Part shown: positions 1 through 64,000 of the stretch, in pieces | Layout of the letters: each line of letters begins with the position of its first letter | Numbering within the stretch: the stretch's first letter is position 1 | Source: a bacterium | Lineage (GTDB): Bacteria; JAMCPX01 | Direction of reading: 5' to 3' | DNA: 64,000 nucleotides | NCBI GenBank assembly: GCA_021792615.1 | Contig: JAJYUJ010000011.1 | Location: forward strand, 2,179 to 66,178 | Made by a program: the position numbers and the translations under genes | Notes under the pieces: model-generated | Seen by the model: only the letters and a program-made list of their open reading frames with translations | Told to the model about the DNA's origin: nothing | Database searches by the model: none

Positions 1-1
1 C

Positions 2-1375
2 CGGATAATACGGGCATGCAAGGAAATGGGCATCAGGAGTGCCGTTATTTACACCGAAGAGGATTCAACGGCGCTTTACATCAAGAAGGCCGATGAGGCG
101 TATCTGGTCACACCCGGTCCCATAGAGGCTTATCTCAATATTCATAGAATCGTGGATATAGCCCAGAAGATAAGGGCGGATGCAATACATCCGGGATACG
201 GATTTGTATCGGAAAACCCCAAAATGGCAGAACTGTGCGAGAAAAGAGGCATAGTTTTCATCGGGCCTTCCTCTTCCGCAATAGAACTCATGGGTAACAA
301 ACTGAAAGCACGCGAATTCATGAAAGAGCACAATATACCCGTGGTTTTCGGCAGTGACGGACCCGTAGAAAATGAGAAAGATGCCATAACATGGGGCAAG
401 AAGATCGGTTTTCCCGTCATATTGAAGGCATCCGGGGGAGGCGGCGGCAGAGGTCTGAGGATCGCAAACAGCGAGAACGAACTCAAAAGATACTATGGAC
501 TTGCAAAATCAGAGGCTGCAAAATTCTTCGATAATCCCGAGATCTTCATCGAAAAATATATCATCAAGCCCCACCATATAGAGGTACAGGTTCTCGCGGA
601 TCATCACGGCAATGTCATTCATCTCGGTGAACGCGATTGCTCCATACAAAGACGGCATCAGAAGGTTATCGAAATAGCTCCTTCACTGGTGTTAAGTGAT
701 AAGAAAAGGAAAGAGCTCGGCGCTCTTGCCGTAAAAATAGCAAAGCTTGTACACTACACCAATGCCGGTACGATTGAATTTATCGTTGACAGCAACATGC
801 GGTATTATTTCATGGAGATGAACACGAGGCTTCAGGTCGAGCATCCGGTTACAGAATCCGTAACGGGCATCGACATCGTAAAAAAACAGATAGAGATAGC
901 GGCAGGCCTCGAACTCGGCATAAAACAAAAGGACGTCAAGATAAAAGGCAATGCAATAGAGTGCAGACTGATAGCCGAAGATCCCCAGAATGCATTTTTG
1001 CCGAACGGAGGCAGGATTACGGCTTATTACTCTCCGGGCGGTATCGGGGTAAGGATAGACGGCGCTGTGTATAAAGACTATGTCGTACCCGACTACTACG
1101 ATCCGCTCCTCTTAAAGCTGACGGTCATGGGAGGGACATGGCAGGAATCCGTGAACAGAATGCGGAGAGCTCTGGACGAATTCGTCATACGGGGCATCAA
1201 GACCAATATTCCGTACCTGCAGGCCATTGTGAACAGCGAGGATTTTAAAAAGGGGTATTTCGATACGGAGTTTGTCAATGAACACCCCGAACTCATGGAA
1301 TACGTAAACAAGGTAGACCCTGCAGATATGGTTATAGCAATTGCATCGGCCATTGCCATGCATGAAGGACTATAA
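2..1375 (+). CDS. pycA: Biotin carboxylase subunit (pyruvate carboxylase subunit A / AccC family); 5' end cut by window edge
   Basis: Frame is open back to base 2 (RIIRACKEMGIRS...). ATP-grasp glycine loop KASGGGGGRGLR and MEMNTRLQVEHPVTE motif. The carboxyltransferase/biotinyl subunit gene follows 58 bp downstream. Confidence 0.88.
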   Translation, partial: RIIRACKEMGIRSAVIYTEEDSTALYIKKADEAYLVTPGPIEAYLNIHRIVDIAQKIRADAIHPGYGFVSENPKMAELCEKRGIVFIGPSSSAIELMGNKLKAREFMKEHNIPVVFGSDGPVENEKDAITWGKKIGFPVILKASGGGGGRGLRIANSENELKRYYGLAKSEAAKFFDNPEIFIEKYIIKPHHIEVQVLADHHGNVIHLGERDCSIQRRHQKVIEIAPSLVLSDKKRKELGALAVKIAKLVHYTNAGTIEFIVDSNMRYYFMEMNTRLQVEHPVTESVTGIDIVKKQIEIAAGLELGIKQKDVKIKGNAIECRLIAEDPQNAFLPNGGRITAYYSPGGIGVRIDGAVYKDYVVPDYYDPLLLKLTVMGGTWQESVNRMRRALDEFVIRGIKTNIPYLQAIVNSEDFKKGYFDTEFVNEHPELMEYVNKVDPADMVIAIASAIAMHEGL

Positions 1376-1433
1376 AGATAAAGTTCTTTTTCATAATGAG
1401 TGATAATTTAAAAATAGAAAGCAGAGAGTAGAG

Positions 1434-3272
1434 ATGATCAAAAAAATAAATATAACGGACACAACATTGAGAGACGCACACCAGTCACATATAGCAACAA
1501 GACTGAAAACGGAAGATATGCTTCCTATCTGCGAGAAGATGGACAAGGTCGGCTTCTGGTCAATGGAGGTATGGGGCGGCGCGACATTCGATACAGCCAT
1601 GCGGTTCCTCAGGGAGGATCCGTGGGAAAGACTCAAGGAACTGAAGAAAGCGCTGCCGAACACAAAACTCCAGATGCTGCTGAGGGGACAGAACCTTGTC
1701 GGGTATAAGCATTACCCGGACGATATCGTATGGAAATTCGTAGAAAAATCCGCGGAGAACGGCATCGATATATTCAGGATCTTCGATGCCCTCAATGATA
1801 TAAGAAACGTTCGTTCATCCATAAAGGCGGCGAAGCAGTTCGGAAAGTTTGTCGAAGGCGCACTCAGTTACACCACCAGCCCTGTCCATACAACCGAGTA
1901 TTTTTTAGATTATGCGAAGGCCCTTGAAGATCTCGGCGTAGACAGCATCTGCATAAAAGACATGGCAGGCCTGATTAAACCTTACGAGGCCTATGATCTT
2001 GTCGGGAGGTTGAATGAGTCAATAAAGGTCCCGCTCCATTTCCACACCCATGATACCGCCGGGTTTGCCACGATGTCCGTTTTAAAAGCAATTGAGGCAG
2101 GTATAGATATCGTCGACACTGCAATATCGCCCTTTGCTTCGGGTACGTCCCAGGCACCGACAGAATCCATCGTGGCCGCTTTGAAGGATACCGATTATGA
2201 CACAGGCTTATCGCTCGAAATACTTGCCGACATTGCGGATTATTTTAGAGAGATTAAAAAGAAATATGCCGCGTTCGAGAGCGAGTATACCGGTATAAAC
2301 ACCAAGATACTCTTATGGCAGATACCCGGCGGTATGCTATCGAACCTGGCATCCCAGCTCAAAGAGCAGAACGCTCTGGATAAAATAAACGATGTCCTGG
2401 ACGAGGTACCCGCCGTGAGGCAGGACCTCGGGTACCCCCCGCTCGTGACACCGACAAGCCAGATAGTCGGTTCTCAGGCAACGCTGAATATCATCAGCGG
2501 AGAGAGATACAAAGTAATAACGAATGAAATAAAAAATTATCTGAAAGGACTTTACGGCAAGCCGCCGGGCACGATAAACGAAAACTTAAGAAAACTTGCC
2601 ATAGGAACAGAAAAGGTTATCGATCGCAGGCCTGCTGACTACCTTGAATCCGAATTTAATAAACTCAAAGCAGAGATCGGCAACAGGGCAAAATCGGAAG
2701 AAGATGTGCTCTCGTATGCCCTGTTCCCCCAGGTTGCATCCGAGTTTTTTGAACTCAGGGAAAAAGGAGAGTTAAAGGTCTTAATGCCGAGATTCGAAGC
2801 TCCGCAAAAAGAAAAAGAGAAAAAACTTATAGCGCGGTTTGCACCGAGCGAATTTAATGTGAAACTTCATGGGGAGATGTACCATATCAGGATAGCAGGG
2901 TCGGGGCAAAGAACCGAAAACCCACGGATGTTTTTCGTCTACGTAGACGGAAAACTTGAAGAGGTGATCGTTGAGCCGCTTGTCGAGGTCGTCACCTCTC
3001 AGGAAGGCGAACTGATACCGAAGGCGGCAATCAAAACGGAGCGACCGAAAGCAACGGAGGTCGGCGACGTAACGACAACAATCCCGGGTAAGGTATCTTC
3101 TATCAAAGTCAAAAAGGGAGACACGGTGGTTGCAGGCGATGCCGTCATGGTAATAGAAGCCATGAAAATGGAAAACGAAGTCCACACACCTATAGACGGC
3201 GTCGTATATGAAATTTATGTAAATGACGGCGATACCGTCAACCCCGGAGAAGCCCTTATCAGGATACGCTGA
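1434..3272 (+). CDS. pycB: Pyruvate carboxylase subunit B / oxaloacetate decarboxylase alpha-like (carboxyltransferase TIM barrel plus C-terminal biotinyl domain)
   Basis: ITDTTLRDAHQS and HFHTHDTAG metal-site motifs. C-terminal biotinylation motif VIEAMKMENEV. Sits directly after the biotin carboxylase gene. Confidence 0.88.
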   Translation: MIKKINITDTTLRDAHQSHIATRLKTEDMLPICEKMDKVGFWSMEVWGGATFDTAMRFLREDPWERLKELKKALPNTKLQMLLRGQNLVGYKHYPDDIVWKFVEKSAENGIDIFRIFDALNDIRNVRSSIKAAKQFGKFVEGALSYTTSPVHTTEYFLDYAKALEDLGVDSICIKDMAGLIKPYEAYDLVGRLNESIKVPLHFHTHDTAGFATMSVLKAIEAGIDIVDTAISPFASGTSQAPTESIVAALKDTDYDTGLSLEILADIADYFREIKKKYAAFESEYTGINTKILLWQIPGGMLSNLASQLKEQNALDKINDVLDEVPAVRQDLGYPPLVTPTSQIVGSQATLNIISGERYKVITNEIKNYLKGLYGKPPGTINENLRKLAIGTEKVIDRRPADYLESEFNKLKAEIGNRAKSEEDVLSYALFPQVASEFFELREKGELKVLMPRFEAPQKEKEKKLIARFAPSEFNVKLHGEMYHIRIAGSGQRTENPRMFFVYVDGKLEEVIVEPLVEVVTSQEGELIPKAAIKTERPKATEVGDVTTTIPGKVSSIKVKKGDTVVAGDAVMVIEAMKMENEVHTPIDGVVYEIYVNDGDTVNPGEALIRIR

Positions 3273-3294
3273 AAATAATAATTCAGGAGGATGT

Positions 3295-4098
3295 ATGAAA
3301 AGAACACCCGCAGTTGCAGGGACGTTTTATCCTGCGAATGCAGCAAGTCTCGGGAGACTGGTCGAGGAATTTTCATTGCCTGAACAAAATCGAGTAAAAG
3401 CAAAAGGCATCGTTTCACCCCACGCCGGGTATATCTATTCAGGCAGTGTTGCGGGTAAAGTATACTCGAGTGTTGAAGTACCCGGTACAGTTGTTGTCAT
3501 AGGACCCAACCACACCGGATATGGAAGCAAGGCTGGTATACTGACGAAAGGTGTTTTCAGTATGCCTGGATTCTCCATGGAAATCGATCATGAACTTGCG
3601 GTATCGATTATGAAAAATTCCGATATCGTAGAGGAAGATACCGACTCGCACACGCACGAACATTCCCTCGAGGTTCAACTCCCCTTTATCCACTACCATA
3701 ATCCTTCAGCCAGAATTGTACCACTCTGTGTTATGGGCAGAGGGTATGATTTTGTAAGTTCAATTGGAAACGCTTTGGCGAAGTCAATAAGAGACAGCGG
3801 CAAAGATGTGCTGATAGTCGCAAGCTCGGATATGACCCATTATGAATCGCAGCAGATTGCCCGGGAAAAGGACAACCTTGCGATCGAGAAGGTCATTGGC
3901 CTCGACCCGTTCGGCCTTATGAAGATCACCGTCGAAAGAGACATCTCCATGTGCGGAGTGATTCCCGTTGCAATCATGCTTATCAGTGCAAAACAACTCG
4001 GTGCCAAAAAAGCAAAGCTTGTCGATTATAAAACATCGGGAGAAGTGACCAACGAATACGACGAAGTCGTCGGATACGCCGGCATCATGGTGTATTAA
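3295..4098 (+). CDS. AmmeMemoRadiSam system protein B (MEMO1 family)
   Basis: Start moved from tracked 3223 to ATG 3295, with AGGAGG at 3285-3290. MKRTPAVAGTFYP N-terminus, SPHAGYIYSG and SSDMTHYE motifs typical of the MEMO1 family. Confidence 0.8.
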   Translation: MKRTPAVAGTFYPANAASLGRLVEEFSLPEQNRVKAKGIVSPHAGYIYSGSVAGKVYSSVEVPGTVVVIGPNHTGYGSKAGILTKGVFSMPGFSMEIDHELAVSIMKNSDIVEEDTDSHTHEHSLEVQLPFIHYHNPSARIVPLCVMGRGYDFVSSIGNALAKSIRDSGKDVLIVASSDMTHYESQQIAREKDNLAIEKVIGLDPFGLMKITVERDISMCGVIPVAIMLISAKQLGAKKAKLVDYKTSGEVTNEYDEVVGYAGIMVY

Positions 4099-4109
4099 CC
4101 CGAAAAACG

Positions 4110-4823
4110 CTACTTCTTTCTTGATTCCTTCTCTTCTATGCCGGAAACACCGAATCGTCGCGCGAGCTCCTGATACACATCGGCAATCGCAATATCCCTG
4201 AACCCGAGGAGGACCAGCAGGTGGAAGATAAGGTCTGCTGCTTCATAGACAACGTCGGCGTCCTTCTTTTCTTTTCCGGCCTCTGCTACCTCCGACGCTT
4301 CTTCCGTGATCTTTGCATTGATCGCAGCAACACCTTTGGCCATTAGAGAATGGACGTACGATTTCGGCGGCGGATTGTTCTTCCTTTGCAGGATGACGCC
4401 GTATACCGCATCGATGATCCCGGCATCGTCCGGGAGCGGATGTCCTGCCTTCGGACCGTTACGATGTTGCTTTTCTACATCGATGACCGCATTGCCCGTG
4501 AATTCCGAGAAGAAGCAGCTCCTATGACCCGTATGACAGGCAGCACCCGTTTGATCGATCCTGACCAGTATTGCATCGTTATCACAATCGTACCTCAGCG
4601 ATTTGAGGCGTTGGAAATGACCCGATGTTTCTCCCTTGAGCCATAGGGACTTCCTCGAGCGCGAATAGTAGTGTACCCTGCCCGTGGACAGGGTCTTTTT
4701 TAAGGCCTCTTCATCCATGTACGCGAGCATGAGTACATCGTTTGTCAGGTAGTCCTGGGCAATCGCAGGTACAAGACCATTCTTATCGAACTTTATTGTT
4801 TTTATCAATTCGTCGATATCCAT
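4110..4823 (-). CDS. hisIE: Bifunctional phosphoribosyl-AMP cyclohydrolase / phosphoribosyl-ATP pyrophosphatase
   Basis: N-terminal HisI signature (GLVPAIAQD, SRSRKSLWLKGETSG, C-x-TG-SCF) and C-terminal HisE/MazG-like helix pair. Last gene of the his cluster. Confidence 0.9.
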   Translation of the reverse strand: MDIDELIKTIKFDKNGLVPAIAQDYLTNDVLMLAYMDEEALKKTLSTGRVHYYSRSRKSLWLKGETSGHFQRLKSLRYDCDNDAILVRIDQTGAACHTGHRSCFFSEFTGNAVIDVEKQHRNGPKAGHPLPDDAGIIDAVYGVILQRKNNPPPKSYVHSLMAKGVAAINAKITEEASEVAEAGKEKKDADVVYEAADLIFHLLVLLGFRDIAIADVYQELARRFGVSGIEEKESRKK

Positions 4824-5606
4824 TTATACCAGCCTTATCGCCACACCTTTATTGTGCAAATATTCCTTGAGTTCTTTTATGGAAAGCTCCCTGAAATGGA
4901 ACAGGCTTGCAGCGAGACAGGCATCCGCACCGCCTCTGACAAACCCTTCGTAAAAATGCTCCATGTTCCCTGCACCCCCCGATGCTATGACCGGTATCCC
5001 TACCCTTTTTGTTATCTCTGCAGTTAGCTCTATATCATATCCGGATTTAGTTCCGTCCCGGTCAATACTTGTGAGCAGGATCTCACCTGCACCGGCGTGT
5101 TCCATCTTTTGTGACCATTCTACGGCATCTATGCCCGTAGCCTTCCTTCCTCCGTATATGTAGACCTCCCACGTCCCGCTCTTTCCCCCGTTTGCGGGGC
5201 CAGGTATCCTCTTCGCATCTATTGCCACAACGATACACTGGGCGCCAAAACGGTAAGATGCCTGTTTAACGAAGTCCGGGTTAAGGACTGCTTGTGTGTT
5301 GATGGATACCTTGTCCGCACCGGCACGCAGCAGGGTTTTTATATCCTCGAGTTCATTGATCCCTCCGCCCACCGTGAGAGGCATAAAGACTGCGTCGGCT
5401 GTTCTCTCCACAGCATCGATCAGCGTCGACCTGTGCTCGCTCGATGCTGTTATATCAAGGAACACTATCTCGTCCGCACCTTCCCTATCATATACCACGG
5501 CATTGTCCGCCGGGTCCCCTGCATCCCTTAATGCAATGAATTTGACACCCTTTACAACCCTTCCGTCCTTTATATCGAGACACGGTATTATTCTTTTCGT
5601 AAGCAT
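4824..5606 (-). CDS. hisF: Imidazole glycerol phosphate synthase cyclase subunit
   Basis: [20 protein letters not shown] start and [15 protein letters not shown] motifs. his cluster context. Confidence 0.93.
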
Positions 5607-6328
5607 TACTCAACAGCCTTCATTGCATCGATTAATTTTATTGCACCCGTGTACAGTGCCCTTCCTATGATAACGCCGGTAATGTTCTTATTGCGCAGGA
5701 GTTTTATAGTTCGGATATCGTCGATGTTCGATACACCCCCGGATAGGATCACCGGCTCTGATACCCCGTCAAGTGCCTTCTTTATTCTTTCGGGTTCTAT
5801 GCCACTGAGCGTGCCGTCCTTATAGATGTCCGTGACGATAAATGCATACACCGGAGCATCACTGAATTTTTTTATAAAATCATAGGAAGAGACATTTCCT
5901 GTCTGGGTCCAGCCCTTGATTGCAACAGCACCCGAAAGTACGTCTACACCTATGGATATTTTGCCCGGGTAATGTTTTGCTATCTTTATCACTTCCTCCG
6001 GGTGTTCATAAGCAAACGTCGTTATAACAATAGATCTCGCGCCATGCTCTATATAATATTCAACCATAGTGCGGTCGCGCACCCCGCCGCCTATCTGTAC
6101 AGGTACATGGACGGCTTTCAATATGCCGGTAATATAATCTCGATTCACCGGTTTGCCGGTAACGGCAGCATCGAGATCGACTATGTGAAGCATGCCGGCG
6201 CCTTCTTTTTCCCATTTTAATGCCATTTCCACAGGATCATCGCCGTATATATCTACGCGGTTGAATGACCCTTGCCATAACCTCACACATTTGCCTGATT
6301 TTATGTCTATAGCAGGTAGTATATTCAT
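5606..6328 (-). CDS. hisA: ProFAR isomerase (1-(5-phosphoribosyl)-5-[(5-phosphoribosylamino)methylideneamino]imidazole-4-carboxamide isomerase)
   Basis: [15 protein letters not shown] and QIGGGVR, SGGVS motifs. Lies between hisH and hisF. Confidence 0.92.
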
Positions 6329-6329
6329 C

Positions 6330-6950
6330 TCAACCCCTGTAATTTATGAAATTCGAAAGCAGCCTCAACCCGTTTTTCTGGCTCTTCTCCGGATGAAACT
6401 GTGTAGCTACGACATTATCCTTCTGAACGACGCTGGTGAAATCGATGCCGTAATCCGTGGTACCGATTGTGATGTCATCAAGAGGTGCCGGATAATATGA
6501 ATGCACAAAGTAAAAATAGCTTTTATCTTTGATACCTTCAAACAAAAAACTCTTTTTCCCCTGTTTCACCGTGTTCCAGCCCATATGCGGTATCTTCAGT
6601 CCCTTTCCGGCGAGTTGCTCATGATCAAACCCTTTAACGCTGCCTTTCATCAACCCAAGGCCTTTTACACCCGGGTTCTCATCACCGCCTTCAAAGAGCA
6701 TCTGCATACCCACGCATATACCAATCGTCGGCCTGCCTTTTGCAATGAACTGTTTTACAGCGTCTTCAATGCCGTATGCCCTGATATTATTCATACAATC
6801 GCCGAATGCTCCGACACCCGGTATTACCAGCTTATCCGCCTTCGAGATTGCATCGGGATCGTTCGATATCAGGGAGGATGCACCTATAGATGCAATCGCC
6901 TTTTCAACACTGCGCAGGTTACCCATCCCATAATCAACAATAACTATCAT
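6330..6950 (-). CDS. hisH: Imidazole glycerol phosphate synthase glutamine amidotransferase subunit
   Basis: MIVIVDYGMGNLRSV start, GICVGMQ catalytic Cys elbow, FVHSY and QFHPEKS motifs. Confidence 0.93.
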   Translation of the reverse strand: MIVIVDYGMGNLRSVEKAIASIGASSLISNDPDAISKADKLVIPGVGAFGDCMNNIRAYGIEDAVKQFIAKGRPTIGICVGMQMLFEGGDENPGVKGLGLMKGSVKGFDHEQLAGKGLKIPHMGWNTVKQGKKSFLFEGIKDKSYFYFVHSYYPAPLDDITIGTTDYGIDFTSVVQKDNVVATQFHPEKSQKNGLRLLSNFINYRG

Positions 6951-7010
6951 AGTTATCTTCTTTCAATGTAAACTTATTCATCGGTTTGAACGGTTTAAAC
7001 TTCCCATGTC

Positions 7011-7589
7011 TTATAAAACTCCCTTGGTGCTCGGCACGTCCTGGTCCGTAACTTTTACAGCCTGCCTCATCGCCCTGCCTAACCCTTTGAAACAAGACTC
7101 TATGATATGATGTCCATTGTCTCCATACAGCATATTGATGTGCAGGGTAATCCTTGATCTGAATGCAAATGCCTGAAAGAACACCTCGAACAACTCAGAA
7201 TCCATTTCGCCGATCTTTTCCGGGAGCTGAACAGACTTATAAACAAGGAACGGTCTTCCGCTGATATCCACAACCACCTGCGACAGTGCTTCATCCATCG
7301 GGGTTGCTGCGTGACCGAACCTGTGGATACCGGTTTTATCCGAAAGGGCTTTAAAAAAAACTTCGCCGATACTGAGGCCGGCATCTTCAACGGTATGGTG
7401 AAGATCGACATTGACATCACCTGATGCCTTGAGTTTAAGGTCGATCCTTGAAAAGAAGGTAAACAATTCAAGCATGTGATTCAAAAAGCCGATGGGTGTA
7501 TTGATCTCGGCCTTACCCGTACCATCAAGATCGAGTTCTACACTGATGTCTGTTTCTTTTGTCTTTCTTTCGAATTTGGCTTTTCTCAT
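7011..7589 (-). CDS. hisB: Imidazoleglycerol-phosphate dehydratase
   Basis: RKTKETDISVELDLDG, HHTVED and NGHHIIES motifs. Confidence 0.93.
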   Translation of the reverse strand: MRKAKFERKTKETDISVELDLDGTGKAEINTPIGFLNHMLELFTFFSRIDLKLKASGDVNVDLHHTVEDAGLSIGEVFFKALSDKTGIHRFGHAATPMDEALSQVVVDISGRPFLVYKSVQLPEKIGEMDSELFEVFFQAFAFRSRITLHINMLYGDNGHHIIESCFKGLGRAMRQAVKVTDQDVPSTKGVL

Positions 7590-7662
7590 ATCATACCTCC
7601 TTCTTATTTCCGCCTCTCAACCTCTCTCCTCACACCTTTCCCCTGCCCTATCGATCGTCTTC

Positions 7663-8820
7663 TCATATTACGCCTTTTCTCTTCAATTCTTCTATTTGTT
7701 CGTTCGTGTATCCAGCTTTTTTCAGGATCTCAACCGTGTGTTCGCCACCCGCCGGGGCTCTTTTGAAATCCCTTTTCTGTTCATTTCTGTGAAACGGATT
7801 TTTTATTGTAATGAATTCGTCCGCTCCTGCCTTTATAGAACCGAATATGCCTCTATATTTAATATGAGGATCATTGAGCAATTCATCAAGTTCGTTTACC
7901 GGTTCGACACACACATCTTCATTCTCAAAAAACTCCAGCCATTCTTTTCTTGTCTTTGAAAGAAAAACCTGCTGCACTTCATGGTATACCCGTTTGAAAT
8001 CTTCATCCTTTGCAAGCTGTTCCTCCACCAGATCCATCCTGTTTATCATCTCCAAGAACCTATTCCAGAATTTAGGTTCCAGTGCGCCGAGTGTAACAAA
8101 TTTATCGTCTTGTGTTCTGTAAACATTGTAACAGGGAATGCTGCCGGTAAGCTCCATCTCTTCCCTCTTTAAGTTTGTTTTCAGGTAAGGGAGATAGGGT
8201 GTCATAAAGCCTATCAAGCCGTCTACCATGGAGATGTCGAGGAATAAACCCTTTCCTGTCCTCTGTTTATGGAAAAGTCCAAGCATAATCGCCCCGAACG
8301 CCGTGATGCTGCCGCCCGCAATATCACCTATCTGCACACCGGGTATGAACGGTTTTTCCCGGGTGCCGGTTACACCGAGCGTACCGGCAACACCGATATA
8401 ATTCAGGTCGTGACCCGCTTTCCCGGAGTATGGACCGTCTTTACCGTAGCCGGAGAGAGAGCAGTACACGATTGCAGGATTAACCTGTTTGATTGCTTCA
8501 TAACCGACCCCGAGCTTATCCATGACACCCGGCCTGAAGCCTTCAACGACGACATCTGCTTCTTTTGCCAGCCTTTTGAACACCTTTACACCTTCCGGTG
8601 TTTTCAGGTTCAGTTTTATGCCTTTCTTGTCCCTGTTTAACGCCTCAAAAAGATTGCCGGACCCATTGCCTGCCACAGACATCCAGCGAAGATAGTCCCC
8701 CTGATCCGTATCTTCAATTTTGACAACCTCTGCACCGAGATCAGCGAGATACAGGGTCAGCAAAGGGCCCGGCAAAAGCCTTGTAAGGTCCAGGACCTTT
8801 ATGCTGTTCAGCAGCATCAT
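7663..8820 (-). CDS. CaiB/BaiF family (class III) CoA-transferase
   Basis: IKVLDLTRLLPGP N-terminus and family-typical GYGKDGPY, GxHDLNY-like segments. Substrate cannot be inferred. Confidence 0.75.
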   Translation of the reverse strand: MMLLNSIKVLDLTRLLPGPLLTLYLADLGAEVVKIEDTDQGDYLRWMSVAGNGSGNLFEALNRDKKGIKLNLKTPEGVKVFKRLAKEADVVVEGFRPGVMDKLGVGYEAIKQVNPAIVYCSLSGYGKDGPYSGKAGHDLNYIGVAGTLGVTGTREKPFIPGVQIGDIAGGSITAFGAIMLGLFHKQRTGKGLFLDISMVDGLIGFMTPYLPYLKTNLKREEMELTGSIPCYNVYRTQDDKFVTLGALEPKFWNRFLEMINRMDLVEEQLAKDEDFKRVYHEVQQVFLSKTRKEWLEFFENEDVCVEPVNELDELLNDPHIKYRGIFGSIKAGADEFITIKNPFHRNEQKRDFKRAPAGGEHTVEILKKAGYTNEQIEELKRKGVI

Positions 8821-9515
8821 ATATGTAACCTCATCATGAAAACCCGGACAAAGGCCTCGAGAACGATGTCCTTCGACATCTTTGACTGCCCTGCCCTCCT
8901 GTCTTCGAATATGATGGGCACTTCCTGGATACCGTAGCCTGCTTGTTTAATCCGGTAAGCCATTTCTACCTGAAAACCATACCCGTCCGATTTTATCTGA
9001 TCAAGATCGATCTTCTTCAGGGCCTCTGTGGAATAGCATCTGAAACCCGCTGTAATATCCCGTACCCGCATGCCGAGTATTACCCTTGCATAGAGGTTTC
9101 CGAACTTGCTTATCAACCGTCTCGACGTACCCCAGTTGACGGTCCCTCCTCCATCGACATACCGGGACCCGATCACAAGCCCGTTATTACGTAACTTTTC
9201 CAATAGCCGCGGCAGGTCAGAAGGTTTGTGCGAAAAATCGGCATCCATCTCAAACACGATATCGTATCCATGTTCCATTGCATACCTGAACCCCCGATTA
9301 TAGGCATTGCCCATGCCCATCTTTTTTGGCCTGTGCATGACCTGTACCGTGCTCATGGCTGCTGCAAGCCCGTCTGCTATCTTTCCCGTTCCGTCAGGGG
9401 AGTTATCATCTATGATAAGTATTTCGGCATCCGGGAGACTGGTGATGGTCTCACGCACAATCTTTTCTATATTTTCCGACTCATTGTAGGTCGGTATGAT
9501 GACAAGGCTCCTCAC
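8817..9515 (-). CDS. GT2 polyprenol-phosphate glycosyltransferase (DPM1/Ppm1-like)
   Basis: GTG start. VIIPTYNESENI, IIDDNSPDGT and EMDADFSH (DXD) motifs. 4-bp overlaps with both neighbours. Confidence 0.8.
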   Translation of the reverse strand: MRSLVIIPTYNESENIEKIVRETITSLPDAEILIIDDNSPDGTGKIADGLAAAMSTVQVMHRPKKMGMGNAYNRGFRYAMEHGYDIVFEMDADFSHKPSDLPRLLEKLRNNGLVIGSRYVDGGGTVNWGTSRRLISKFGNLYARVILGMRVRDITAGFRCYSTEALKKIDLDQIKSDGYGFQVEMAYRIKQAGYGIQEVPIIFEDRRAGQSKMSKDIVLEAFVRVFMMRLHI

Positions 9516-10990
9516 GGCCGGATAATCCCTTCAAAATCATAACACTTGTAGATATAAAATGTCCGTGCATAATGCCCGTAACGGTAAATTTTGAGAGGCG
9601 GCAATTCCTCCCATTTCTTGCATTTGAAATGCTTATAGGGATCTATCCTGAAGCTGTTGTCGTTGATATAAACCGCATTCCATCCGTCAAGCGCGGATGT
9701 TACATTATAGCCCCAGTCGTGATAAGAATCGCCTGTTGTATTCGATGTATAAACCTGCGGCTGCCCCGGCGCATTGAAAGCGAGCTGGCTCGAGAGTTGG
9801 TATTTGTGTGTAAAGAGAAACGTCGGCCTGTTTTTTGAAAGTTCTTGATAGGCAGCTTCGACCTCCTTACCTGCGGTATGCCAGCCGTACAGATCGTTGG
9901 TAAGGTCCGTGTCCACAGGTCTGAGAGGTATCAAAGGATAATACAACTGAACATGGATGATTATGGTAAAGAGAAGTGCCAGTGCCCATCCTATCCAGAG
10001 GTATTTTCTGAACCAGTTTTTATTCAACATCCCGTACGATAACTCCACGGACAGGATCACCCCCGGTATATATCCCATCAATGCCCAGTTCGGCTTGGAA
10101 TCAACAATAAAGCTTACAGCAAAAAAGAAGACTATGATGGGGGCTGCGAAAGCGGACAGGAACAGGTACCCTTTGTTTTGAGTCTTCCTCTTAAACCCGT
10201 AGTATATTGCGTAGATAATGAGAAAGAACACAAGTGGAGAAATGAGCCCGACCTGAGAGCCCAGAAATGTAATAAATTTAACTATGCTGATATGGAAATT
10301 CGGGTTACGGGATACCAGCTCAAAGCCGAGTGATTCGAAGTGGTGCTGGATATTCCAGACAATGACGGGCGAAAAGATGAGCAAGGCAATAACTGTTGCG
10401 ATATAAGGCCGTGCATCCTTGAACCATTTCCTGTCCTCTTTCGAAACAATCATAAAAAGCAAGGCAGAAATAGGAATGAAAATGGAGTGGTACTTGCTGA
10501 GCATATCAAGTCCAAGTGCTATGCCAGCAGCGTACCAGTATTGTCCTTTACCATCCAGAAACACCTTCATAAGAAAGTACAGGGTCAATAGCCAGAAGAA
10601 GCCGAGCGGCGCATCCGGGAGCATCATCAGACCGCCTATCGCATAGGCAGGTATGATGTTCAGGGCAAGCACCGAAAGGAAAGCCTTCATTTTGTCTTGC
10701 AGTATTTTACCTGCGATAAGCCAAACCAGAATAGAATCACCTATCGAATACAGGAATGCAGACATTCTGACGGCATAAGCAGTACTGCCAAACAGTTGCA
10801 TCATGAGATAATTCGACCATGCAACGAGAGGAGGATGTTCGTAATAGCTCAGGGACAGGTGGCGTGCATACTGCCAATAATAGGCTTCGTCATCGCTTAA
10901 GTTCAGGGTAAAGATAAACACGAGTCTGATGCAGACGAGCAGTATGATCGTCAATAAAAACAATAAGGTAGCTTTTTTATTTTTATCCAT
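9512..10990 (-). CDS. GT39 / ArnT-PMT family GT-C glycosyltransferase (polytopic membrane protein)
   Basis: N-terminal loop motif DDEAYYWQYARHL...YYEHPPLVAW, followed by many hydrophobic helices. Confidence 0.75.
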   Translation of the reverse strand: MDKNKKATLLFLLTIILLVCIRLVFIFTLNLSDDEAYYWQYARHLSLSYYEHPPLVAWSNYLMMQLFGSTAYAVRMSAFLYSIGDSILVWLIAGKILQDKMKAFLSVLALNIIPAYAIGGLMMLPDAPLGFFWLLTLYFLMKVFLDGKGQYWYAAGIALGLDMLSKYHSIFIPISALLFMIVSKEDRKWFKDARPYIATVIALLIFSPVIVWNIQHHFESLGFELVSRNPNFHISIVKFITFLGSQVGLISPLVFFLIIYAIYYGFKRKTQNKGYLFLSAFAAPIIVFFFAVSFIVDSKPNWALMGYIPGVILSVELSYGMLNKNWFRKYLWIGWALALLFTIIIHVQLYYPLIPLRPVDTDLTNDLYGWHTAGKEVEAAYQELSKNRPTFLFTHKYQLSSQLAFNAPGQPQVYTSNTTGDSYHDWGYNVTSALDGWNAVYINDNSFRIDPYKHFKCKKWEELPPLKIYRYGHYARTFYIYKCYDFEGIIRP

Positions 10991-11056
10991 AATTGATTAT
11001 TATATGCCTTGTTTGAATGATAGGTCAATATAATCGCAAGTACATGAAGACCCTGA

Positions 11057-12700
11057 TTAACGTTTTTGCCTGCTTATGGTACCGATGGACAACGGAGTCA
11101 AAGAGGTATTCCTGTCCCATTTCAGAATAAAAGACATATCCATCCTTGACGTAGGATAGAACGGCAGGGTGTTAATCACGTCGATATCGTATCCCATTCC
11201 CTCAAGTTTTTTGATCTGATTGTTCGTTGTAATAAAGAATGACGGGTTCTGGGTTTTCAAATATTGATCGACTTCTTGTGCAGTATCAACCTTTCTGACG
11301 GGCATCCTGCTGTAATAATTCAGTGTCCCGCGCTCACCATACTGATAAGAAAGTATTACGGATTTCTTGCCTCCTGCGAGTTCCCGTATTTGTTTTCCAA
11401 AGATCTGGAACGGCTGGTATTTTAAGACGGCAGGATACAAATATCCACCGAAGAGCACATCGAACGTTACCATGGAGATTACAGAAAGGACGATGACCTT
11501 TTTAACCTTCTGTATCCCTGTGAATAAAACAATAAGGACAACGAACAGTCCCGCACCAAGCACGAGCCATGGAAGAAGCGTTTCCGGCGGGAAAGATAGT
11601 ATGAACAGGATTGCTAAAAACAGCAGAGGTAAAAATACAATAACATATTGGACGGAGAATATGGTATTCTCATGTTTTGATAACCCCTTATCGAGTTTTT
11701 CATCAAGCCACCGTCCGGTCAGTAGTGCAGCCGGCGGCAGGATCCAGAAGATATACTGCGGCAGCTTGCTGATTGCCAGGGAAAGTATGACAAACGGCAG
11801 AATCCACCACCACAAGGTAAAAACCTCTCCATCATCGGGTCTCGTCTTATTTCTCCAGTTGATAAACCGCTGGACAAGGATGGTAATAAAGAAAAGCGTC
11901 CATGGTAAAAATGCCCAAGCAAAGGTATGAATATAGAATAGGTCATCGCCACCGTAGTTGAATTGTTTTGCATAAAACCTGCCGAAACTCTGCTTGAACA
12001 GCATAAAGTATGCAGAGTAGTCCCCCCTTCTCAAAGCAACCGCTGTATACCACGGGAGGATAAGGGCTGCGGTAAGAAGCAACCCTCTGACAGGTTTCAG
12101 CCTCTTTATCAATGAACTGTCTTTTTTCCAAAAGGCATACGCACCGAAGGCAAGCGCAGGAATACCTATGCTGATGGGACCTTTCGTCAGAAAGGCAAAC
12201 GCCATGACTGCATATCCGGGCCAGAGGTATCTTGGATCGGACAATCCGCGGTAGAGCAAGGCGACGCTCAATGTCATGAAGCCGATAAGCACCATATCGA
12301 TCTTCGGATCCTGGATCATGAGTCTTGATGCAGCAGAAGAGGCCATTATCAATGCCGAAAGCAAGCCTGCTTGTTTGTTCCAGAGCATGGTCCCAAGCCA
12401 GTAAACAGAAAGTATTGCTGCGAGCGCCATCACGAGTGAAGGGATTCTTACGGCGTAATTCTTTATCCCGAATATTTTATAACAAGCCGCTATAAGCCAC
12501 ATGGTTACCGGAGGTTTGTCGAGATATTGCCGATAGTTGTCGTGAAGATATATATAGTCGTGGGATTCGACCATCTCCCGGGAAACCTCTGCGTATGTGG
12601 CCGGATCCACCTCCTGTATATATGCATTGATGCCGGTAAAATAACCGGCCACCAAAAATGCTATCAAAACGATTATCCATGCATAATTGTTTTTTCCCAT
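11057..12700 (-). CDS. Second GT39 / ArnT-like GT-C glycosyltransferase
   Basis: VDPATYAEVSREM...YLDKPPVTMWL first-loop motif and more than 10 hydrophobic helices. Paralogous in architecture to the preceding gene. Confidence 0.72.
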   Translation of the reverse strand: MGKNNYAWIIVLIAFLVAGYFTGINAYIQEVDPATYAEVSREMVESHDYIYLHDNYRQYLDKPPVTMWLIAACYKIFGIKNYAVRIPSLVMALAAILSVYWLGTMLWNKQAGLLSALIMASSAASRLMIQDPKIDMVLIGFMTLSVALLYRGLSDPRYLWPGYAVMAFAFLTKGPISIGIPALAFGAYAFWKKDSSLIKRLKPVRGLLLTAALILPWYTAVALRRGDYSAYFMLFKQSFGRFYAKQFNYGGDDLFYIHTFAWAFLPWTLFFITILVQRFINWRNKTRPDDGEVFTLWWWILPFVILSLAISKLPQYIFWILPPAALLTGRWLDEKLDKGLSKHENTIFSVQYVIVFLPLLFLAILFILSFPPETLLPWLVLGAGLFVVLIVLFTGIQKVKKVIVLSVISMVTFDVLFGGYLYPAVLKYQPFQIFGKQIRELAGGKKSVILSYQYGERGTLNYYSRMPVRKVDTAQEVDQYLKTQNPSFFITTNNQIKKLEGMGYDIDVINTLPFYPTSRMDMSFILKWDRNTSLTPLSIGTISRQKR

Positions 12701-12783
12701 GAACCCGGTGATACCCTAAAACAGGCTATCTGTAAACAGGTTGTTTTACCAGCTGAGGAGAAAACTCATACCTTGAAAAGGCC

Positions 12784-14169
12784 CTACACCGTCAGAAGAG
12801 ACTGAAGTGCGGTCTTTAACTCGCCGAGCGTTCTTACCACAAACAGTTCGTCCGTATAATTGCTGTACAGGTTCATCTCGCTATCACCGGTAAACCATGA
12901 ATACCGTTCATCCGGCGTAAACCAGAGTATGTCTTTTACCCTTTTCTTCAGCAATTCGAGTTCTTCGTCACCGGGATACTGATAATTTGTCCTGCCGTCG
13001 CCGATGATGAGCAATCGTGTTTTTGAAGTGAGTAAGCCAAGATACCTGCCGGTAAACTGCCGGAACACATTGCCGTAATCGGTGTATGTTCTTGCCTCGC
13101 GGTAATCCGAGAATATCCTGTCTACAAGTTCATCCGCCGGTTTTGTTCTGACAAGCTGGGTAACGTCTTCGATACCGGACACGAATACAAAGACTTTCAG
13201 CTTTTTGAATGTATCCTTGACAACCGATATGAATTGCATAAAAAACCGTGCGTAATTACGCATCGAACCCGATATATCGCACAGCACTATCAGAGGAGAC
13301 TCCAGTTTTTTGATCTTGCCGTAGCCAAGCTGGATAAGCATATCCCTGCCGGCATTGAGCCTGAAGGTCTGCCGTATCGAAATATCCTTCGTAGTAATAC
13401 CGTACTGTCTCCTTTTGATATCGTCCCGGAGATGAAGGGCCATGCGCCTGATTATCTGATTGATTGTTTCAATATCTTTTTTCGATAAAAAAGACAGCGG
13501 TATGTTCCATAATTCCTTTTCTCCGGACTTCGGCTCATTGCCGTGAAGCAACGCCGTCACTCCGGTAACCTTCGAAGCATGGAGGATAAACTCGGATATA
13601 TTCCGCCGAATAAAGGTCAGCATATTTTCTATGGCTGATGTGATACCGGCAATGTCTTCCGGACACCACCCCGCAAGTTCGAGCGCCTTGCCGAGGACAA
13701 CGAGTTCCTTCTCGGGCCTGTCGAGCTCAAGTGCTTCGGCAAGAAGCATGTAACCCGAGTTCTCCATCCTCTCCTGATAACGGTCATGAAGTTCCAGATA
13801 GAGCTCCTGCAGGCGTTTATAAAATAGTTCGGGATGAGCAACCCAATCCAATATTTTTGCAATGGTCGGTGCGGATTCCCGAAGGATTAACGGATCGATA
13901 TGCTTTATTCCCATAGAATCACCGAAGTGTTCCCAATCCTCAGAGGTATTGAGGAGGAAATCGATGATCTGAAGGAGCAGGAGATGCTGCTCTTTATTTC
14001 TCGCCATGATGGGAACAATGATCCTCTTCAGGGTCTCATAGGTTTTTGGTTTTGCCTGTTCGATGCTATAGACGGTTTGTGCAAATTCAACAGGCGACAC
14101 CGGCATGCCGAGTCCCGAGAGAAAATTGTAAATCTTTGTGGTAAACTTTATTGATTCTTTGACTTCCAT
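12784..14169 (-). CDS. VWA domain protein, CoxE-like, with ~250-aa unassigned N-terminal region
   Basis: C-terminal VWA with MIDAS motif LCDISGSM and LLIIGDGRTN. Start overlaps the stop of the MoxR ATPase gene by 22 nt. Confidence 0.75.
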   Translation of the reverse strand: MEVKESIKFTTKIYNFLSGLGMPVSPVEFAQTVYSIEQAKPKTYETLKRIIVPIMARNKEQHLLLLQIIDFLLNTSEDWEHFGDSMGIKHIDPLILRESAPTIAKILDWVAHPELFYKRLQELYLELHDRYQERMENSGYMLLAEALELDRPEKELVVLGKALELAGWCPEDIAGITSAIENMLTFIRRNISEFILHASKVTGVTALLHGNEPKSGEKELWNIPLSFLSKKDIETINQIIRRMALHLRDDIKRRQYGITTKDISIRQTFRLNAGRDMLIQLGYGKIKKLESPLIVLCDISGSMRNYARFFMQFISVVKDTFKKLKVFVFVSGIEDVTQLVRTKPADELVDRIFSDYREARTYTDYGNVFRQFTGRYLGLLTSKTRLLIIGDGRTNYQYPGDEELELLKKRVKDILWFTPDERYSWFTGDSEMNLYSNYTDELFVVRTLGELKTALQSLLTV

Positions 14170-15068
14170 AACGCGTTGAATGCCTTCTTTTGATCCGCGC
14201 TGTCCTTGAGCAGGCTGCCGAGCGAAGAGAGAGACACCTCACTCTTTCCCAGACCCGCCGAAGCCATGGATACAGACCAGTCGATGATCTCGGAAAGGCT
14301 GGGCGGCCTCTTTAAATCCTGTGCGTTGATGAGAGAGAGCATGCCGTTAATCGTACCGAGAAAGTCCTCAGGCACGATTCCCTGAAGCTTCGCCTTTATT
14401 ATCTCCATCTGCCTCGCACTGTCCGGCATATTCATGTAAAGGTATATACACCTGCGTCTGAGTTCGTCGGAAAGTTCCCGTGCGTTGTTGCTCGTCAGAA
14501 GAACGAAGGGGATGGACTTCGCTTTTATGGTTCCTATCTCGGGAATAGTGATCTGATAATCGCTCAGCACTTCGAGCAAAAGTGCCTCGAACGACGGTTC
14601 GGACTTATCGACCTCGTCGATGAGAAGGACAACGGGGTCCGGTGACGATATTGCCCGGAGCAACGGGCGCTTGATCAGGAATTCTTCCGAAAAAAAAGTG
14701 CTGTTGAACTTTTTCAATTTATCCATCGCAGGGGAAAGCCCCGTGGTACCTTTTAAGATGTCGTCGATTTTGTCTTTCAGAAGCTGGGCATAGAGGAGCT
14801 GCTTCGAATATTCCCACTCATAGATTGCCTTCGTATCATCGATGCCTTCGTAACACTGAAGCCGAATCAGTTCGAGATCGAGCGACTTCGCAATGGCCTT
14901 TGCAAGCTCTGTTTTTCCGACGCCAGGCTGCCCTTCCACAAGCAATGGCTTTGATAGCAGGGATGCAATATAGACCGCGGTCGATATGTCCTCGCTGGAT
15001 ATGTAACCAGCTTTGCGCAGGAGGTCTGTAATCTCTTCCTGTGATTTAAACTGCTTTATCTTTTTCAT
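14148..15068 (-). CDS. MoxR/CoxD-like AAA+ ATPase
   Basis: Walker A GQPGVGKTELAK and Walker B VLLIDEVDK. Paired with the downstream VWA gene. Confidence 0.85.
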   Translation of the reverse strand: MKKIKQFKSQEEITDLLRKAGYISSEDISTAVYIASLLSKPLLVEGQPGVGKTELAKAIAKSLDLELIRLQCYEGIDDTKAIYEWEYSKQLLYAQLLKDKIDDILKGTTGLSPAMDKLKKFNSTFFSEEFLIKRPLLRAISSPDPVVLLIDEVDKSEPSFEALLLEVLSDYQITIPEIGTIKAKSIPFVLLTSNNARELSDELRRRCIYLYMNMPDSARQMEIIKAKLQGIVPEDFLGTINGMLSLINAQDLKRPPSLSEIIDWSVSMASAGLGKSEVSLSSLGSLLKDSADQKKAFNALWKSKNQ

Positions 15069-15756
15069 AAACCACCTTTATCTGTTTTTTTGTTTTTGCA
15101 TCCGGTTCTCTGAGATACCGGGGTATAAAGGTTGCCGCAGACACCGGTTTTGTGTCATACAGCTTTCCATGGGCAATACGAACAAGGGCCCCGCCCATCT
15201 GCAGGACATCAAGTTTTTGCAGGTCTATGCCCTCCGTATATATTTTATTCAACATACCTTCATACTGATCAACGCCCCATCCGACTATACGGGCGTGACC
15301 CTGTCTATGGTATCCGCCTTCCCCGGCTTTCAGGACCATTTCAGATACCGTTTTTTTCAATACACCGCTGCGGCACGTATACTCCGCAAAATACAGATTG
15401 CTGTTTTTCCCGTCTATCGCAGCGGCAAGAATACCATCTGCCTTCTGCACGGTGTGCACCATCGCATCGAGGGTTGATACGGGCACAAGCGGTATATCAA
15501 GTGCCATGCCCAATCCCTTGGCAAGGCTTAACCCTGTCCTCAAGCCGGTAAAGGTGCCCGGGCCTGCTGCTACGATAATTTCATCGAGCTGCTCTTTTTT
15601 ATGACCTGTAGATTCGAGCAGATTCTTAATCGCCGGGACGGCAAGGCTTGTTACGGTAGATGGTTTTTCCATAACAACGTACGAGAGCAGCTCTGCATCA
15701 TGCGCAACACCTATACCAAGGTACCCCAGTGCGGTGTCTATGACGAGTCCGAGCAT
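15046..15756 (-). CDS. tsaB: tRNA t6A37 threonylcarbamoyladenosine biosynthesis protein TsaB
   Basis: MLGLVIDTA start and GPGTFTGLRTGLSLAKGL motif (YeaZ family). Confidence 0.85.
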   Translation of the reverse strand: MLGLVIDTALGYLGIGVAHDAELLSYVVMEKPSTVTSLAVPAIKNLLESTGHKKEQLDEIIVAAGPGTFTGLRTGLSLAKGLGMALDIPLVPVSTLDAMVHTVQKADGILAAAIDGKNSNLYFAEYTCRSGVLKKTVSEMVLKAGEGGYHRQGHARIVGWGVDQYEGMLNKIYTEGIDLQKLDVLQMGGALVRIAHGKLYDTKPVSAATFIPRYLREPDAKTKKQIKVVYEKDKAV

Positions 15757-15758
15757 GG

Positions 15759-16835
15759 TTAATGATGCGAAATTATAATTCTGCTTATATCGTTGTAAAA
15801 AACAAATACGGTCAGCAGGATTATAAACAATACGCCGAGCTGTAATATAGCGACCTTGAGTTTCTTGTTGATAGGTTTTCTTATAGCAGCCTCAATGAGT
15901 GTAAACAGTACATTACCGCCATCCAGAACGGGAATAGGCAGAATATTGAGTACGGCAAAATTGATGCTGATAAGTGCCATGAAATACATGAGCGCTTCGA
16001 TGCCCCTTTTCGCCTGATGCGCAGCCTGCTGTGCTATCAGTATGGGCCCCCCGAGGTCTTTCGTAGGTATTTTTCCCTCGACGAGTTTAACCAGGGATAG
16101 TGCAACAAGGTACGATATACTCACGGATTCCTTTCCTGCGAGTGACACCGCTGCAACGGGATTGCTCTTTTTTACCTCATAATCACCCGCGGGCATGATT
16201 CCGATAATGGGGGTTTTTACCGGCTCGCCGAAAATATCCTTTTCTGTTTCCATTCTGGGTTTCACGTTCACCGTGAATTGCTTATTATCGCGCAGAATGG
16301 TAAGGACCATATTTTTATCGGCATTCCCAACGATGATCTTCTTCATCGAATCCCACTCGTTTACCTTTACGCCGTTGATCTGTACTATCGTATCTCCTTT
16401 TTGAATGCCCGCGGAATACGCAGGACTTCCCTGCTTAACTTCGCCTATCGTCGTCGTCATGTAGGGCACTCCGTGCATAAATACAATCCACAGCAGAAAT
16501 ACGGCAAATATCCAGTTTGAGAGTGGCCCGGCAACAAGAATCAGCAATTTTTTCCAATTTGCCTGAGTTGCATAGCTCCTTGCCTGGTCTTCCGGTGGAA
16601 TGGGGTCCTCCGTTTCATCGAGGTTCTCTCCCACCATTTTGACATATCCTCCCAGCGGGAGTACCGACAGACGGTACTCTGTTTCACCGAATTTCTTTTT
16701 GAGGATGGCAGGACCAAACCCGAGAGAAAATATCAGGACCTTGACCTTGAACAATTTTGCAAACGTAAAATGTCCAAGTTCATGCACAAATATAAGAATC
16801 GATATGACAACTACAGCGGAAATTACAGCTACCAC
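15759..16835 (-). CDS. rseP: RIP zinc metalloprotease RseP (M50, single PDZ)
   Basis: HELGHF motif, a PDZ segment (GSPAYSAGIQKGDTIV) and NILPIPVLDGG motif. Downstream of dxr. Confidence 0.88.
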   Translation of the reverse strand: MVAVISAVVVISILIFVHELGHFTFAKLFKVKVLIFSLGFGPAILKKKFGETEYRLSVLPLGGYVKMVGENLDETEDPIPPEDQARSYATQANWKKLLILVAGPLSNWIFAVFLLWIVFMHGVPYMTTTIGEVKQGSPAYSAGIQKGDTIVQINGVKVNEWDSMKKIIVGNADKNMVLTILRDNKQFTVNVKPRMETEKDIFGEPVKTPIIGIMPAGDYEVKKSNPVAAVSLAGKESVSISYLVALSLVKLVEGKIPTKDLGGPILIAQQAAHQAKRGIEALMYFMALISINFAVLNILPIPVLDGGNVLFTLIEAAIRKPINKKLKVAILQLGVLFIILLTVFVFYNDISRIIISHH

Positions 16836-17977
16836 AGTTTTTGTATCCTTTCATCAACGTATTTTTTTACCTCTCTGTCTATGACCATGATTTCATACAC
16901 AGAGCTGACAGGTTTATAATAATATCTATTGAGGGTATATTCAACAACATCTGCGATGTCCGTGAACGCGATCCTGTTCTCGAGAAATGCCTCAACCGCA
17001 CGATCATTTGCCGCATTCATGACAATCGCCGAATCATCTCCCTGCTTTAGAACGTCCATGGCAATTTTCAAACACTTGAATTTTTTCAAATCGGGCAGGA
17101 TAAAATTGAGGACCTTTATTTTTTTGAAATCGAGCTTTTTCATGCCGAGGTTAATTCTTTTTCTCGTATTCATGGCATACGCAATGGGAAGCCTCATGTC
17201 CGGAACCCCCATCTGTGCAAGAACTGCGCCATCCGCCAATTCTATCATGGAGTGTATGATACTCTCCGGATGGATGATGACATCGATCTGTCCGGGGTTG
17301 AGGTTGAACAGCCATCTCGCCTCTATCATCTCAAGACCCTTGTTCATCATTGTTGCCGAATCGATCGTTATTTTTTTCCCCATCTTCCATTTTGGATGCT
17401 TCAGTGCCTGCCGGGGGGTTATTGACTTCAAGTCCTTGATGTTTGTCCTTAAAAAAGGACCGCCGGAAGCCGTCAGGAGTATCTTTCTCAGCTCATCATA
17501 AGCAACACCGTGTAATAACTGATAAATTGCGCTGTGCTCGCTGTCTACCGGGATAAGCAAATCGTCGCTGCCCTTCATTTCCTTGATCTTTCTCCCTCCG
17601 GCAACCATAACCTCCTTGCTTGCAAGCGCTACCTTCTTCTTTTCTTTGAGAGCGAGATAGGTGGGCATAAGCGCATCAAGCCCGAGTATCGCCATGATGA
17701 TGAGGTCGACGCCCTCGAGCATGGCAAGGATATTCAGTCCTTCCTGACCCCAGAAAAACTTCGTCTTCGGGAATTCTTTCTTTAACATGACCGCTTCTTT
17801 CTCATCTATAACTGATGCATAGCGCGGTGAGAAAGAACGTATCTGTTTTTTGAAAAGATCTATGTTGCGGCCGGCGGCAAGAGCTTCAACACGAAACAGA
17901 TCCGGATATTTTTTTACGATGGAAAGTGTCGTTTTGCCGATACTTCCCGTTGATCCGAACAGAGCTATATTATTCAT
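16829..17977 (-). CDS. dxr: 1-deoxy-D-xylulose 5-phosphate reductoisomerase
   Basis: LFGSTGSIGKTTL NADPH loop, LASKE, PVDSEHSAI and HPESIIHSM motifs. Confidence 0.93.
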   Translation of the reverse strand: MNNIALFGSTGSIGKTTLSIVKKYPDLFRVEALAAGRNIDLFKKQIRSFSPRYASVIDEKEAVMLKKEFPKTKFFWGQEGLNILAMLEGVDLIIMAILGLDALMPTYLALKEKKKVALASKEVMVAGGRKIKEMKGSDDLLIPVDSEHSAIYQLLHGVAYDELRKILLTASGGPFLRTNIKDLKSITPRQALKHPKWKMGKKITIDSATMMNKGLEMIEARWLFNLNPGQIDVIIHPESIIHSMIELADGAVLAQMGVPDMRLPIAYAMNTRKRINLGMKKLDFKKIKVLNFILPDLKKFKCLKIAMDVLKQGDDSAIVMNAANDRAVEAFLENRIAFTDIADVVEYTLNRYYYKPVSSVYEIMVIDREVKKYVDERIQKLW

Positions 17978-18761
17978 TCAAAGAATGTCCGCGGGAACTG
18001 TCCTGCTGCGAAATGAGCTGATCGCCGGTCATCCCGAAACGCCGTTCTCTCTTCTGAAAGCTTATGATGGACTTCAGAAACTCTTCTTTCGTAAAATCAG
18101 GCCAGAGGGTTTTCGTGATGTAAAGCTCCGTGTATGCTATCTGCCACAGCATGAAGTTGCTTATTCTTTTCTCGGCGCTTGTCCTTATAAGGAGATCCGG
18201 ATCGGGGAGTCCTTTCGTAAACAAATAGCCGGCGAACACATCCTCGTTGACATCCTCAACGGCAATCTTTTTCCTCTGCACATCGTTTATGACAGCCTTA
18301 ACCGCTTCGACGATCTCATACCTTCCGCTGTAGCTCAGAGCGATAACAACCCTTGTGCCCGTATTATTTTTGGAACGGATGCGTACATCCGATATTAATT
18401 CCCGCAGTGTCGGTGAAAGGCTTTTCAGGTCCCCGATGATCGAAAGCCTGACCCCATTTTTTATCAAATTATTGCTTTCCACGAGGAGGTACCGGTGCAG
18501 TAATTGCATGAGTGCATCAACTTCTTCCCTCGGCCTGTTCCAGTTCTCTTTGGAAAAAGCATACAGGGAAAGGACGTCTATCCCTAAATTTGAGGCTGTC
18601 TCTACAATACTTTTTACTACCTTTGAGCCCTGTTCATGTCCTTTTACGCGCGCCAGATGCCTTTTTTTTGCCCACCTGCCGTTGCCATCCATGATGATGG
18701 CGACGTGGGCAGGCAAATTTTTTTTATCCACTTTTTTCAGCAGTTCGTTATAGGTTGACAT
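17970..18761 (-). CDS. uppS: Isoprenyl transferase (undecaprenyl-diphosphate synthase family)
   Basis: HVAIIMDGNGRWA, FSKENWNRP and RTSAEKRISNFMLWQ motifs. Confidence 0.92.
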   Translation of the reverse strand: MSTYNELLKKVDKKNLPAHVAIIMDGNGRWAKKRHLARVKGHEQGSKVVKSIVETASNLGIDVLSLYAFSKENWNRPREEVDALMQLLHRYLLVESNNLIKNGVRLSIIGDLKSLSPTLRELISDVRIRSKNNTGTRVVIALSYSGRYEIVEAVKAVINDVQRKKIAVEDVNEDVFAGYLFTKGLPDPDLLIRTSAEKRISNFMLWQIAYTELYITKTLWPDFTKEEFLKSIISFQKRERRFGMTGDQLISQQDSSRGHSLNE

Positions 18762-18823
18762 ACGATTAAATTAACACACAAGACCGTACAATTCAATAAT
18801 GTTTTTCCGATTCCGTCTGCGGT

Positions 18824-19822
18824 TCAATGCCTCACCTGTTTTACCATGGTATCTATGGTATCGATAACGAGCCCCGGCTGGTCAAGCTGAATAAAATGTC
18901 CGCTTTTCCGCGCTATGATCTGTTTCGCACCCGGTATGCTCCGGGCAAGATCGACCTGCAATTGTTTCCATTGGTCAAAGAGCCCCGTACTGACGAGGAA
19001 AGGAGGATAGTCTCTTGGAAGTGCCCCGCTGAGCACGACTACGGGGATGCCCCGGTGCTTTATATCCTGATATTTGATATCCGGGAACTGCCGGTCAAAC
19101 TCAACTTCGCTCTCATGGAGTGCATTCAGTTCGTCATAGATGACCTGATAAGATTTTGTCTTATATGCGAGGGAGTAAGCAACAGGCTGAAGTTTTTTCG
19201 GCAGTTTCGGGATAATGATGCTCGACGGCATATGCAGAAGACGGGGGATGCCGAACGGTGCGCCGAGCTTTCCCAAATAAATGTAAAATTTAAGATCATT
19301 TTCGAATCTGTCGAGTTTCTTCTTTGGTATTATTTTATCCATGTCCCTGTTTACCGAATCTATCAGAACAACACCGGCGGTCTCCGTTGGATGCTCGAGC
19401 GCAAAAAGCTGAACGTATATTCCGCCAAGCGATTGTCCGGCGAGTATATACGGACTTTTTACACCGGCTACTGTCAGTAACTCCTGGAGCTCTTTTACTA
19501 TTTCCTGTGCTGTGCGCGGTTTCGGACCCGGCTCGCTCCATCCATACCCTGCCCTGTCATACGAGCAAACCTCCGTGGTTTTTGCAATTTCCGGCTGTAC
19601 CCTGCTCCAGTCAAGAGAATAACTGGAAAGGCCGGCTTCGAGGATCACGACGGGACTACCGCTGCCGGTACAATACAGGTGCATCATATGACCGTACACC
19701 TTGATAAGCCTGCCCGGAGGCGGGTATTTGTAATGTTCATCCGCAAAGCATGTACGAAGAAAGACACCGGAGATTAAAACGATAAAACTTACAAGATAAA
19801 CGATGAGCCTTACCCTCTTCAT
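18824..19822 (-). CDS. Exported alpha/beta-fold hydrolase
   Basis: N-terminal signal-like helix, GQSLGG nucleophile elbow, GGGAGG RBS upstream of ATG 19822. Confidence 0.7.
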   Translation of the reverse strand: MKRVRLIVYLVSFIVLISGVFLRTCFADEHYKYPPPGRLIKVYGHMMHLYCTGSGSPVVILEAGLSSYSLDWSRVQPEIAKTTEVCSYDRAGYGWSEPGPKPRTAQEIVKELQELLTVAGVKSPYILAGQSLGGIYVQLFALEHPTETAGVVLIDSVNRDMDKIIPKKKLDRFENDLKFYIYLGKLGAPFGIPRLLHMPSSIIIPKLPKKLQPVAYSLAYKTKSYQVIYDELNALHESEVEFDRQFPDIKYQDIKHRGIPVVVLSGALPRDYPPFLVSTGLFDQWKQLQVDLARSIPGAKQIIARKSGHFIQLDQPGLVIDTIDTMVKQVRH

Positions 19823-20423
19823 GGTACCTCCCTATCAACAATATTTCTTCTCCTATCTTCCGTCTTCCGTAAGAACAGAGATCTGCAGGAACAGGATTTC
19901 TTTGACTTATTGCAAAATATCCGTTCTGTCAATACTCCATCCGTTGAACGGGCGCACTCCCGTACCGGCAGAGCGGGACCGGGACGAACGGTACAATCGC
20001 CAGAGCTCATACCGTCATAGAATTTGCTCCGTTTGCAGTATGATTCTGCAACTAAATACTCCCCGGTGTTGCCATTTATGGTCAAGGCTATTTAATACAA
20101 CAAAGGAACTTGCGTTCGCATAAGAAAGGTTATGTCAACTCATACATTTCATATCCTATGGAATCGATTTAGAAAGTCGTTTTTCCGGGATGGATTAATT
20201 CTTACCATCCAGGAAGCTTGTGCATGGTCGCGAGGAACTGTCCATATGTATGGAAACATCCAAGGGGATCCAAACATATTGACAATCTTGGTTTGGTATG
20301 ATGTCATAAGCCTAATACGAAAAGCGAAGCTAACTCCATTCACCTCCGGAAGCAGATTTATTTAGATTATTGAAACCCGGCAAAGGGTTTATAAATATAT
20401 AAACATACATACAGGAGGTTTTT

Positions 20424-21263
20424 ATGAAAAGCTTCACCCAGAAGCGACATAGTGGGAAAATATTGTGTTTCGTCAGTCTCTTCTTGATTCCTATATCGAT
20501 ACTATTCTTCAGTATTCATGCAACTGCAGACGAAGGTCAAAATAACTGTAATGGATGGAAATCTGGCTGGCAACAGAACTATTGCAGTGACATCAATGTA
20601 GATACTGCCAGAGATGAATTATTATCTTCAAAGCCATTTTTAAAACTGTATGCCGCACATGAGATATTACGGGCACCTGTATGTTACGGTATTGGTCTGA
20701 GTCAGCTTGCGGAAGATATTGTGGCAAAGTACGCAGATATAGGATCGATTCCTTTTCTTTTAAGGATACTCAAACCGAACGATGATCATCAGTGCGGCTC
20801 GGGACTTGATATAAACTTACGGGCAATGGCCGCTCTTTCGATTGGTAAAATTGTAAACCAACACATAGGGGATAAATATAGAGAAGATGAGAGCACGCGC
20901 CATGATGTTGTGGATACACTTATTGATACGCTGGGCAATGGTTATGATTTAAGGATACGAATGGCCTCAGCACAAGCACTTGGAGATGCACGAGATGATG
21001 AAGCAATACCTGTATTACAGACCATCGTTTCAAACCCCAATGAAAATCCAACATTACAATTCGTAGCCATGCAGTCTCTTGCAACTCTTCAATCGGTTGC
21101 AATTAACAAAGGCTGCTCGCGACAATCGGGACAGACAAATGCGGATCCGGCGATCAATGGTTCTGCAATTGGGGACCCTCCCCCCGATATTGCCCAATCG
21201 GCACAAAACTATCTTTTACTCAACTTTGCTCCTGCATATTATAGATTATCACCACAACCATAA
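20424..21263 (+). CDS. Exported HEAT/PBS-lyase-like repeat protein
   Basis: AGGAGG at 20413-20418. Signal peptide (...FFSIHATADEG). HEAT-like repeats, e.g. LRAMAALSIGKIV and RIRMASAQALGDARDDEAIPVLQTIV. Confidence 0.7.
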   Translation: MKSFTQKRHSGKILCFVSLFLIPISILFFSIHATADEGQNNCNGWKSGWQQNYCSDINVDTARDELLSSKPFLKLYAAHEILRAPVCYGIGLSQLAEDIVAKYADIGSIPFLLRILKPNDDHQCGSGLDINLRAMAALSIGKIVNQHIGDKYREDESTRHDVVDTLIDTLGNGYDLRIRMASAQALGDARDDEAIPVLQTIVSNPNENPTLQFVAMQSLATLQSVAINKGCSRQSGQTNADPAINGSAIGDPPPDIAQSAQNYLLLNFAPAYYRLSPQP

Positions 21264-21278
21264 ATAATAGGAGGAAGT

Positions 21279-24200
21279 ATGAATATATGGAAACTACGGC
21301 ATTATATCCCTGTAGTTCTTATTTTAGCATTTTTTATCGGGGTGGATGCATGCAGTAATGGTGCATCTTGGTCGGCCACTACATTTTCATGCACTCTTCC
21401 GCCACCTGCAAATTATCCGCCTCTTTCAGAGTATATTAACAGTATTCATATTGCCAATCAAAACAGTGTTTCTGTCCCAGGGCCGATCCTCGAATATGGT
21501 GTACCGTATGAGCTTATGATAAAATTCAGTGTGCCGATAGCCGGATTTCCTATAACCGTGCTCACTATGATTCCTGCCGGTACCTGTACAGGGGAACCGA
21601 ACATTATAACAGCAGGGCCTCCCTCGATTTCTACGGATGGTTTGACCATAGCGATACCAATAACAACCCCTGCATCTCAATCCGGAGTAAGCGGATCCGG
21701 ATGCCCCTCTTATCCGTATGGCTATCAAATAAACATATGCGGCGCCGGCTCTTCGGAATGCTTAGGTTTTTTCAGTATAACTACAGTCAACGCTATCAGT
21801 TATCAGGGTACGAATACGCATGTACTTGCCGGTGGATTTTCATTCAATGTCTGGCTGAACAACCTTGACAATGATTTTCCCTATATCATGAGTTTTCTAC
21901 CGGGATATCCGGCCCCTATTGACAGCTATCCCCCGCCCGTGCCTGCCTCTGGATATTTCCCTCCCCATTCGCCGATAAATGTGGTGTTCAGTGAAGTAAT
22001 GATGGGGGGGACAAGCATGCCTATCTCTATGCTGTATAGTAGAAACAATGCTTCAGAAGGCGATGTGTTTACACCATCCGAGTTACCGGAGATAAGTTTT
22101 ACCCGTACTGACACAAGTAACAATCAGACCGTTCTTATATCAAACGGATTACTCGAACCTGCAAGCGAATATATGTTTACCTTTTTATCGGCAGGCAACA
22201 TCGATTTATATCATAATCTGTATGGAAATCAGGATTCTTCAGGGATGCCGCTGTTTCCTTATGTGAATACCGTTAATTGTGCGCAGGGTGATAAGACTTG
22301 TATAGAAAATGCTTATTGGACTGCTATTGAAAATGGCATTCCCAATGACCTTCGAGCTTTCAATACAAGCCTTGTAGGGATTGAAGGTCCCTCCTACCCC
22401 GCATTCAGCGGTTTCAATTACAGAGATGCAATATATGTCACTCCGACATCACTCTCGCTCAATGTTACCGGAAGCACAGGATCTGGAGTAAGTGCGGTGC
22501 TGTTTACTGCAGAATCTTATTTAAATGGCTCTATAACTCCCTTGGGCTCTACTAGTGTAACGAACAATCAATATTCTGCGAGTGTGCCTTTTACTGGTCT
22601 TACGGATGGTCCCTATTATTTTGTGGCACAGGAGACCACAGATAACAGTTATGATTTAATACCAGTAGTTAAAGATACAGTTCCTCCGTCAGCTCCTGGA
22701 AGTGTAATAATCTCACCAACGGACATGAGCATTGATAATATGCAAGACTTGAATTCTGTTTGTGCAACGGCGAATACATGGAATATAGGAGAGGCGCAGT
22801 TGTATATAGTGGATCCTAATAATCAGAGTACTTACATAACATCGGTAACCCTGCCCGCTAATATGACGAGTTCACAGGGATATCAATTTTGTTTCAGCAA
22901 TATCGGTATTAATCCTACAGTTACCGATATAGGGCAGAACGAGGCCGGCTATTCAGTAAATATTCCGGCGGCAGGTATTTATACTGTAGAAATAAGATTT
23001 GTTGATTTCGGAGGTCTGGAAAGCGCTGCGGGAATAGCACAACTGAAAATACATCCTGAGATAAACTACGTTATAAATGGTAACGCAGCTCCGGGATCGT
23101 CATACGACGGCTGCCCGGGACAGATATTTACTGTTTATGGGGATGGATTCAATTTAACCAATACCACGGTTTTTGTTAATGGCATAGCATGGCCTACTAC
23201 GCCCTATATAGTCTCTACAAACTGGAGCATATTATATGGACAACCAGTCCCAACTTCTATAGCTTTATCAACAGCCATGCCGTCAAACGCGATATCCGGG
23301 TATATAACGGTCGCAACCAACGGTGTAGCAAGCGTCCCGGGCACATCACCTTTAACTAATACTAAAGTAATTGTGCCGTGGGCAATAGATAAGTATGTTG
23401 ATACAGGGTATACGCCTGTAGGTATATCGATAGTGCTCGGTCAATTTGATTATCCAAGAATTGCGTCTACAGATGGAAATAATTTGTATTATTATTTTTG
23501 GAATGGAACACAATGGATTACGAATGCTGTCAAAGTAGATTATGTAACTCCCTTTACTGATGTGACGGATTTGTCTCAAAGTATGAGTAGTAAAATTTCA
23601 CTTGCACTTGATCAATCAGGCAATCCAGACATAGCCTATGCGAAACTATTTAAATTGCCTAATGGTCAACCCGCCATAGGTCTTTACTTCGCCTATGGAA
23701 CAAAAAAGATATTGGGTAGCCTTATATACTATTCATTTAACCAACAATTAATTGATACATTAGCTACTTGTACATATCAATCAACAATTAATAATATTAA
23801 ACAATATAGTTGTGATAATGAATGGCTTAGTGGTAATTATTCTATTTCGATTGTTTACAATACCAGTACGGGGAATCCGGTCATTTCTTATCGTGGATTG
23901 TGGAGTGCAACACCTGCTATAATTTCCACGGAAATCTCTTCTTCCGGTAACATGATAAAATCAGAAGTAGCACCAATTAATAGCACTGGTGGTTTTTATA
24001 GTGATATGAAACAAGATGAATCTGGGGATCTTGGCATTATATTTAACACCTCATTTGTTCCAGTACCACTTTTTAACAACAATATGGAAGGTGGAGTGGA
24101 ATATGCACAACAACCACCGAACCTTAACTGGATAACAAGTTGGGTAGATTCTCTTACGTATCTTGCAGCACCATATAGCTTAACATTTGCCAATAATACA

Positions 24201-25919
24201 GCTATGGCAAGTACCTGCGTACCTAATAGCGGTATCGTTGTTTGGAATAATTCGAGCAACAATGTATGGTCGGATTATATTGTTGATGGTATAGCCTGCC
24301 CATACAACCTGCCTATTATAACTTCTCTGGGGTATGACCAAAACAATGGCGAGCTTGATGTTAGTTACTATGATTCCACTAAACATATATTAAAAATGGC
24401 AACAGGAAGTTATAAGACTTGGTTACCTAACATAGCTGATATAGGTATAAATGCAGGCACAGTAAATTCCGTTGCAATTGATAGCAACGGCAAGGCGGAT
24501 ATTGCATATAGTGATAATAACAACGGCAGATTACTTTTCTTTCAAGAAGCAAACGGGAACTTTATTTCTACCAACCCAAATTATGTTAACAGTCCGACAT
24601 CGTGTGATGTGAACAAATTCAGTAAAATTAGCATTCCAACAACGACTATAGATTCATTTGCAAATAGTATTATATCGAATCCTTTAATAACTTTACCATT
24701 CCCACTTAATCTATTTTCTCTCAATCAAAATAATTTTACTATGTTTCTTTTAGGTGCTCTGGATAGAAATGATACCCTAACAATTGATCAGAATAACAAT
24801 ACATCATCTTATACATTGACATTGTCCAATTCTGCCGGTCAAAATATAGGTGATGGCGAGACACTCGATATTACCGTAGACTTGAATGCATTACAAAATA
24901 ACATCTTAAACATCAGTACAAATTTTATGGATGTCGATGATACATTATTTTCCAGTGTCCCACATAATATGTTGATGGTTGCTTCAACTACTACGGGATT
25001 AACTATTGAATATACTGTTGATGGGCTTAATTATGGAACCATAGCTATTGGGAATGGGAGTTATTTAGGGTCTATTTATGGCCTTTCAAAGACCTGTCCG
25101 TCGGGAAGCACAGCGATAGGATTCGGGGCATGTGATATTAGTAAAATATCATTACAAAGTTTTCTAACTTCATTTTTTCCTATAGGAATGGGTAACACTT
25201 TAGAATTAGCTATAGTTACTCAAGGTATAAATGTTACGAAGACCTCCGTAGAACAATATTTTTCTAACAATACAAATATGTTCACGAGTCTGTTAGGAAG
25301 CTTACAGCAAATTAATGGATATATTCCACAACTTGTAAATCTTATTAATCAGAATGGCAATGGTTATGTAGCGTCTCATGCATATATTACTTTAAGTGGC
25401 GTACAGCATAGCATAACAGGCGACGGCTCATCTGAAGGTGTTATGAATCTGACAGTACCTATATATGCAGAGGTATGGGGAATCTATCATGGGTACGGCA
25501 TAAGAGCTACTTGTCCCGGTACCATAAATTTACCTCTATCACCCAATCCATATACAAGCAGTAAAGTGACATCGGTAACTGCGAGTGATATTACCAGTAC
25601 GGGGATTGATATGTTTGGACAAAATCCATACAGTTCTCCTTTTAGTTATAACTGCTCCCTTCATTATACAGGGACTCTAACTCAAGCAGATGAATATCTT
25701 CTTACCCATTTATTCGATGTGTCTGTATCTCTGAATGGTTCAACAACTACTGTCGGGAATTACATTAGTCATTTACTCAACTCAAATATATTATCTCAGG
25801 ATCTCACTAATGATATAGTAACTGCTACGCCGCTCAGTGTTTCTTTGACCACACCACAGTTTATTGATTCTTTGATCTTATCTACCAATAACTTAGATGT
25901 GTATATGGAGAGTAAGTGA
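21279..25919 (+). CDS. 1546-aa exported multidomain protein (Ig-like + IPT/TIG-like + six propeller-like blades + unassigned C-terminal ~470 aa)
   Basis: AGGAGG at 21269-21274. Signal/lipobox-like N-terminus (FFIGVDACSNG). GCPGQIFTVYGDGFNLTNTTVFVNG (IPT-like). Repeated ...G(N/K/E)xD(I/V)(A/S)Y... blades. N/T/S/Y-rich. AT-rich coding sequence with no long shadow ORFs. Confidence 0.8.
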   Translation: MNIWKLRHYIPVVLILAFFIGVDACSNGASWSATTFSCTLPPPANYPPLSEYINSIHIANQNSVSVPGPILEYGVPYELMIKFSVPIAGFPITVLTMIPAGTCTGEPNIITAGPPSISTDGLTIAIPITTPASQSGVSGSGCPSYPYGYQINICGAGSSECLGFFSITTVNAISYQGTNTHVLAGGFSFNVWLNNLDNDFPYIMSFLPGYPAPIDSYPPPVPASGYFPPHSPINVVFSEVMMGGTSMPISMLYSRNNASEGDVFTPSELPEISFTRTDTSNNQTVLISNGLLEPASEYMFTFLSAGNIDLYHNLYGNQDSSGMPLFPYVNTVNCAQGDKTCIENAYWTAIENGIPNDLRAFNTSLVGIEGPSYPAFSGFNYRDAIYVTPTSLSLNVTGSTGSGVSAVLFTAESYLNGSITPLGSTSVTNNQYSASVPFTGLTDGPYYFVAQETTDNSYDLIPVVKDTVPPSAPGSVIISPTDMSIDNMQDLNSVCATANTWNIGEAQLYIVDPNNQSTYITSVTLPANMTSSQGYQFCFSNIGINPTVTDIGQNEAGYSVNIPAAGIYTVEIRFVDFGGLESAAGIAQLKIHPEINYVINGNAAPGSSYDGCPGQIFTVYGDGFNLTNTTVFVNGIAWPTTPYIVSTNWSILYGQPVPTSIALSTAMPSNAISGYITVATNGVASVPGTSPLTNTKVIVPWAIDKYVDTGYTPVGISIVLGQFDYPRIASTDGNNLYYYFWNGTQWITNAVKVDYVTPFTDVTDLSQSMSSKISLALDQSGNPDIAYAKLFKLPNGQPAIGLYFAYGTKKILGSLIYYSFNQQLIDTLATCTYQSTINNIKQYSCDNEWLSGNYSISIVYNTSTGNPVISYRGLWSATPAIISTEISSSGNMIKSEVAPINSTGGFYSDMKQDESGDLGIIFNTSFVPVPLFNNNMEGGVEYAQQPPNLNWITSWVDSLTYLAAPYSLTFANNTAMASTCVPNSGIVVWNNSSNNVWSDYIVDGIACPYNLPIITSLGYDQNNGELDVSYYDSTKHILKMATGSYKTWLPNIADIGINAGTVNSVAIDSNGKADIAYSDNNNGRLLFFQEANGNFISTNPNYVNSPTSCDVNKFSKISIPTTTIDSFANSIISNPLITLPFPLNLFSLNQNNFTMFLLGALDRNDTLTIDQNNNTSSYTLTLSNSAGQNIGDGETLDITVDLNALQNNILNISTNFMDVDDTLFSSVPHNMLMVASTTTGLTIEYTVDGLNYGTIAIGNGSYLGSIYGLSKTCPSGSTAIGFGACDISKISLQSFLTSFFPIGMGNTLELAIVTQGINVTKTSVEQYFSNNTNMFTSLLGSLQQINGYIPQLVNLINQNGNGYVASHAYITLSGVQHSITGDGSSEGVMNLTVPIYAEVWGIYHGYGIRATCPGTINLPLSPNPYTSSKVTSVTASDITSTGIDMFGQNPYSSPFSYNCSLHYTGTLTQADEYLLTHLFDVSVSLNGSTTTVGNYISHLLNSNILSQDLTNDIVTATPLSVSLTTPQFIDSLILSTNNLDVYMESK

Positions 25920-25920
25920 T

Positions 25921-26931
25921 ATGAAAAGATGCACAGTAATATTCTGCAAACTATGTTTATCTACAATATTGTTAGGTTTTATTTTGGTAAATTGTGGTCA
26001 ATCACCTCATCACGGCCCCGTATCCCATACATATCAAGTTGGTGTTGCTCCTTGGGGAATAGCAATAGACAGTGCCGGGAATGTCTGGGTTGCTAATGGC
26101 ACTAACAATGTTACTGAGCTCAGTTCTTTCGGTGCAACCATAAAGGCTTATAATGTTGGTACAGGTCCTAGAGGGATAGCAGTAGATAGTGCTGGAAATG
26201 TTTGGGTAAGCAACTACGCAGATGGAACCGTTTCGGAAATAAACTTTTCTGCTTGCCCACCTTATACACCTTATAGTTGTACACTTGCCACCTATACTTA
26301 TTCTGTAGGTTCTTACCCATCAGGCATTGCTATAGATTCATCAGATAACGTATGGGTATCTAATTTTACTACTGTAACAGAAATAAGCTCTTCAGGTATA
26401 ACCATAGGTACCTATCCGGACAATATCAACGGAGGATTTGGTAGTGGTATAGCAATAGACGCATCTGGCAATGTATGGGTAGCCAATGGAAATATTACAG
26501 AATTAAGCCCCACAGGTACAACTTTAAACACTTATCAGATTGAGGCGAATGCTGTAGCAATAGATACCTCGGGGAACGTGTGGGTAGTTAATGGTAATTA
26601 TTATAATCATATCGTCAGTCAACTAAATCTTAATAAAGGTGTAATTAAGACTATCGGTGTATATTCTGTAGGAAGCAATCCTCAGAGCATAGCAATCGAT
26701 GCATCCGGCAATGTCTGGGTTACTAATAGAGGGGACGATACTGTAACCGAGTTAAGTCCTGTAGGTAAAACTATTAATACTTATTCAGTAGGCGTTAAAC
26801 CTCAAGGTATAGCTATAGATACAGTGGGTAACGTATGGGTGGCCAATGAAGGTGATATGACTGTAACAGAATTCCCTGGTATAACTAAAGGTCCTCAGTT
26901 CTTTCCATACGCGGGCCCGCAATGGCCATGA
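25921..26931 (+). CDS. NHL-repeat / Vgb-lyase-like 7-bladed beta-propeller lipoprotein
   Basis: Start moved to ATG 25921, 1 nt after the upstream TGA. Lipobox LVNCG. Seven copies of GIAID(S/A/T)xGNVWV(A/S/T/V)N...TE(L/I)S. Confidence 0.82.
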   Translation: MKRCTVIFCKLCLSTILLGFILVNCGQSPHHGPVSHTYQVGVAPWGIAIDSAGNVWVANGTNNVTELSSFGATIKAYNVGTGPRGIAVDSAGNVWVSNYADGTVSEINFSACPPYTPYSCTLATYTYSVGSYPSGIAIDSSDNVWVSNFTTVTEISSSGITIGTYPDNINGGFGSGIAIDASGNVWVANGNITELSPTGTTLNTYQIEANAVAIDTSGNVWVVNGNYYNHIVSQLNLNKGVIKTIGVYSVGSNPQSIAIDASGNVWVTNRGDDTVTELSPVGKTINTYSVGVKPQGIAIDTVGNVWVANEGDMTVTEFPGITKGPQFFPYAGPQWP

Positions 26932-26956
26932 GGAAACCATAGGGGGTTAACGATAG

Positions 26957-27160
26957 ATGAATAATTATTTATACTTTACAAAAAGTCTTGTTATAAGTTT
27001 AACAATATTGGGCATACTGGGGTCATTTGGTGGAGAGGTAATCTACCATAATCTGACTTCCACAAAATACTCATTAAGCCCGGGAGTTTCGTCTACTCTT
27101 TCTTTTGCTGAGAATGGGAGCTCGACTTCTATAAATTTTGCATTCCTATACCATTTTTGA
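26957..27160 (+). CDS. Possible small membrane protein (67 aa)
   Basis: Weak RBS (AGGGGG about 10 nt upstream) and one hydrophobic helix (LVISLTILGILGSFGG). Nothing else supports it. Confidence 0.25.
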   Translation: MNNYLYFTKSLVISLTILGILGSFGGEVIYHNLTSTKYSLSPGVSSTLSFAENGSSTSINFAFLYHF

Positions 27161-27392
27161 TTTGAAATAAATTGTCCATGAATCCTCGAAGCCGGTCGGC
27201 AACCACCTGTCCAAAAAACGTCCGTTTTTGGTACGCTCTTTTATTATTTTGTTTTCAGAGGGAAGCCCCTACCCTATTTTTGGCACCCCTTTTTTGGACA
27301 CCTAAATATTGCGATAAAAAGTGGGAGATTACCGGTGCCGGTCACTGTATAGCTCAGAATCTGCGTGAATATCCTTGGTGCTAAAGGAACAC

Positions 27393-27418
27393 CAAAAAAA
27401 AGAGGGCATACCGCCCTC
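27393..27418 (-). terminator. Rho-independent terminator overlapping the radC-remnant stop
   Basis: GAGGGC-ATACC-GCCCTC hairpin (27402-27418), followed on the minus strand by a T8 run (27394-27401). Confidence 0.6.
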
Positions 27419-27644
27419 ATAACTCATGCAAATCCGCAAAGCTGGCATACCTGCCATGCCCTATAATGATATGATCCACAAGGTTAATTCCTACCAGCTC
27501 GCACACCTGTTTGATGTTTCTTGTTCCTGCCTTGTCTTCTGCCGATGGATCTACTTCTCCTGACAGATGAGGTTGAATCGAAAACAGTTCGATTGCGCTG
27601 TTGCTGCTCCCACCATCCCCAAGGTCGTCTGATATGATTGTCAT
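27417..27644 (-). pseudogene. Truncated RadC-like JAB-domain remnant (C-terminal ~60 residues only)
   Basis: Ends ...INLVDHIIIGHGRYASFADLHEL like RadC C-termini. The expected HNHPSG metal site reads IQPHLSGE. The whole N-terminal portion is absent. Confidence 0.6.
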
Positions 27645-27737
27645 ATGGCTTTACATTCTCATAAATCCATACCGGTTTACTGTTATTGCTGTACCGTGGA
27701 CCCCTTCTTTGAAAAGTGCGATGTTCTGAGCAGGTTT

Positions 27738-27766
27738 TTTATACCTTGAACAGCCTTGTTTATAAT
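27738..27766 (+). promoter_or_regulatory. Candidate sigma70-type promoter for ctp-ftsB
   Basis: TTTATA (27738-27743), 17-bp spacer, TATAAT (27761-27766), about 110 nt upstream of ATG 27876. Sequence match only. Confidence 0.3.
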
Positions 27767-27875
27767 CTTACCATTTGAAACTGGGGATCACTCATGTTTC
27801 GTACTTCAATCTCTTGTCTTTTCAATAAAGAGGCGTTATGATATCAAAATGAATAAACCGAATACGGAGGAAAAT

Positions 27876-29201
27876 ATGAAACCGAAAACGATGCGGGGCT
27901 GGTTGATAGTAATTCTTATTCTTGCAGTTACCTCAGCATTTGCAGCAAAAATTGTAGCAAACAAGGAACAACCGAAAAGCACTGAAAGCCGGTACGAAGA
28001 ACTCGGGCTGTTTACATCCGTTCTGAACAAGGTCCAGAAAGATTATGTAGAACAGGTAAGCACAAAGAAACTTATATACGGCGCATTAAAGGGCATGATC
28101 AATTCTCTCGACCCTCATTCAGGCTTCATGACGCCCAGCGAATATAAGGACCTTGAAGTAAGTACCCAGGGACAATTCGGCGGAGTCGGAATGACCATCA
28201 CCTTAAAGGACGGCATATTGACGGTAATAGCACCCATAGAAGATACCCCTGCCGCAAAAGCAGGTATAGAGCATGGCGATAAAATCATCATGATCGATGG
28301 CAAACCAACAAGGGACCTCACCCTCGAACAGGACCTTAAGATGATACGCGGGCCGAGCGGCACAAAAGTCAAAATAACCGTTCTACGGGAAGGGATGAAA
28401 CAACCCATGACATTTGTGCTCACCCGTGAGATCATAAAGATCAAGAGTGTCAGATATGACGTCATCGACGGACATTATGCATACATAAGGATTATTCAAT
28501 TCCAGGAAACGACAAACAGCGAACTCATGAAGGCCCTTGATGAAATACATAAGAAAACAGGTAATAACGTCGAAGGTGTTATACTCGATTTGAGAAATAA
28601 CCCCGGCGGATTGCTCAATCAGGCAGTCGATGTCGCCTCCCGTTTTATTAAGAGCGGCCTCATTGTCTACACCAAGGGGAGACTTCCGGATCAACAAATG
28701 AAGTTTATGGCGAGCGGCAAAAACGTCGAGCCAGATTATCCCATAGTAGCTCTCATTAACGGAGGTACGGCAAGTGCTTCTGAAATAGTAGCCGGTGCGC
28801 TGCAGGATCACCACAGAGCCATAATCGTCGGGACGCCAAGCTTCGGCAAGGGATCCGTCCAAACGATCATTCCGTTGGAAGACGGCTCGGCACTGCGGCT
28901 TACTACAGCCCTTTACTACACGCCGAACGGAAAATCCATCCAGGCTGAGGGGATACAGCCCAACATAACCATGCATGAAGAAAAGGTCGTAGAAGAGGGA
29001 TCCCAGAATATTTTCGGCGTTAAAGAAAAGGACCTCGAAGGGCATTTCCCGGCACAAAACAAACTGACTCATAAAAAGCTCAAGGAAACAAAAACAACCG
29101 AGGATCTGTTGCGTGACAGTGAGATAAAACGCGCTCTCGATATACTGAAAGGTATCCATCTTTACACTGCTTTACAGGGAGGTAACACCGTTACAAATTG
29201 A
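27876..29201 (+). CDS. ctpA: Carboxyl-terminal processing protease (S41)
   Basis: Start moved to ATG 27876 (GGAGG 6 nt upstream). TM anchor, PDZ (PAAKAGIEHGDKII), NPGGLL and GTASASEIVAGAL catalytic region. Confidence 0.85.
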   Translation: MKPKTMRGWLIVILILAVTSAFAAKIVANKEQPKSTESRYEELGLFTSVLNKVQKDYVEQVSTKKLIYGALKGMINSLDPHSGFMTPSEYKDLEVSTQGQFGGVGMTITLKDGILTVIAPIEDTPAAKAGIEHGDKIIMIDGKPTRDLTLEQDLKMIRGPSGTKVKITVLREGMKQPMTFVLTREIIKIKSVRYDVIDGHYAYIRIIQFQETTNSELMKALDEIHKKTGNNVEGVILDLRNNPGGLLNQAVDVASRFIKSGLIVYTKGRLPDQQMKFMASGKNVEPDYPIVALINGGTASASEIVAGALQDHHRAIIVGTPSFGKGSVQTIIPLEDGSALRLTTALYYTPNGKSIQAEGIQPNITMHEEKVVEEGSQNIFGVKEKDLEGHFPAQNKLTHKKLKETKTTEDLLRDSEIKRALDILKGIHLYTALQGGNTVTN

Positions 29202-29518
29202 TGAAGTGGTTTTATAGATTTCTATTGCTTCTCATTATAGGAATGGCAGTATACGTTACAGCCTCGCACGGTGGCGTATACGATCTGTGGAAAATCAAAA
29301 AAAATATAGCACGGACCGATGCAAAGAATCAGTTATTGCTGCAGGAAAAGAACGACGGTGCAGCGGAAATAAATTTATTGCAGTCGAATAACCTGTATAT
29401 CGAAAAAATAGCGCGCGAGGAGCTTGGTATGGTGAAAAAAAATGATGTAGTAGTCTACCTTAAAAAAAATAACCGTCGTGCTCTTCAGTTTTCACCGGTA
29501 GTCCCCCAAGAGAAATAA
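29198..29518 (+). CDS. ftsB: Septum formation initiator family protein (FtsB/DivIC-like)
   Basis: Single N-terminal TM helix, a coiled coil and YIEKIAREELGMVKKNDVV motif. ATGA overlap with ctp. Confidence 0.75.
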   Translation: MMKWFYRFLLLLIIGMAVYVTASHGGVYDLWKIKKNIARTDAKNQLLLQEKNDGAAEINLLQSNNLYIEKIAREELGMVKKNDVVVYLKKNNRRALQFSPVVPQEK

Positions 29519-29536
29519 AAGCGCTGTTTCCACATA

Positions 29537-31633
29537 ATGCTGAATCTTAAGAAGAAACATGTTTTTATCATATTCCTGTTTTTCCTCATGCTTGCAGCCA
29601 CTTCTGCCTGTTATCTATTCGGCATAGGTTATGGCAGTGATTACAACAATATTTTATTTCTGATCTTTATAGCTCTCTTTTTTATCTTTTCGATTACTTC
29701 TTACATAGCGACTAAAATTCCACAGAATATAAAAAATACCATGCTTTCCCTGCTCATTGTTGCTGCCTTCATGGTAATGCTTGCTTATATTGAGCTTACC
29801 TTCCGGTTCAACGCTTATTCTTCCATATATTTGATATTCAGTCTTATAACATTGTTGTTCGGTATTGCCGATGGGGTTATCACCGTAGTATACGCGGCAG
29901 TATTGTTCTTAACAAAGGATTATATCTCTTCAACACCGTACGGCCGTTTTTTGTTTTATTCCATTGTTTCCATAATATCGGTCATAACCATTGGGTTGCT
30001 GGTAGCATATGAAAGAAAGATAATAGACCGGCTGAAAAACAAGATAGCCACGCTCCAGGAGGCACCTATAGAGTTCAGCCTGAAACCGGGAGGAAAGGCC
30101 GATTCCGTACAATACTCTGAAATTATTTCTGACGACGGACTGAAGAAGGAAAAAAACAGACTTATGGTCATGCTCAATGAAAGGTTGTTCAATATCGTAG
30201 AGACACTACGCTCGACGATACATGCGTTCACCGTGATCCTCTACCTTACCGATAACGACATGAAATTGAGAGGCAGGGAAATATCCTCGAACAGCGAATG
30301 GATAACTATGGATAAACCCCTGTCGACGGATGATCCCTATATAGGCTGGATATTGAAAAATAAGAAAAGCATGCTCCTCAACGAGATAAAAGGCGACATC
30401 AAGGACATACCCTACTACACGAGAAATGAAGGCATTAAGTCTTTCATGGCTGTGCCTGCTGTGCGGGCAAATGATATCATAGGTATAATCTGTGTCGATA
30501 GCCTTGAGGTGCAGGCCTTCACAGACGAACACATCAAACTGTTAACAGTAATATCGAATCAGATTATCGATCTGATGGACAATATAGAACTGCAGTATAA
30601 ATTACGGTACGACATGTATGAGAAAGGCGCCATGTATACCTTCGTAAGAACCCTTTCCCATCATATCGATGCATCAGATATAGCGAAAGCATCCCTCAGT
30701 GAGATCATAAGAATCACCAGTGCCAGCGCGGGTATTTTTGCAACAAAGAATGAGCACAGAAGTTTTGATATAGTTTTCACGCAGAATATCGATAAAGATC
30801 TTGTCGGTAAAGATTTATTCATCGACACCGAACCCATGCATGACGGAATACTGGAAAACCAGTTGTCGGTAAACTCGCAGGTCATGACATCCCAGATAAA
30901 GCTCCTGTATCCCGCATTGTACAATCTTTATACGCCGGACAAAGCCCTCAAATATACTGCCATCATATCCCTGCGAGGAAAGATGGAAGAAGTGGGACTG
31001 ATAGTTTTATTCATGGAAAGCACCATAAATGAGCGGATAAGCATAATTCTGGACACGCTTATCAATCAGGTTTCCATTTCATTGTATAACTCGATCCTCT
31101 TCGATAAACTCGGTAAACTGGCCATAACAGACGGTCTCACCAACCTGCACAATCACCGTCATTTTCAGGAGTACCTGGAGGCAGAGATCAAAGAGGCTAT
31201 CAGGTACAACAAACCGCTGGCATTACTCATGATAGATATCGATCATTTCAAGATATTAAACGATACCCACGGACATCCTCAGGGTGACAGAGTATTAAAA
31301 AAACTATCGGAAATCATCATGCAGACCATAAGGGATGTCGATTATGCGGCTCGATACGGCGGCGAAGAATTCTGCATCCTCCTGCCGAGTACGGATGCAA
31401 AAGGTGCGTACAAAACAGCGGAACGGTTGAGAAAAAAAATCGAAACATCGGCCATGAAATCAGATACTGGAGAAGCCATGAAGTTTACCATCAGCATCGG
31501 AATATCTTCCATGCCGGAAGATGCCAAGAACAAAGACGAACTCATACTCCATGCGGACAAGGGGATGTATGGATCCAAAGAAAATGGTAGGAATAGAACG
31601 ACCATATATGATATTATAGGGTCAAAGGAGTGA
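29537..31633 (+). CDS. Membrane-bound GAF-domain diguanylate cyclase (GGDEF)
   Basis: About 5-6 N-terminal TM helices and GAF-like middle region. C-terminal GGDEF domain with RYGGEEF active site and RDVD (RxxD I-site) five residues upstream. Confidence 0.85.
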   Translation: MLNLKKKHVFIIFLFFLMLAATSACYLFGIGYGSDYNNILFLIFIALFFIFSITSYIATKIPQNIKNTMLSLLIVAAFMVMLAYIELTFRFNAYSSIYLIFSLITLLFGIADGVITVVYAAVLFLTKDYISSTPYGRFLFYSIVSIISVITIGLLVAYERKIIDRLKNKIATLQEAPIEFSLKPGGKADSVQYSEIISDDGLKKEKNRLMVMLNERLFNIVETLRSTIHAFTVILYLTDNDMKLRGREISSNSEWITMDKPLSTDDPYIGWILKNKKSMLLNEIKGDIKDIPYYTRNEGIKSFMAVPAVRANDIIGIICVDSLEVQAFTDEHIKLLTVISNQIIDLMDNIELQYKLRYDMYEKGAMYTFVRTLSHHIDASDIAKASLSEIIRITSASAGIFATKNEHRSFDIVFTQNIDKDLVGKDLFIDTEPMHDGILENQLSVNSQVMTSQIKLLYPALYNLYTPDKALKYTAIISLRGKMEEVGLIVLFMESTINERISIILDTLINQVSISLYNSILFDKLGKLAITDGLTNLHNHRHFQEYLEAEIKEAIRYNKPLALLMIDIDHFKILNDTHGHPQGDRVLKKLSEIIMQTIRDVDYAARYGGEEFCILLPSTDAKGAYKTAERLRKKIETSAMKSDTGEAMKFTISIGISSMPEDAKNKDELILHADKGMYGSKENGRNRTTIYDIIGSKE

Positions 31634-31639
31634 CGAACC

Positions 31640-32362
31640 ATGAAGAAACTTGGCGTTAATCTCGATCATATAGCAACCATACGGCAGGCGAGGAAAACCA
31701 GCGATCCCGATCCGGTATCTGCAATCAGTCTCATAGAGCTTGCCGGCGCGAACAGTATCGTTATGCATCTCAGAGAGGACAGACGGCATACCCAGGACAG
31801 GGATATTGAGCTTGCACGGAAGATCGTCAAAACGAAGCTAAACCTTGAGATGGCTCCGACACAGGAAATGATAAAGATAGCACTCGACGTAAAACCGGAT
31901 ACCGTGACGCTGGTGCCGGAACGCAGGGAAGAGCTTACCACCGAGGGAGGACTCGAAGTTGCCCTGAACATGGAATCGTTTAAAAAATACATACGGTTGT
32001 TTCACGATGCCGATATCACCGTAAGCCTTTTCATAGATCCCGACCTCGACCAGGTGAAAGCAGCCCACCGGGTAGGCGCCGATGTAATCGAAATAAGTAC
32101 AGCGCGGTACAGTGAATCAAAAACGGGCAAAGAGCTTGAAACAAATATCCAACAAATAGTCAACGCGGTTATTACTGCGGAAAAACTCAAGCTTGGCATA
32201 GCGGCGGGACACGGACTTACGTATCTCAACATAGAACCAATAATAAGAATAGACGCGATAACGGAGTACAACATCGGCCATTCAATCATAGCAAGGGCAG
32301 TATTCACCGGTATTATGTCCGCTGTAAGAGAAATGAAAGATAAGATCAATTCGAGGTTATAG
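31640..32362 (+). CDS. pdxJ: Pyridoxine 5'-phosphate synthase
   Basis: LGVNLDHIATIRQAR, HLREDRRH, EMAPT, VTLVPE and AGHGL motifs. Confidence 0.93.
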   Translation: MKKLGVNLDHIATIRQARKTSDPDPVSAISLIELAGANSIVMHLREDRRHTQDRDIELARKIVKTKLNLEMAPTQEMIKIALDVKPDTVTLVPERREELTTEGGLEVALNMESFKKYIRLFHDADITVSLFIDPDLDQVKAAHRVGADVIEISTARYSESKTGKELETNIQQIVNAVITAEKLKLGIAAGHGLTYLNIEPIIRIDAITEYNIGHSIIARAVFTGIMSAVREMKDKINSRL

Positions 32363-32396
32363 ATTCATAAAATCTGATCGAAGGAGATAACCGGCC

Positions 32397-33224
32397 ATGT
32401 CCATAATAACCATATCAAGAGGAACGTTCAGCGGCGGAGAAAAACTCGCCGAATGTCTCGCAAAAAAACTCGGGTATAAACCGGTCAGCAGGGAGATCCT
32501 TGTGGAAGCCGCAGAAAAGTACGGCATTTCCGAAAACCAGCTCATATCAGCCATGGAAACAAAACCGGCCATCAAAGAACGACTGTCGTTGAATATCGAC
32601 AGGTTCCGCTACCTGTCTTATATACAAGCGACGCTCTGTGAACAGGCAAAAAACGATAACATTGTGTATTATGGCCATGCAGGCCACCTTCTCTTGAAAA
32701 ATGCGTGCCCGGTCATCAAGGTCAAGGTCATAGCAAGTTTGGAACAGCGGATACTCTTTGTCATGGAACACAACAAGATTACCCGGGAAGAGGCGATACC
32801 GTATATCAAAAAAATGGACAAATACAGGAAACAATGGACAAAGTTCCTCTACGACATAGATTGGAAAGATCCCTCACTGTACAACGTTATAATCAATCTG
32901 AAGGATACGAGCATACCGACGGCATGTGATATGATAGCCGTCATGACGACAGAACCGGAATTCCAGCTTACCGAGGTTTCAAAAAGGGCCATAGCTGATC
33001 TCACACTCGAGAGCCAGATAAAAGCGAAGCTAGCATCTGACGATACGACAAAAAACTACATGCTGAATGTGATGGTCAAGAATGGCAATGTCCGGGTCAG
33101 TGGCAGGGTTCGGAATTCCGAGCATGCGGGCAGAATAAAATCACTTATCGAAGAAATGCCGGAGGTCAAAACCATGGACTGCGGCTGCGTAAATTATTAC
33201 ATCAATGACGATGTAATCTTATAG
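32397..33224 (+). CDS. Cytidylate-kinase-like family protein with BON-like C-terminal segment
   Basis: IITISRGTFSGGEKLAECLAKKLGY N-terminus typical of the cytidylate-kinase-like family. C-terminus VMVKNGNVRVSGRV...IEEMPEVK resembles BON. Confidence 0.55.
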   Translation: MSIITISRGTFSGGEKLAECLAKKLGYKPVSREILVEAAEKYGISENQLISAMETKPAIKERLSLNIDRFRYLSYIQATLCEQAKNDNIVYYGHAGHLLLKNACPVIKVKVIASLEQRILFVMEHNKITREEAIPYIKKMDKYRKQWTKFLYDIDWKDPSLYNVIINLKDTSIPTACDMIAVMTTEPEFQLTEVSKRAIADLTLESQIKAKLASDDTTKNYMLNVMVKNGNVRVSGRVRNSEHAGRIKSLIEEMPEVKTMDCGCVNYYINDDVIL

Positions 33225-33283
33225 GTAAACCGGACAAAGCGATAAACCTGAAAAATACAATAAGGAAGTTTACTTATTCGCTC

Positions 33284-33513
33284 AATCCCGCGATCCACCT
33301 GATATCTATAAGTTTCTTTATAGGAACGAGATTTTAGTCCGCTGTATGTTTACCCCGTTAGAAACTCAGCAGACGATAATTTGTACAACAATAGATTTAA
33401 AATTCATTAAAAAATCTGTATTATTCTAACATTTCTAACGGGGTTTATATGCTATTACCCGGTATAGTTTCCTCATCGGATTTTCGAAGAATACCTGTAT
33501 TTGACGCGGGATT
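33284..33513. mobile_element. MITE-like 230-bp element with nested inverted repeats
   Basis: Outer IR AATCCCGCG (33284-33292) / CGCGGGATT (33505-33513), flanked by TCGCTC on both sides. Inner 12-bp perfect IR CCCCGTTAGAAA (33353-33364) / TTTCTAACGGGG (33432-33443). No ORF. Confidence 0.35.
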
Positions 33514-33568
33514 ATCGCTCATTGCATAAACTTTCTTATTTTTCAAACGCATTTTTCGGGTAAAGAAA

Positions 33569-35077
33569 TTATTCCGAAAGAAAATGCTCTTTCGCCATCT
33601 TCACCCTGCCCTTCTTGGTTATAGAAAGTACCGCTGAAACGAAATTGAGGACCGTGTAGGTAATAATGACTATAACAAACCCGTGCATAAACCCGGTTTC
33701 CCGGAGCTGATGAGGTACGCCGCTCAGGTCCACATGAAGATAGCCTCTTTTGCCCAGATACGCTGCTGTTACCGACATAAGGATGAGTCCGGAAATATCT
33801 ATACCGAACACCCTGCCGCTTGCCCGCATCATATTCAGAATACCGCCCGCACTCCCCAGCCTTTCTTCAGGAACACTTCCCATAACAGCGCTGTTGTTTG
33901 GCGGGGTGAATAGTCCCATCCCTAATCCCAGTGCCGTAAATTCAATGAGCAGAACAGCAACATCAGGGCTTCTGCCGGAGAAGATCATACAGAAAGATGC
34001 AAGAGAACATATAAACATACCGATGGAAGTCATGATGGGAGGACCATACTTGTCGGAGAGTGCACCTGCAATGGGGGCAACAATAGACATGGTAATGGGT
34101 ATGGGGGTTAACAATGAGCCTGCCGTAAACGCTGAAAATCTCGCTATATTTTCGAGATAGAACGGCATGATAAACAGAATACCGAACAGGACATAATAGG
34201 AAAAGAACCCGGTAATATTCCCTGCCGAGAAATCATATATCTTATACAATTTGAAATCCATCATCGGATACTTGAAATTCAATTCCCGGACTATGAAAAT
34301 GCCGAAAAAGATAATGAATAATACAATATAGGTTACAATCGTATCTGATTCCCAGCCCAATTTCCGTCCTTCGTTCAATGCCAGCACAAGAAACAATAAT
34401 GCGGCAGCAAAGGTAATGCTGCCGATGTAATCCATTTTTTCTTTGATTTTTACTCTCTTGTCCCTGGGTAATATGTACAACGCTGCGAGTGTTCCAAGAA
34501 TCCCGACCGGGACATTGACATAGAAAATGGAACGCCATTTTGTGCCGAAGAGGTTCAGATTTATAAGAAGTCCTCCAAGAAACGGACCTATTGACATGGC
34601 AATGGCCTGCACGGCGCCCTGAATACCGATGGCCTTCCCGAGCTCTTTTGATGGAAAACATTGAGTTATGATTGCGACCGAGTTCGCCTGCAGCAACCCG
34701 CCGCCGATGGCCTGGATCACCCGTGCAATTATCATAAATTCTATGTTGGGTGCCATGCCGCATAATGCAGAACCTATGGTAAAAATGATAAAACCAAGAT
34801 TGTACATCCTGCTTCTTCCAAACATGTCTGCGAGCCTCCCGAAAAAAGGGAGAAAAATGGTAAGCGTCAGCATGTACGCCATTGCGACCCATTCATCGAG
34901 GTGCAGGGATATGTGGTAATATTTTTTTAATGTCGGTAATGCAATGTTCTCGATGCTTACATCGAGTGCAGACATAGATGCTCCGATGAGGACGGTTGTC
35001 AGGATAAACCAACGCCATCGCGGATGTGACGAAAAAAACGGATGAGGCCATTTAGATTTCAGAGTATTATCTTCCAT
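33569..35077 (-). CDS. MFS transporter, 14-TM DHA2/EmrB-like
   Basis: About 14 hydrophobic helices and FGRLADMFGRSRMY (MFS motif A-like). Confidence 0.8.
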   Translation of the reverse strand: MEDNTLKSKWPHPFFSSHPRWRWFILTTVLIGASMSALDVSIENIALPTLKKYYHISLHLDEWVAMAYMLTLTIFLPFFGRLADMFGRSRMYNLGFIIFTIGSALCGMAPNIEFMIIARVIQAIGGGLLQANSVAIITQCFPSKELGKAIGIQGAVQAIAMSIGPFLGGLLINLNLFGTKWRSIFYVNVPVGILGTLAALYILPRDKRVKIKEKMDYIGSITFAAALLFLVLALNEGRKLGWESDTIVTYIVLFIIFFGIFIVRELNFKYPMMDFKLYKIYDFSAGNITGFFSYYVLFGILFIMPFYLENIARFSAFTAGSLLTPIPITMSIVAPIAGALSDKYGPPIMTSIGMFICSLASFCMIFSGRSPDVAVLLIEFTALGLGMGLFTPPNNSAVMGSVPEERLGSAGGILNMMRASGRVFGIDISGLILMSVTAAYLGKRGYLHVDLSGVPHQLRETGFMHGFVIVIITYTVLNFVSAVLSITKKGRVKMAKEHFLSE

Positions 35078-35236
35078 AATTTGTTCTGATTATCCTTTCT
35101 CAAAATTATCGAGGGTTACTCTTGATTAATATATTGTATACAATATACAAATATCGTAAACCGGAACAGATATGGCGTCAAGGAATTTTACTTGCATTGG
35201 ATCTGAACAATCTTGAATCTTTAATCTTGAATTTCT

Positions 35237-37825
35237 TTAAATATCCGCCCAGCTTTTGCCGAAGTTTATGGAAACCTTGAGCGGGACCAACAGTTTCATC
35301 GCTCCTTCCATTTCTCTTTTGATGACCTGGGAGAACATCTCTATCTGGCCGTCGTTGACTTCGAAAATAAGCTCGTCGTGTATCTGGAGCAGCATCTTTG
35401 CATCGTACTCATTTTTTCTGAGACTATCATCGATCCTCAGCATTGCGACCTTGATAAGGTCTGCAGCACTCCCCTGCACCGGTGTATTGATAGCTATCCT
35501 CTGGTAAGCCGGGTTATCAAGAGTTCTGGGAATATACCTGCGTCTGCCGAGGATCGTACCGACATACCCTGTCTGGCGCACACCGTTCAGTATATCATCG
35601 ATATATGCCCTCACGCCCTTATATTCGTTAAAATACGAATCTATGATGACCTGCGCCTGATCCGGCGATATACCGAGCTGCTTTGAAAGTCCGTAAGCAG
35701 ATATGCCGTACATAATACCGAAGTTTACGACCTTCGCCGTGTTCCTCATCCCGGGCGTAACATCCGGAACAGGAACCTGAAAGATGCCCGATGCCGTTGC
35801 CGTATGGATATCCTGATCATGCATAAACGCATCCATCAGCACCTCATCCGATGAAAGGTGGGCCATGATCCTGAGCTCTATCTGGGAATAATCGGCACTC
35901 ACGATGGAGTTGCCGGTACCGGCTATGAATGCCCTTCGTATCAGCCTGCCCTTCTCGTCCTTGACCGGTATGTTCTGAAGGTTCGGCTCACTGCTTGCAA
36001 GCCTGCCTGTTGCTGCTCCTGTCTGAATAAAATTCGTATGGATCCTTCCCGTTTGCGGGTTGATGAATGCAGGGAGCGTATCGACAAAGCTGTTCTTCAG
36101 CTTCGCAATGCCTCTGTACTCGAGCAGGTTACTCACGAACGGGTGCTTATCACGCAGGCCTTCGAGCACTTCGCTGTCCGTGGAATATCCTGTTTTTGTT
36201 TTCTTTGCACCGGGTAATTTCAGTTCCTCAAACAGGATAGCGGCTATCTGCTTTGGTGAATCCGGATTAAACTCATGAGGCACGAAAGCCTGCATCTTTG
36301 ACGTCAGATCTTTCAACTGATGGTCGAACTGTTTCGACAGCCCGGACAGGTATGCCTGATCGACGCGTATACCGGTATGCTCCATCCTTGCAAGAACCGC
36401 CGCCAACGGCATTTCTATCTTTTCAAAGAGCGGTTCCAGCGCATCCTGTTTTAATCTTTCCCTGTAAACCACGGCGAGCCTGCTTAAAAGCGCCGCAGCC
36501 TTTGTTACGTAAACAGCCCTGACCTGCGGTTTATCGAACATGCCGTTGTCCCTGTCGCCGTCCTCTGGAGATATGTCTGGAAGTTCCTCGCCCAGTTCTG
36601 AAAGGAAAAGGGATTCCATGGAATAGCTCTTTGACTCGGGATTGCAGAGATATGCAGCGAGCTCAAGGGAAAACAGGGATGCCTTCATGTCTATGCCGTG
36701 CTCTATGCAAAATCTATGGACGGCTTTTGCATCATGGACAATAATCCCGCGGTCAAGCGACATCATCTGCTTCATGGCATCAACACCGGCGCTGCCAAAA
36801 TAATAAGCCCTGTCTGCATAAACCCCCATCTCGTTGTCCCTGTAAACGAGCGCGACCTCTTTAGCATCTTTCACTGCCTCTTTGATTTGATCGATGGAAA
36901 CTATCTCCTGATAATCGAACTTCACCTCCACCTTGCCGAGCTTGTCTATAAGCCTGCGGAACTCAAACTCCGAAAACAACTTTATAAGTCTTTCCCTGTG
37001 ATCCGGCTGCAGGGAACCAAACAAAGACTCCGGCATTTTGAACGAGTCAAGTGCGATGTCGACCGGCACATCATGTTTGAGCTGGACAAGCCCTCTGGTT
37101 ACCCCGTACAGATGCTCTTTTGCATCTATGAGAGCCGTTTTCACCCGCTTGTTTGCGATGTCTTCGATATGCATATAGATCCCGTCGATACTGCCGTATT
37201 TTCCAAGCAGGTCCATTGCTGTCTTCTTACCTATGCCCTGGACGCCCCTGATGTTGTCGATACTGTCACCGGTCAACATCAGGAATTCGGTCATCTGCAA
37301 GGGGCTGACGCCGAACTTCTGCACAACATCCGCGGATGTTATCCATTGGTCCTTCATGGTATCCAGCATGACCACGTCATCGCTCACGACTGACATAAGG
37401 TCTTTGTCGCTGCCAACGATGACAACGCCAAAGCCCATGGCCGTTGCACGGTCGGCCAGCGTTGCTATCACATCATCTGCCTCATAGCCTTCTTTATTCA
37501 GGCGCTGTATACCCATGGTGTCCGTAATCTCGAAGATAGAGGGAAACTGCACGGAAAGGTCATCGGGCGGCGCTCCCCGGTTTGCCTTATACTCTGCATC
37601 GATACTGTCCCTGAAGGTTGGTCCTTTTGAATCAAACACGACGACGAAATAATCCGGCTTGTACTGCTCAATGGTTTTGATAATCATGTTTGTGTAACCG
37701 TAAACAGCATTCGTTGGTATGCCCTTCTTGCTGGTCAGGGGCGGAAGTGCATGGTATGCGCGGAAGATATAGGTACTGCCGTCAACAACGAACAGCAGCG
37801 GGCGCCTGGTAAGGGGAATGCTCAT
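35237..37825 (-). CDS. polA: DNA polymerase I
   Basis: 5'-nuclease N-terminus (LLFVVDGSTYIFRAYHA), pol motifs DYSQIELR (A), RRxAKxxNFGxxYG-like NTAKVVNFGIMYG (B) and QIHDEL (C). Confidence 0.93.
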   Translation of the reverse strand: MSIPLTRRPLLFVVDGSTYIFRAYHALPPLTSKKGIPTNAVYGYTNMIIKTIEQYKPDYFVVVFDSKGPTFRDSIDAEYKANRGAPPDDLSVQFPSIFEITDTMGIQRLNKEGYEADDVIATLADRATAMGFGVVIVGSDKDLMSVVSDDVVMLDTMKDQWITSADVVQKFGVSPLQMTEFLMLTGDSIDNIRGVQGIGKKTAMDLLGKYGSIDGIYMHIEDIANKRVKTALIDAKEHLYGVTRGLVQLKHDVPVDIALDSFKMPESLFGSLQPDHRERLIKLFSEFEFRRLIDKLGKVEVKFDYQEIVSIDQIKEAVKDAKEVALVYRDNEMGVYADRAYYFGSAGVDAMKQMMSLDRGIIVHDAKAVHRFCIEHGIDMKASLFSLELAAYLCNPESKSYSMESLFLSELGEELPDISPEDGDRDNGMFDKPQVRAVYVTKAAALLSRLAVVYRERLKQDALEPLFEKIEMPLAAVLARMEHTGIRVDQAYLSGLSKQFDHQLKDLTSKMQAFVPHEFNPDSPKQIAAILFEELKLPGAKKTKTGYSTDSEVLEGLRDKHPFVSNLLEYRGIAKLKNSFVDTLPAFINPQTGRIHTNFIQTGAATGRLASSEPNLQNIPVKDEKGRLIRRAFIAGTGNSIVSADYSQIELRIMAHLSSDEVLMDAFMHDQDIHTATASGIFQVPVPDVTPGMRNTAKVVNFGIMYGISAYGLSKQLGISPDQAQVIIDSYFNEYKGVRAYIDDILNGVRQTGYVGTILGRRRYIPRTLDNPAYQRIAINTPVQGSAADLIKVAMLRIDDSLRKNEYDAKMLLQIHDELIFEVNDGQIEMFSQVIKREMEGAMKLLVPLKVSINFGKSWADI

Positions 37826-39378
37826 AGTTCGATCAGACTTGAGATGACATACGGTATTCGCTCAAGCAGATCGGATGCGAGCACAGCGCTGTTCTTATGA
37901 TAGGCATACACGATATCTCCCGCCATGCCATGGACATATACCCCTGCAACCGCCGCATCACGCGGACGCAGGCCCAGTGCTATGAAACCCGCAATAATGC
38001 CGGTCAGTACATCTCCCATACCACCGGTCGACATACCCGGATTACCGGTCGGGTTTATCCAGACGTTGCCTTCTTTATCCGCTATAACGGTTCGTGCGCC
38101 CTTGAGCACGAGTGTACAGTTATACTGTTTTGCGAAGTCTATGGAAAGGCTGACCCTGTTCTGATTTACCTCTTTCGGGTTCATATTGATAAGCCTGCCG
38201 AATTCGCCGGGATGCGGGGTCAGCACGATGTTCTCGTTGTTAAACTCAAGAAGCATATCCGGGTTCTGCGCAATAATATTAATCGCGTCGGCATCTATCA
38301 CAACGGGCAGGCGGCACCTCTTTAAAAATTCAAAGACAAATCCGGATGTCTGCTTTTCTGTTCCTATACCCGGTCCCAGTGCGACAACGTCCCTTGTCTG
38401 CAAAAGTTTTTCCGCCTGTGCGATTGCCGGTGTGCCTATGGCACCGCCGGGGGTCTCCGTTAACGGCTCTTTCAATGCTTCGAGAACCGTTGTTTCGAAT
38501 ACCGGTATCAGGCTTTCCGGTCCGGCAATGGTAACAAGGCCGCTGCCTGTACGCAATGCACCCTTTGCACTCAATACAGCGGCACCGCTTTTACCTTGAG
38601 AACCTGCTATGACCAGTGTATGTCCATAATCTCCCTTGTTTGTAGCATAATTACGGGGTTTCAAGAGGGAATTTATAAGGTCGTGGCTGGAAAGATTATA
38701 GGGAATGTGAGTTTGCTGAACAAGCCTGTCCGGTATTGATATATCAACGACCTCCACATTGCCTGCAAACTCGGCACCCGGGTAAACAACAAGTCCAATC
38801 TTTGCAAGCCCGAATGTAATGGTCTTCTTTGCCCGGACGGTAATACCGGCAACATCGCCTGTGTCCGCATCGATTCCGGATGGTATATCGACTGCAACGA
38901 CGGGAAGGCCCGAGTTGTTGATAAGATCTATCGCACTTGCGTACGGCTCTTTAACGGAACCTTTTATACCAGTACCGAGCAAGGCATCTATGATAATACC
39001 CTTTTCTTTGAGATTGATATCCGTCTTGTCAAATTCGCTGATGTCCTTCATCTCGTGTATGACATCCGTAATCCTGCTCAGTGCCGTATAATTTACACCC
39101 GCATCTTCCGATAGCTCCTTATTCTTGCCAAAGAAAATCACATCGACATGATATCCTTTGTTGATAAGGTGCCGTGCCGCAACGAACCCATCACCGCCAT
39201 TGTTCCCCTTGCCGCAGAACACGACGACGCCTTTTCTTGCCTGCGAATCAAATTCCTTTATAATTGCCTGAGCAACGGACCGTCCCGCGTTCTCCATGAG
39301 AATACTGCTTGCGATGCCGAACGATTCGGCGGTCTTTCTATCAAGGGATCTCATTATTTCAGATGTGACAACCTTCAT
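37822..39378 (-). CDS. nnr: Bifunctional NAD(P)H-hydrate repair enzyme (epimerase + ADP-dependent dehydratase)
   Basis: Start moved to ATG 39378 (GGGAGG upstream). GKGNNGGDG epimerase loop. C-terminal GPGIG and GMGDVLTG dehydratase motifs. Confidence 0.85.
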   Translation of the reverse strand: MKVVTSEIMRSLDRKTAESFGIASSILMENAGRSVAQAIIKEFDSQARKGVVVFCGKGNNGGDGFVAARHLINKGYHVDVIFFGKNKELSEDAGVNYTALSRITDVIHEMKDISEFDKTDINLKEKGIIIDALLGTGIKGSVKEPYASAIDLINNSGLPVVAVDIPSGIDADTGDVAGITVRAKKTITFGLAKIGLVVYPGAEFAGNVEVVDISIPDRLVQQTHIPYNLSSHDLINSLLKPRNYATNKGDYGHTLVIAGSQGKSGAAVLSAKGALRTGSGLVTIAGPESLIPVFETTVLEALKEPLTETPGGAIGTPAIAQAEKLLQTRDVVALGPGIGTEKQTSGFVFEFLKRCRLPVVIDADAINIIAQNPDMLLEFNNENIVLTPHPGEFGRLINMNPKEVNQNRVSLSIDFAKQYNCTLVLKGARTVIADKEGNVWINPTGNPGMSTGGMGDVLTGIIAGFIALGLRPRDAAVAGVYVHGMAGDIVYAYHKNSAVLASDLLERIPYVISSLIEL

Positions 39379-39508
39379 ATAACCTCCCTGCTCTTCCATT
39401 CCGTATTTATCTGACTTTATCTTTTTTTTCATCAAGTATCAATCTTTATATTCTTATAATAAATCATTGACAGCGCACGGTACATGTTATTACATAAAAA
39501 ATTCATAT

Positions 39509-40198
39509 ATGGACACTTCAAGCTTAAAAGAGTTTATTCTCCTGATACCGGTTATACTGTTTTCGTTGACCGTGCATGAGGTATGTCATGGCTGGGTAGC
39601 CGACAGGTTTGGAGACCCGACTGCGCGGGCAACGGGCAGATTAACACTCAACCCCATAGCACACCTGGATCCTATAGGGACAATCATGCTTTTTATAGCC
39701 CATTTCGGCTGGGCAAAGCCGGTGATGGTAAACCCGTACAATCTCAAAGACCCCAAAAAGGATATGATATGGATATCACTTGCAGGGCCTGGCGCTAATT
39801 TCCTTCTCGCGCTGATCGCAGGCATAACCCTCCGGGTCCTCATGGCTTTCGGGAACATCAATATTTCAGGTTTGATGTGGTCGTCGATATACGCCCTGCT
39901 TATACTCACCCTGCAGATCAATCTCGCTCTCGGTATATTCAACCTGATTCCCATACCGCCGCTCGATGGTGCAAAGGTATTATTCGGGCTTCTGCCGTAT
40001 CGTTATGAACAACATTATCAATGGCTGGAGCGGTACGGTATGGTCATCCTCCTCGCACTGTTTGTGCTGGACAGTTTTACACCGTTCAAGATACTGTCAT
40101 TAATTTTATGGCTTCCGGCAAACCTGCTTTCGTATCTTTTTGCGGGCAGATCGCTTTTCTACTTGCTCGGTGTATTGAACATGCTATTGGGTGTATAG
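39509..40198 (+). CDS. Site-2 protease family (M50) membrane metalloprotease
   Basis: The tracked start is a TTG, so ATG 39509 is preferred. HEVCHG zinc motif and FNLIPIPPLDG motif. Confidence 0.78.
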   Translation: MDTSSLKEFILLIPVILFSLTVHEVCHGWVADRFGDPTARATGRLTLNPIAHLDPIGTIMLFIAHFGWAKPVMVNPYNLKDPKKDMIWISLAGPGANFLLALIAGITLRVLMAFGNINISGLMWSSIYALLILTLQINLALGIFNLIPIPPLDGAKVLFGLLPYRYEQHYQWLERYGMVILLALFVLDSFTPFKILSLILWLPANLLSYLFAGRSLFYLLGVLNMLLGV

Positions 40199-40206
40199 AG
40201 GGAGAA

Positions 40207-41211
40207 ATGGAAAGAGTATTAAGCGGATTGAGACCTACCGGGAAACTTCACCTTGGACATTACCATGGAGTGCTTACCAATTTTATAAAGCTGCAGGATA
40301 TGTATGAATGTTATTTTTTTGTCGCCGACCTTCATGCGCTTACGACAAACTATGCAAAAACAGAGGACATACAATCCAGTGTCATACAGATGCTCGCGGA
40401 TTGGATTGCCGTCGGCATTGACCCTGAAAAAGCCTCGATCTTCATACAGTCATCCATACCCCAGCATTCGGAACTGCACACGATACTCTCCATGATAACA
40501 CCGCTCGGCTGGCTCGAGCGCGTGCCCAGCTACAAGGAAAAGCTCGGCGAGGAAACACCCTCCGATCTCCATACGTATGGATTTCTCGGTTATCCCGTGC
40601 TCATGGCATCCGACATCCTCATCTATAAAGCCCATAAAGTACCCATTGGAGAAGATCAACTTGCGCATCTGGAGTTCACCCGTGAAATAGTACGGCGGTT
40701 CAACTATCTGTACAAAACCGTATTCCCCGAGCCGCAGCCGCTCCTGACAACAGCCCCGAAAGTTCCGGGAACCGACGGCAGAAAAATGAGCAAAAGCTAC
40801 GACAATTGCCTGTATATATCCGATCCCCCCGATGTGATTTCAAAAAAGATACTCACCATGGTGACGGACCCGCACAGGATAAGGAGGACGGACAAAGGGA
40901 ACCCGGATCTCTGTCCCGTTTATGATCTCCATAAACTCCATACGCCGCCGGACAGGTTACAGGAGATAAACACCGGCTGCAGGACGGCAGGCATTGGGTG
41001 CGTAGACTGCAAAAAGGTGGTTATAGGAGAGATAAACACCTTGCTTGCACCAATAAGGGAGAAGCGGGAAAGCCTCGTGAAACAGCCGGACATCCTCAGG
41101 AACATTGTCGAACGGGGCAATAAAAAGGCCGCGACGTTTGCAGCCGCAACGATGCAGGAAGTAAAAGAGGCAATCAGGATCGTTTATGATTTCAGAACCG
41201 CAGGACTATAG
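40207..41211 (+). CDS. trpS: Tryptophan--tRNA ligase
   Basis: Start moved to ATG 40207 (GGAG upstream). SGLRPTGKLHLGHY (HIGH) and KMSKS motifs. Confidence 0.92.
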   Translation: MERVLSGLRPTGKLHLGHYHGVLTNFIKLQDMYECYFFVADLHALTTNYAKTEDIQSSVIQMLADWIAVGIDPEKASIFIQSSIPQHSELHTILSMITPLGWLERVPSYKEKLGEETPSDLHTYGFLGYPVLMASDILIYKAHKVPIGEDQLAHLEFTREIVRRFNYLYKTVFPEPQPLLTTAPKVPGTDGRKMSKSYDNCLYISDPPDVISKKILTMVTDPHRIRRTDKGNPDLCPVYDLHKLHTPPDRLQEINTGCRTAGIGCVDCKKVVIGEINTLLAPIREKRESLVKQPDILRNIVERGNKKAATFAAATMQEVKEAIRIVYDFRTAGL

Positions 41212-41905
41212 GGTTAAGCTCGAAATATTCGAAGGTCCGCTCGACCTTCTGCTGTTCCTCATCAAGAGGAACGAGCTCGATATCTACGATATCCCGGTTT
41301 CGTTTATTACGGAACAGTACCTCACTTACCTCGGCATGATGCAGGTGCTCAATGTCGAGCTTGCCTCGGAATTCCTGGTAATAGCCGCAACACTGCTTGA
41401 GATAAAGGCGCGGATGCTTATCCCGGCATCGGCTGAACCGGAAGAAGAAATAGAAGATCCAAGACTGGAACTTACCAACAGGCTGCTCGAGTATCAGCGT
41501 TTCAAGAACGCAGCCGGTCAGTTGAACAATCTCAACATGCTGTACAGGGACACGTTTCCGAAGGGTATGCAGGAAAGCATAGAGGCCGAGGACACGTCTT
41601 TAAACATAGAGGCAGATGCCTATGAGCTGCTGGTCGCATTCAAATCCATTCTGGACAGGGCCAAGGGCGAGAAAATAGCCTACATGACCGTAGAAAGGAT
41701 CAGCGTCGCCCAGAGAATAAACGATATCATGGAGCGTATTAGTATTGCAAAAAGTATTGTATTTGATACACTTCTTCCCGAAGAGTACACCAAAATGGAT
41801 ATTGTCATAACAATACTCGCGGTACTTGAACTGCTCAGGCTCAGAATGATACGGTGTGAACAAAAAGAACCATTCGGTAATATATGGCTCTATGTGCCGG
41901 AATAA
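41186..41905 (+). CDS. scpA: Segregation and condensation protein A
   Basis: FEGPLDLLLFLIKRNELDIYDIP motif. Followed by scpB. Confidence 0.88.
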   Translation: MISEPQDYRVKLEIFEGPLDLLLFLIKRNELDIYDIPVSFITEQYLTYLGMMQVLNVELASEFLVIAATLLEIKARMLIPASAEPEEEIEDPRLELTNRLLEYQRFKNAAGQLNNLNMLYRDTFPKGMQESIEAEDTSLNIEADAYELLVAFKSILDRAKGEKIAYMTVERISVAQRINDIMERISIAKSIVFDTLLPEEYTKMDIVITILAVLELLRLRMIRCEQKEPFGNIWLYVPE

Positions 41906-41923
41906 GAACAATACAGAGGTAAT

Positions 41924-42526
41924 ATGGAAACAGAAAAACTCATAGCAATAATCGAAACCCTTATATTTGCGTCCGAGAAACCGCTCAAAGTAAAGTATAT
42001 CGAGCAGGTTATGTCCGTCATCGACCTTGGAGAGCTTACGATTCCGGGGCTTTTAGAGACATTAAAGGCCGGGTATGCGTCCGAAGAGAGCGGGATTGAG
42101 CTTGTAGAGGTTGCCGAAGGCTGGCAATTCAGGACAAAGCCGCAGTTTGCAGAATGGATAAAAAGACTGAATACCGTACGGCCTTCAAAACTATCGGCTC
42201 CTGCCATGGAAACCCTGGCCATCGTGGCGTACCGCCAGCCCATAACAAGGGCGGAGATAGATTATGTCAGGGGTGTCGACAGCGGCGGTGTTATAAAAAC
42301 GCTGCTCGATAAAAGGCTGATAAAGATCATAGGGAAAAAAGAATTGCCGGGAAGACCTCTTGTTTATGGGACAACGCAGGAGTTCCTCGAGGTATTCAGT
42401 TTAAAGGACATCTCAGCCTTGCCGAACCTGCAGGATATTAAACAGATGAGTTCAGCGGAAGAAGAACTCGAGCGCAACCAGACCGAGCTTCCCCTTCCGG
42501 CATCCGAACCAACGGATGAAGAATAA
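41924..42526 (+). CDS. scpB: Segregation and condensation protein B
   Basis: IIETLIFASEKPL, LSAPAMETLAIVAYRQPITRAEI and GRPLVYGTT motifs. Confidence 0.88.
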   Translation: METEKLIAIIETLIFASEKPLKVKYIEQVMSVIDLGELTIPGLLETLKAGYASEESGIELVEVAEGWQFRTKPQFAEWIKRLNTVRPSKLSAPAMETLAIVAYRQPITRAEIDYVRGVDSGGVIKTLLDKRLIKIIGKKELPGRPLVYGTTQEFLEVFSLKDISALPNLQDIKQMSSAEEELERNQTELPLPASEPTDEE

Positions 42527-42568
42527 TCTCTTTATTTAATTTTTAATTTTGAATTATATAAGAGAATA

Positions 42569-42899
42569 GGGCGCATCCGACTTCTTAATGGGTATATACA
42601 AGATATAGTGGTTTATGTATAATATAAAATTATGGATGAGAAAACTTTTTGGCTCTTCGGGCTTTTATGTGGATAGGTAAAAATGTGCAAGATACTTTTC
42701 CCCCTTTGAAAAAGGGGGATTAAGGGGGATTTTAAGGGCATGCTCTTGTACAATAGTCATTTGAAGCAATATTCATGGAGCGTTTTATGATTATAAAATC
42801 TCCCCCTGCCCCTCTTTTCCAAAGAGGGGATAGCACACAAAAAAGTCTGATACGCCACTACTCTATGTTGGGGGTACCCATTAAAAAGCCTGATGCTCC
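42569..42899. mobile_element. MITE-like ~330-bp non-coding element bounded by 25-bp imperfect inverted repeats
   Basis: GGCGCATCCGACTTCTTAATGGGTA (42570-42594) matches the reverse complement of 42875-42899 (GGAGCATCAGGCTTTTTAATGGGTA) at 21 of 25 positions. The interior holds G/C-run hairpins at 42700-42728 and 42809-42829. Confidence 0.35.
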
Positions 42900-42950
42900 G
42901 AAAATAGTAACGGCCGGTCTACCCCGGACGCCATGAGACGTTGAATATCT

Positions 42951-43553
42951 ATGGTAAAATATAACTCCTACTCACGCATCGCCGGCATAGATGAAGTCGG
43001 CAGGGGACCGCTTGCAGGCCCCGTCGTAGCATGTGCGGTCGTTATTCCCGACGACACGAACTGTAAATTCATAAAGGACTCAAAACTTCTGACACCATCG
43101 GCGCGGGTCAAGGCCTATGAATATCTTACCGAGCACGCACTGTCGTACAGCATAGGGGTTATTGACGAGCACACGATCGACGCGATCAATATACGAAATG
43201 CGACCAAGCGTGCAATGGAGCAGGCATTGTCTCTGCTGCATTATACCGTTGATCTTGTCTTGATCGACGGGAACATGGAAATCAATACGGACCTGCCGCA
43301 GAAAACGATTATTGACGGGGACAGACTGCATCAGAGCATATCCTCTGCCTCAATCATAGCGAAGGTCTACCGTGACAGCATCATGGAAAGATACGCGGTG
43401 CAATATCCTGAATACGGATTTGCCAAACACAAGGGTTACGGAACGAAAGAACACGTAAAGGCCTTGTTGAAATACGGTCCCTGCCCCATTCACAGGAGGT
43501 CCTTTCTGCACAACATATTTTCCGGCCAGCACAAATTCGGCTTCAGCGATTGA
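42951..43553 (+). CDS. rnhB: Ribonuclease HII
   Basis: IAGIDEVGRGPLAGPVV, IDGN and DSKLL motifs. Confidence 0.9.
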   Translation: MVKYNSYSRIAGIDEVGRGPLAGPVVACAVVIPDDTNCKFIKDSKLLTPSARVKAYEYLTEHALSYSIGVIDEHTIDAINIRNATKRAMEQALSLLHYTVDLVLIDGNMEINTDLPQKTIIDGDRLHQSISSASIIAKVYRDSIMERYAVQYPEYGFAKHKGYGTKEHVKALLKYGPCPIHRRSFLHNIFSGQHKFGFSD

Positions 43554-43669
43554 CCGTTCCATGTGTCATTCTTGTCCCGCCTTTGGCGGGATAAATCCCA
43601 ATGGGAATCCACCGTCAAAGACGATGGGGCCATCCGTTCACTCAAAAAATGCATTTGAAAAATAAACCG

Positions 43670-43696
43670 GTAGGGGCGAGGTTACCTCGCCCCTAC
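43670..43696. repeat. Perfect 12-bp-stem palindromic hairpin
   Basis: GTAGGGGCGAGG-TTA-CCTCGCCCCTAC. Confidence 0.8.
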
Positions 43697-43706
43697 AATA
43701 TTTTCT

Positions 43707-43732
43707 GGATTCCCACTTGCGTGGGAATGACA
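43707..43732. repeat. GGAATGAC-type palindromic repeat (family A)
   Basis: GGATTCCCACTTGCGTGGGAATGACA. Same architecture as the copies at 54495, 54535, 62347 and 62509. Confidence 0.8.
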
Positions 43733-43810
43733 GAAAACTGGCAAAGCCAACTCTCCATAACCACCGTCAAAGATGGTGGGTTTCTACGTTAATCTAAAAC
43801 ACATGAAATC

Positions 43811-44578
43811 TTACTTTTTATCCTTGATGGAATCGAGCAGCTTGTGTGCGAGGGGTATATCGTACATAACCCAGCCTGCACGGTAGGAAGGGTCATTGAA
43901 TTGCAGCACACGGTTCAGGACATCGCGTGCTTCGGCATAGCGCCCCTCACTGATGTACACCTTGGCCAGTGTGGTCAGGGGCATGGTATAACGGGGATCG
44001 ATCTTCAATGCCTCATGAATATACTGGATCGATTTTTCATCGCTGCCTCCGAATGCACCGGGAAGCTGATAATACAGCTCAGCGTATGCCTCCAATACGA
44101 ACAATGATTTTGGATTCAATGTATACGCTTTATTAAGATTTGTTAAAAACGCCGGCAGGGAGAGCAGCGCCTTTATGAGGTTTTCACGCTGTGCCATCCT
44201 CCCTATGTTCCCCGCATACCAGAAATAAGCGTCGGATCCTTCGGGATTGAGTTTGATCGCTTTTTGTGCGGCAAGCTTACCGGCTTCATAATCCTTCAGC
44301 GCGTCCGTATGCGTGAGATCGGCGAAATCCCCCATAGTCAGGTCTGCCATGGCAATCTGCGTATATGCCGTTGACAGGACTACCGGATCCCTGTTCTCCT
44401 TGATAATCTGCTCGTACAGGACAATGGCCTTGGGGATGTTCGAAATATCCTTGTCGTAATTGTAAAACACCTGGTTTGCCCGTTCGATTGTCGCTGCACG
44501 CACATTCGTACCGAGGGCGGACAACAGTATAAGACATAACAGTACAACCGTATTTTTCCATTTCAGATCATTTTGCAT
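43811..44578 (-). CDS. Exported tetratricopeptide-repeat protein
   Basis: Start moved to ATG 44578 (MQNDLKWKNTVVLLCLILLSALGTNVRA signal). The tracked 64-aa N-terminal extension is read-through of palindromic repeats. TPR-like helices run throughout. Confidence 0.7.
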   Translation of the reverse strand: MQNDLKWKNTVVLLCLILLSALGTNVRAATIERANQVFYNYDKDISNIPKAIVLYEQIIKENRDPVVLSTAYTQIAMADLTMGDFADLTHTDALKDYEAGKLAAQKAIKLNPEGSDAYFWYAGNIGRMAQRENLIKALLSLPAFLTNLNKAYTLNPKSLFVLEAYAELYYQLPGAFGGSDEKSIQYIHEALKIDPRYTMPLTTLAKVYISEGRYAEARDVLNRVLQFNDPSYRAGWVMYDIPLAHKLLDSIKDKK

Positions 44579-44606
44579 AATTTTTGTTTCCCGTTTCCTT
44601 TTAGTT

Positions 44607-44746
44607 CCCTCTCCTTTTAAGAGAGGGCTTGGTGAGGTCTTGCTTTTTTCCCCCGTTTTCCCATTTCCGTCTCTCTCGTCCCCCTGACAAGGGGGATTAA
44701 GGGGGTTAAAAATGATCGACAACCCCTGAAGTCCCCTTTTCAGGGG
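44607..44746. repeat. Cluster of three palindromic repeat units (families B and C)
   Basis: CCCTCTCCTTTTAAGAGAGGG..GGTGAGGTCT (44607-44640). CCCCCTGACAAGGGGGATTAAGGGGG (44680-44705). CCCCTGAA-loop-TTCAGGGG (44723-44746). Confidence 0.75.
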
Positions 44747-44766
44747 ACGTTTAAAAAACGCGGTAT

Positions 44767-46989
44767 TCACTTCCCGATCCTGTTTTTTTTCACAGGACCG
44801 ATCCTTACCTGGCTTATGGCCAGGCTGTACGGGTTTACATCGGGGAACCCCGATTCCATGAAAAACGGTTCAAAGGGCCCCTGCTCGACATGCAGTACAA
44901 TGGTACTATTTCCGTCAGGCAGATACACGGACGGCAGGGTAATTTTCCCGACATTCGGAGGTACGATGGACGATATATCGAGATGGGCCACGAGCGTTGC
45001 ATCGAGGAATACGTCGAGGTCCGTTACCTTCATAAAGGGACGGAACACGGAGAACTCCACGGATGCATACCCGCCCCGCCAGTGCGACAGCCGTATCTCC
45101 GCATCGTTCGACATCCAGCGGTACGCAATGCCGTTTTGATAATACTTCGGCTCATACCATCCCGTTCCGAGATAGAGAATCGGTTTAAAAACAGGCTTTG
45201 ACAGCCGCGGCACGTCAAACATCTCGGTACGGTGATCGTTAAAGACAGGCTTGCCGAATGTCCTTGTCAGTTGTTTGGAGAGCGCCTTCTCCGTATTTTT
45301 ATCGAAGTCCGTGGACAAAAACGTTTTATGCAGGACCACCGTATGAATATCATCACGGTCGAGCGCCGCGATGCCGTAGGGCACATAATCGGGCATGTCC
45401 CGCTGTATGATATCTCCATAGTTGAGCGCCTGGGGCTCGCTGAATACCTGCAGCAACGGGTTCAAAAGCGTAAAATCGTTCCCATGGTTCGGTGTTCTCG
45501 GCAGGTGGCCGTAAACGATGCTTTTATGATGGTACGACTGATAATACATGTACTTGTATGCATAGTCCACGTACGGCAGGGTGAGATCGTTGCCAGACGG
45601 CAGGTCGTAAATCACGTGGATAGCGGGATTGGATTTCAAGGATTTGTAGACCGCTGGTATGACTGCATCGGACGTGGTGAAGGGTATATGGGTGATTGTT
45701 TCGAACGGTATCACGACGGCAAGAACGACGGTTGCTATGATCGTCGATATGTTCCTGCGCATCATGACGGAAAGTCCCGATGCCGCAAATATGGACAGCA
45801 TCAGTTCGACGTCCAGCGAGTACCTGTTGGGGAACCTCAGGAAATCAAGCACCGGTATCTTCCATATCACGTAATACGGCATCGGAATCATCACGTACGA
45901 TTTTCCTTCATTGAAGAGCATGGGGCCGTTGATCTGAAGATACGGACCCAGGGAAAGAACGAACGCCGTTATGAGAAAAGCAAGGAACAGCACCTTGAAC
46001 CTGGGGCTCGACTTGAATATGCCTATAAGACTCAGCACCAGGACAATGAAGCCGATGAAATAATGGGCTATCGTCGGATTGAAGTTATAGTTTATAGAGA
46101 ACTTACGCCACAAAAAGGTGGTATGGGTCGGTATGAAATAACCGAGGAGGTCCTCGGAGTAAAGTACCGCATCCTTTGCCAATGAATGTGCTGAATGCAG
46201 AGATTCAACCGTGCCCACCATCGGAAGATAAAAAGGCAGGACCGCGGCAGCCGTCAGGATACCGGATACCACGAGCCCCCAAAATCTTTTCTCATGCAGT
46301 ATCAGCCGCCGCTCCGCAAGCAGGGCATACAGGACGAAAACGTCACTGAAGGTAACGAGAAAATAGATGGCGATATAGGGGTCTGAGAGTGCTACCAGAA
46401 TTGCAAAACATGTCATCAGAACAACGCTTTTGATTGTTTGTTCGTCGATAAAACGTATGAACGCGTACAGGAACAGGGGTATGAATTCGATGGTCGTCAG
46501 CCCGAGCGTGCCGACGTTCCCGGCAACAAAATGATAGGTCGAAAATGTATAGATGACCCCTCCTATGAATGCGGGCAGGTCGTTTCTGATAAGCTTCTTC
46601 AGGAAGATAAACATAAAAAAACCGGAAAGGACGAAATGGGTGAGTATCAAGAGGTTGTAGGTAACGAGGTTCCCGAATATGAATTGGAACGGCAGGGAGC
46701 CGAGCTCGTTGACCGGCGTTGACCAGACCATCGGGATGTTGTGCATGGGATAGTAAATGGTATTGTTCACCAGGGGATTGGTATGCAGGGTAAAGAGAGC
46801 ATATTTAAACCACCAGATGTCCCATAAGAACATATACGCATCACCGCCCCCGATAACCCTGCTGCCCAGATTTATGACAGCCGGATACGTAAATCCGATT
46901 GTCAGGAGAAGATAAAGCAGGAACGCAAGCCATAGGGGAAGCCTGTACGATGCATTCTCATTTTCAACTGTTATAAACCGTTCAGTCAT
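44767..46989 (-). CDS. Large polytopic membrane protein, possibly a GT-C-type glycosyltransferase
   Basis: 740 aa. More than 12 N-terminal hydrophobic helices with a first-loop acidic motif (GGGDAYMFLWDIWW) and a ~270-aa soluble C-terminal domain. The family assignment is only an architectural guess. Confidence 0.6.
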   Translation of the reverse strand: MTERFITVENENASYRLPLWLAFLLYLLLTIGFTYPAVINLGSRVIGGGDAYMFLWDIWWFKYALFTLHTNPLVNNTIYYPMHNIPMVWSTPVNELGSLPFQFIFGNLVTYNLLILTHFVLSGFFMFIFLKKLIRNDLPAFIGGVIYTFSTYHFVAGNVGTLGLTTIEFIPLFLYAFIRFIDEQTIKSVVLMTCFAILVALSDPYIAIYFLVTFSDVFVLYALLAERRLILHEKRFWGLVVSGILTAAAVLPFYLPMVGTVESLHSAHSLAKDAVLYSEDLLGYFIPTHTTFLWRKFSINYNFNPTIAHYFIGFIVLVLSLIGIFKSSPRFKVLFLAFLITAFVLSLGPYLQINGPMLFNEGKSYVMIPMPYYVIWKIPVLDFLRFPNRYSLDVELMLSIFAASGLSVMMRRNISTIIATVVLAVVIPFETITHIPFTTSDAVIPAVYKSLKSNPAIHVIYDLPSGNDLTLPYVDYAYKYMYYQSYHHKSIVYGHLPRTPNHGNDFTLLNPLLQVFSEPQALNYGDIIQRDMPDYVPYGIAALDRDDIHTVVLHKTFLSTDFDKNTEKALSKQLTRTFGKPVFNDHRTEMFDVPRLSKPVFKPILYLGTGWYEPKYYQNGIAYRWMSNDAEIRLSHWRGGYASVEFSVFRPFMKVTDLDVFLDATLVAHLDISSIVPPNVGKITLPSVYLPDGNSTIVLHVEQGPFEPFFMESGFPDVNPYSLAISQVRIGPVKKNRIGK

Positions 46990-47060
46990 TTTTTATTCCT
47001 CTCTTCTCCCCTTGCCCCCTCGCTCCTCTACCTCGTCCCCTTTTCCAATCTTAATTCCGT

Positions 47061-47145
47061 CCCTTCCCCTTTTAGGGGAAGGATAGGATGAGGTCTCGCG
47101 ATGTAGACCAGAGACCTCACCTTAATCCTCTCCTAAGAGGAGAGG
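47061..47145. repeat. Two family-C palindromic units in inverted orientation
   Basis: CCCTTCCCCTTTTAGGGGAAGG..GATGAGGTCTC (47061-47097) and GAGACCTCACC..CCTCTCCTAAGAGGAGAGG (47111-47145). Confidence 0.75.
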
Positions 47146-47216
47146 AAACAAATGGGGATAAGGTTCTTTAGTGTTGAATCTTCTCCCTTTCTCTTCCTTC
47201 GTCCCCTTTTCCCTTT

Positions 47217-47250
47217 TTCCTCACTTCTCACTCCTCGCTACTCTCCCCTG
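47217..47250. repeat. Orphan copy of the repeat that flanks the four-helix-bundle gene
   Basis: TTCCTCACTTCTCACTCCTCGCTACTCTCCCCTG shares TCCTCA...CTCGCTACTC.CCCCT with the reverse complement of 59265-59300. Overlaps the 3' end of the MFS ORF. Confidence 0.55.
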
Positions 47251-48557
47251 ACCCCTTGTCCCCTGTTCCCTCTCCCCAATGCCGTCAACTTTTTCCCTCT
47301 GGTTTCCGGGAATGTCCAAATCCACAGACCGGCAAGCACGGCAAACAAAGAGGCAATTGATATACCTCCGCCCAGCCCGTAATATCTTGCCACGACAACG
47401 ATAACAACAGGCGTAAAGAACTGTACACCCCTCGCAAGATTAAACGCAGTACCCATGGCCGTGTTGCGGATTTTGGTCGGGAACAATTCGGACATAATGG
47501 GTCCGTATCCACCGAAAAATCCTGTGCCGAACCCGACCATGAACATGAAAGCGAGAATGACAGAGGGATACTGCGCAATGACACTCCACATCAAGGTTAT
47601 CATAATAAGGCCGGTTGCCATAAGAAACGCATAGAGGGTAAACGCCGGTCTTCTGCCAAACCGGTCTGCAACAAAACCAAAGGTTGCATAACCAATGAAG
47701 CCGCCCGTCTGCGTTATAATCATCCATAGGCCGGACTTCGTCATGGAGAAATGCCTCTGCTCGTAAAGGTATCCCGGCAGCCACGCGTAGGTAAACCAAT
47801 ACGCAGACATAATAAATATCGCGAGGAGCAGGGACTTCAGAAACGTTGCGATATAATCCGATGAAAAAAGAGACATGAATCCACTTCCGCTCTCGTCCTC
47901 AGAGACGGCCTTTGATAATTTTCCGCTCTTTATCATACTCTTGCGTTCTTCCCAGAGATCGGATTCCGGAAGTTTTTTTCTGACTATGATAACCAGCACC
48001 GCAGGCAATACGGAAACCATGAATGAAGCCCTCCAACCTATTAATGGCGACAGAAAGCCGCCGACCAGGGCAGCAAGGGCAACACCGACGGGCGCTCCGG
48101 TCTGCATAAAGGCACCGAACCTTCCCCTTACCTTTGGAGGAAATGTCTCACCAACGTAGGTTTGTCCCGTCGCCCATTCACCGCCGACACCTATGCCTGT
48201 AATGATCCGGAACAGGATGAGAAAATAAAAGTCCGGAGCAAGACCGCTCAAGAACGTCCCTATACTATACGTAAGGATGGTCCACTGTAAAACGCTCCTC
48301 CTTCCATAACGATCCGCGAGTACACCGAAGACAATACCGCCAAGTGCAGTCGCAGCGAGTGATGTACCGAGTATATAAGAAAGATGGATATTGGAGAGAT
48401 GAAGCTCCTTTCCAATCGGAATAAGAAGGAATGTATAGAGCGTCAGGTCGTAAAAATCGAACACCCAGCCGGCCCAGCTCATCAAAAGAATGTAATAATG
48501 CTCTTTTATGGGAATATCATATTCGCTTAAAAGTTTGCCGTTCATAAACTTTATCAT
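47238..48557 (-). CDS. MFS transporter (12 TM)
   Basis: GVLADRYGRRSVL (motif A) and 12 hydrophobic helices. The last ~15 codons (..ALGRGNRGQGVRGE) run into repeat sequence. Confidence 0.8.
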   Translation of the reverse strand: MIKFMNGKLLSEYDIPIKEHYYILLMSWAGWVFDFYDLTLYTFLLIPIGKELHLSNIHLSYILGTSLAATALGGIVFGVLADRYGRRSVLQWTILTYSIGTFLSGLAPDFYFLILFRIITGIGVGGEWATGQTYVGETFPPKVRGRFGAFMQTGAPVGVALAALVGGFLSPLIGWRASFMVSVLPAVLVIIVRKKLPESDLWEERKSMIKSGKLSKAVSEDESGSGFMSLFSSDYIATFLKSLLLAIFIMSAYWFTYAWLPGYLYEQRHFSMTKSGLWMIITQTGGFIGYATFGFVADRFGRRPAFTLYAFLMATGLIMITLMWSVIAQYPSVILAFMFMVGFGTGFFGGYGPIMSELFPTKIRNTAMGTAFNLARGVQFFTPVVIVVVARYYGLGGGISIASLFAVLAGLWIWTFPETRGKKLTALGRGNRGQGVRGE

Positions 48558-48639
48558 TAAACCGATCGGTATCCTTTGGCAAGAAAAAGGTTGAGCCTCT
48601 CTTTATTGACAAAATCTACGTTTACGCTATGTATAGAGT

Positions 48640-51168
48640 ATGAACTTTAAAACGCGGATAACGATTGCAAATTCACTCATAACCGTCATTGCCGTCGCTA
48701 TTATATATTATGTAGCCATTAAAACCATAACCTTCACTCTGGAAACCATCAAATTCATTTCCATTGTGACGATATTTATTGTCATCATAGCCTTGACCAT
48801 ACAGTACCTCGCGAGCTTGAAACCATTTACGATCATAAACGAATTCGAGAAACGGTTGAAAAACAACACCATGGACGAACGGTTTACCATGACAGCTTTT
48901 TACACCGCTGTTTCTTTCCCATTATATTTTATGAGTGTTTCCGCTGCACAATGGTATTTCTCTTCCATAATTTATTTCATACTTCTCTATGGCTTTACGC
49001 AGGCAGGATTAATTACCGCCCTAAAAACCGTATTTGCCATTATCAGCGGTGCAACCATTGCGAACATATTCCAATATTTTGTTTATCAACGGTTGACCGA
49101 ACCTCTCGTTATAACCATTCAACAGCATTTGAAAGATGCGGAGATCAACATAAAAAAGAGAATCGGTGTTTTTACAAAGATCTTTTTCAGTGCTTCCCTG
49201 CTGATCATTATCTTTCTTATATTTGCAAGGACTATCAGCATACAGCTCATGACCGATGCTCTTCAGTCAAACGGCATCGAGTCGGCAAAACTGGACATGG
49301 CAGGCTCTCTGCCAAAAGTGGATTCCATTCTGTCTCAGGGCCTTTCCGCAGCACAAACGTCATTGGAATTATCCAGGATGAAGCTCGGGTCGCACGGTTA
49401 TATGCTTCTGATGGACAGTTCATACGATGATGTCTTCAATATATCCGAGAACTATGCCGGCGTTGTGCCTTTAAAAAAGCTGGCCGCAAGAGATGTATAC
49501 AATGATCAGACCATCGATGCCACCTTGATCAAGATGCCGATCAGCAAGGAACTCTACCTCGTCGGTGTCTACTCATGGTCGGATTACGCCGGTATATTGG
49601 CCAAATTCGCCGACGCAATTAACTGGCTGATCCTTACTGTTATACTTGCACTGGTCATGGTGTCCCTCTTCGTTACCCTGGACATCTATCTTCCGGTCAA
49701 GGCAATCGTCTCTGCAGTGGAAAGGCTTGCCAACGGAGATTTTTCCACTCAATCAGGCCTGTTTGTAGAAGACGAAGCCGGAACGGTGTCAAACAACATC
49801 AGGAAGACAACGGAAAATATAAAGTCCGTCATCAAAACAATAAAATTATCAAGCTCGAATATTGCTGACATTTCGGATAAAATGATGAATTCGATAGACC
49901 TGACAAAGGAAAATGTTCTCATCCTCGACAAGGAAATAAAAAGCAATGCAGAGATCATCGCATCGGTACAAAAAACACTCGACCAGCTCATGGAATACAT
50001 CGAAGGACTGATAAACTCCATAAATGATACAATCATAAACAGCGATAAAATGCAGGAATTTATGGACAGCAACAAAGACGTATTCTCCGGATTAAGCGGC
50101 TCGATTACCTCCATTATTGCGTCAAACAACAATCTTCTCGAAACCATAAAAAATATACAAAAAACTACCGCAGAGAGCATCAACAGCGGTCCGGTAAACA
50201 ATTTGGATTATCTGAGAACGGCAACCATGCAAAATGAACAGGCCGTCAAGAGATTGGGAATTATCACTGAATCTCTGACAGACAATATCAACAGACTGAA
50301 CGCGGAGATAAGAAAAGGCGGAAGCAACAAACAAAAAATCGATACCATCTTCAACAGTTCTCTTGCCACGGTTTCCTCCCTCAACGATAATGTAGAAAGA
50401 ATAGTAACCGACCTGAACAAGATAGACCTTGTCATCGATGATACGAATTTACTGGCTATGAATTCCTCGGTCATATCCGCTCAGGCAGGAAAGGCAGGCA
50501 GAGGGTTCGACGTTGTATCCGATGAGATTACAAAACTTGCAAGTGTAACACAGACAAAAATCCTCGAGGTAAAAAACCTGACAGAGCTCCTCGTAAAAGA
50601 AAAAGATACGATAAAGAGCAATATATACGAGAAAAAGAGATTCATAGATAACGTAGACAACAGGTTGAACTCTTTCCGTGAAGAAACAGGCGTTGTAACA
50701 AACCTTGTTCTCCGTCTGAAGGAATCTTACGAAAACATTGTAAAAACCACTAACAACCTGCACTCGAAATGGGAAAAATTATCGACCGATATGATGGCAG
50801 AAAAGGAAATGCACCATCTCATGAAGACCAAGCTCATGTACGTAGAAAACAGTGTGGCGGACATAAACAAATATTCCGCCGATCTGAAAGATGTTATCGA
50901 TACTATTGTGCATAAATGGGGGGGCTACCGGGAAATCATGGGACAAATACCCGCTGAGCTTTCTACAATCAATACACCTGCAAATACGATCAACGGTTAC
51001 ATGAGTGTCATCAAAACAAAAACATCGGAGATACACGCGATACTTGACAGCATATCCGAAACATCGCGGCACCTGAACAGGCAATTGGGCCATCTCGATA
51101 TACGGAGTGATATCGAAATCGTATCGGATAAAATAAATGAGGAACCAAGAAGGTTCAGGATATTATGA
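48640..51168 (+). CDS. Methyl-accepting chemotaxis-like protein with multi-pass N-terminal membrane module
   Basis: About 7 hydrophobic helices, HAMP-like PVKAIVSAVERLANGDFS, a long coiled coil and MCP tip signature LLAMNSSVISAQAGKAGRGFDVVSDEITKLA (50449-50541). Confidence 0.8.
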   Translation: MNFKTRITIANSLITVIAVAIIYYVAIKTITFTLETIKFISIVTIFIVIIALTIQYLASLKPFTIINEFEKRLKNNTMDERFTMTAFYTAVSFPLYFMSVSAAQWYFSSIIYFILLYGFTQAGLITALKTVFAIISGATIANIFQYFVYQRLTEPLVITIQQHLKDAEINIKKRIGVFTKIFFSASLLIIIFLIFARTISIQLMTDALQSNGIESAKLDMAGSLPKVDSILSQGLSAAQTSLELSRMKLGSHGYMLLMDSSYDDVFNISENYAGVVPLKKLAARDVYNDQTIDATLIKMPISKELYLVGVYSWSDYAGILAKFADAINWLILTVILALVMVSLFVTLDIYLPVKAIVSAVERLANGDFSTQSGLFVEDEAGTVSNNIRKTTENIKSVIKTIKLSSSNIADISDKMMNSIDLTKENVLILDKEIKSNAEIIASVQKTLDQLMEYIEGLINSINDTIINSDKMQEFMDSNKDVFSGLSGSITSIIASNNNLLETIKNIQKTTAESINSGPVNNLDYLRTATMQNEQAVKRLGIITESLTDNINRLNAEIRKGGSNKQKIDTIFNSSLATVSSLNDNVERIVTDLNKIDLVIDDTNLLAMNSSVISAQAGKAGRGFDVVSDEITKLASVTQTKILEVKNLTELLVKEKDTIKSNIYEKKRFIDNVDNRLNSFREETGVVTNLVLRLKESYENIVKTTNNLHSKWEKLSTDMMAEKEMHHLMKTKLMYVENSVADINKYSADLKDVIDTIVHKWGGYREIMGQIPAELSTINTPANTINGYMSVIKTKTSEIHAILDSISETSRHLNRQLGHLDIRSDIEIVSDKINEEPRRFRIL

Positions 51169-53705
51169 TAAAAGCAAACCGGATTTTGACGATATTTTAT
51201 TTGATTCTCCTGTTTGTGGCAATCAGCATATTCAGTGCCCTGCTTTCGACCACCCGGCTCATAACGATAAACGACCATATCGTAAACATTGTCCTTATCC
51301 TTGTTTCCACTTCAATTGCCGTTCTTATTTTTTATTTCGTCAACCCGTTAAGCCTCCGGAAAGTAAAAGACCTTCTTGACGAAACCTACTCGGCGTCTTC
51401 AGAAAAACATATAGCTGTTCTCGTACGGTATCCGTTCGCCATACTGCCGCTGACCGTCATGACGGAATTGGCAGGAATGTTCGCATATCTTATTACCGGC
51501 AGTATTGCGAAGATAATAGAATTAGACGGTACACTATCCTCGCTCGGGGGCATCGCGGTTACCTTTCTGTTTGTGTTGATCATCGGGGAACTCTCGCAGA
51601 TTTATGTATTCAAGATCGTAACGAACACGTCTGCCTCAAAAGCCATCAGGAAGTTAAACATCATCGAATTGAAAAGCATCTATATTCCCATAAAGTATAA
51701 GCTCATTGGAGTCTTCAGTATCATTTCGGTAGCTGCATTTATCATCGTTGCGTACGCTGTTTTCAATAATGCCGACCGGTACATAAAACAGAGTTTATAC
51801 AATAACACCATGAAATCGGCATCACTCATCGCCGGTACGGTCGACCAAAATCCGAACGCAGACAGCATATTAAAAGGAATAGCTGGATCTTCCGGGGGCA
51901 CCTACAGGATCTATGTATACAATCTTCACAGCGGCACGATAAAGTCTTATTCCGGGGCAACGCTCGGCAGCCGGATAATAAAGGGATTAAGCACAGAGAA
52001 CATGGTGCCGGATACAGCGAACAAACAACTGCTGTTTTCCCTCCATAAGCCGCTCTTGATCGACGGGTCACCCCATCTTCTTGTTATCGGAGCCAGAGAC
52101 AGTCTTTACACGAAGCTTTTGTACCGTTTTATTTCCAATATGACCATAGCGGGCATCTTTATACTCTTCATAGTGCTTATCACAACATTCCTCATATCAA
52201 ATGACATCGCGTCCCATGAAAAGAAACTTGCCGATTACTCTGCGGCCCTCTCAGGAAATAAATTGTCCCAAACACCGGGATTGTTTTCAACCGATGAACT
52301 CGGAATGATCGCTTTAAACTTAAGAACACTCATGAGGACATTCAAAGAATCAAGGATCCGTACGAACGAAAACGTGTCCGGCATGAACAGCCTGATAAGT
52401 GCAACGTTCAAAAATATTGCCGCAGTAAGATCAACCATTACGCAGCAATCGAAACACACGGACGATTTGTTCGGTATCATAAATTCTATAAAAGACATCG
52501 CTCAGCAGATAACCGATCTGAGTGTGCCGTTCAGGGCGAGAATAGAAAAGGACAGCGAAGCCATATTTCGCGCGATACAACGTAATAAGGAAACGAAATC
52601 TTCCGTGACCGCAGCATCAACGCGCATTACGAGGACGTTAAAATTGATCGAGAAGGATGTGAATGCATACGAAGACATGAAATATACTATAAACAAACTG
52701 AAGACCATACTCCTTTCGTTTGATTCTACCACGCAATCGTACACTTCGGATACAGGCGCCGCAAACACGCTGCTGAACGGATTTACAGGTTTAATGACCG
52801 ATATAAAGAAATCGAACGTCAGCGGCATGGAACTTACGAAAGATATGGAAGTTATAATAAACGAAACGCAGAGTATAGCGGAAGGCGTACTTTCCCTTTT
52901 ATCCTCTTTCCTTTCCCACATTCAGCAGTCAGATGAAATGCTGGGTATGATAAACAACGTTGCGGAGCGTACAAACCTCTTGTCCGTCAACGCCTTTATA
53001 CTCGCATCTTCACCCCAAACCGAAGGAAACAACTTCAGGGTCGTGGCGGAAGAGATCAAGAGGCTCGCAGGGAGAGCAAGAACCGGCTCCAAAGATATCT
53101 CGGATTATATAACAAAAGTGCGAAGAAATGTTGATGAGGTTTCTTCCGGCATAAAAGACATCAACGGCATGTTTACGGGATTGAAACAATCCATGAGTGA
53201 TATTAATTCCATTACGCAGAGGACCGAAGAGCTCTCGAACTCGGCAATCGATATAGCCGCTCATATCATCGGCGGCACTGCAGGTAAAACCGTGCAGAGG
53301 AATGCCGGATCCGATTCTTCAGTGAATGCGCACAGCATGGAGATTGTCTCGAAACTGACGGTAGACATAGCGGCCACTTTAGACAGTTTAAAGGGCATCG
53401 GCCGTGTTTTCGGTCAAATCAAAGACACACTCATAAATTTAGCCGAGATCAATAATGCCCATGATACGACATTACTATCCATAAGCAACGCTGTCGAGAA
53501 TATAAAAACATTTATAGGCTATATAAACGACAGCCTTGCAATCGACATCAAAGAGCAGGTAGCTTATTCCTCGGATTCCGCAAAGGAGTTAATAGACCAT
53601 ATAAGAAATAATGAACAGAACATTTCAGACCTCGATACCATCATGAACCAGCTTATACAGGAGCTTGATCTCTTAAAGGAAAATATAAATTTATTCATAG
53701 TTTAA
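51165..53705 (+). CDS. Paralogous MCP-like protein with degenerate signalling tip
   Basis: ATGA overlap with the upstream gene and the same architecture. The tip region reads LLSVNAFILASSPQTEGNNFRVVAEEIKRLA (52977-53069), at the same residue offset as in the upstream protein. Confidence 0.72.
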   Translation: MIKANRILTIFYLILLFVAISIFSALLSTTRLITINDHIVNIVLILVSTSIAVLIFYFVNPLSLRKVKDLLDETYSASSEKHIAVLVRYPFAILPLTVMTELAGMFAYLITGSIAKIIELDGTLSSLGGIAVTFLFVLIIGELSQIYVFKIVTNTSASKAIRKLNIIELKSIYIPIKYKLIGVFSIISVAAFIIVAYAVFNNADRYIKQSLYNNTMKSASLIAGTVDQNPNADSILKGIAGSSGGTYRIYVYNLHSGTIKSYSGATLGSRIIKGLSTENMVPDTANKQLLFSLHKPLLIDGSPHLLVIGARDSLYTKLLYRFISNMTIAGIFILFIVLITTFLISNDIASHEKKLADYSAALSGNKLSQTPGLFSTDELGMIALNLRTLMRTFKESRIRTNENVSGMNSLISATFKNIAAVRSTITQQSKHTDDLFGIINSIKDIAQQITDLSVPFRARIEKDSEAIFRAIQRNKETKSSVTAASTRITRTLKLIEKDVNAYEDMKYTINKLKTILLSFDSTTQSYTSDTGAANTLLNGFTGLMTDIKKSNVSGMELTKDMEVIINETQSIAEGVLSLLSSFLSHIQQSDEMLGMINNVAERTNLLSVNAFILASSPQTEGNNFRVVAEEIKRLAGRARTGSKDISDYITKVRRNVDEVSSGIKDINGMFTGLKQSMSDINSITQRTEELSNSAIDIAAHIIGGTAGKTVQRNAGSDSSVNAHSMEIVSKLTVDIAATLDSLKGIGRVFGQIKDTLINLAEINNAHDTTLLSISNAVENIKTFIGYINDSLAIDIKEQVAYSSDSAKELIDHIRNNEQNISDLDTIMNQLIQELDLLKENINLFIV

Positions 53706-53709
53706 CACC

Positions 53710-54456
53710 ATGCATCTTTTCACCACAGAGGGTATCGTTATCCACAAATTGAAATATCTTGAATCCGATTTAATCGTAACCATTTTCTCGATAAAAGAGG
53801 GCAAGATAAAAGCAATTGTAAAGGGAGGGGTAAACAGCAGAAAAAGGTTTCCCGGAGCTTTTGAAGTCGGGAATATCGGCGAGTTCGGATTTACGGCCAA
53901 AAATCCATACCAGCTTATGTATATAAACCATGCAAAGGTGAATAATTATCTTATCGATCTAAAAAAGGATTACGATAAGATCATGATGTTATTTTATATG
54001 GCGGGTATTACCGATGCTATGCTTATTGAACATCAGAGTCACCCAAAGCTGTTTGAATTTTTGGTTTATACAATCCAATTTCTCGAAAAGAACAAGGCGC
54101 TCAATCAGATCAGGCTGTTCTACGAATTCCACTTATTAAAGGAAACCGGGTTGCTTCCTGCCATAGAAAAATGCGAATCATGCGGCATGCCGTTTGCCGG
54201 TAACCGGGTAAATTTTCTGCAACAAACAGGGAAACTGGTATGTGAGTCCTGCATACCCCATAACACCGGATCATTCGCGATACCGGACAATTTATTGCTG
54301 CTGATAAAAGCGGTAAACAACGACTCTCTCAACATTGACGAATTTCTCATGGTGGATGTACCTCATGCGATGTTCGATATTACAACAAGGCTCATGAGCA
54401 ATTACATAGATAGACCATTGAAAATATGGCAGATGATTGATACTATATACTTTTAA
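53710..54456 (+). CDS. recO: DNA repair protein RecO
   Basis: N-terminal OB-fold pattern (GIVIHKLKYLESDLIVTIFS), a CxxC...CxxC zinc motif (CESCGMP...CESC), 248 aa. Confidence 0.8.
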   Translation: MHLFTTEGIVIHKLKYLESDLIVTIFSIKEGKIKAIVKGGVNSRKRFPGAFEVGNIGEFGFTAKNPYQLMYINHAKVNNYLIDLKKDYDKIMMLFYMAGITDAMLIEHQSHPKLFEFLVYTIQFLEKNKALNQIRLFYEFHLLKETGLLPAIEKCESCGMPFAGNRVNFLQQTGKLVCESCIPHNTGSFAIPDNLLLLIKAVNNDSLNIDEFLMVDVPHAMFDITTRLMSNYIDRPLKIWQMIDTIYF

Positions 54457-54494
54457 AAGTATATATAAATACCTATATTAAAAAACCTCCCTCT

Positions 54495-54560
54495 GTCATT
54501 CCGCACTTGATGCGGAATCCAGTTTTCTGTTTATGGATTCCCGCTTTCGCGGGAATGACA
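54495..54560. repeat. Two family-A palindromic units in opposite orientation
   Basis: GTCATTCCGCACTTGATGCGGAATCC (54495-54520) and GGATTCCCGCTTTCGCGGGAATGACA (54535-54560). Confidence 0.8.
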
Positions 54561-54612
54561 AAGGAGAAGATTATTTTATTGGTACTGACCATGAGTTGAA
54601 AGGAATTAAACT

Positions 54613-55527
54613 ATGAACAAAGATTATATTGATAATACACAGATAGACCTCGAGCAGCTCCATGATGATTACTATGGATGGAAACAGCCCGAAAAGCCTA
54701 AAATAAAGATACTGACGCCCCTTATCTTGTTCTGCGTAACATTTATTGCCGTAGTCTTTGCAGGCGCATTTCAGTATGGGGTAAACCCTTTTACCAATTT
54801 ATCGGAGGCATACAAAGGGCTGCCCTTTGCACTCATCCTGATGGGTATTCTCCTTTCCCATGAAATGGGACATTTTCTTATGTCCAAACATCACGATGTT
54901 GCGGCAACCCTGCCCTATTTCATACCTGCACCGAACATACTCGGAACATTTGGGGCATTTATACGCATGAAATCGCCCATACCGGACCGCAATGCACTCG
55001 TTGATATCGGTGCAGCAGGACCGATTGCAGGCTTTGTCATAGCACTGCCTGCCCTTATAATCGGTATCAAGCTTTCTCCTCTTGTACCCATAGCATCCGT
55101 AAGCGGCATTACATTGGGGGACTCGTTGCTCGTCAAATTTTTATCGTTCATTATAAGGCCGGGCATCCCTGCCGGTTACGAGATAGGACTCAGTCCTATA
55201 GCATTTGCTGGCTGGATAGGCATGTTCGTCACCGCAATGAACCTCATACCCATAGGTCAGCTCGATGGCGGGCACATTGCATACGCACTTTTCGGCAAAT
55301 GGTATAATGTAATTGCAAGGATTGCGCTTATCACGCTTGTTGTCATGGGTATATGGGGATGGGAGGTATGGCTTTTCTGGGCATTGATTATCCTGATCCT
55401 CGGTATCAGGCATCCAAGCCCCATGGACCCGTATCAGCCTCTCGACACAAAGAGAAAGGCAATTGCATGGTTTGCGATAATCATATTGATAATAACGTTT
55501 ATACCGGTCCCATTCTCAGGATTGTAA
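54613..55527 (+). CDS. Site-2 protease family (M50) membrane metalloprotease
   Basis: SHEMGHF zinc motif and NLIPIGQLDGGH motif, with multiple TM helices. Confidence 0.78.
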   Translation: MNKDYIDNTQIDLEQLHDDYYGWKQPEKPKIKILTPLILFCVTFIAVVFAGAFQYGVNPFTNLSEAYKGLPFALILMGILLSHEMGHFLMSKHHDVAATLPYFIPAPNILGTFGAFIRMKSPIPDRNALVDIGAAGPIAGFVIALPALIIGIKLSPLVPIASVSGITLGDSLLVKFLSFIIRPGIPAGYEIGLSPIAFAGWIGMFVTAMNLIPIGQLDGGHIAYALFGKWYNVIARIALITLVVMGIWGWEVWLFWALIILILGIRHPSPMDPYQPLDTKRKAIAWFAIIILIITFIPVPFSGL

Positions 55528-55762
55528 GCGTTCGACAAAGCTAATCGCCGCATCATAAGCCGTTGCGAGGAGCCCGCCGGAGGCGGGTCGACGAAGCAAT
55601 CTATAAGTTATTGATGTATAAAAACCGGGATTGCTCGACCCATCTCAGCTGTGTGCCCGCGTTAGCGATGAAAGTAATTCGAGTTTTTCATCAGCCTGAA
55701 AGATGCGATCCGGTGAATCACTGCTATTTTAGTTCGTTGTACAAAGGATTAATACGATAAAG

Positions 55763-55788
55763 AAACCCCGCCTTGTGAGCGGGGTTTT
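55763..55788. terminator. Bidirectional rho-independent terminator
   Basis: CCCCGC-CTTGTGA-GCGGGG hairpin (55766-55784), with TTTT downstream on the plus strand and TTTCT on the minus strand. Lies 35 nt past the stop of the minus-strand lipoprotein gene. Confidence 0.6.
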
Positions 55789-55825
55789 AAATGTATCTCT
55801 TTTATTCTATTTTATGCGCTGAATA

Positions 55826-57022
55826 TCAGTAGCCTATCATCAATACCGTGCCATTGACCGTAGCCATTGTCTGAGCATTCTGCAATGTACCAAATATGCC
55901 GGGGAAGGTAACAGTCTGGTTATTCTGCAACCTGACTACTCCGGTATATCCGTAAGTAATCGTTGCACCCTTAGCTGTCGGGTTGGTCGTGAAGTTCGGC
56001 GTAAGGGTCAGAGTCATTCCATTCGCCGACAGGGTCGCATTTACCGCAGGTGCACCAAGCACACCACCAGAACCGCCCGAAAGTGCTGCAGTAAAGAGCG
56101 TTGTATCTATCATAACAGGCTGGTTGAAGGTGATAGTGAGTACACCGCTTGGAGTAATTGCAGACTGTACCGAGTTGGTCGCAGTTACTACGTAGAGAAG
56201 AGGCATGGCCGTTGGTACCATATGGATGGCAAAAGTCGACGGAAATAACCCGACTTGAATGGGCATACCCGGCAACACTGGGAAAGTTGGATCGTTCAAT
56301 ATTTCGCCATTGAATGTCAGGGAAGCTGCCTGGAGGTAGTAAGAGCCGCCAAGGACAAGTGTTCCGCTGGTGAATGTGGCCAATCCCTGTGCATTGGTCG
56401 TAGCTTGCAAGCTTGGGTACAGGCCGCTCGAAGGGGCGAGTCTATCGCCGCTTACAGGAACGGTTGTAAAATTATTGGTTACGTTTTGCTTTAAATTCAC
56501 CGTTGCGTTAGGAATGGGTAATCCGGTCGGATCGTATACATAAACATTTAAATCGGCAGGAGCAGATCCCTCAGGATAAAGATAGATATCGCCGATCATG
56601 TTATACTGATTATCGACAATCGGTGCATTTGTCGTATTGTTTACGGTCGCCTGCAGCTCCACATCTCCTTCAAACGGCTGATACCCGGGTTCTGCCACAT
56701 CAATCCTGTATCGAATCTCTCCGGTATTAATATCAACAGGAATGTTGTTGAAGGCATAATCCCCGCATAGCGGATTCTTTGGGTCGGTAATCAGCATATT
56801 TGGGCCTCGGACCGATGTTCCCTGGATCAAGTACACCTTGAGATTACTCCCGCTGATGGGGTCACCGGTAATGGCATCCATAATCTTTCCCTGGATTGAA
56901 CCTGTGATGTTATAATATTGCAGGCCGTTTGTGTTGGGATTATTGGTATTTGAGGTTGAACCGCATCCCCATAACATCCCTCCTACGAGCACCAAGCTTA
57001 AAACAAACAATACTTTTTTCAT
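55826..57022 (-). CDS. Surface lipoprotein with carboxypeptidase-regulatory-like (Ig-fold) segments
   Basis: Start moved to ATG 57022 (AAGGAG upstream; the tracked start is a TTG). Lipobox MLWGCGS. ITGSIQGKIMDAITGDPISG and VYVYDPTGLPIPNATVNL resemble CarboxypepD_reg. T/N/G-rich. Confidence 0.7.
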   Translation of the reverse strand: MKKVLFVLSLVLVGGMLWGCGSTSNTNNPNTNGLQYYNITGSIQGKIMDAITGDPISGSNLKVYLIQGTSVRGPNMLITDPKNPLCGDYAFNNIPVDINTGEIRYRIDVAEPGYQPFEGDVELQATVNNTTNAPIVDNQYNMIGDIYLYPEGSAPADLNVYVYDPTGLPIPNATVNLKQNVTNNFTTVPVSGDRLAPSSGLYPSLQATTNAQGLATFTSGTLVLGGSYYLQAASLTFNGEILNDPTFPVLPGMPIQVGLFPSTFAIHMVPTAMPLLYVVTATNSVQSAITPSGVLTITFNQPVMIDTTLFTAALSGGSGGVLGAPAVNATLSANGMTLTLTPNFTTNPTAKGATITYGYTGVVRLQNNQTVTFPGIFGTLQNAQTMATVNGTVLMIGY

Positions 57023-57147
57023 TGGATTTTTCTCCTTTTTTCCAAGATTATCACTTTCTATGGAATACAAGGATAAAAGTCAATAGTTTTATTTGGAACT
57101 ATTTTTAACTGACAAATCGTATAAAAGAGGGAATTCCCCGTTTCCCC

Positions 57148-59259
57148 TCATACTTCTATAAAGCTGATTGCCTTTTTATCCGATTCGTAAAGATGCCGGT
57201 AAAGCATGTCTTTATCCTGCTTTTCGAGGTCAATGTTGCCGTTCACGATATCGAATGCAGTGTCCTTTGCCAGCTTGAGTATGTCAATATCATGAATGAT
57301 ACTCGCCATCTTGAAATCAGGCATACCGGATTGCTTAATGCCCAGCATCTCGCCGGGGCCCCTTATCTCAAGGTCCATCTCCGCTATTTTAAACCCGTCG
57401 CTGGTCTTGACCATTGCGCCAAGCCTCTTGCGGGCAGTAACGGTAAGACTATGGGCATACAGTATGCACAGGGACTGCTCGCTCCCCCTGCCTACCCTGC
57501 CTCTGAGCTGATGAAGCTGGGATAAGCCGAATCGTTCTGCGTGCTCTATCATCATAACCGTGGCATTCGGGACATCAATACCCACCTCTATGACCGTGGT
57601 AGCAACAAGCATATTCACCAGGCCGGTTCTGAAATCATCCATAATCCGGTCCCGGTCATTATTCTTTACCCTGCCGTGGAGCAGTTCCACCTTATATTCT
57701 TTGAACACCTTCTTCAGTTCTTCGTACATCTTCGTTGCGGCCATAAGCTCAAGGGCGTCAGATTCTTCAATCAAGGGATATACGACATAAACCTGAGACC
57801 CTTTTTTCATTTCATCACGCAAAATCCCGTAGATCTCCTGTCTCTGGCTTGTCTTGTAAAACAAGAGGGTCTTTACAGGTTTTTTGTGCGGCGGCATCTG
57901 GCGTATGACGGAAATATCCAGGTCACCATACGCTGTCATGGCAAGGGTACGCGGGATGGGAGTTGCCGTCATAATGAGCATGTGAGGGTTATTTCCTTTC
58001 TTTTTCAGTTCCATCCTCTGGACAACACCAAACCTGTGCTGTTCGTCTATGACGATGAGCCCGCAGTTATGGAACTTCACCTCCGGTTGTATCAGTGCAT
58101 GGGTACCGATGATTAGATTCAGCGAGCCGTCCGATAGCCGCGTAAGTATCTGTCTCCTCTCCAACTCTTTTGTATCGCCCTTCAGGAGATCGAAGGTTAT
58201 ATCCATTCCGGCAGTGAGCGCCCGTATCGTGGTATAATGCTGCTGCGCGAGCAGCTCTGTAGGGGCCATAAATGCAGCCTGATAGCCATTATTGATGGCA
58301 AGCAAAGCAGCGTACAGCGCAACGACGGTCTTCCCGCTGCCGACATCTCCCTGTAAAAGCCTGTTCATGGGATAACCAGTTGCAAGGTCATGGAATATTT
58401 CTTTGATGACATACCCCTGGTCATCCGTGAGTGTAAACGGCAGGCTTTTATCGAGTGCGGCTATATAATCCATTTTTGAGGACTTTATGCCGGGTAACGG
58501 CATGGAAAAAACAATGCCGTCCTTTTTCAGGCTTGCCTGTTTTTTGAGTGCCAGTGCTATTTCAAAAAAGAAAAATTCATCGAATTTTATCCTTCTATGG
58601 AACGCGGACACCTGTGTATTCAGGGCATCCAAAGAGACATCGTCAGAGGGGAAATGAAGGTTATACAGGGATTCGTTCAAATCGGACAGTATGCACTTTT
58701 GTTTTATCAGACCCGGCAGGTAATCATGAACCGTGGTAATAGAGGCATCGAGTGCGTTTTTCATGATTTTGCGTAACACCCTTTGTGGAATACCTTCGAT
58801 TGCAGAGTACACCGGCACTATCCTCCCGAAATTTAGCGTGTCATCGCCTTCGAGATCGAACTCCTCGATATCCGGGTGGATCATCTGCGGACGGCCTGCA
58901 TACGACCGTATGTCTCCATAGGCAAGGATACGTGCACCTGTCCTGAACCTCTTGACCATGTATGCATACTCGAAATTAAACCACACAAGGGAAAGATAGC
59001 CGGTATTGTCTTTCAGAATAACCTCGAACAAGCTCCTGCCCTTGAAGTTCTTCAGGGATACCTTGGAAACCTCTCCGATAACAACCTCTTTTACGCCGAA
59101 CCGTGCGGAAGCTATTTTGCTAATCTGCCTCCGGTCTTCATAACGGATCGGGAAAAAATACGTGAGAGACGAAAGGTCTGTAATACCTTTCTTTTCGAAC
59201 AACCTTGCCCGCTGCGGACCTACGCCTTTAATGTACTGGATTGAATCATGAGAATCCAT
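57148..59259 (-). CDS. recG: ATP-dependent DNA helicase RecG
   Basis: N-terminal wedge/OB region, GDVGSGKT (motif I), DEQHRFG (motif II) and QLRGRVGRG (motif VI). Confidence 0.93.
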   Translation of the reverse strand: MDSHDSIQYIKGVGPQRARLFEKKGITDLSSLTYFFPIRYEDRRQISKIASARFGVKEVVIGEVSKVSLKNFKGRSLFEVILKDNTGYLSLVWFNFEYAYMVKRFRTGARILAYGDIRSYAGRPQMIHPDIEEFDLEGDDTLNFGRIVPVYSAIEGIPQRVLRKIMKNALDASITTVHDYLPGLIKQKCILSDLNESLYNLHFPSDDVSLDALNTQVSAFHRRIKFDEFFFFEIALALKKQASLKKDGIVFSMPLPGIKSSKMDYIAALDKSLPFTLTDDQGYVIKEIFHDLATGYPMNRLLQGDVGSGKTVVALYAALLAINNGYQAAFMAPTELLAQQHYTTIRALTAGMDITFDLLKGDTKELERRQILTRLSDGSLNLIIGTHALIQPEVKFHNCGLIVIDEQHRFGVVQRMELKKKGNNPHMLIMTATPIPRTLAMTAYGDLDISVIRQMPPHKKPVKTLLFYKTSQRQEIYGILRDEMKKGSQVYVVYPLIEESDALELMAATKMYEELKKVFKEYKVELLHGRVKNNDRDRIMDDFRTGLVNMLVATTVIEVGIDVPNATVMMIEHAERFGLSQLHQLRGRVGRGSEQSLCILYAHSLTVTARKRLGAMVKTSDGFKIAEMDLEIRGPGEMLGIKQSGMPDFKMASIIHDIDILKLAKDTAFDIVNGNIDLEKQDKDMLYRHLYESDKKAISFIEV

Positions 59260-59264
59260 TAGAA

Positions 59265-59300
59265 TAGTAGCGAGGGGTGAGTAGCGAGTAGTGATGAGGA
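59265..59300. repeat. Inverted-repeat arm downstream (mRNA sense) of the four-helix-bundle gene
   Basis: TAGTAGCGAGGGGTGAGTAGCGAGTAGTGATGAGGA. Begins 6 nt from the recG start codon. Confidence 0.75.
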
Positions 59301-59317
59301 AATAGAAAGAACTGTCA

Positions 59318-59689
59318 TTATTTACGGCCGTTTATTGATTGTATCAGACCTGATAACATCCTTGCTATTTCCTCGATTTGATCAACAAAGCTTACGTTAT
59401 TGAGGATGTATTCTAAATCCTTTGAAAGGATTATATAATAAGAAAGTTCGTCAAGAGATGCCTGGGCGATATTGTAAAACTTTGTTTTATCTTTGATGCC
59501 ATGTTTTCTAAAACCTTCTGTGATGTTTGCAGGGACTGATACAGCCGCCCTCCGCATCTGTGAAACAAGCCCATATTTTTCTTCTTTAGGATATTCTTTT
59601 GTGATCTTATATATATCAATCACCAAACTATGGGCCTTTTGCCAAACTTGCAAATCCTTAAAGGTATTAATGTTATTATTACTACTCAT
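59318..59689 (-). CDS. Four-helix-bundle protein (23S rRNA intervening-sequence protein family)
   Basis: 123 aa. FKDLQVWQKAHSLVIDIYKIT...EEKYGLVSQMRRAAVSVPANITEG...F..IAQASL.EL.Y is the characteristic pattern of the TIGR02436 / PF05635 family. Confidence 0.85.
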   Translation of the reverse strand: MSSNNNINTFKDLQVWQKAHSLVIDIYKITKEYPKEEKYGLVSQMRRAAVSVPANITEGFRKHGIKDKTKFYNIAQASLDELSYYIILSKDLEYILNNVSFVDQIEEIARMLSGLIQSINGRK

Positions 59690-59743
59690 TCCTCACTACT
59701 TTCTTCTCCCCCCTCATTCCTCACTACTCATTCCTCACTACTA
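59690..59743. repeat. Inverted-repeat arm upstream (mRNA sense) of the four-helix-bundle gene; three GAGTAGTGAGGAAT-like units
   Basis: The reverse complement reads TAGTAGTGAGGAATGAGTAGTGAGGAATGAGGGGGGAGAAGAAAGTAGTGAGGA, followed directly by ATGAGTAGT (the start codon lies inside a repeat unit). Confidence 0.75.
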
Positions 59744-59751
59744 AAATAAAA

Positions 59752-59826
59752 CGTCCCCAACGGGATTTGAACCCGTGTTACCACCTTGAAAGGGTGATGT
59801 CCTTGGCCGGTCTAGACGATGGGGAC
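59752..59826 (-). tRNA. tRNA-Glu (anticodon TTC)
   Basis: 75 nt. GTCCCCA acceptor pairs with TGGGGAC. Anticodon loop CTTTCAA on a TCACC/GGTGG stem. T-arm ACGGG-TTCAAAT-CCCGT. Close to the E. coli tRNA-Glu layout. CCA is not encoded. Confidence 0.9.
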
Positions 59827-59834
59827 ATAAAATT

Positions 59835-59907
59835 TGAGCCGCGCCGGGATCGAACCGGCGACCCTTTGCTTAAAAGGCAAATGCTCTACCGACTGAGCTA
59901 GCGGCTC
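59835..59907 (-). tRNA. tRNA-Lys (anticodon TTT)
   Basis: 73 nt. GAGCCGC/GCGGCTC acceptor, D-arm GCTC-AGTCGGTA-GAGC, anticodon stem TTTGC/GCAAA with loop CTTTTAA, T-arm GCCGG-TTCGATC-CCGGC. Confidence 0.9.
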
Positions 59908-60291
59908 TCAATCAATCTTTTCTATAAAAGACCTTGCTGCTTTCAAATAATCTTTAACAGCATTCGTATCATAAATAAGTCCTCTATAATAGCCTGCTAT
60001 ATGCAAAGCATCATAGAGTTTATCAAATTCTCTCAAAAGTCTGCCGTTATGTCCTGTGTGAGACATATATTTTTTTAACAACACCTTATATTCATCCACT
60101 GACTTTGGGAGTTCCTTTTTTAAAAAACCTTTTCTCTCAAGAAGGTATTCATTTATCGCCTCTAAAATGGCAAGATATGCGGTGCCCATTGCCTCTCTTA
60201 CAGGCTTAACATCTGTATACGTATCATCTTCTACAGGGACTTTCTTTAAGATCTCTTTTGCATTGTTTAAATATCTTATAGCTTCTTTCAT
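59908..60291 (-). CDS. Small all-helical hypothetical protein (possibly DUF5618-like; weak recognition)
   Basis: 127 aa with an ATG start. Helical pattern AIRYLNNAKEIL...AMGTAYLAILEAINEYL...LYDALHIAGYY. The stop codon TGA (59908-59910) directly abuts the 5' end of tRNA-Lys. Confidence 0.6.
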   Translation of the reverse strand: MKEAIRYLNNAKEILKKVPVEDDTYTDVKPVREAMGTAYLAILEAINEYLLERKGFLKKELPKSVDEYKVLLKKYMSHTGHNGRLLREFDKLYDALHIAGYYRGLIYDTNAVKDYLKAARSFIEKID

Positions 60292-60343
60292 GTAAACACC
60301 GTTTTTAAATATTATATACTGTAGAGATTATGTCAAGACAAAT

Positions 60344-60439
60344 CCCGTTAGAAAGTATACAATTGTTGAGATATCCACGGTAAATCGGAGGAACTCTGGT
60401 TCATCTTTTCTTCATACTATGGATAAGATTTCTAACGGG
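60344..60439. repeat. Second copy of the CCCGTTAGAAA ... TTTCTAACGGG inverted-repeat pair
   Basis: CCCGTTAGAAA at 60344-60354 and TTTCTAACGGG at 60429-60439, with a 74-bp spacer unrelated to the 67-bp spacer of the copy at 33353-33443. Confidence 0.7.
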
Positions 60440-60448
60440 ACAAAACAC

Positions 60449-60478
60449 AAAAAAAGAGGGGGCAAAGCCCCCTCTTTT
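60449..60478 (-). terminator. Rho-independent terminator of the 573-aa lipoprotein gene
   Basis: GAGGGGGC-AAA-GCCCCCTC hairpin (60456-60474), followed on the minus strand by a T7 run. Lies 26 nt past the stop at 60504. Confidence 0.75.
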
Positions 60479-60503
60479 GAATTCACACTATTTATACAAA
60501 CCT

Positions 60504-62225
60504 TTACCAGATCGGGTTGTAACCAACAGTTGTTGTATATGGTGACCCGGTTGTCGAATCCGTAAACAAACCGTAGATACCGCCTGCGATGACCTTGTCA
60601 AGCCTGTAGTTGTCTGCAGGTACGAAATTTGCTGTAGCATTTGCAGGACATGAACCCGCAAGTGTGCCCTCGGTAGAGCCCTGTGCTTCACAGAACTCAA
60701 GCATCTGACTCAAGTCGATTGAAAGTACGCCATCCATGGTTGGATCGCTGAATGATATGTACGGAATCATAGCGGGTACCGTCAATTGCATACCAAGCAG
60801 GCTGCCGGTAAATAGATTTGCTGCAGTAAACGGTACAGAAATACCGTCTGGCGCTATAGAGTTTGTTCCATCGGTAAAGTGGCTTACATCACCTGCCTCA
60901 TAATACCAGGGCACGCCAGTTGTTGTAGCGGTGACCTCCGCCTCTACCTGGAACTGGCCAACCGGCGTCGTTGTGGTCCACGAACTCGTTGATAATGTCG
61001 GGAAGAAGTGACGCAAGGGCTGGGGATTGGCAAAAAAGGCATTCGGATCAAGGCTCATGACATTTGTCTGGAATGACATTGCAGTCAAACCAACTGCACC
61101 TAATAGGTTATTGATGTCTATCGGTACAATGTCCGGTGTTCCGTTCGTCAGATTGTTCGAAAACTCTGTCAGCAATGCATCCATATCAGGCATTACATTT
61201 TTTGATACCCTGGCCGGTAGTGTGATGGTCTCTGCACCGGTTAAATTCTGTACTATATTCACCCATGTTGAATTTGTGTAGTATAAAGCCCCTACGGTGA
61301 ACGTATCGCCGCCGTCTACCACGCCATCACCATTTACATCATTATAAGACAGTACCTTTGCAGTATTGCCTTTATCGAGCTGGAGACTGGCATTCAATCC
61401 GTTTATCTCTTTCAATGCTGCATTTATTTCATTGCCTGCATTGGTTATGTCCGCCGGCCCTGTGCCCTGAACGTTAAATGCGAGGAGTGTCGGTGCCGCT
61501 GTAAATATACTGGCCAGGCCTCTCACAAGACCTATAGGGTCGGATGAATTCAGCTTCGGCAGGCCACCACCGCCGGTAAACATAGATATAAGAGCAGAGG
61601 TATCGAGAGCGTGTGCACTGAGCACATTGATGACTGCAAGTAATGAATTTGCAGTGGAACCAAGGACCTTTGCCTCTGCAGGTCCCCATTGTGATCCGAA
61701 AGCAAACTGTGCATTCACCGAAGACGGCAGAGCCGATAAAGGACCGGAAAGAGAAGATGAAAGCGATGAAAGACTCTGGAGAGAACTTAAGTCCAACTGT
61801 ACGGTAACCGGAAGGGTCGGCAGAGTGAATTCACATGCATTGGCTTCGATGACCTTGGTCCTCGTCGGTATATCCGTAAGATCCATACTGACGCCGGTAA
61901 ATAAACCGGCAATATTATCACCGATCACATCAACTTCTAAATTATTAATAATGACCTGAAGCTGGTTTTGTGCAAGGTCCTGAACATCTGCAAGGGCATA
62001 AACCCACTGACACGAGCAATTGTTGGGATCGGATTGCAGTATATTGTAACATTTAGATTTTGCACCAAGTGGATTATTCGCCGTCAATGCATCAGAAGCT
62101 GCTTTGATCGTAGCCGCTGTATTTGAGCCGCCTGAGCTGCTTTTACTGCCACAACCGAATCCTGTGAACGCGATGAGCATCGCAACTGCTGAAAGACCGA
62201 GAAGTTTAAAGACATTTGATTTCAT
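60504..62225 (-). CDS. 573-aa lipoprotein of unknown function
   Basis: GGGGGG RBS. Lipobox FTGFGCGSKSSSGGS. S/T/N/L-rich mature protein with no motif I recognise. Confidence 0.75.
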   Translation of the reverse strand: MKSNVFKLLGLSAVAMLIAFTGFGCGSKSSSGGSNTAATIKAASDALTANNPLGAKSKCYNILQSDPNNCSCQWVYALADVQDLAQNQLQVIINNLEVDVIGDNIAGLFTGVSMDLTDIPTRTKVIEANACEFTLPTLPVTVQLDLSSLQSLSSLSSSLSGPLSALPSSVNAQFAFGSQWGPAEAKVLGSTANSLLAVINVLSAHALDTSALISMFTGGGGLPKLNSSDPIGLVRGLASIFTAAPTLLAFNVQGTGPADITNAGNEINAALKEINGLNASLQLDKGNTAKVLSYNDVNGDGVVDGGDTFTVGALYYTNSTWVNIVQNLTGAETITLPARVSKNVMPDMDALLTEFSNNLTNGTPDIVPIDINNLLGAVGLTAMSFQTNVMSLDPNAFFANPQPLRHFFPTLSTSSWTTTTPVGQFQVEAEVTATTTGVPWYYEAGDVSHFTDGTNSIAPDGISVPFTAANLFTGSLLGMQLTVPAMIPYISFSDPTMDGVLSIDLSQMLEFCEAQGSTEGTLAGSCPANATANFVPADNYRLDKVIAGGIYGLFTDSTTGSPYTTTVGYNPIW

Positions 62226-62289
62226 ATTCCCCCCTTAGATTTTTCTATTTTCTAACATGTAAAATGGGCGTCGTCAAGGGGTTTGAAAA

Positions 62290-62636
62290 GGCAGGAATGA
62301 CAAACTTTTCCCGAAGCCGACGTTGCCGTTTCTCGTCCTTCCGGGTGTCATTCCCGCGAAAGCGGGAATCCATCCTCTCCTTTCTTCACCTTGCAGAACG
62401 GAAAACAAATAACTGGATTCCTGCTCAAGAATACCTCCGAAGAATCTCACGGGCAGGAATGACAAACTTTTCCCGAAGCCGACGTTGCAGTTTCTCGTCC
62501 TTCCGGGTGTCATTCCCGCGAAAGCGGGAATCCATCCTCTCCTTTCTTCACCTTGCAGAACGGAAAACAAATAACTGGATTCCTGCTCAAGAATACCTCC
62601 GAAGAATCTCACGGGCAGAAATGACAAACTTTTCCC
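62290..62636. repeat. 162-bp tandem repeat, 2.1 copies
   Basis: Units at 62290-62451 and 62452-62613 differ at one position (GTTGCCG vs GTTGCAG), with a partial third unit to 62636. Each unit carries a family-A hairpin (62347-62371, 62509-62533). Confidence 0.9.
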
Positions 62637-62687
62637 ATGGTAATTACTATGAAAGATCTAAGATTCAAGATTCAAACCTAAGCAAAT

Positions 62688-62896
62688 CAGACCTCATCCG
62701 CACCCTTCCCTGTCGGGTGGGTACCCGTTCCCCTAAGAGGGGAAGGGATTGGAGAAAACAACTAAGATCCGCGGCTTGTTTTCGTCTCCTCTCCTATTAG
62801 GAGAGGATTAAGGTGAGGTCTGGGGTCTTCATCATCAGACCTCATCCGCACCCTTCCCTGTCGGGTGTGTACCCGTTCCCCAAGAGGGGAAGGGAC
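62688..62896. repeat. Family-C composite: two ~61-bp direct repeats flanking an inverted unit
   Basis: CAGACCTCATCCGCACCCTTCCCTGTCGGGTG.GTACCCGTTCCCC.AAGAGGGGAAGGGA at 62688-62750 and 62836-62896. TCTCCTCTCCTATTAGGAGAGGATTAAGGTGAGGTCTGG at 62785-62823. Confidence 0.8.
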
Positions 62897-62913
62897 TAAG
62901 GTTCATCACAGGA

Positions 62914-62944
62914 TAAAAAATCCCCCCGCGAAATGCGGGGGGAT
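62914..62944 (-). terminator. Rho-independent terminator of the partial secreted-protein gene
   Basis: TCCCCCCGC-GAAAT-GCGGGGGGA hairpin (62921-62943), followed on the minus strand by TTTTTT. Confidence 0.7.
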
Positions 62945-62977
62945 TTATCAAATACTATCTTGTTTAATCTCAATCTC

Positions 62978-64000
62978 TTATGGTGTAAATGTAACGGTCT
63001 TGGAGTTTGTTAACCCGAACATGAAATAAGCGTCGTATTTCTGGCCGACTGTCGTTGCAAACGGTGTTAGGACAAGCCCTGGTACACCTAAGGGATAATT
63101 GAAAGATATAGGCGAAGTCAGAGGTACAGAATCAGCAGACTGTCCGACGGCAGCTATGCTCATCATGTTGTTTGAATTTGTCGTTGTAAGGATAACGAAC
63201 GGTAATGTAGTAGTATCGGTAAGCGGTGAAGAAGTGGCCGTTACATCAAGAAGCGCTGTTGTGGTAATACCTATACCATTCACAAGATTGGTATTTGCTG
63301 TACCTCCACCAATCCATGCAACAGGAGGAACAGTATTCGGTGCGCCGGTAAATGTCCCGAGCACGATCATATTTCCATTTGCATCAATGTACTGGGACAC
63401 AACGCCGCCCACTGTTGTCCCGAGGTTTGAACATGCTGCATCCGTGCAATGCACAACGCCGTACAGTATGCCGTTTGAAATACCGCTGGCAGTTGCAATG
63501 CCGCTGAGGTTGAAGTTCTGTAACGGAACAGTAATGCTGCCCGCCACACTTAATGTCGCACTGCCGAATGACATAAACTGATCACCCGTATAGATAGCAC
63601 CAAAAGGAAGTGCAAAGGCCGAGGATATATCTGACGGAGAAGAAGAATTTGATGCCTCACCGCCGTAAAGTATCATACTGCCGTCTGCACCGGCTACTGT
63701 TGGGTTTAAAGCCACAGTACCTGTTATAATGCTGATTGCAAGTGTCGGTATATTACCGGACAGGATAGCTGCAAGGCCTGACGGCTGCGTAACATTTGTA
63801 ACGGTAACTACGTAGCTGCTTCTGGGTCCTGCAGAAGGCGTTCCTGCGCTGGCAACGGTTGTGAATGTGTTATACTCAGTGAATGGATAATTCTTGCCGC
63901 CTATGCTAGCAGTAAAGCTTGTTGTTACGCTGAATGTGGTTGCCGTAGGCAGGAAGCCCTCAGGCACTATGTCCACATAACCTGCAAAAACGCCGGAGTT
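62978..64000 (-). CDS. T/S/G/A-rich secreted-type protein of unknown function; 5' end beyond window
   Basis: The tracked start is an internal GTG and the frame stays open to base 64000 (NSGVFAGYVDIVPEG...). Composition resembles the other surface-type proteins nearby. Confidence 0.65.
   Translation of the reverse strand, partial: NSGVFAGYVDIVPEGFLPTATTFSVTTSFTASIGGKNYPFTEYNTFTTVASAGTPSAGPRSSYVVTVTNVTQPSGLAAILSGNIPTLAISIITGTVALNPTVAGADGSMILYGGEASNSSSPSDISSAFALPFGAIYTGDQFMSFGSATLSVAGSITVPLQNFNLSGIATASGISNGILYGVVHCTDAACSNLGTTVGGVVSQYIDANGNMIVLGTFTGAPNTVPPVAWIGGGTANTNLVNGIGITTTALLDVTATSSPLTDTTTLPFVILTTTNSNNMMSIAAVGQSADSVPLTSPISFNYPLGVPGLVLTPFATTVGQKYDAYFMFGLTNSKTVTFTP

Follow-up and report, generated by a model that had tools for sequence, protein, structure and literature searches.

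The analysed window is a stretch of 64,000 nucleotides from the genome of an uncultured sediment bacterium. It carries a cassette (about 20261-27340) encoding an exported HEAT-repeat protein (gene 1), a 1546-aa protein, here called the giant (gene 2), and an NHL-type lipoprotein (gene 3). Its features are:

20261-20423, plus strand: upstream region conserved among cassettes, left edge of the shared DNA
20279-20284 and 20302-20307, plus strand: promoter-like TTGACA and TGTCAT with a 17-nt spacer, consensus match
20424-21263, plus strand: gene 1 ORF, 279 aa
21279-25919, plus strand: giant ORF (gene 2), 1546 aa
21279-21353, plus strand: giant signal peptide and lipobox-like motif, Cys25 codon at 21351-21353
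21354-23378, plus strand: giant aa 26-700, "stalk", beta-rich, Pro/Ser/Thr/Asn-rich, nearly without Lys/Arg
23234-23527, plus strand: conserved junction block, aa ~652-750, containing GYITVATNGVASVPGTSP and NTKVIVPWAIDKYVDTGYTP, with the crossover between 5' and 3' modules inside
23379-24578, plus strand: giant aa ~701-1100, beta-propeller, motif xSxAxDxxGxPxIAYxD...L
24468-24608, plus strand: second conserved block, aa ~1064-1110, last blade and FISTNPNYVNSPTSCD, between propeller and C-terminal domain
24576-25919, plus strand: giant aa ~1100-1546, C-terminal domain, family-specific, predicted mixed alpha/beta
25921-26931, plus strand: gene 3 ORF, 336 aa (the longest ORF begins at 25897)
25993-25995, plus strand: lipoprotein Cys25 of gene 3, a Cys after the signal peptide that is kept in homologues
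26868-27160, plus strand: junction to a lost fourth gene, keeping the NHL1 end, the following spacer and codons 1-24 of an FN3+NHL lipoprotein gene
26957-27160, plus strand: fourth-gene remnant ORF, 67 aa
27252-27340, plus strand: right-end sequence, non-coding, shared with the L001 cassette

A first-pass annotation of this DNA had given the coordinates of the three same-strand ORFs exactly, and its intergenic spacers of 15 nt (gene 1 to giant) and 1 nt (giant to gene 3) were likewise correct, as were its AGGAGG ribosome-binding sites, which lie at 20413-20418 and 21269-21274. We additionally found GGAGAG 9 nt upstream of the gene 3 ATG at 25921. The observation of tightly spaced, co-directional genes for an exported HEAT protein, a giant and a seven-bladed NHL lipoprotein was upheld, and the N-terminal sequences bore out the export signals on all three products. 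The window genes are real: homologues of all three are under purifying selection (dN 0.03-0.07 compared to dS 0.19-0.68 between the 5' halves of the window cassette and of the related locus L001). In blastn, positions 20261/20264-20500 are 78-79% identical to L016 and L001, and a ATATTGACAA box of the upstream region is common to the window, L001, L012 and L015. A leader of ~115 nt lies between the promoter-like TGTCAT and the ribosome-binding site at 20413-20418, and a further shared patch of 45 nt is found outside the left edge (20115-20159). At the other end, 27252-27340 is 87% identical over 90 nt to L001 16151-16238, a stretch directly 3' of the NHL gene of that locus, and is likely to be the right edge of the transferred unit. 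The sequence indicates that the cassette is one promoter-proximal operon for the HEAT protein, the 1546-aa lipoprotein and one NHL lipoprotein, ancestrally two.

Gene 1 starts with a signal peptide that reads as cleavable (..HATA/DEG) and contains two or three HEAT repeats of the PBS type (aa ~130-220). The earlier HEAT call stood at 33.4 bits for Pfam HEAT_2 (cut-off 27.7, 5.6e-8), and alphaRep/PBS-HEAT structures were matched at 1.5e-13, only at profile positions 144-206. In an alignment of nine homologues, the signal peptides are variable and the mature part is conserved; Cys54 and Cys87 are invariant, and the C-terminal tail DPPxDIxxAAQNYLLLNFAPAY is strongly conserved with invariant core residues. 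The protein resembles PBS-lyase-type HEAT proteins (CpcE/NblB, MTH187, alphaRep) in its two to three canonical repeats, RIRxASAQALGDxRDxxAIPxL, which score above the Pfam threshold. It differs from them in its signal peptide and conserved cysteines, which argue for export, in the lack of a lyase partner and in its unique, conserved tail, and its CpcE equivalog score of 14.8 is far under the cut-off of 330.

For the giant, a signal peptidase I cleavage (...VDA/C) had been proposed. We reject this, as the residue right after the hydrophobic segment is a Cys in 8/8 giant N-termini examined (VDAC, ADAC, AGSC, ANSC), which indicates that the giant is a lipoprotein like the gene 3 product. The lipoboxes VDAC (giant) and LVNC (gene 3) depart from the canonical consensus. 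The composition of the giant (K+R 2.4%, N+S+T 30%) is typical of extracellular proteins. Searches of Pfam and NCBIfam with the giant returned zero matches at E<=0.1, and no weighty Pfam match was obtained for any family member at E<=10. The stalk, which is the best-conserved part of the giant in the family (mean column identity 84%), matched nothing in the PDB at E<=10 and nothing in Pfam. A chimeric profile of the N- and C-terminal parts retrieved family fragments only from 5.8e9 proteins, and relatives of the stalk, of the N-terminal 355 aa and of the C-terminal ~450 aa were undetectable outside the family. Both AlphaFold models were of low confidence (pLDDT 32.6 and 35.1). That of the stalk (AF2, 32.6) was unusable, with mostly strands in DSSP, and the other matched propellers only, at TM<0.31. 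The terms "stalk" and "head" therefore reflect how conserved the parts are and what they are composed of, and do not describe a fold.

The S-layer-type Ig-like and IPT/TIG-like stretches described earlier amount to motif resemblance, since searches at E<=10 yielded neither Big_5 nor TIG nor any other family of Ig type. A structural role in an S-layer or sheath, together with anchoring partners, would fit the large, charged-residue-poor, Asn/Ser/Thr-rich giant and the Big_5-like motif "PxxxxIxVxFSExM" that had been pointed out. However, we consider this highly improbable, given that no Big_5, SLH or S-layer family was found at E<=10, that the cassette is accessory and missing from every species-representative genome, those of close relatives included, that its codon usage is atypical for the host, that a lipid anchor is predicted for the giant, and that several copies of the giant are truncated or split.

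The propeller reported for the giant is real, although we count about seven blades by eye instead of six: the giant profile gave 4197 hits at E<=1e-3 among 1.84e9 representatives, all via the blades (profile positions ~570-755), with 4-18 matched stretches per protein. Judged from these matches, the propeller belongs to a very large surface-protein propeller family with a distant relationship to Pfam BNR_4. Of ten relatives sampled, six match BNR_4 weakly and others contain PKD, BACON, CARDB, FlgD_ig or Por_Secre_tail; "BNR repeat-containing protein [Syntrophales]" is among the source names. The C-terminal domain is the most variable part (49% mean column identity in an alignment of 7 sequences) and ends in the conserved motif LSTNGLDVYM. 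As first described, it contains no recognisable motif, with no PDB match at E<=10 and no meaningful Pfam match for any member at E<=10; in the representative search, it was matched only by the family fragments P0018, P0025 and P0053.

The NHL assignment of gene 3 was confirmed by Pfam NHL (79 bits, cut-off 20, 1.3e-22), and the seven blades recognised earlier are visible as seven repeats at the DNA level (repeat family D1). Its nearest solved structures are the extracellular sensor propeller of PknD (1rwi, 1.1e-18) and designed "Pizza" proteins derived from PknD (Pizza6, 2e-25). As in the M. tuberculosis PknD sensor and Pizza (1rwi, 3ww9), the NHL blades are highly symmetric and extracytoplasmic. 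In contrast to these six-bladed propellers, gene 3 has seven blades, and its paralogues in other cassettes carry an additional FN3 domain; unlike PknD, the product is a free-standing lipoprotein and not the sensor of a Ser/Thr kinase. The three-gene unit originally described was correct in order but not in gene number, as there were once four genes, the second NHL lipoprotein now being a signal-peptide stub. Positions 26868-27018 are 91% identical to L003 6852-7002 at the nucleotide level, the first 24 aa of the remnant are 75% identical to the signal peptide of L003 NHL2, and homology to NHL2 stops after these first 24 codons in the window. The NHL2 gene is intact in L002 and L003.

Propellers of the NHL/SGL and BNR_4 types include lyases and lactonases, and Vgb lyase is a true enzyme of the NHL/SGL type. 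The claim that no enzyme, transporter or regulator accompanies the genes holds insofar as none is conserved alongside, the flanks differing at every locus, but its certainty about enzymes does not, since propellers of these kinds include lyases and lactonases. The giant's BNR_4-like propeller, the NHL/SGL propeller or both could be surface enzymes (lyase, lactonase, glycosidase) that process extracellular polysaccharide, with the stalk and the HEAT protein only positioning them. Every cassette product is exported, gene 3 exceeds the Pfam Vgb_lyase cut-off (60.3 bits compared to 50) and matches SGL at 2.8e-17, and relatives of the giant propeller match BNR_4 (PF15892), whose propellers include the PL25 ulvan lyase (PMC13193363). 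Nevertheless, such a function seems unlikely to us. The giant itself stays below BNR_4 detection even at E<=10. As a difference from PL25 lyases, the relatives of its propeller are surface proteins of several domains from anaerobic bacteria and archaea and not lyases of characterised function. Gene 3 reaches 26 bits compared to 600 for NCBIfam Vgb(A), and its match to Vgb lyase (8e-6) is far weaker than those to the non-enzymatic PknD/Pizza propellers (1e-18 to 2e-25). No locus has a linked transporter, regulator or gene for sugar utilisation. The PknD-like NHL protein and a propeller family of multidomain surface proteins point to parts of the binding type, with no catalytic family among them.

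The family comprises about ten loci in 5.8 billion proteins. The cassette was found in none of 185,579 species genomes, among which the nearest PolA relatives lack it, nor in plasmids, phages or viral contigs. Where gene order was readable, the HEAT gene is followed by the giant in 9/9 contigs (window, L001, L002, L003, L012-L016) and the giant by an NHL gene in 5/5 (window, L001, L002, L003, L017). The genes thus recur together beyond the window, a point on which the first-pass annotation had made its interpretation depend. The giant also has no named system, as had been stated, Pfam, NCBIfam, PADLOC, PHROGs and the PDB all being without a match. The cassette is flanked by housekeeping genes in the window, by TA, AbiE and glycogen genes in L001 and by a cytochrome c gene in L002, and its ends are shared between genomes despite these different flanks. 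It is compositionally foreign (GC3 0.27-0.38 compared to 0.44-0.62 in two genomes) and its chromosomal site varies from genome to genome. These features indicate a horizontally acquired, rare and accessory cassette. Neither the foreign composition nor the giant lipobox or the lost fourth gene had been part of the earlier annotation.

Damage is apparent in several copies: L013-L015 carry a split giant, the giant of L016 is truncated, and the window has lost NHL2 by deletion. The function of the cassette may not be strongly maintained. With a radC remnant adjoining the window cassette and its codon usage foreign, it might even be selfish or decaying island cargo that is currently functionless in this genome. 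We regard this as very unlikely: the three window genes are intact, including the 4.6-kb ORF, ribosome-binding sites and promoter box are conserved, and both modules have dN/dS values well under 1. The splits sit in short contigs, where assembly error may be the cause.

The main finding on the cassette, which the first-pass annotation did not contain, is that it is a recombining mosaic of swappable modules. Sequence comparison shows at least three exchangeable modules, namely the HEAT gene, giant aa 1-~700, and giant aa ~700 to the end together with the NHL gene(s). Homologous recombination within short junction blocks, which are conserved, brings them into new combinations. In the block at 23234-23527, pairs are 71-91% identical at the nucleotide level, whereas non-cognate pairs fall to about 40-65% in the propeller and C-terminal domain further 3'; the block at 24468-24608 is 74-91% identical in all pairs, compared to about 40-65% for its flanks in most pairs. 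A first crossover is seen in L003, whose 5' part is 97-99% identical to L002, while its 3' part is 75-97% identical to L001 and about 50% to L002; dS is low on both sides, and the switch lies inside 23234-23527. A second is seen in L012, which combines a window-type HEAT gene (82%) with an L014-type stalk (95%, compared to 56% to the window), and HEAT is not in strict covariation with the stalk. The NHL type follows the head type: the short NHL accompanies the heads of the window, L002 and L017, and the FN3-NHL those of L001 and L003. This co-inheritance could be mere linkage. Inside allelic types, purifying selection prevails (omega roughly 0.05-0.35). Allelic shuffling of old, divergent heads would be unusual for a catabolic enzyme, a further argument against polysaccharide processing.

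Surface loci known to swap modules include CdiA-CT/CdiI and Rhs, phage tail-fibre tips with their chaperones, and Myxococcus TraA. The cassette shares with them a conserved proximal part, a distal part exchanged together with the downstream gene at a conserved junction, and the persistence of divergent allelic types. In contrast to them, it lacks toxin and tail-fibre families as well as any system for secretion or delivery, phage and viral contigs yielded none of its relatives, and the unit exchanged is much larger. In CdiA-CT/CdiI and Rhs loci, the same layout of a conserved N-terminal and a variable C-terminal part swapped with the downstream gene serves as precedent for competition of the polymorphic toxin-immunity kind, in which the variable part of the giant would be the effector and the co-inherited NHL lipoprotein(s) would protect the producer; the L001 copy indeed lies amid TA and AbiE genes. 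This is quite unlikely, however, as the swapped unit spans ~850 aa including the whole propeller and no short toxin tip, profile searches detected no toxin, pre-toxin or secretion-system family, and the giant reads as a Sec-exported lipoprotein without a delivery apparatus. Moreover, the "immunity" genes would be lipoproteins of 336-440 aa in one or two copies, and L016 is without any C-terminal domain.

Fibrillar adhesins consist of a stalk of repeated domains and a distal adhesive domain, and a survey of them put forward a domain cluster overlapping BNR_4 as a candidate for the adhesive head (Monzon et al. 2022, PMC9210967). The giant resembles them in being very large and exported, in its beta-rich, low-charge N-terminal part of predicted elongated shape that precedes the propeller, and in its fast evolution and difficult annotation. 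In contrast to fibrillar adhesins, it has no detectable recognised stalk domain family, its predicted anchor is an N-terminal lipid and not LPXTG, T1SS or T5SS, it carries an additional orphan C-terminal domain of 450 aa, and it is always linked to a secreted HEAT partner and propeller lipoprotein partners.

Overall, the earlier interpretation is partly supported, in the unit it described, which proves to be conserved, in export and in the absence of a named system, but not in its count of three genes; the single assembly and the periplasmic HEAT scaffold that it proposed are putative. We propose, with about even confidence, that this accessory, horizontally acquired cassette encodes a cell-envelope structure that is anchored by lipid and serves in binding or recognition. 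The giant would be tethered by the lipid at its N-terminus, with the conserved, beta-rich first 700 aa serving as a stalk and the variable propeller and orphan C-terminal domain forming a distal, ligand-binding head. The NHL lipoproteins, which are more PknD-sensor-like than enzyme-like, would be co-receptors or assembly partners of the head, given their joint inheritance with it, and the secreted HEAT protein is a putative periplasmic holder or adaptor for the giant; HEAT, giant and NHL proteins may form one physical assembly. Our best reading is thus a polymorphic, accessory complex for binding or recognition at the cell surface, with the mechanism proposed here. Since old, divergent head types are shuffled onto conserved stalks, frequency-dependent selection may act on the ligand of the head, which could be surfaces, polysaccharide, other cells or phage.

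The positions that the first-pass annotation had proposed for three co-directional open reading frames were found again, at the same coordinates:

20424-21263, plus strand: gene 1, HEAT ORF, 279 aa
21279-25919, plus strand: gene 2, giant ORF, 1546 aa
25921-26931, plus strand: gene 3, NHL ORF, 336 aa; the longest ORF runs from 25897

The AGGAGG boxes before genes 1 and 2 and the spacers of 15 nt and 1 nt, which that annotation had also listed, are present. For gene 3, we favour the start at 25921 over that at 25897 because of the N-termini of homologues and a GGAGAG motif located 9 nt before ATG 25921. The genes are real, since a 4.6-kb ORF in DNA of 40% GC is not a product of chance and dN among homologues is well below dS. 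A promoter-like site common to other cassette copies (TTGACA-17-TGTCAT, 20279-20307; a consensus match only) is followed by a leader of ~115 nt (20306-20423) that reaches to the HEAT start codon and is largely conserved in the window and in the related contigs L001 and L016. The leader contains a small hairpin (AAACCCGGCAAAGGGTTT). Except for two tRNAs, no Rfam family was matched in the window.

The gene order recurs in related contigs. The HEAT gene is directly followed by a giant homologue at all nine readable loci (the window, L001, L002, L003 and L012-L016), and the giant gene by one for an NHL lipoprotein at five of five (the window, L001, L002, L003 and L017), so the possibility raised at first pass that the three genes never co-occur elsewhere did not hold. 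No further gene is conserved beside the cassette across the loci compared. The family is small: among 5.8 billion clustered proteins we found four homologues of the giant and seven of the HEAT protein. No cassette copy was present in 185,579 species-representative genomes, a set that includes eight relatives with 66-96% identity in PolA and that has to be read with the incompleteness of MAGs as a caveat. Scans of plasmids, phages and IMG/VR gave no cassette copy, and scans of GTDB species genomes and, twice, of JGI metagenome contigs gave no further ones. One family member originates from hydrothermal sediment of the Southwest Indian Ridge (PMC6946796). The source samples carry the accessions ERZ27233556/60, ERZ27237162, ERZ27236914, IMG 3300047581/2, 3300047675, 3300003886 and SRR11582168. 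A literature search found no description of a HEAT, giant and NHL system. The cassette is a real and conserved one that had not been described before. Each part resembles a familiar type (an adhesin-like surface giant, a propeller like that of PknD, a PBS-HEAT protein); what is new is their combination, together with two orphan domains and the shuffling of three modules.

The cassette genes differ in composition from their surroundings, with third-codon-position GC of 0.27-0.38 versus 0.44-0.62 in the flanking housekeeping genes, and the same contrast is seen in L001. The flanks differ in each genome: in the window, an alpha/beta-hydrolase gene, uppS, dxr and rseP border one end and ctpA, ftsB, a GGDEF gene and pdxJ the opposite one, whereas HicA, AbiE and ParE genes together with glycogen genes flank the copy in L001 and a cytochrome c gene that in L002. 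DNA common to the window and L001 or L016 begins at ~20261, and a 90-nt right-end sequence (27252-27340) is common to the window and L001; these shared ends delimit a unit of ~7.1 kb. A function of the giant as an S-layer protein is contradicted by this foreign codon usage and by the accessory nature of the cassette, as judged from its absence from species-representative genomes; Big_5, SLH and other S-layer Pfam families were also unmatched.

Several further observations concern the borders and the neighbourhood. Just outside the shared right end, the 825 nt that separate the cassette from ctpA contain a truncated radC (27417-27644, minus strand), a 75-aa ORF that corresponds to the C-terminal JAB/MPN part of RadC and matches phrog_10276 ‘DNA repair protein’ (1.4e-15), accompanied by a terminator-like hairpin (27418-27402). 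We also weighed a 14-nt perfect inverted repeat (19632/27182) as a possible border of the island and discarded it: the left arm falls within a native gene, and by our own estimate ~0.2 such matches would arise by chance. In L001, HicA, AbiEi/AbiEii (twice) and Phd/ParE genes surround the cassette (2138-8662 and 16227-17193), a toxin-antitoxin and abortive-infection island context that was not seen in the window. Elsewhere in the window, a MoxR-type AAA ATPase gene overlaps a VWA CoxE-like gene (12784-15068, minus strand) and adjoins tsaB and rseP, a typical ATPase/VWA chaperone pair, and two tandem genes encode PMT_2 membrane glycosyltransferases that are ArnT-like, of dolichyl-phosphate-mannose type (9512-12700, minus strand). 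Two large ORFs on the minus strand (44767-46989, 740 aa, which overlaps the start of a TPR-protein gene at 43811-44770; and 60504-62225, 573 aa) gave no Pfam match at E<=1e-5 and no NCBIfam match at E<=1e-10. Two tandem chemoreceptor-like genes of ~845 aa (48640-53705, plus strand) have weak MCP-type NCBIfam matches in their C-terminal parts only.

The giant had been described as a substrate of signal peptidase I. This is contradicted by a cysteine directly after the signal peptide in all eight giant N-termini examined (VDAC, ADAC, AGSC, ANSC), and because of this conservation the giant is predicted to be a lipoprotein instead. In every giant and NHL homologue examined, a lipobox-type cysteine comes directly after the hydrophobic region, as expected of putative lipoproteins, and several boxes (VDAC, LVNC, ESC) depart from the [LVI][ASTVI][GAS]C consensus. 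Lys, Arg and Glu are very scarce in the giant, and Asn, Ser and Thr abundant. Neither Pfam nor NCBIfam gives a match for it at E<=0.1, and comparison of all family members with Pfam at E<=10 returned only stray unrelated noise such as DUF2510 and YLR146W-A. The Ig-like and IPT/TIG stretches that had been read into the giant accordingly find no Pfam support at E<=10 and are motif-level impressions only. Profile searches of the PDB with the whole giant, its N-terminal part and its C-terminal domain revealed no sequence relative at E<=10.

An HMMER profile of aa 380-1546 gave 4197 matches in 1.84 billion representatives, all of them via the propeller blades; since the list is saturated by these, weak matches to the C-terminal domain may be hidden in this search. 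The propeller relatives are named ‘BNR repeat-containing’, ‘CFI-box-CTERM’ or ‘fibronectin type III’ (Syntrophales, Methanomassiliicoccales), and 6 out of 10 sampled weakly match Pfam BNR_4, and others carry PKD, BACON, CARDB, FlgD_ig or a T9SS tail. A chimeric profile, in which the N-terminal 355 aa were joined to the C-terminal ~450 aa, recovered nothing but family fragments from a database of 5.8e9 sequences. AlphaFold2 models of the giant in two halves, built on shallow alignments of four sequences each, were unusable (pLDDT 32.6 and 35.1), and Foldseek with the better half found generic propellers only (TM<0.31). A possible likeness of the C-terminal end to the C-terminus of BPI/LBP is not claimed here. 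The giant adds two domains, of ~355 aa and ~450 aa, without detectable relatives in 5.8 billion sequences or the PDB.

The product of gene 1 belongs to the PBS-type HEAT family (HEAT_2/HEAT_PBS), matching Pfam HEAT_2 with 33.4 bits against a threshold of 27.7. Only ~2-3 canonical repeats are present (aa ~130-220), and alphaRep/PBS-HEAT structures match positions 144-206 only (1.5e-13). In nine homologues, a cleavable signal peptide drifts in sequence whereas the mature part is conserved, including two cysteines that never vary and a C-terminal tail (DPPxDI..NYLLLNFAPAY) that is strongly conserved and has an invariant core. The protein differs from the phycobilin lyase CpcE/F in scoring 14.8 bits against a cut-off of 330 (NF058502) and in bearing a signal peptide, in contrast to the cytoplasmic location, alongside a lyase partner, expected of that enzyme.

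Gene 3 encodes a seven-bladed NHL propeller, with 79 bits against a threshold of 20 for Pfam NHL (1.3e-22), seven in-register repeats in the DNA and a conserved cysteine after the signal peptide. Among solved structures, the closest are the PknD sensor domain and the ‘Pizza’ propellers designed from it (1e-18 to 2e-25); virginiamycin B lyase is far weaker (PDB 2z2n, 8e-6). A PADLOC search gave only a blade-level match of the NHL protein to PD-T4-6 (2.7e-8, 70 residues) and none for the giant, and a known anti-phage defence system was rejected on this basis; PHROGs gave no meaningful match for the cassette. A competing explanation is that the cassette encodes surface enzymes. Gene 3 passes the broad Pfam family Vgb_lyase (60.3 versus a cut-off of 50) and reaches 26 bits against 600 for NCBIfam Vgb(A). 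BNR_4 is also the domain of PL25 ulvan lyases; PF15892 does not assign the giant to PL25, as it lacks a BNR_4 match at E<=10 and only distant relatives match. A second NHL lipoprotein, with an FN3 domain, is encoded in L002 and L003, and the window keeps only the first 24 codons of its gene; the region 26868-27018 is 91% identical to L003 over the gene junction, and homology ends there. The ancestral cassette therefore comprised four genes.

Codon-window dN/dS and identity in 150-nt windows revealed that the cassette is a mosaic. Over the HEAT gene and the giant as far as approximately aa 690, L003 shares 97-99% identity with L002; beyond aa ~720 and through the whole NHL gene, its identity is 75-97% with L001 and only ~50% with L002. 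The change of partner falls within 23234-23527, a block with 71-91% identity in every pair. These comparisons show that L003 is a clean recombinant. The window and L001 display the complementary pattern, with protein identity of 91% in the N-terminal part and 41% in the C-terminal half. A second crossover, between HEAT and giant genes, is found in L012, in which the HEAT gene is of the window type (82%) and the putative stalk (aa 26-700 of the giant) of the L014 type (95%, versus 56% to the window). The NHL type tracks the type of the putative head, i.e. the propeller and C-terminal domain: short NHL proteins occur with the heads of the window, L002 and L017, and FN3-NHL proteins with those of L001 and L003. 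Omega within types is ~0.05-0.35, and the alleles are old ones that were shuffled, not products of hypermutation. The layout, with a variable C-terminal region swapped together with a downstream gene at a conserved junction (23234-23527), resembles that of CDI/Rhs-like systems and would suit a toxin-immunity-like function; against this, no toxin, pre-toxin, VENN, Rhs, T5SS, T6SS or T7SS family was detected in the giant or its neighbours.

Some copies are incomplete. The L016 giant (1447-4923; ERZ27236914 k141_296236), an allele 90% identical to that of the window, stops at aa 1158, exactly at the border of propeller and C-terminal domain, and is followed by unrelated sequence; either the allele is naturally truncated and lacks the C-terminal domain, or the contig end is chimeric. 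Three short metagenome contigs carry the giant as two consecutive ORFs (L013 943-2434, L014 1292-3159, L015 1238-4063), for which frameshifts, assembly errors or decaying copies are alternatives. Despite these split or truncated copies, intact ORFs and purifying selection contradict the explanation that the cassette is decaying cargo.

Overall, the facts fit an accessory envelope structure. A lipid-anchored giant may combine a conserved proximal part with an exchangeable distal part, propeller lipoproteins would travel with the latter, and the secreted HEAT protein might be a third component. By analogy, we read the cassette as a putative complex for surface binding or recognition, polymorphic and akin to fibrillar adhesins; anchoring, the roles of stalk and head, complex formation and the ligand are all steps that we infer. 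Propellers overlapping BNR_4 have been proposed as possible adhesive heads (PMC9210967). Of the features of fibrillar adhesins, only composition and strand content fit; their stalk-domain Pfam families were unmatched at E<=10 in any cassette giant. We consider it improbable that the cassette is an unrecognised polymorphic system for cell-surface recognition or contact-dependent competition, in which the lipid-anchored giant would carry an exchangeable head (propeller and orphan C-terminal domain), the co-transferred propeller lipoproteins would match the specificity or activity of this head as co-receptor or immunity proteins, and the HEAT protein would act as a dedicated export or holding factor.

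The cassette bears on no long-standing open question, and its hosts are uncultured sediment and hydrothermal bacteria. The product of gene 1 would be unusual as a HEAT-repeat protein that is exported and serves a single partner. If our reading is right, the cassette shows in compact and self-contained form how a bacterial surface lipoprotein can evolve by modules, with an exchangeable head on a stalk, clean crossover points and accessory proteins that move with the head.
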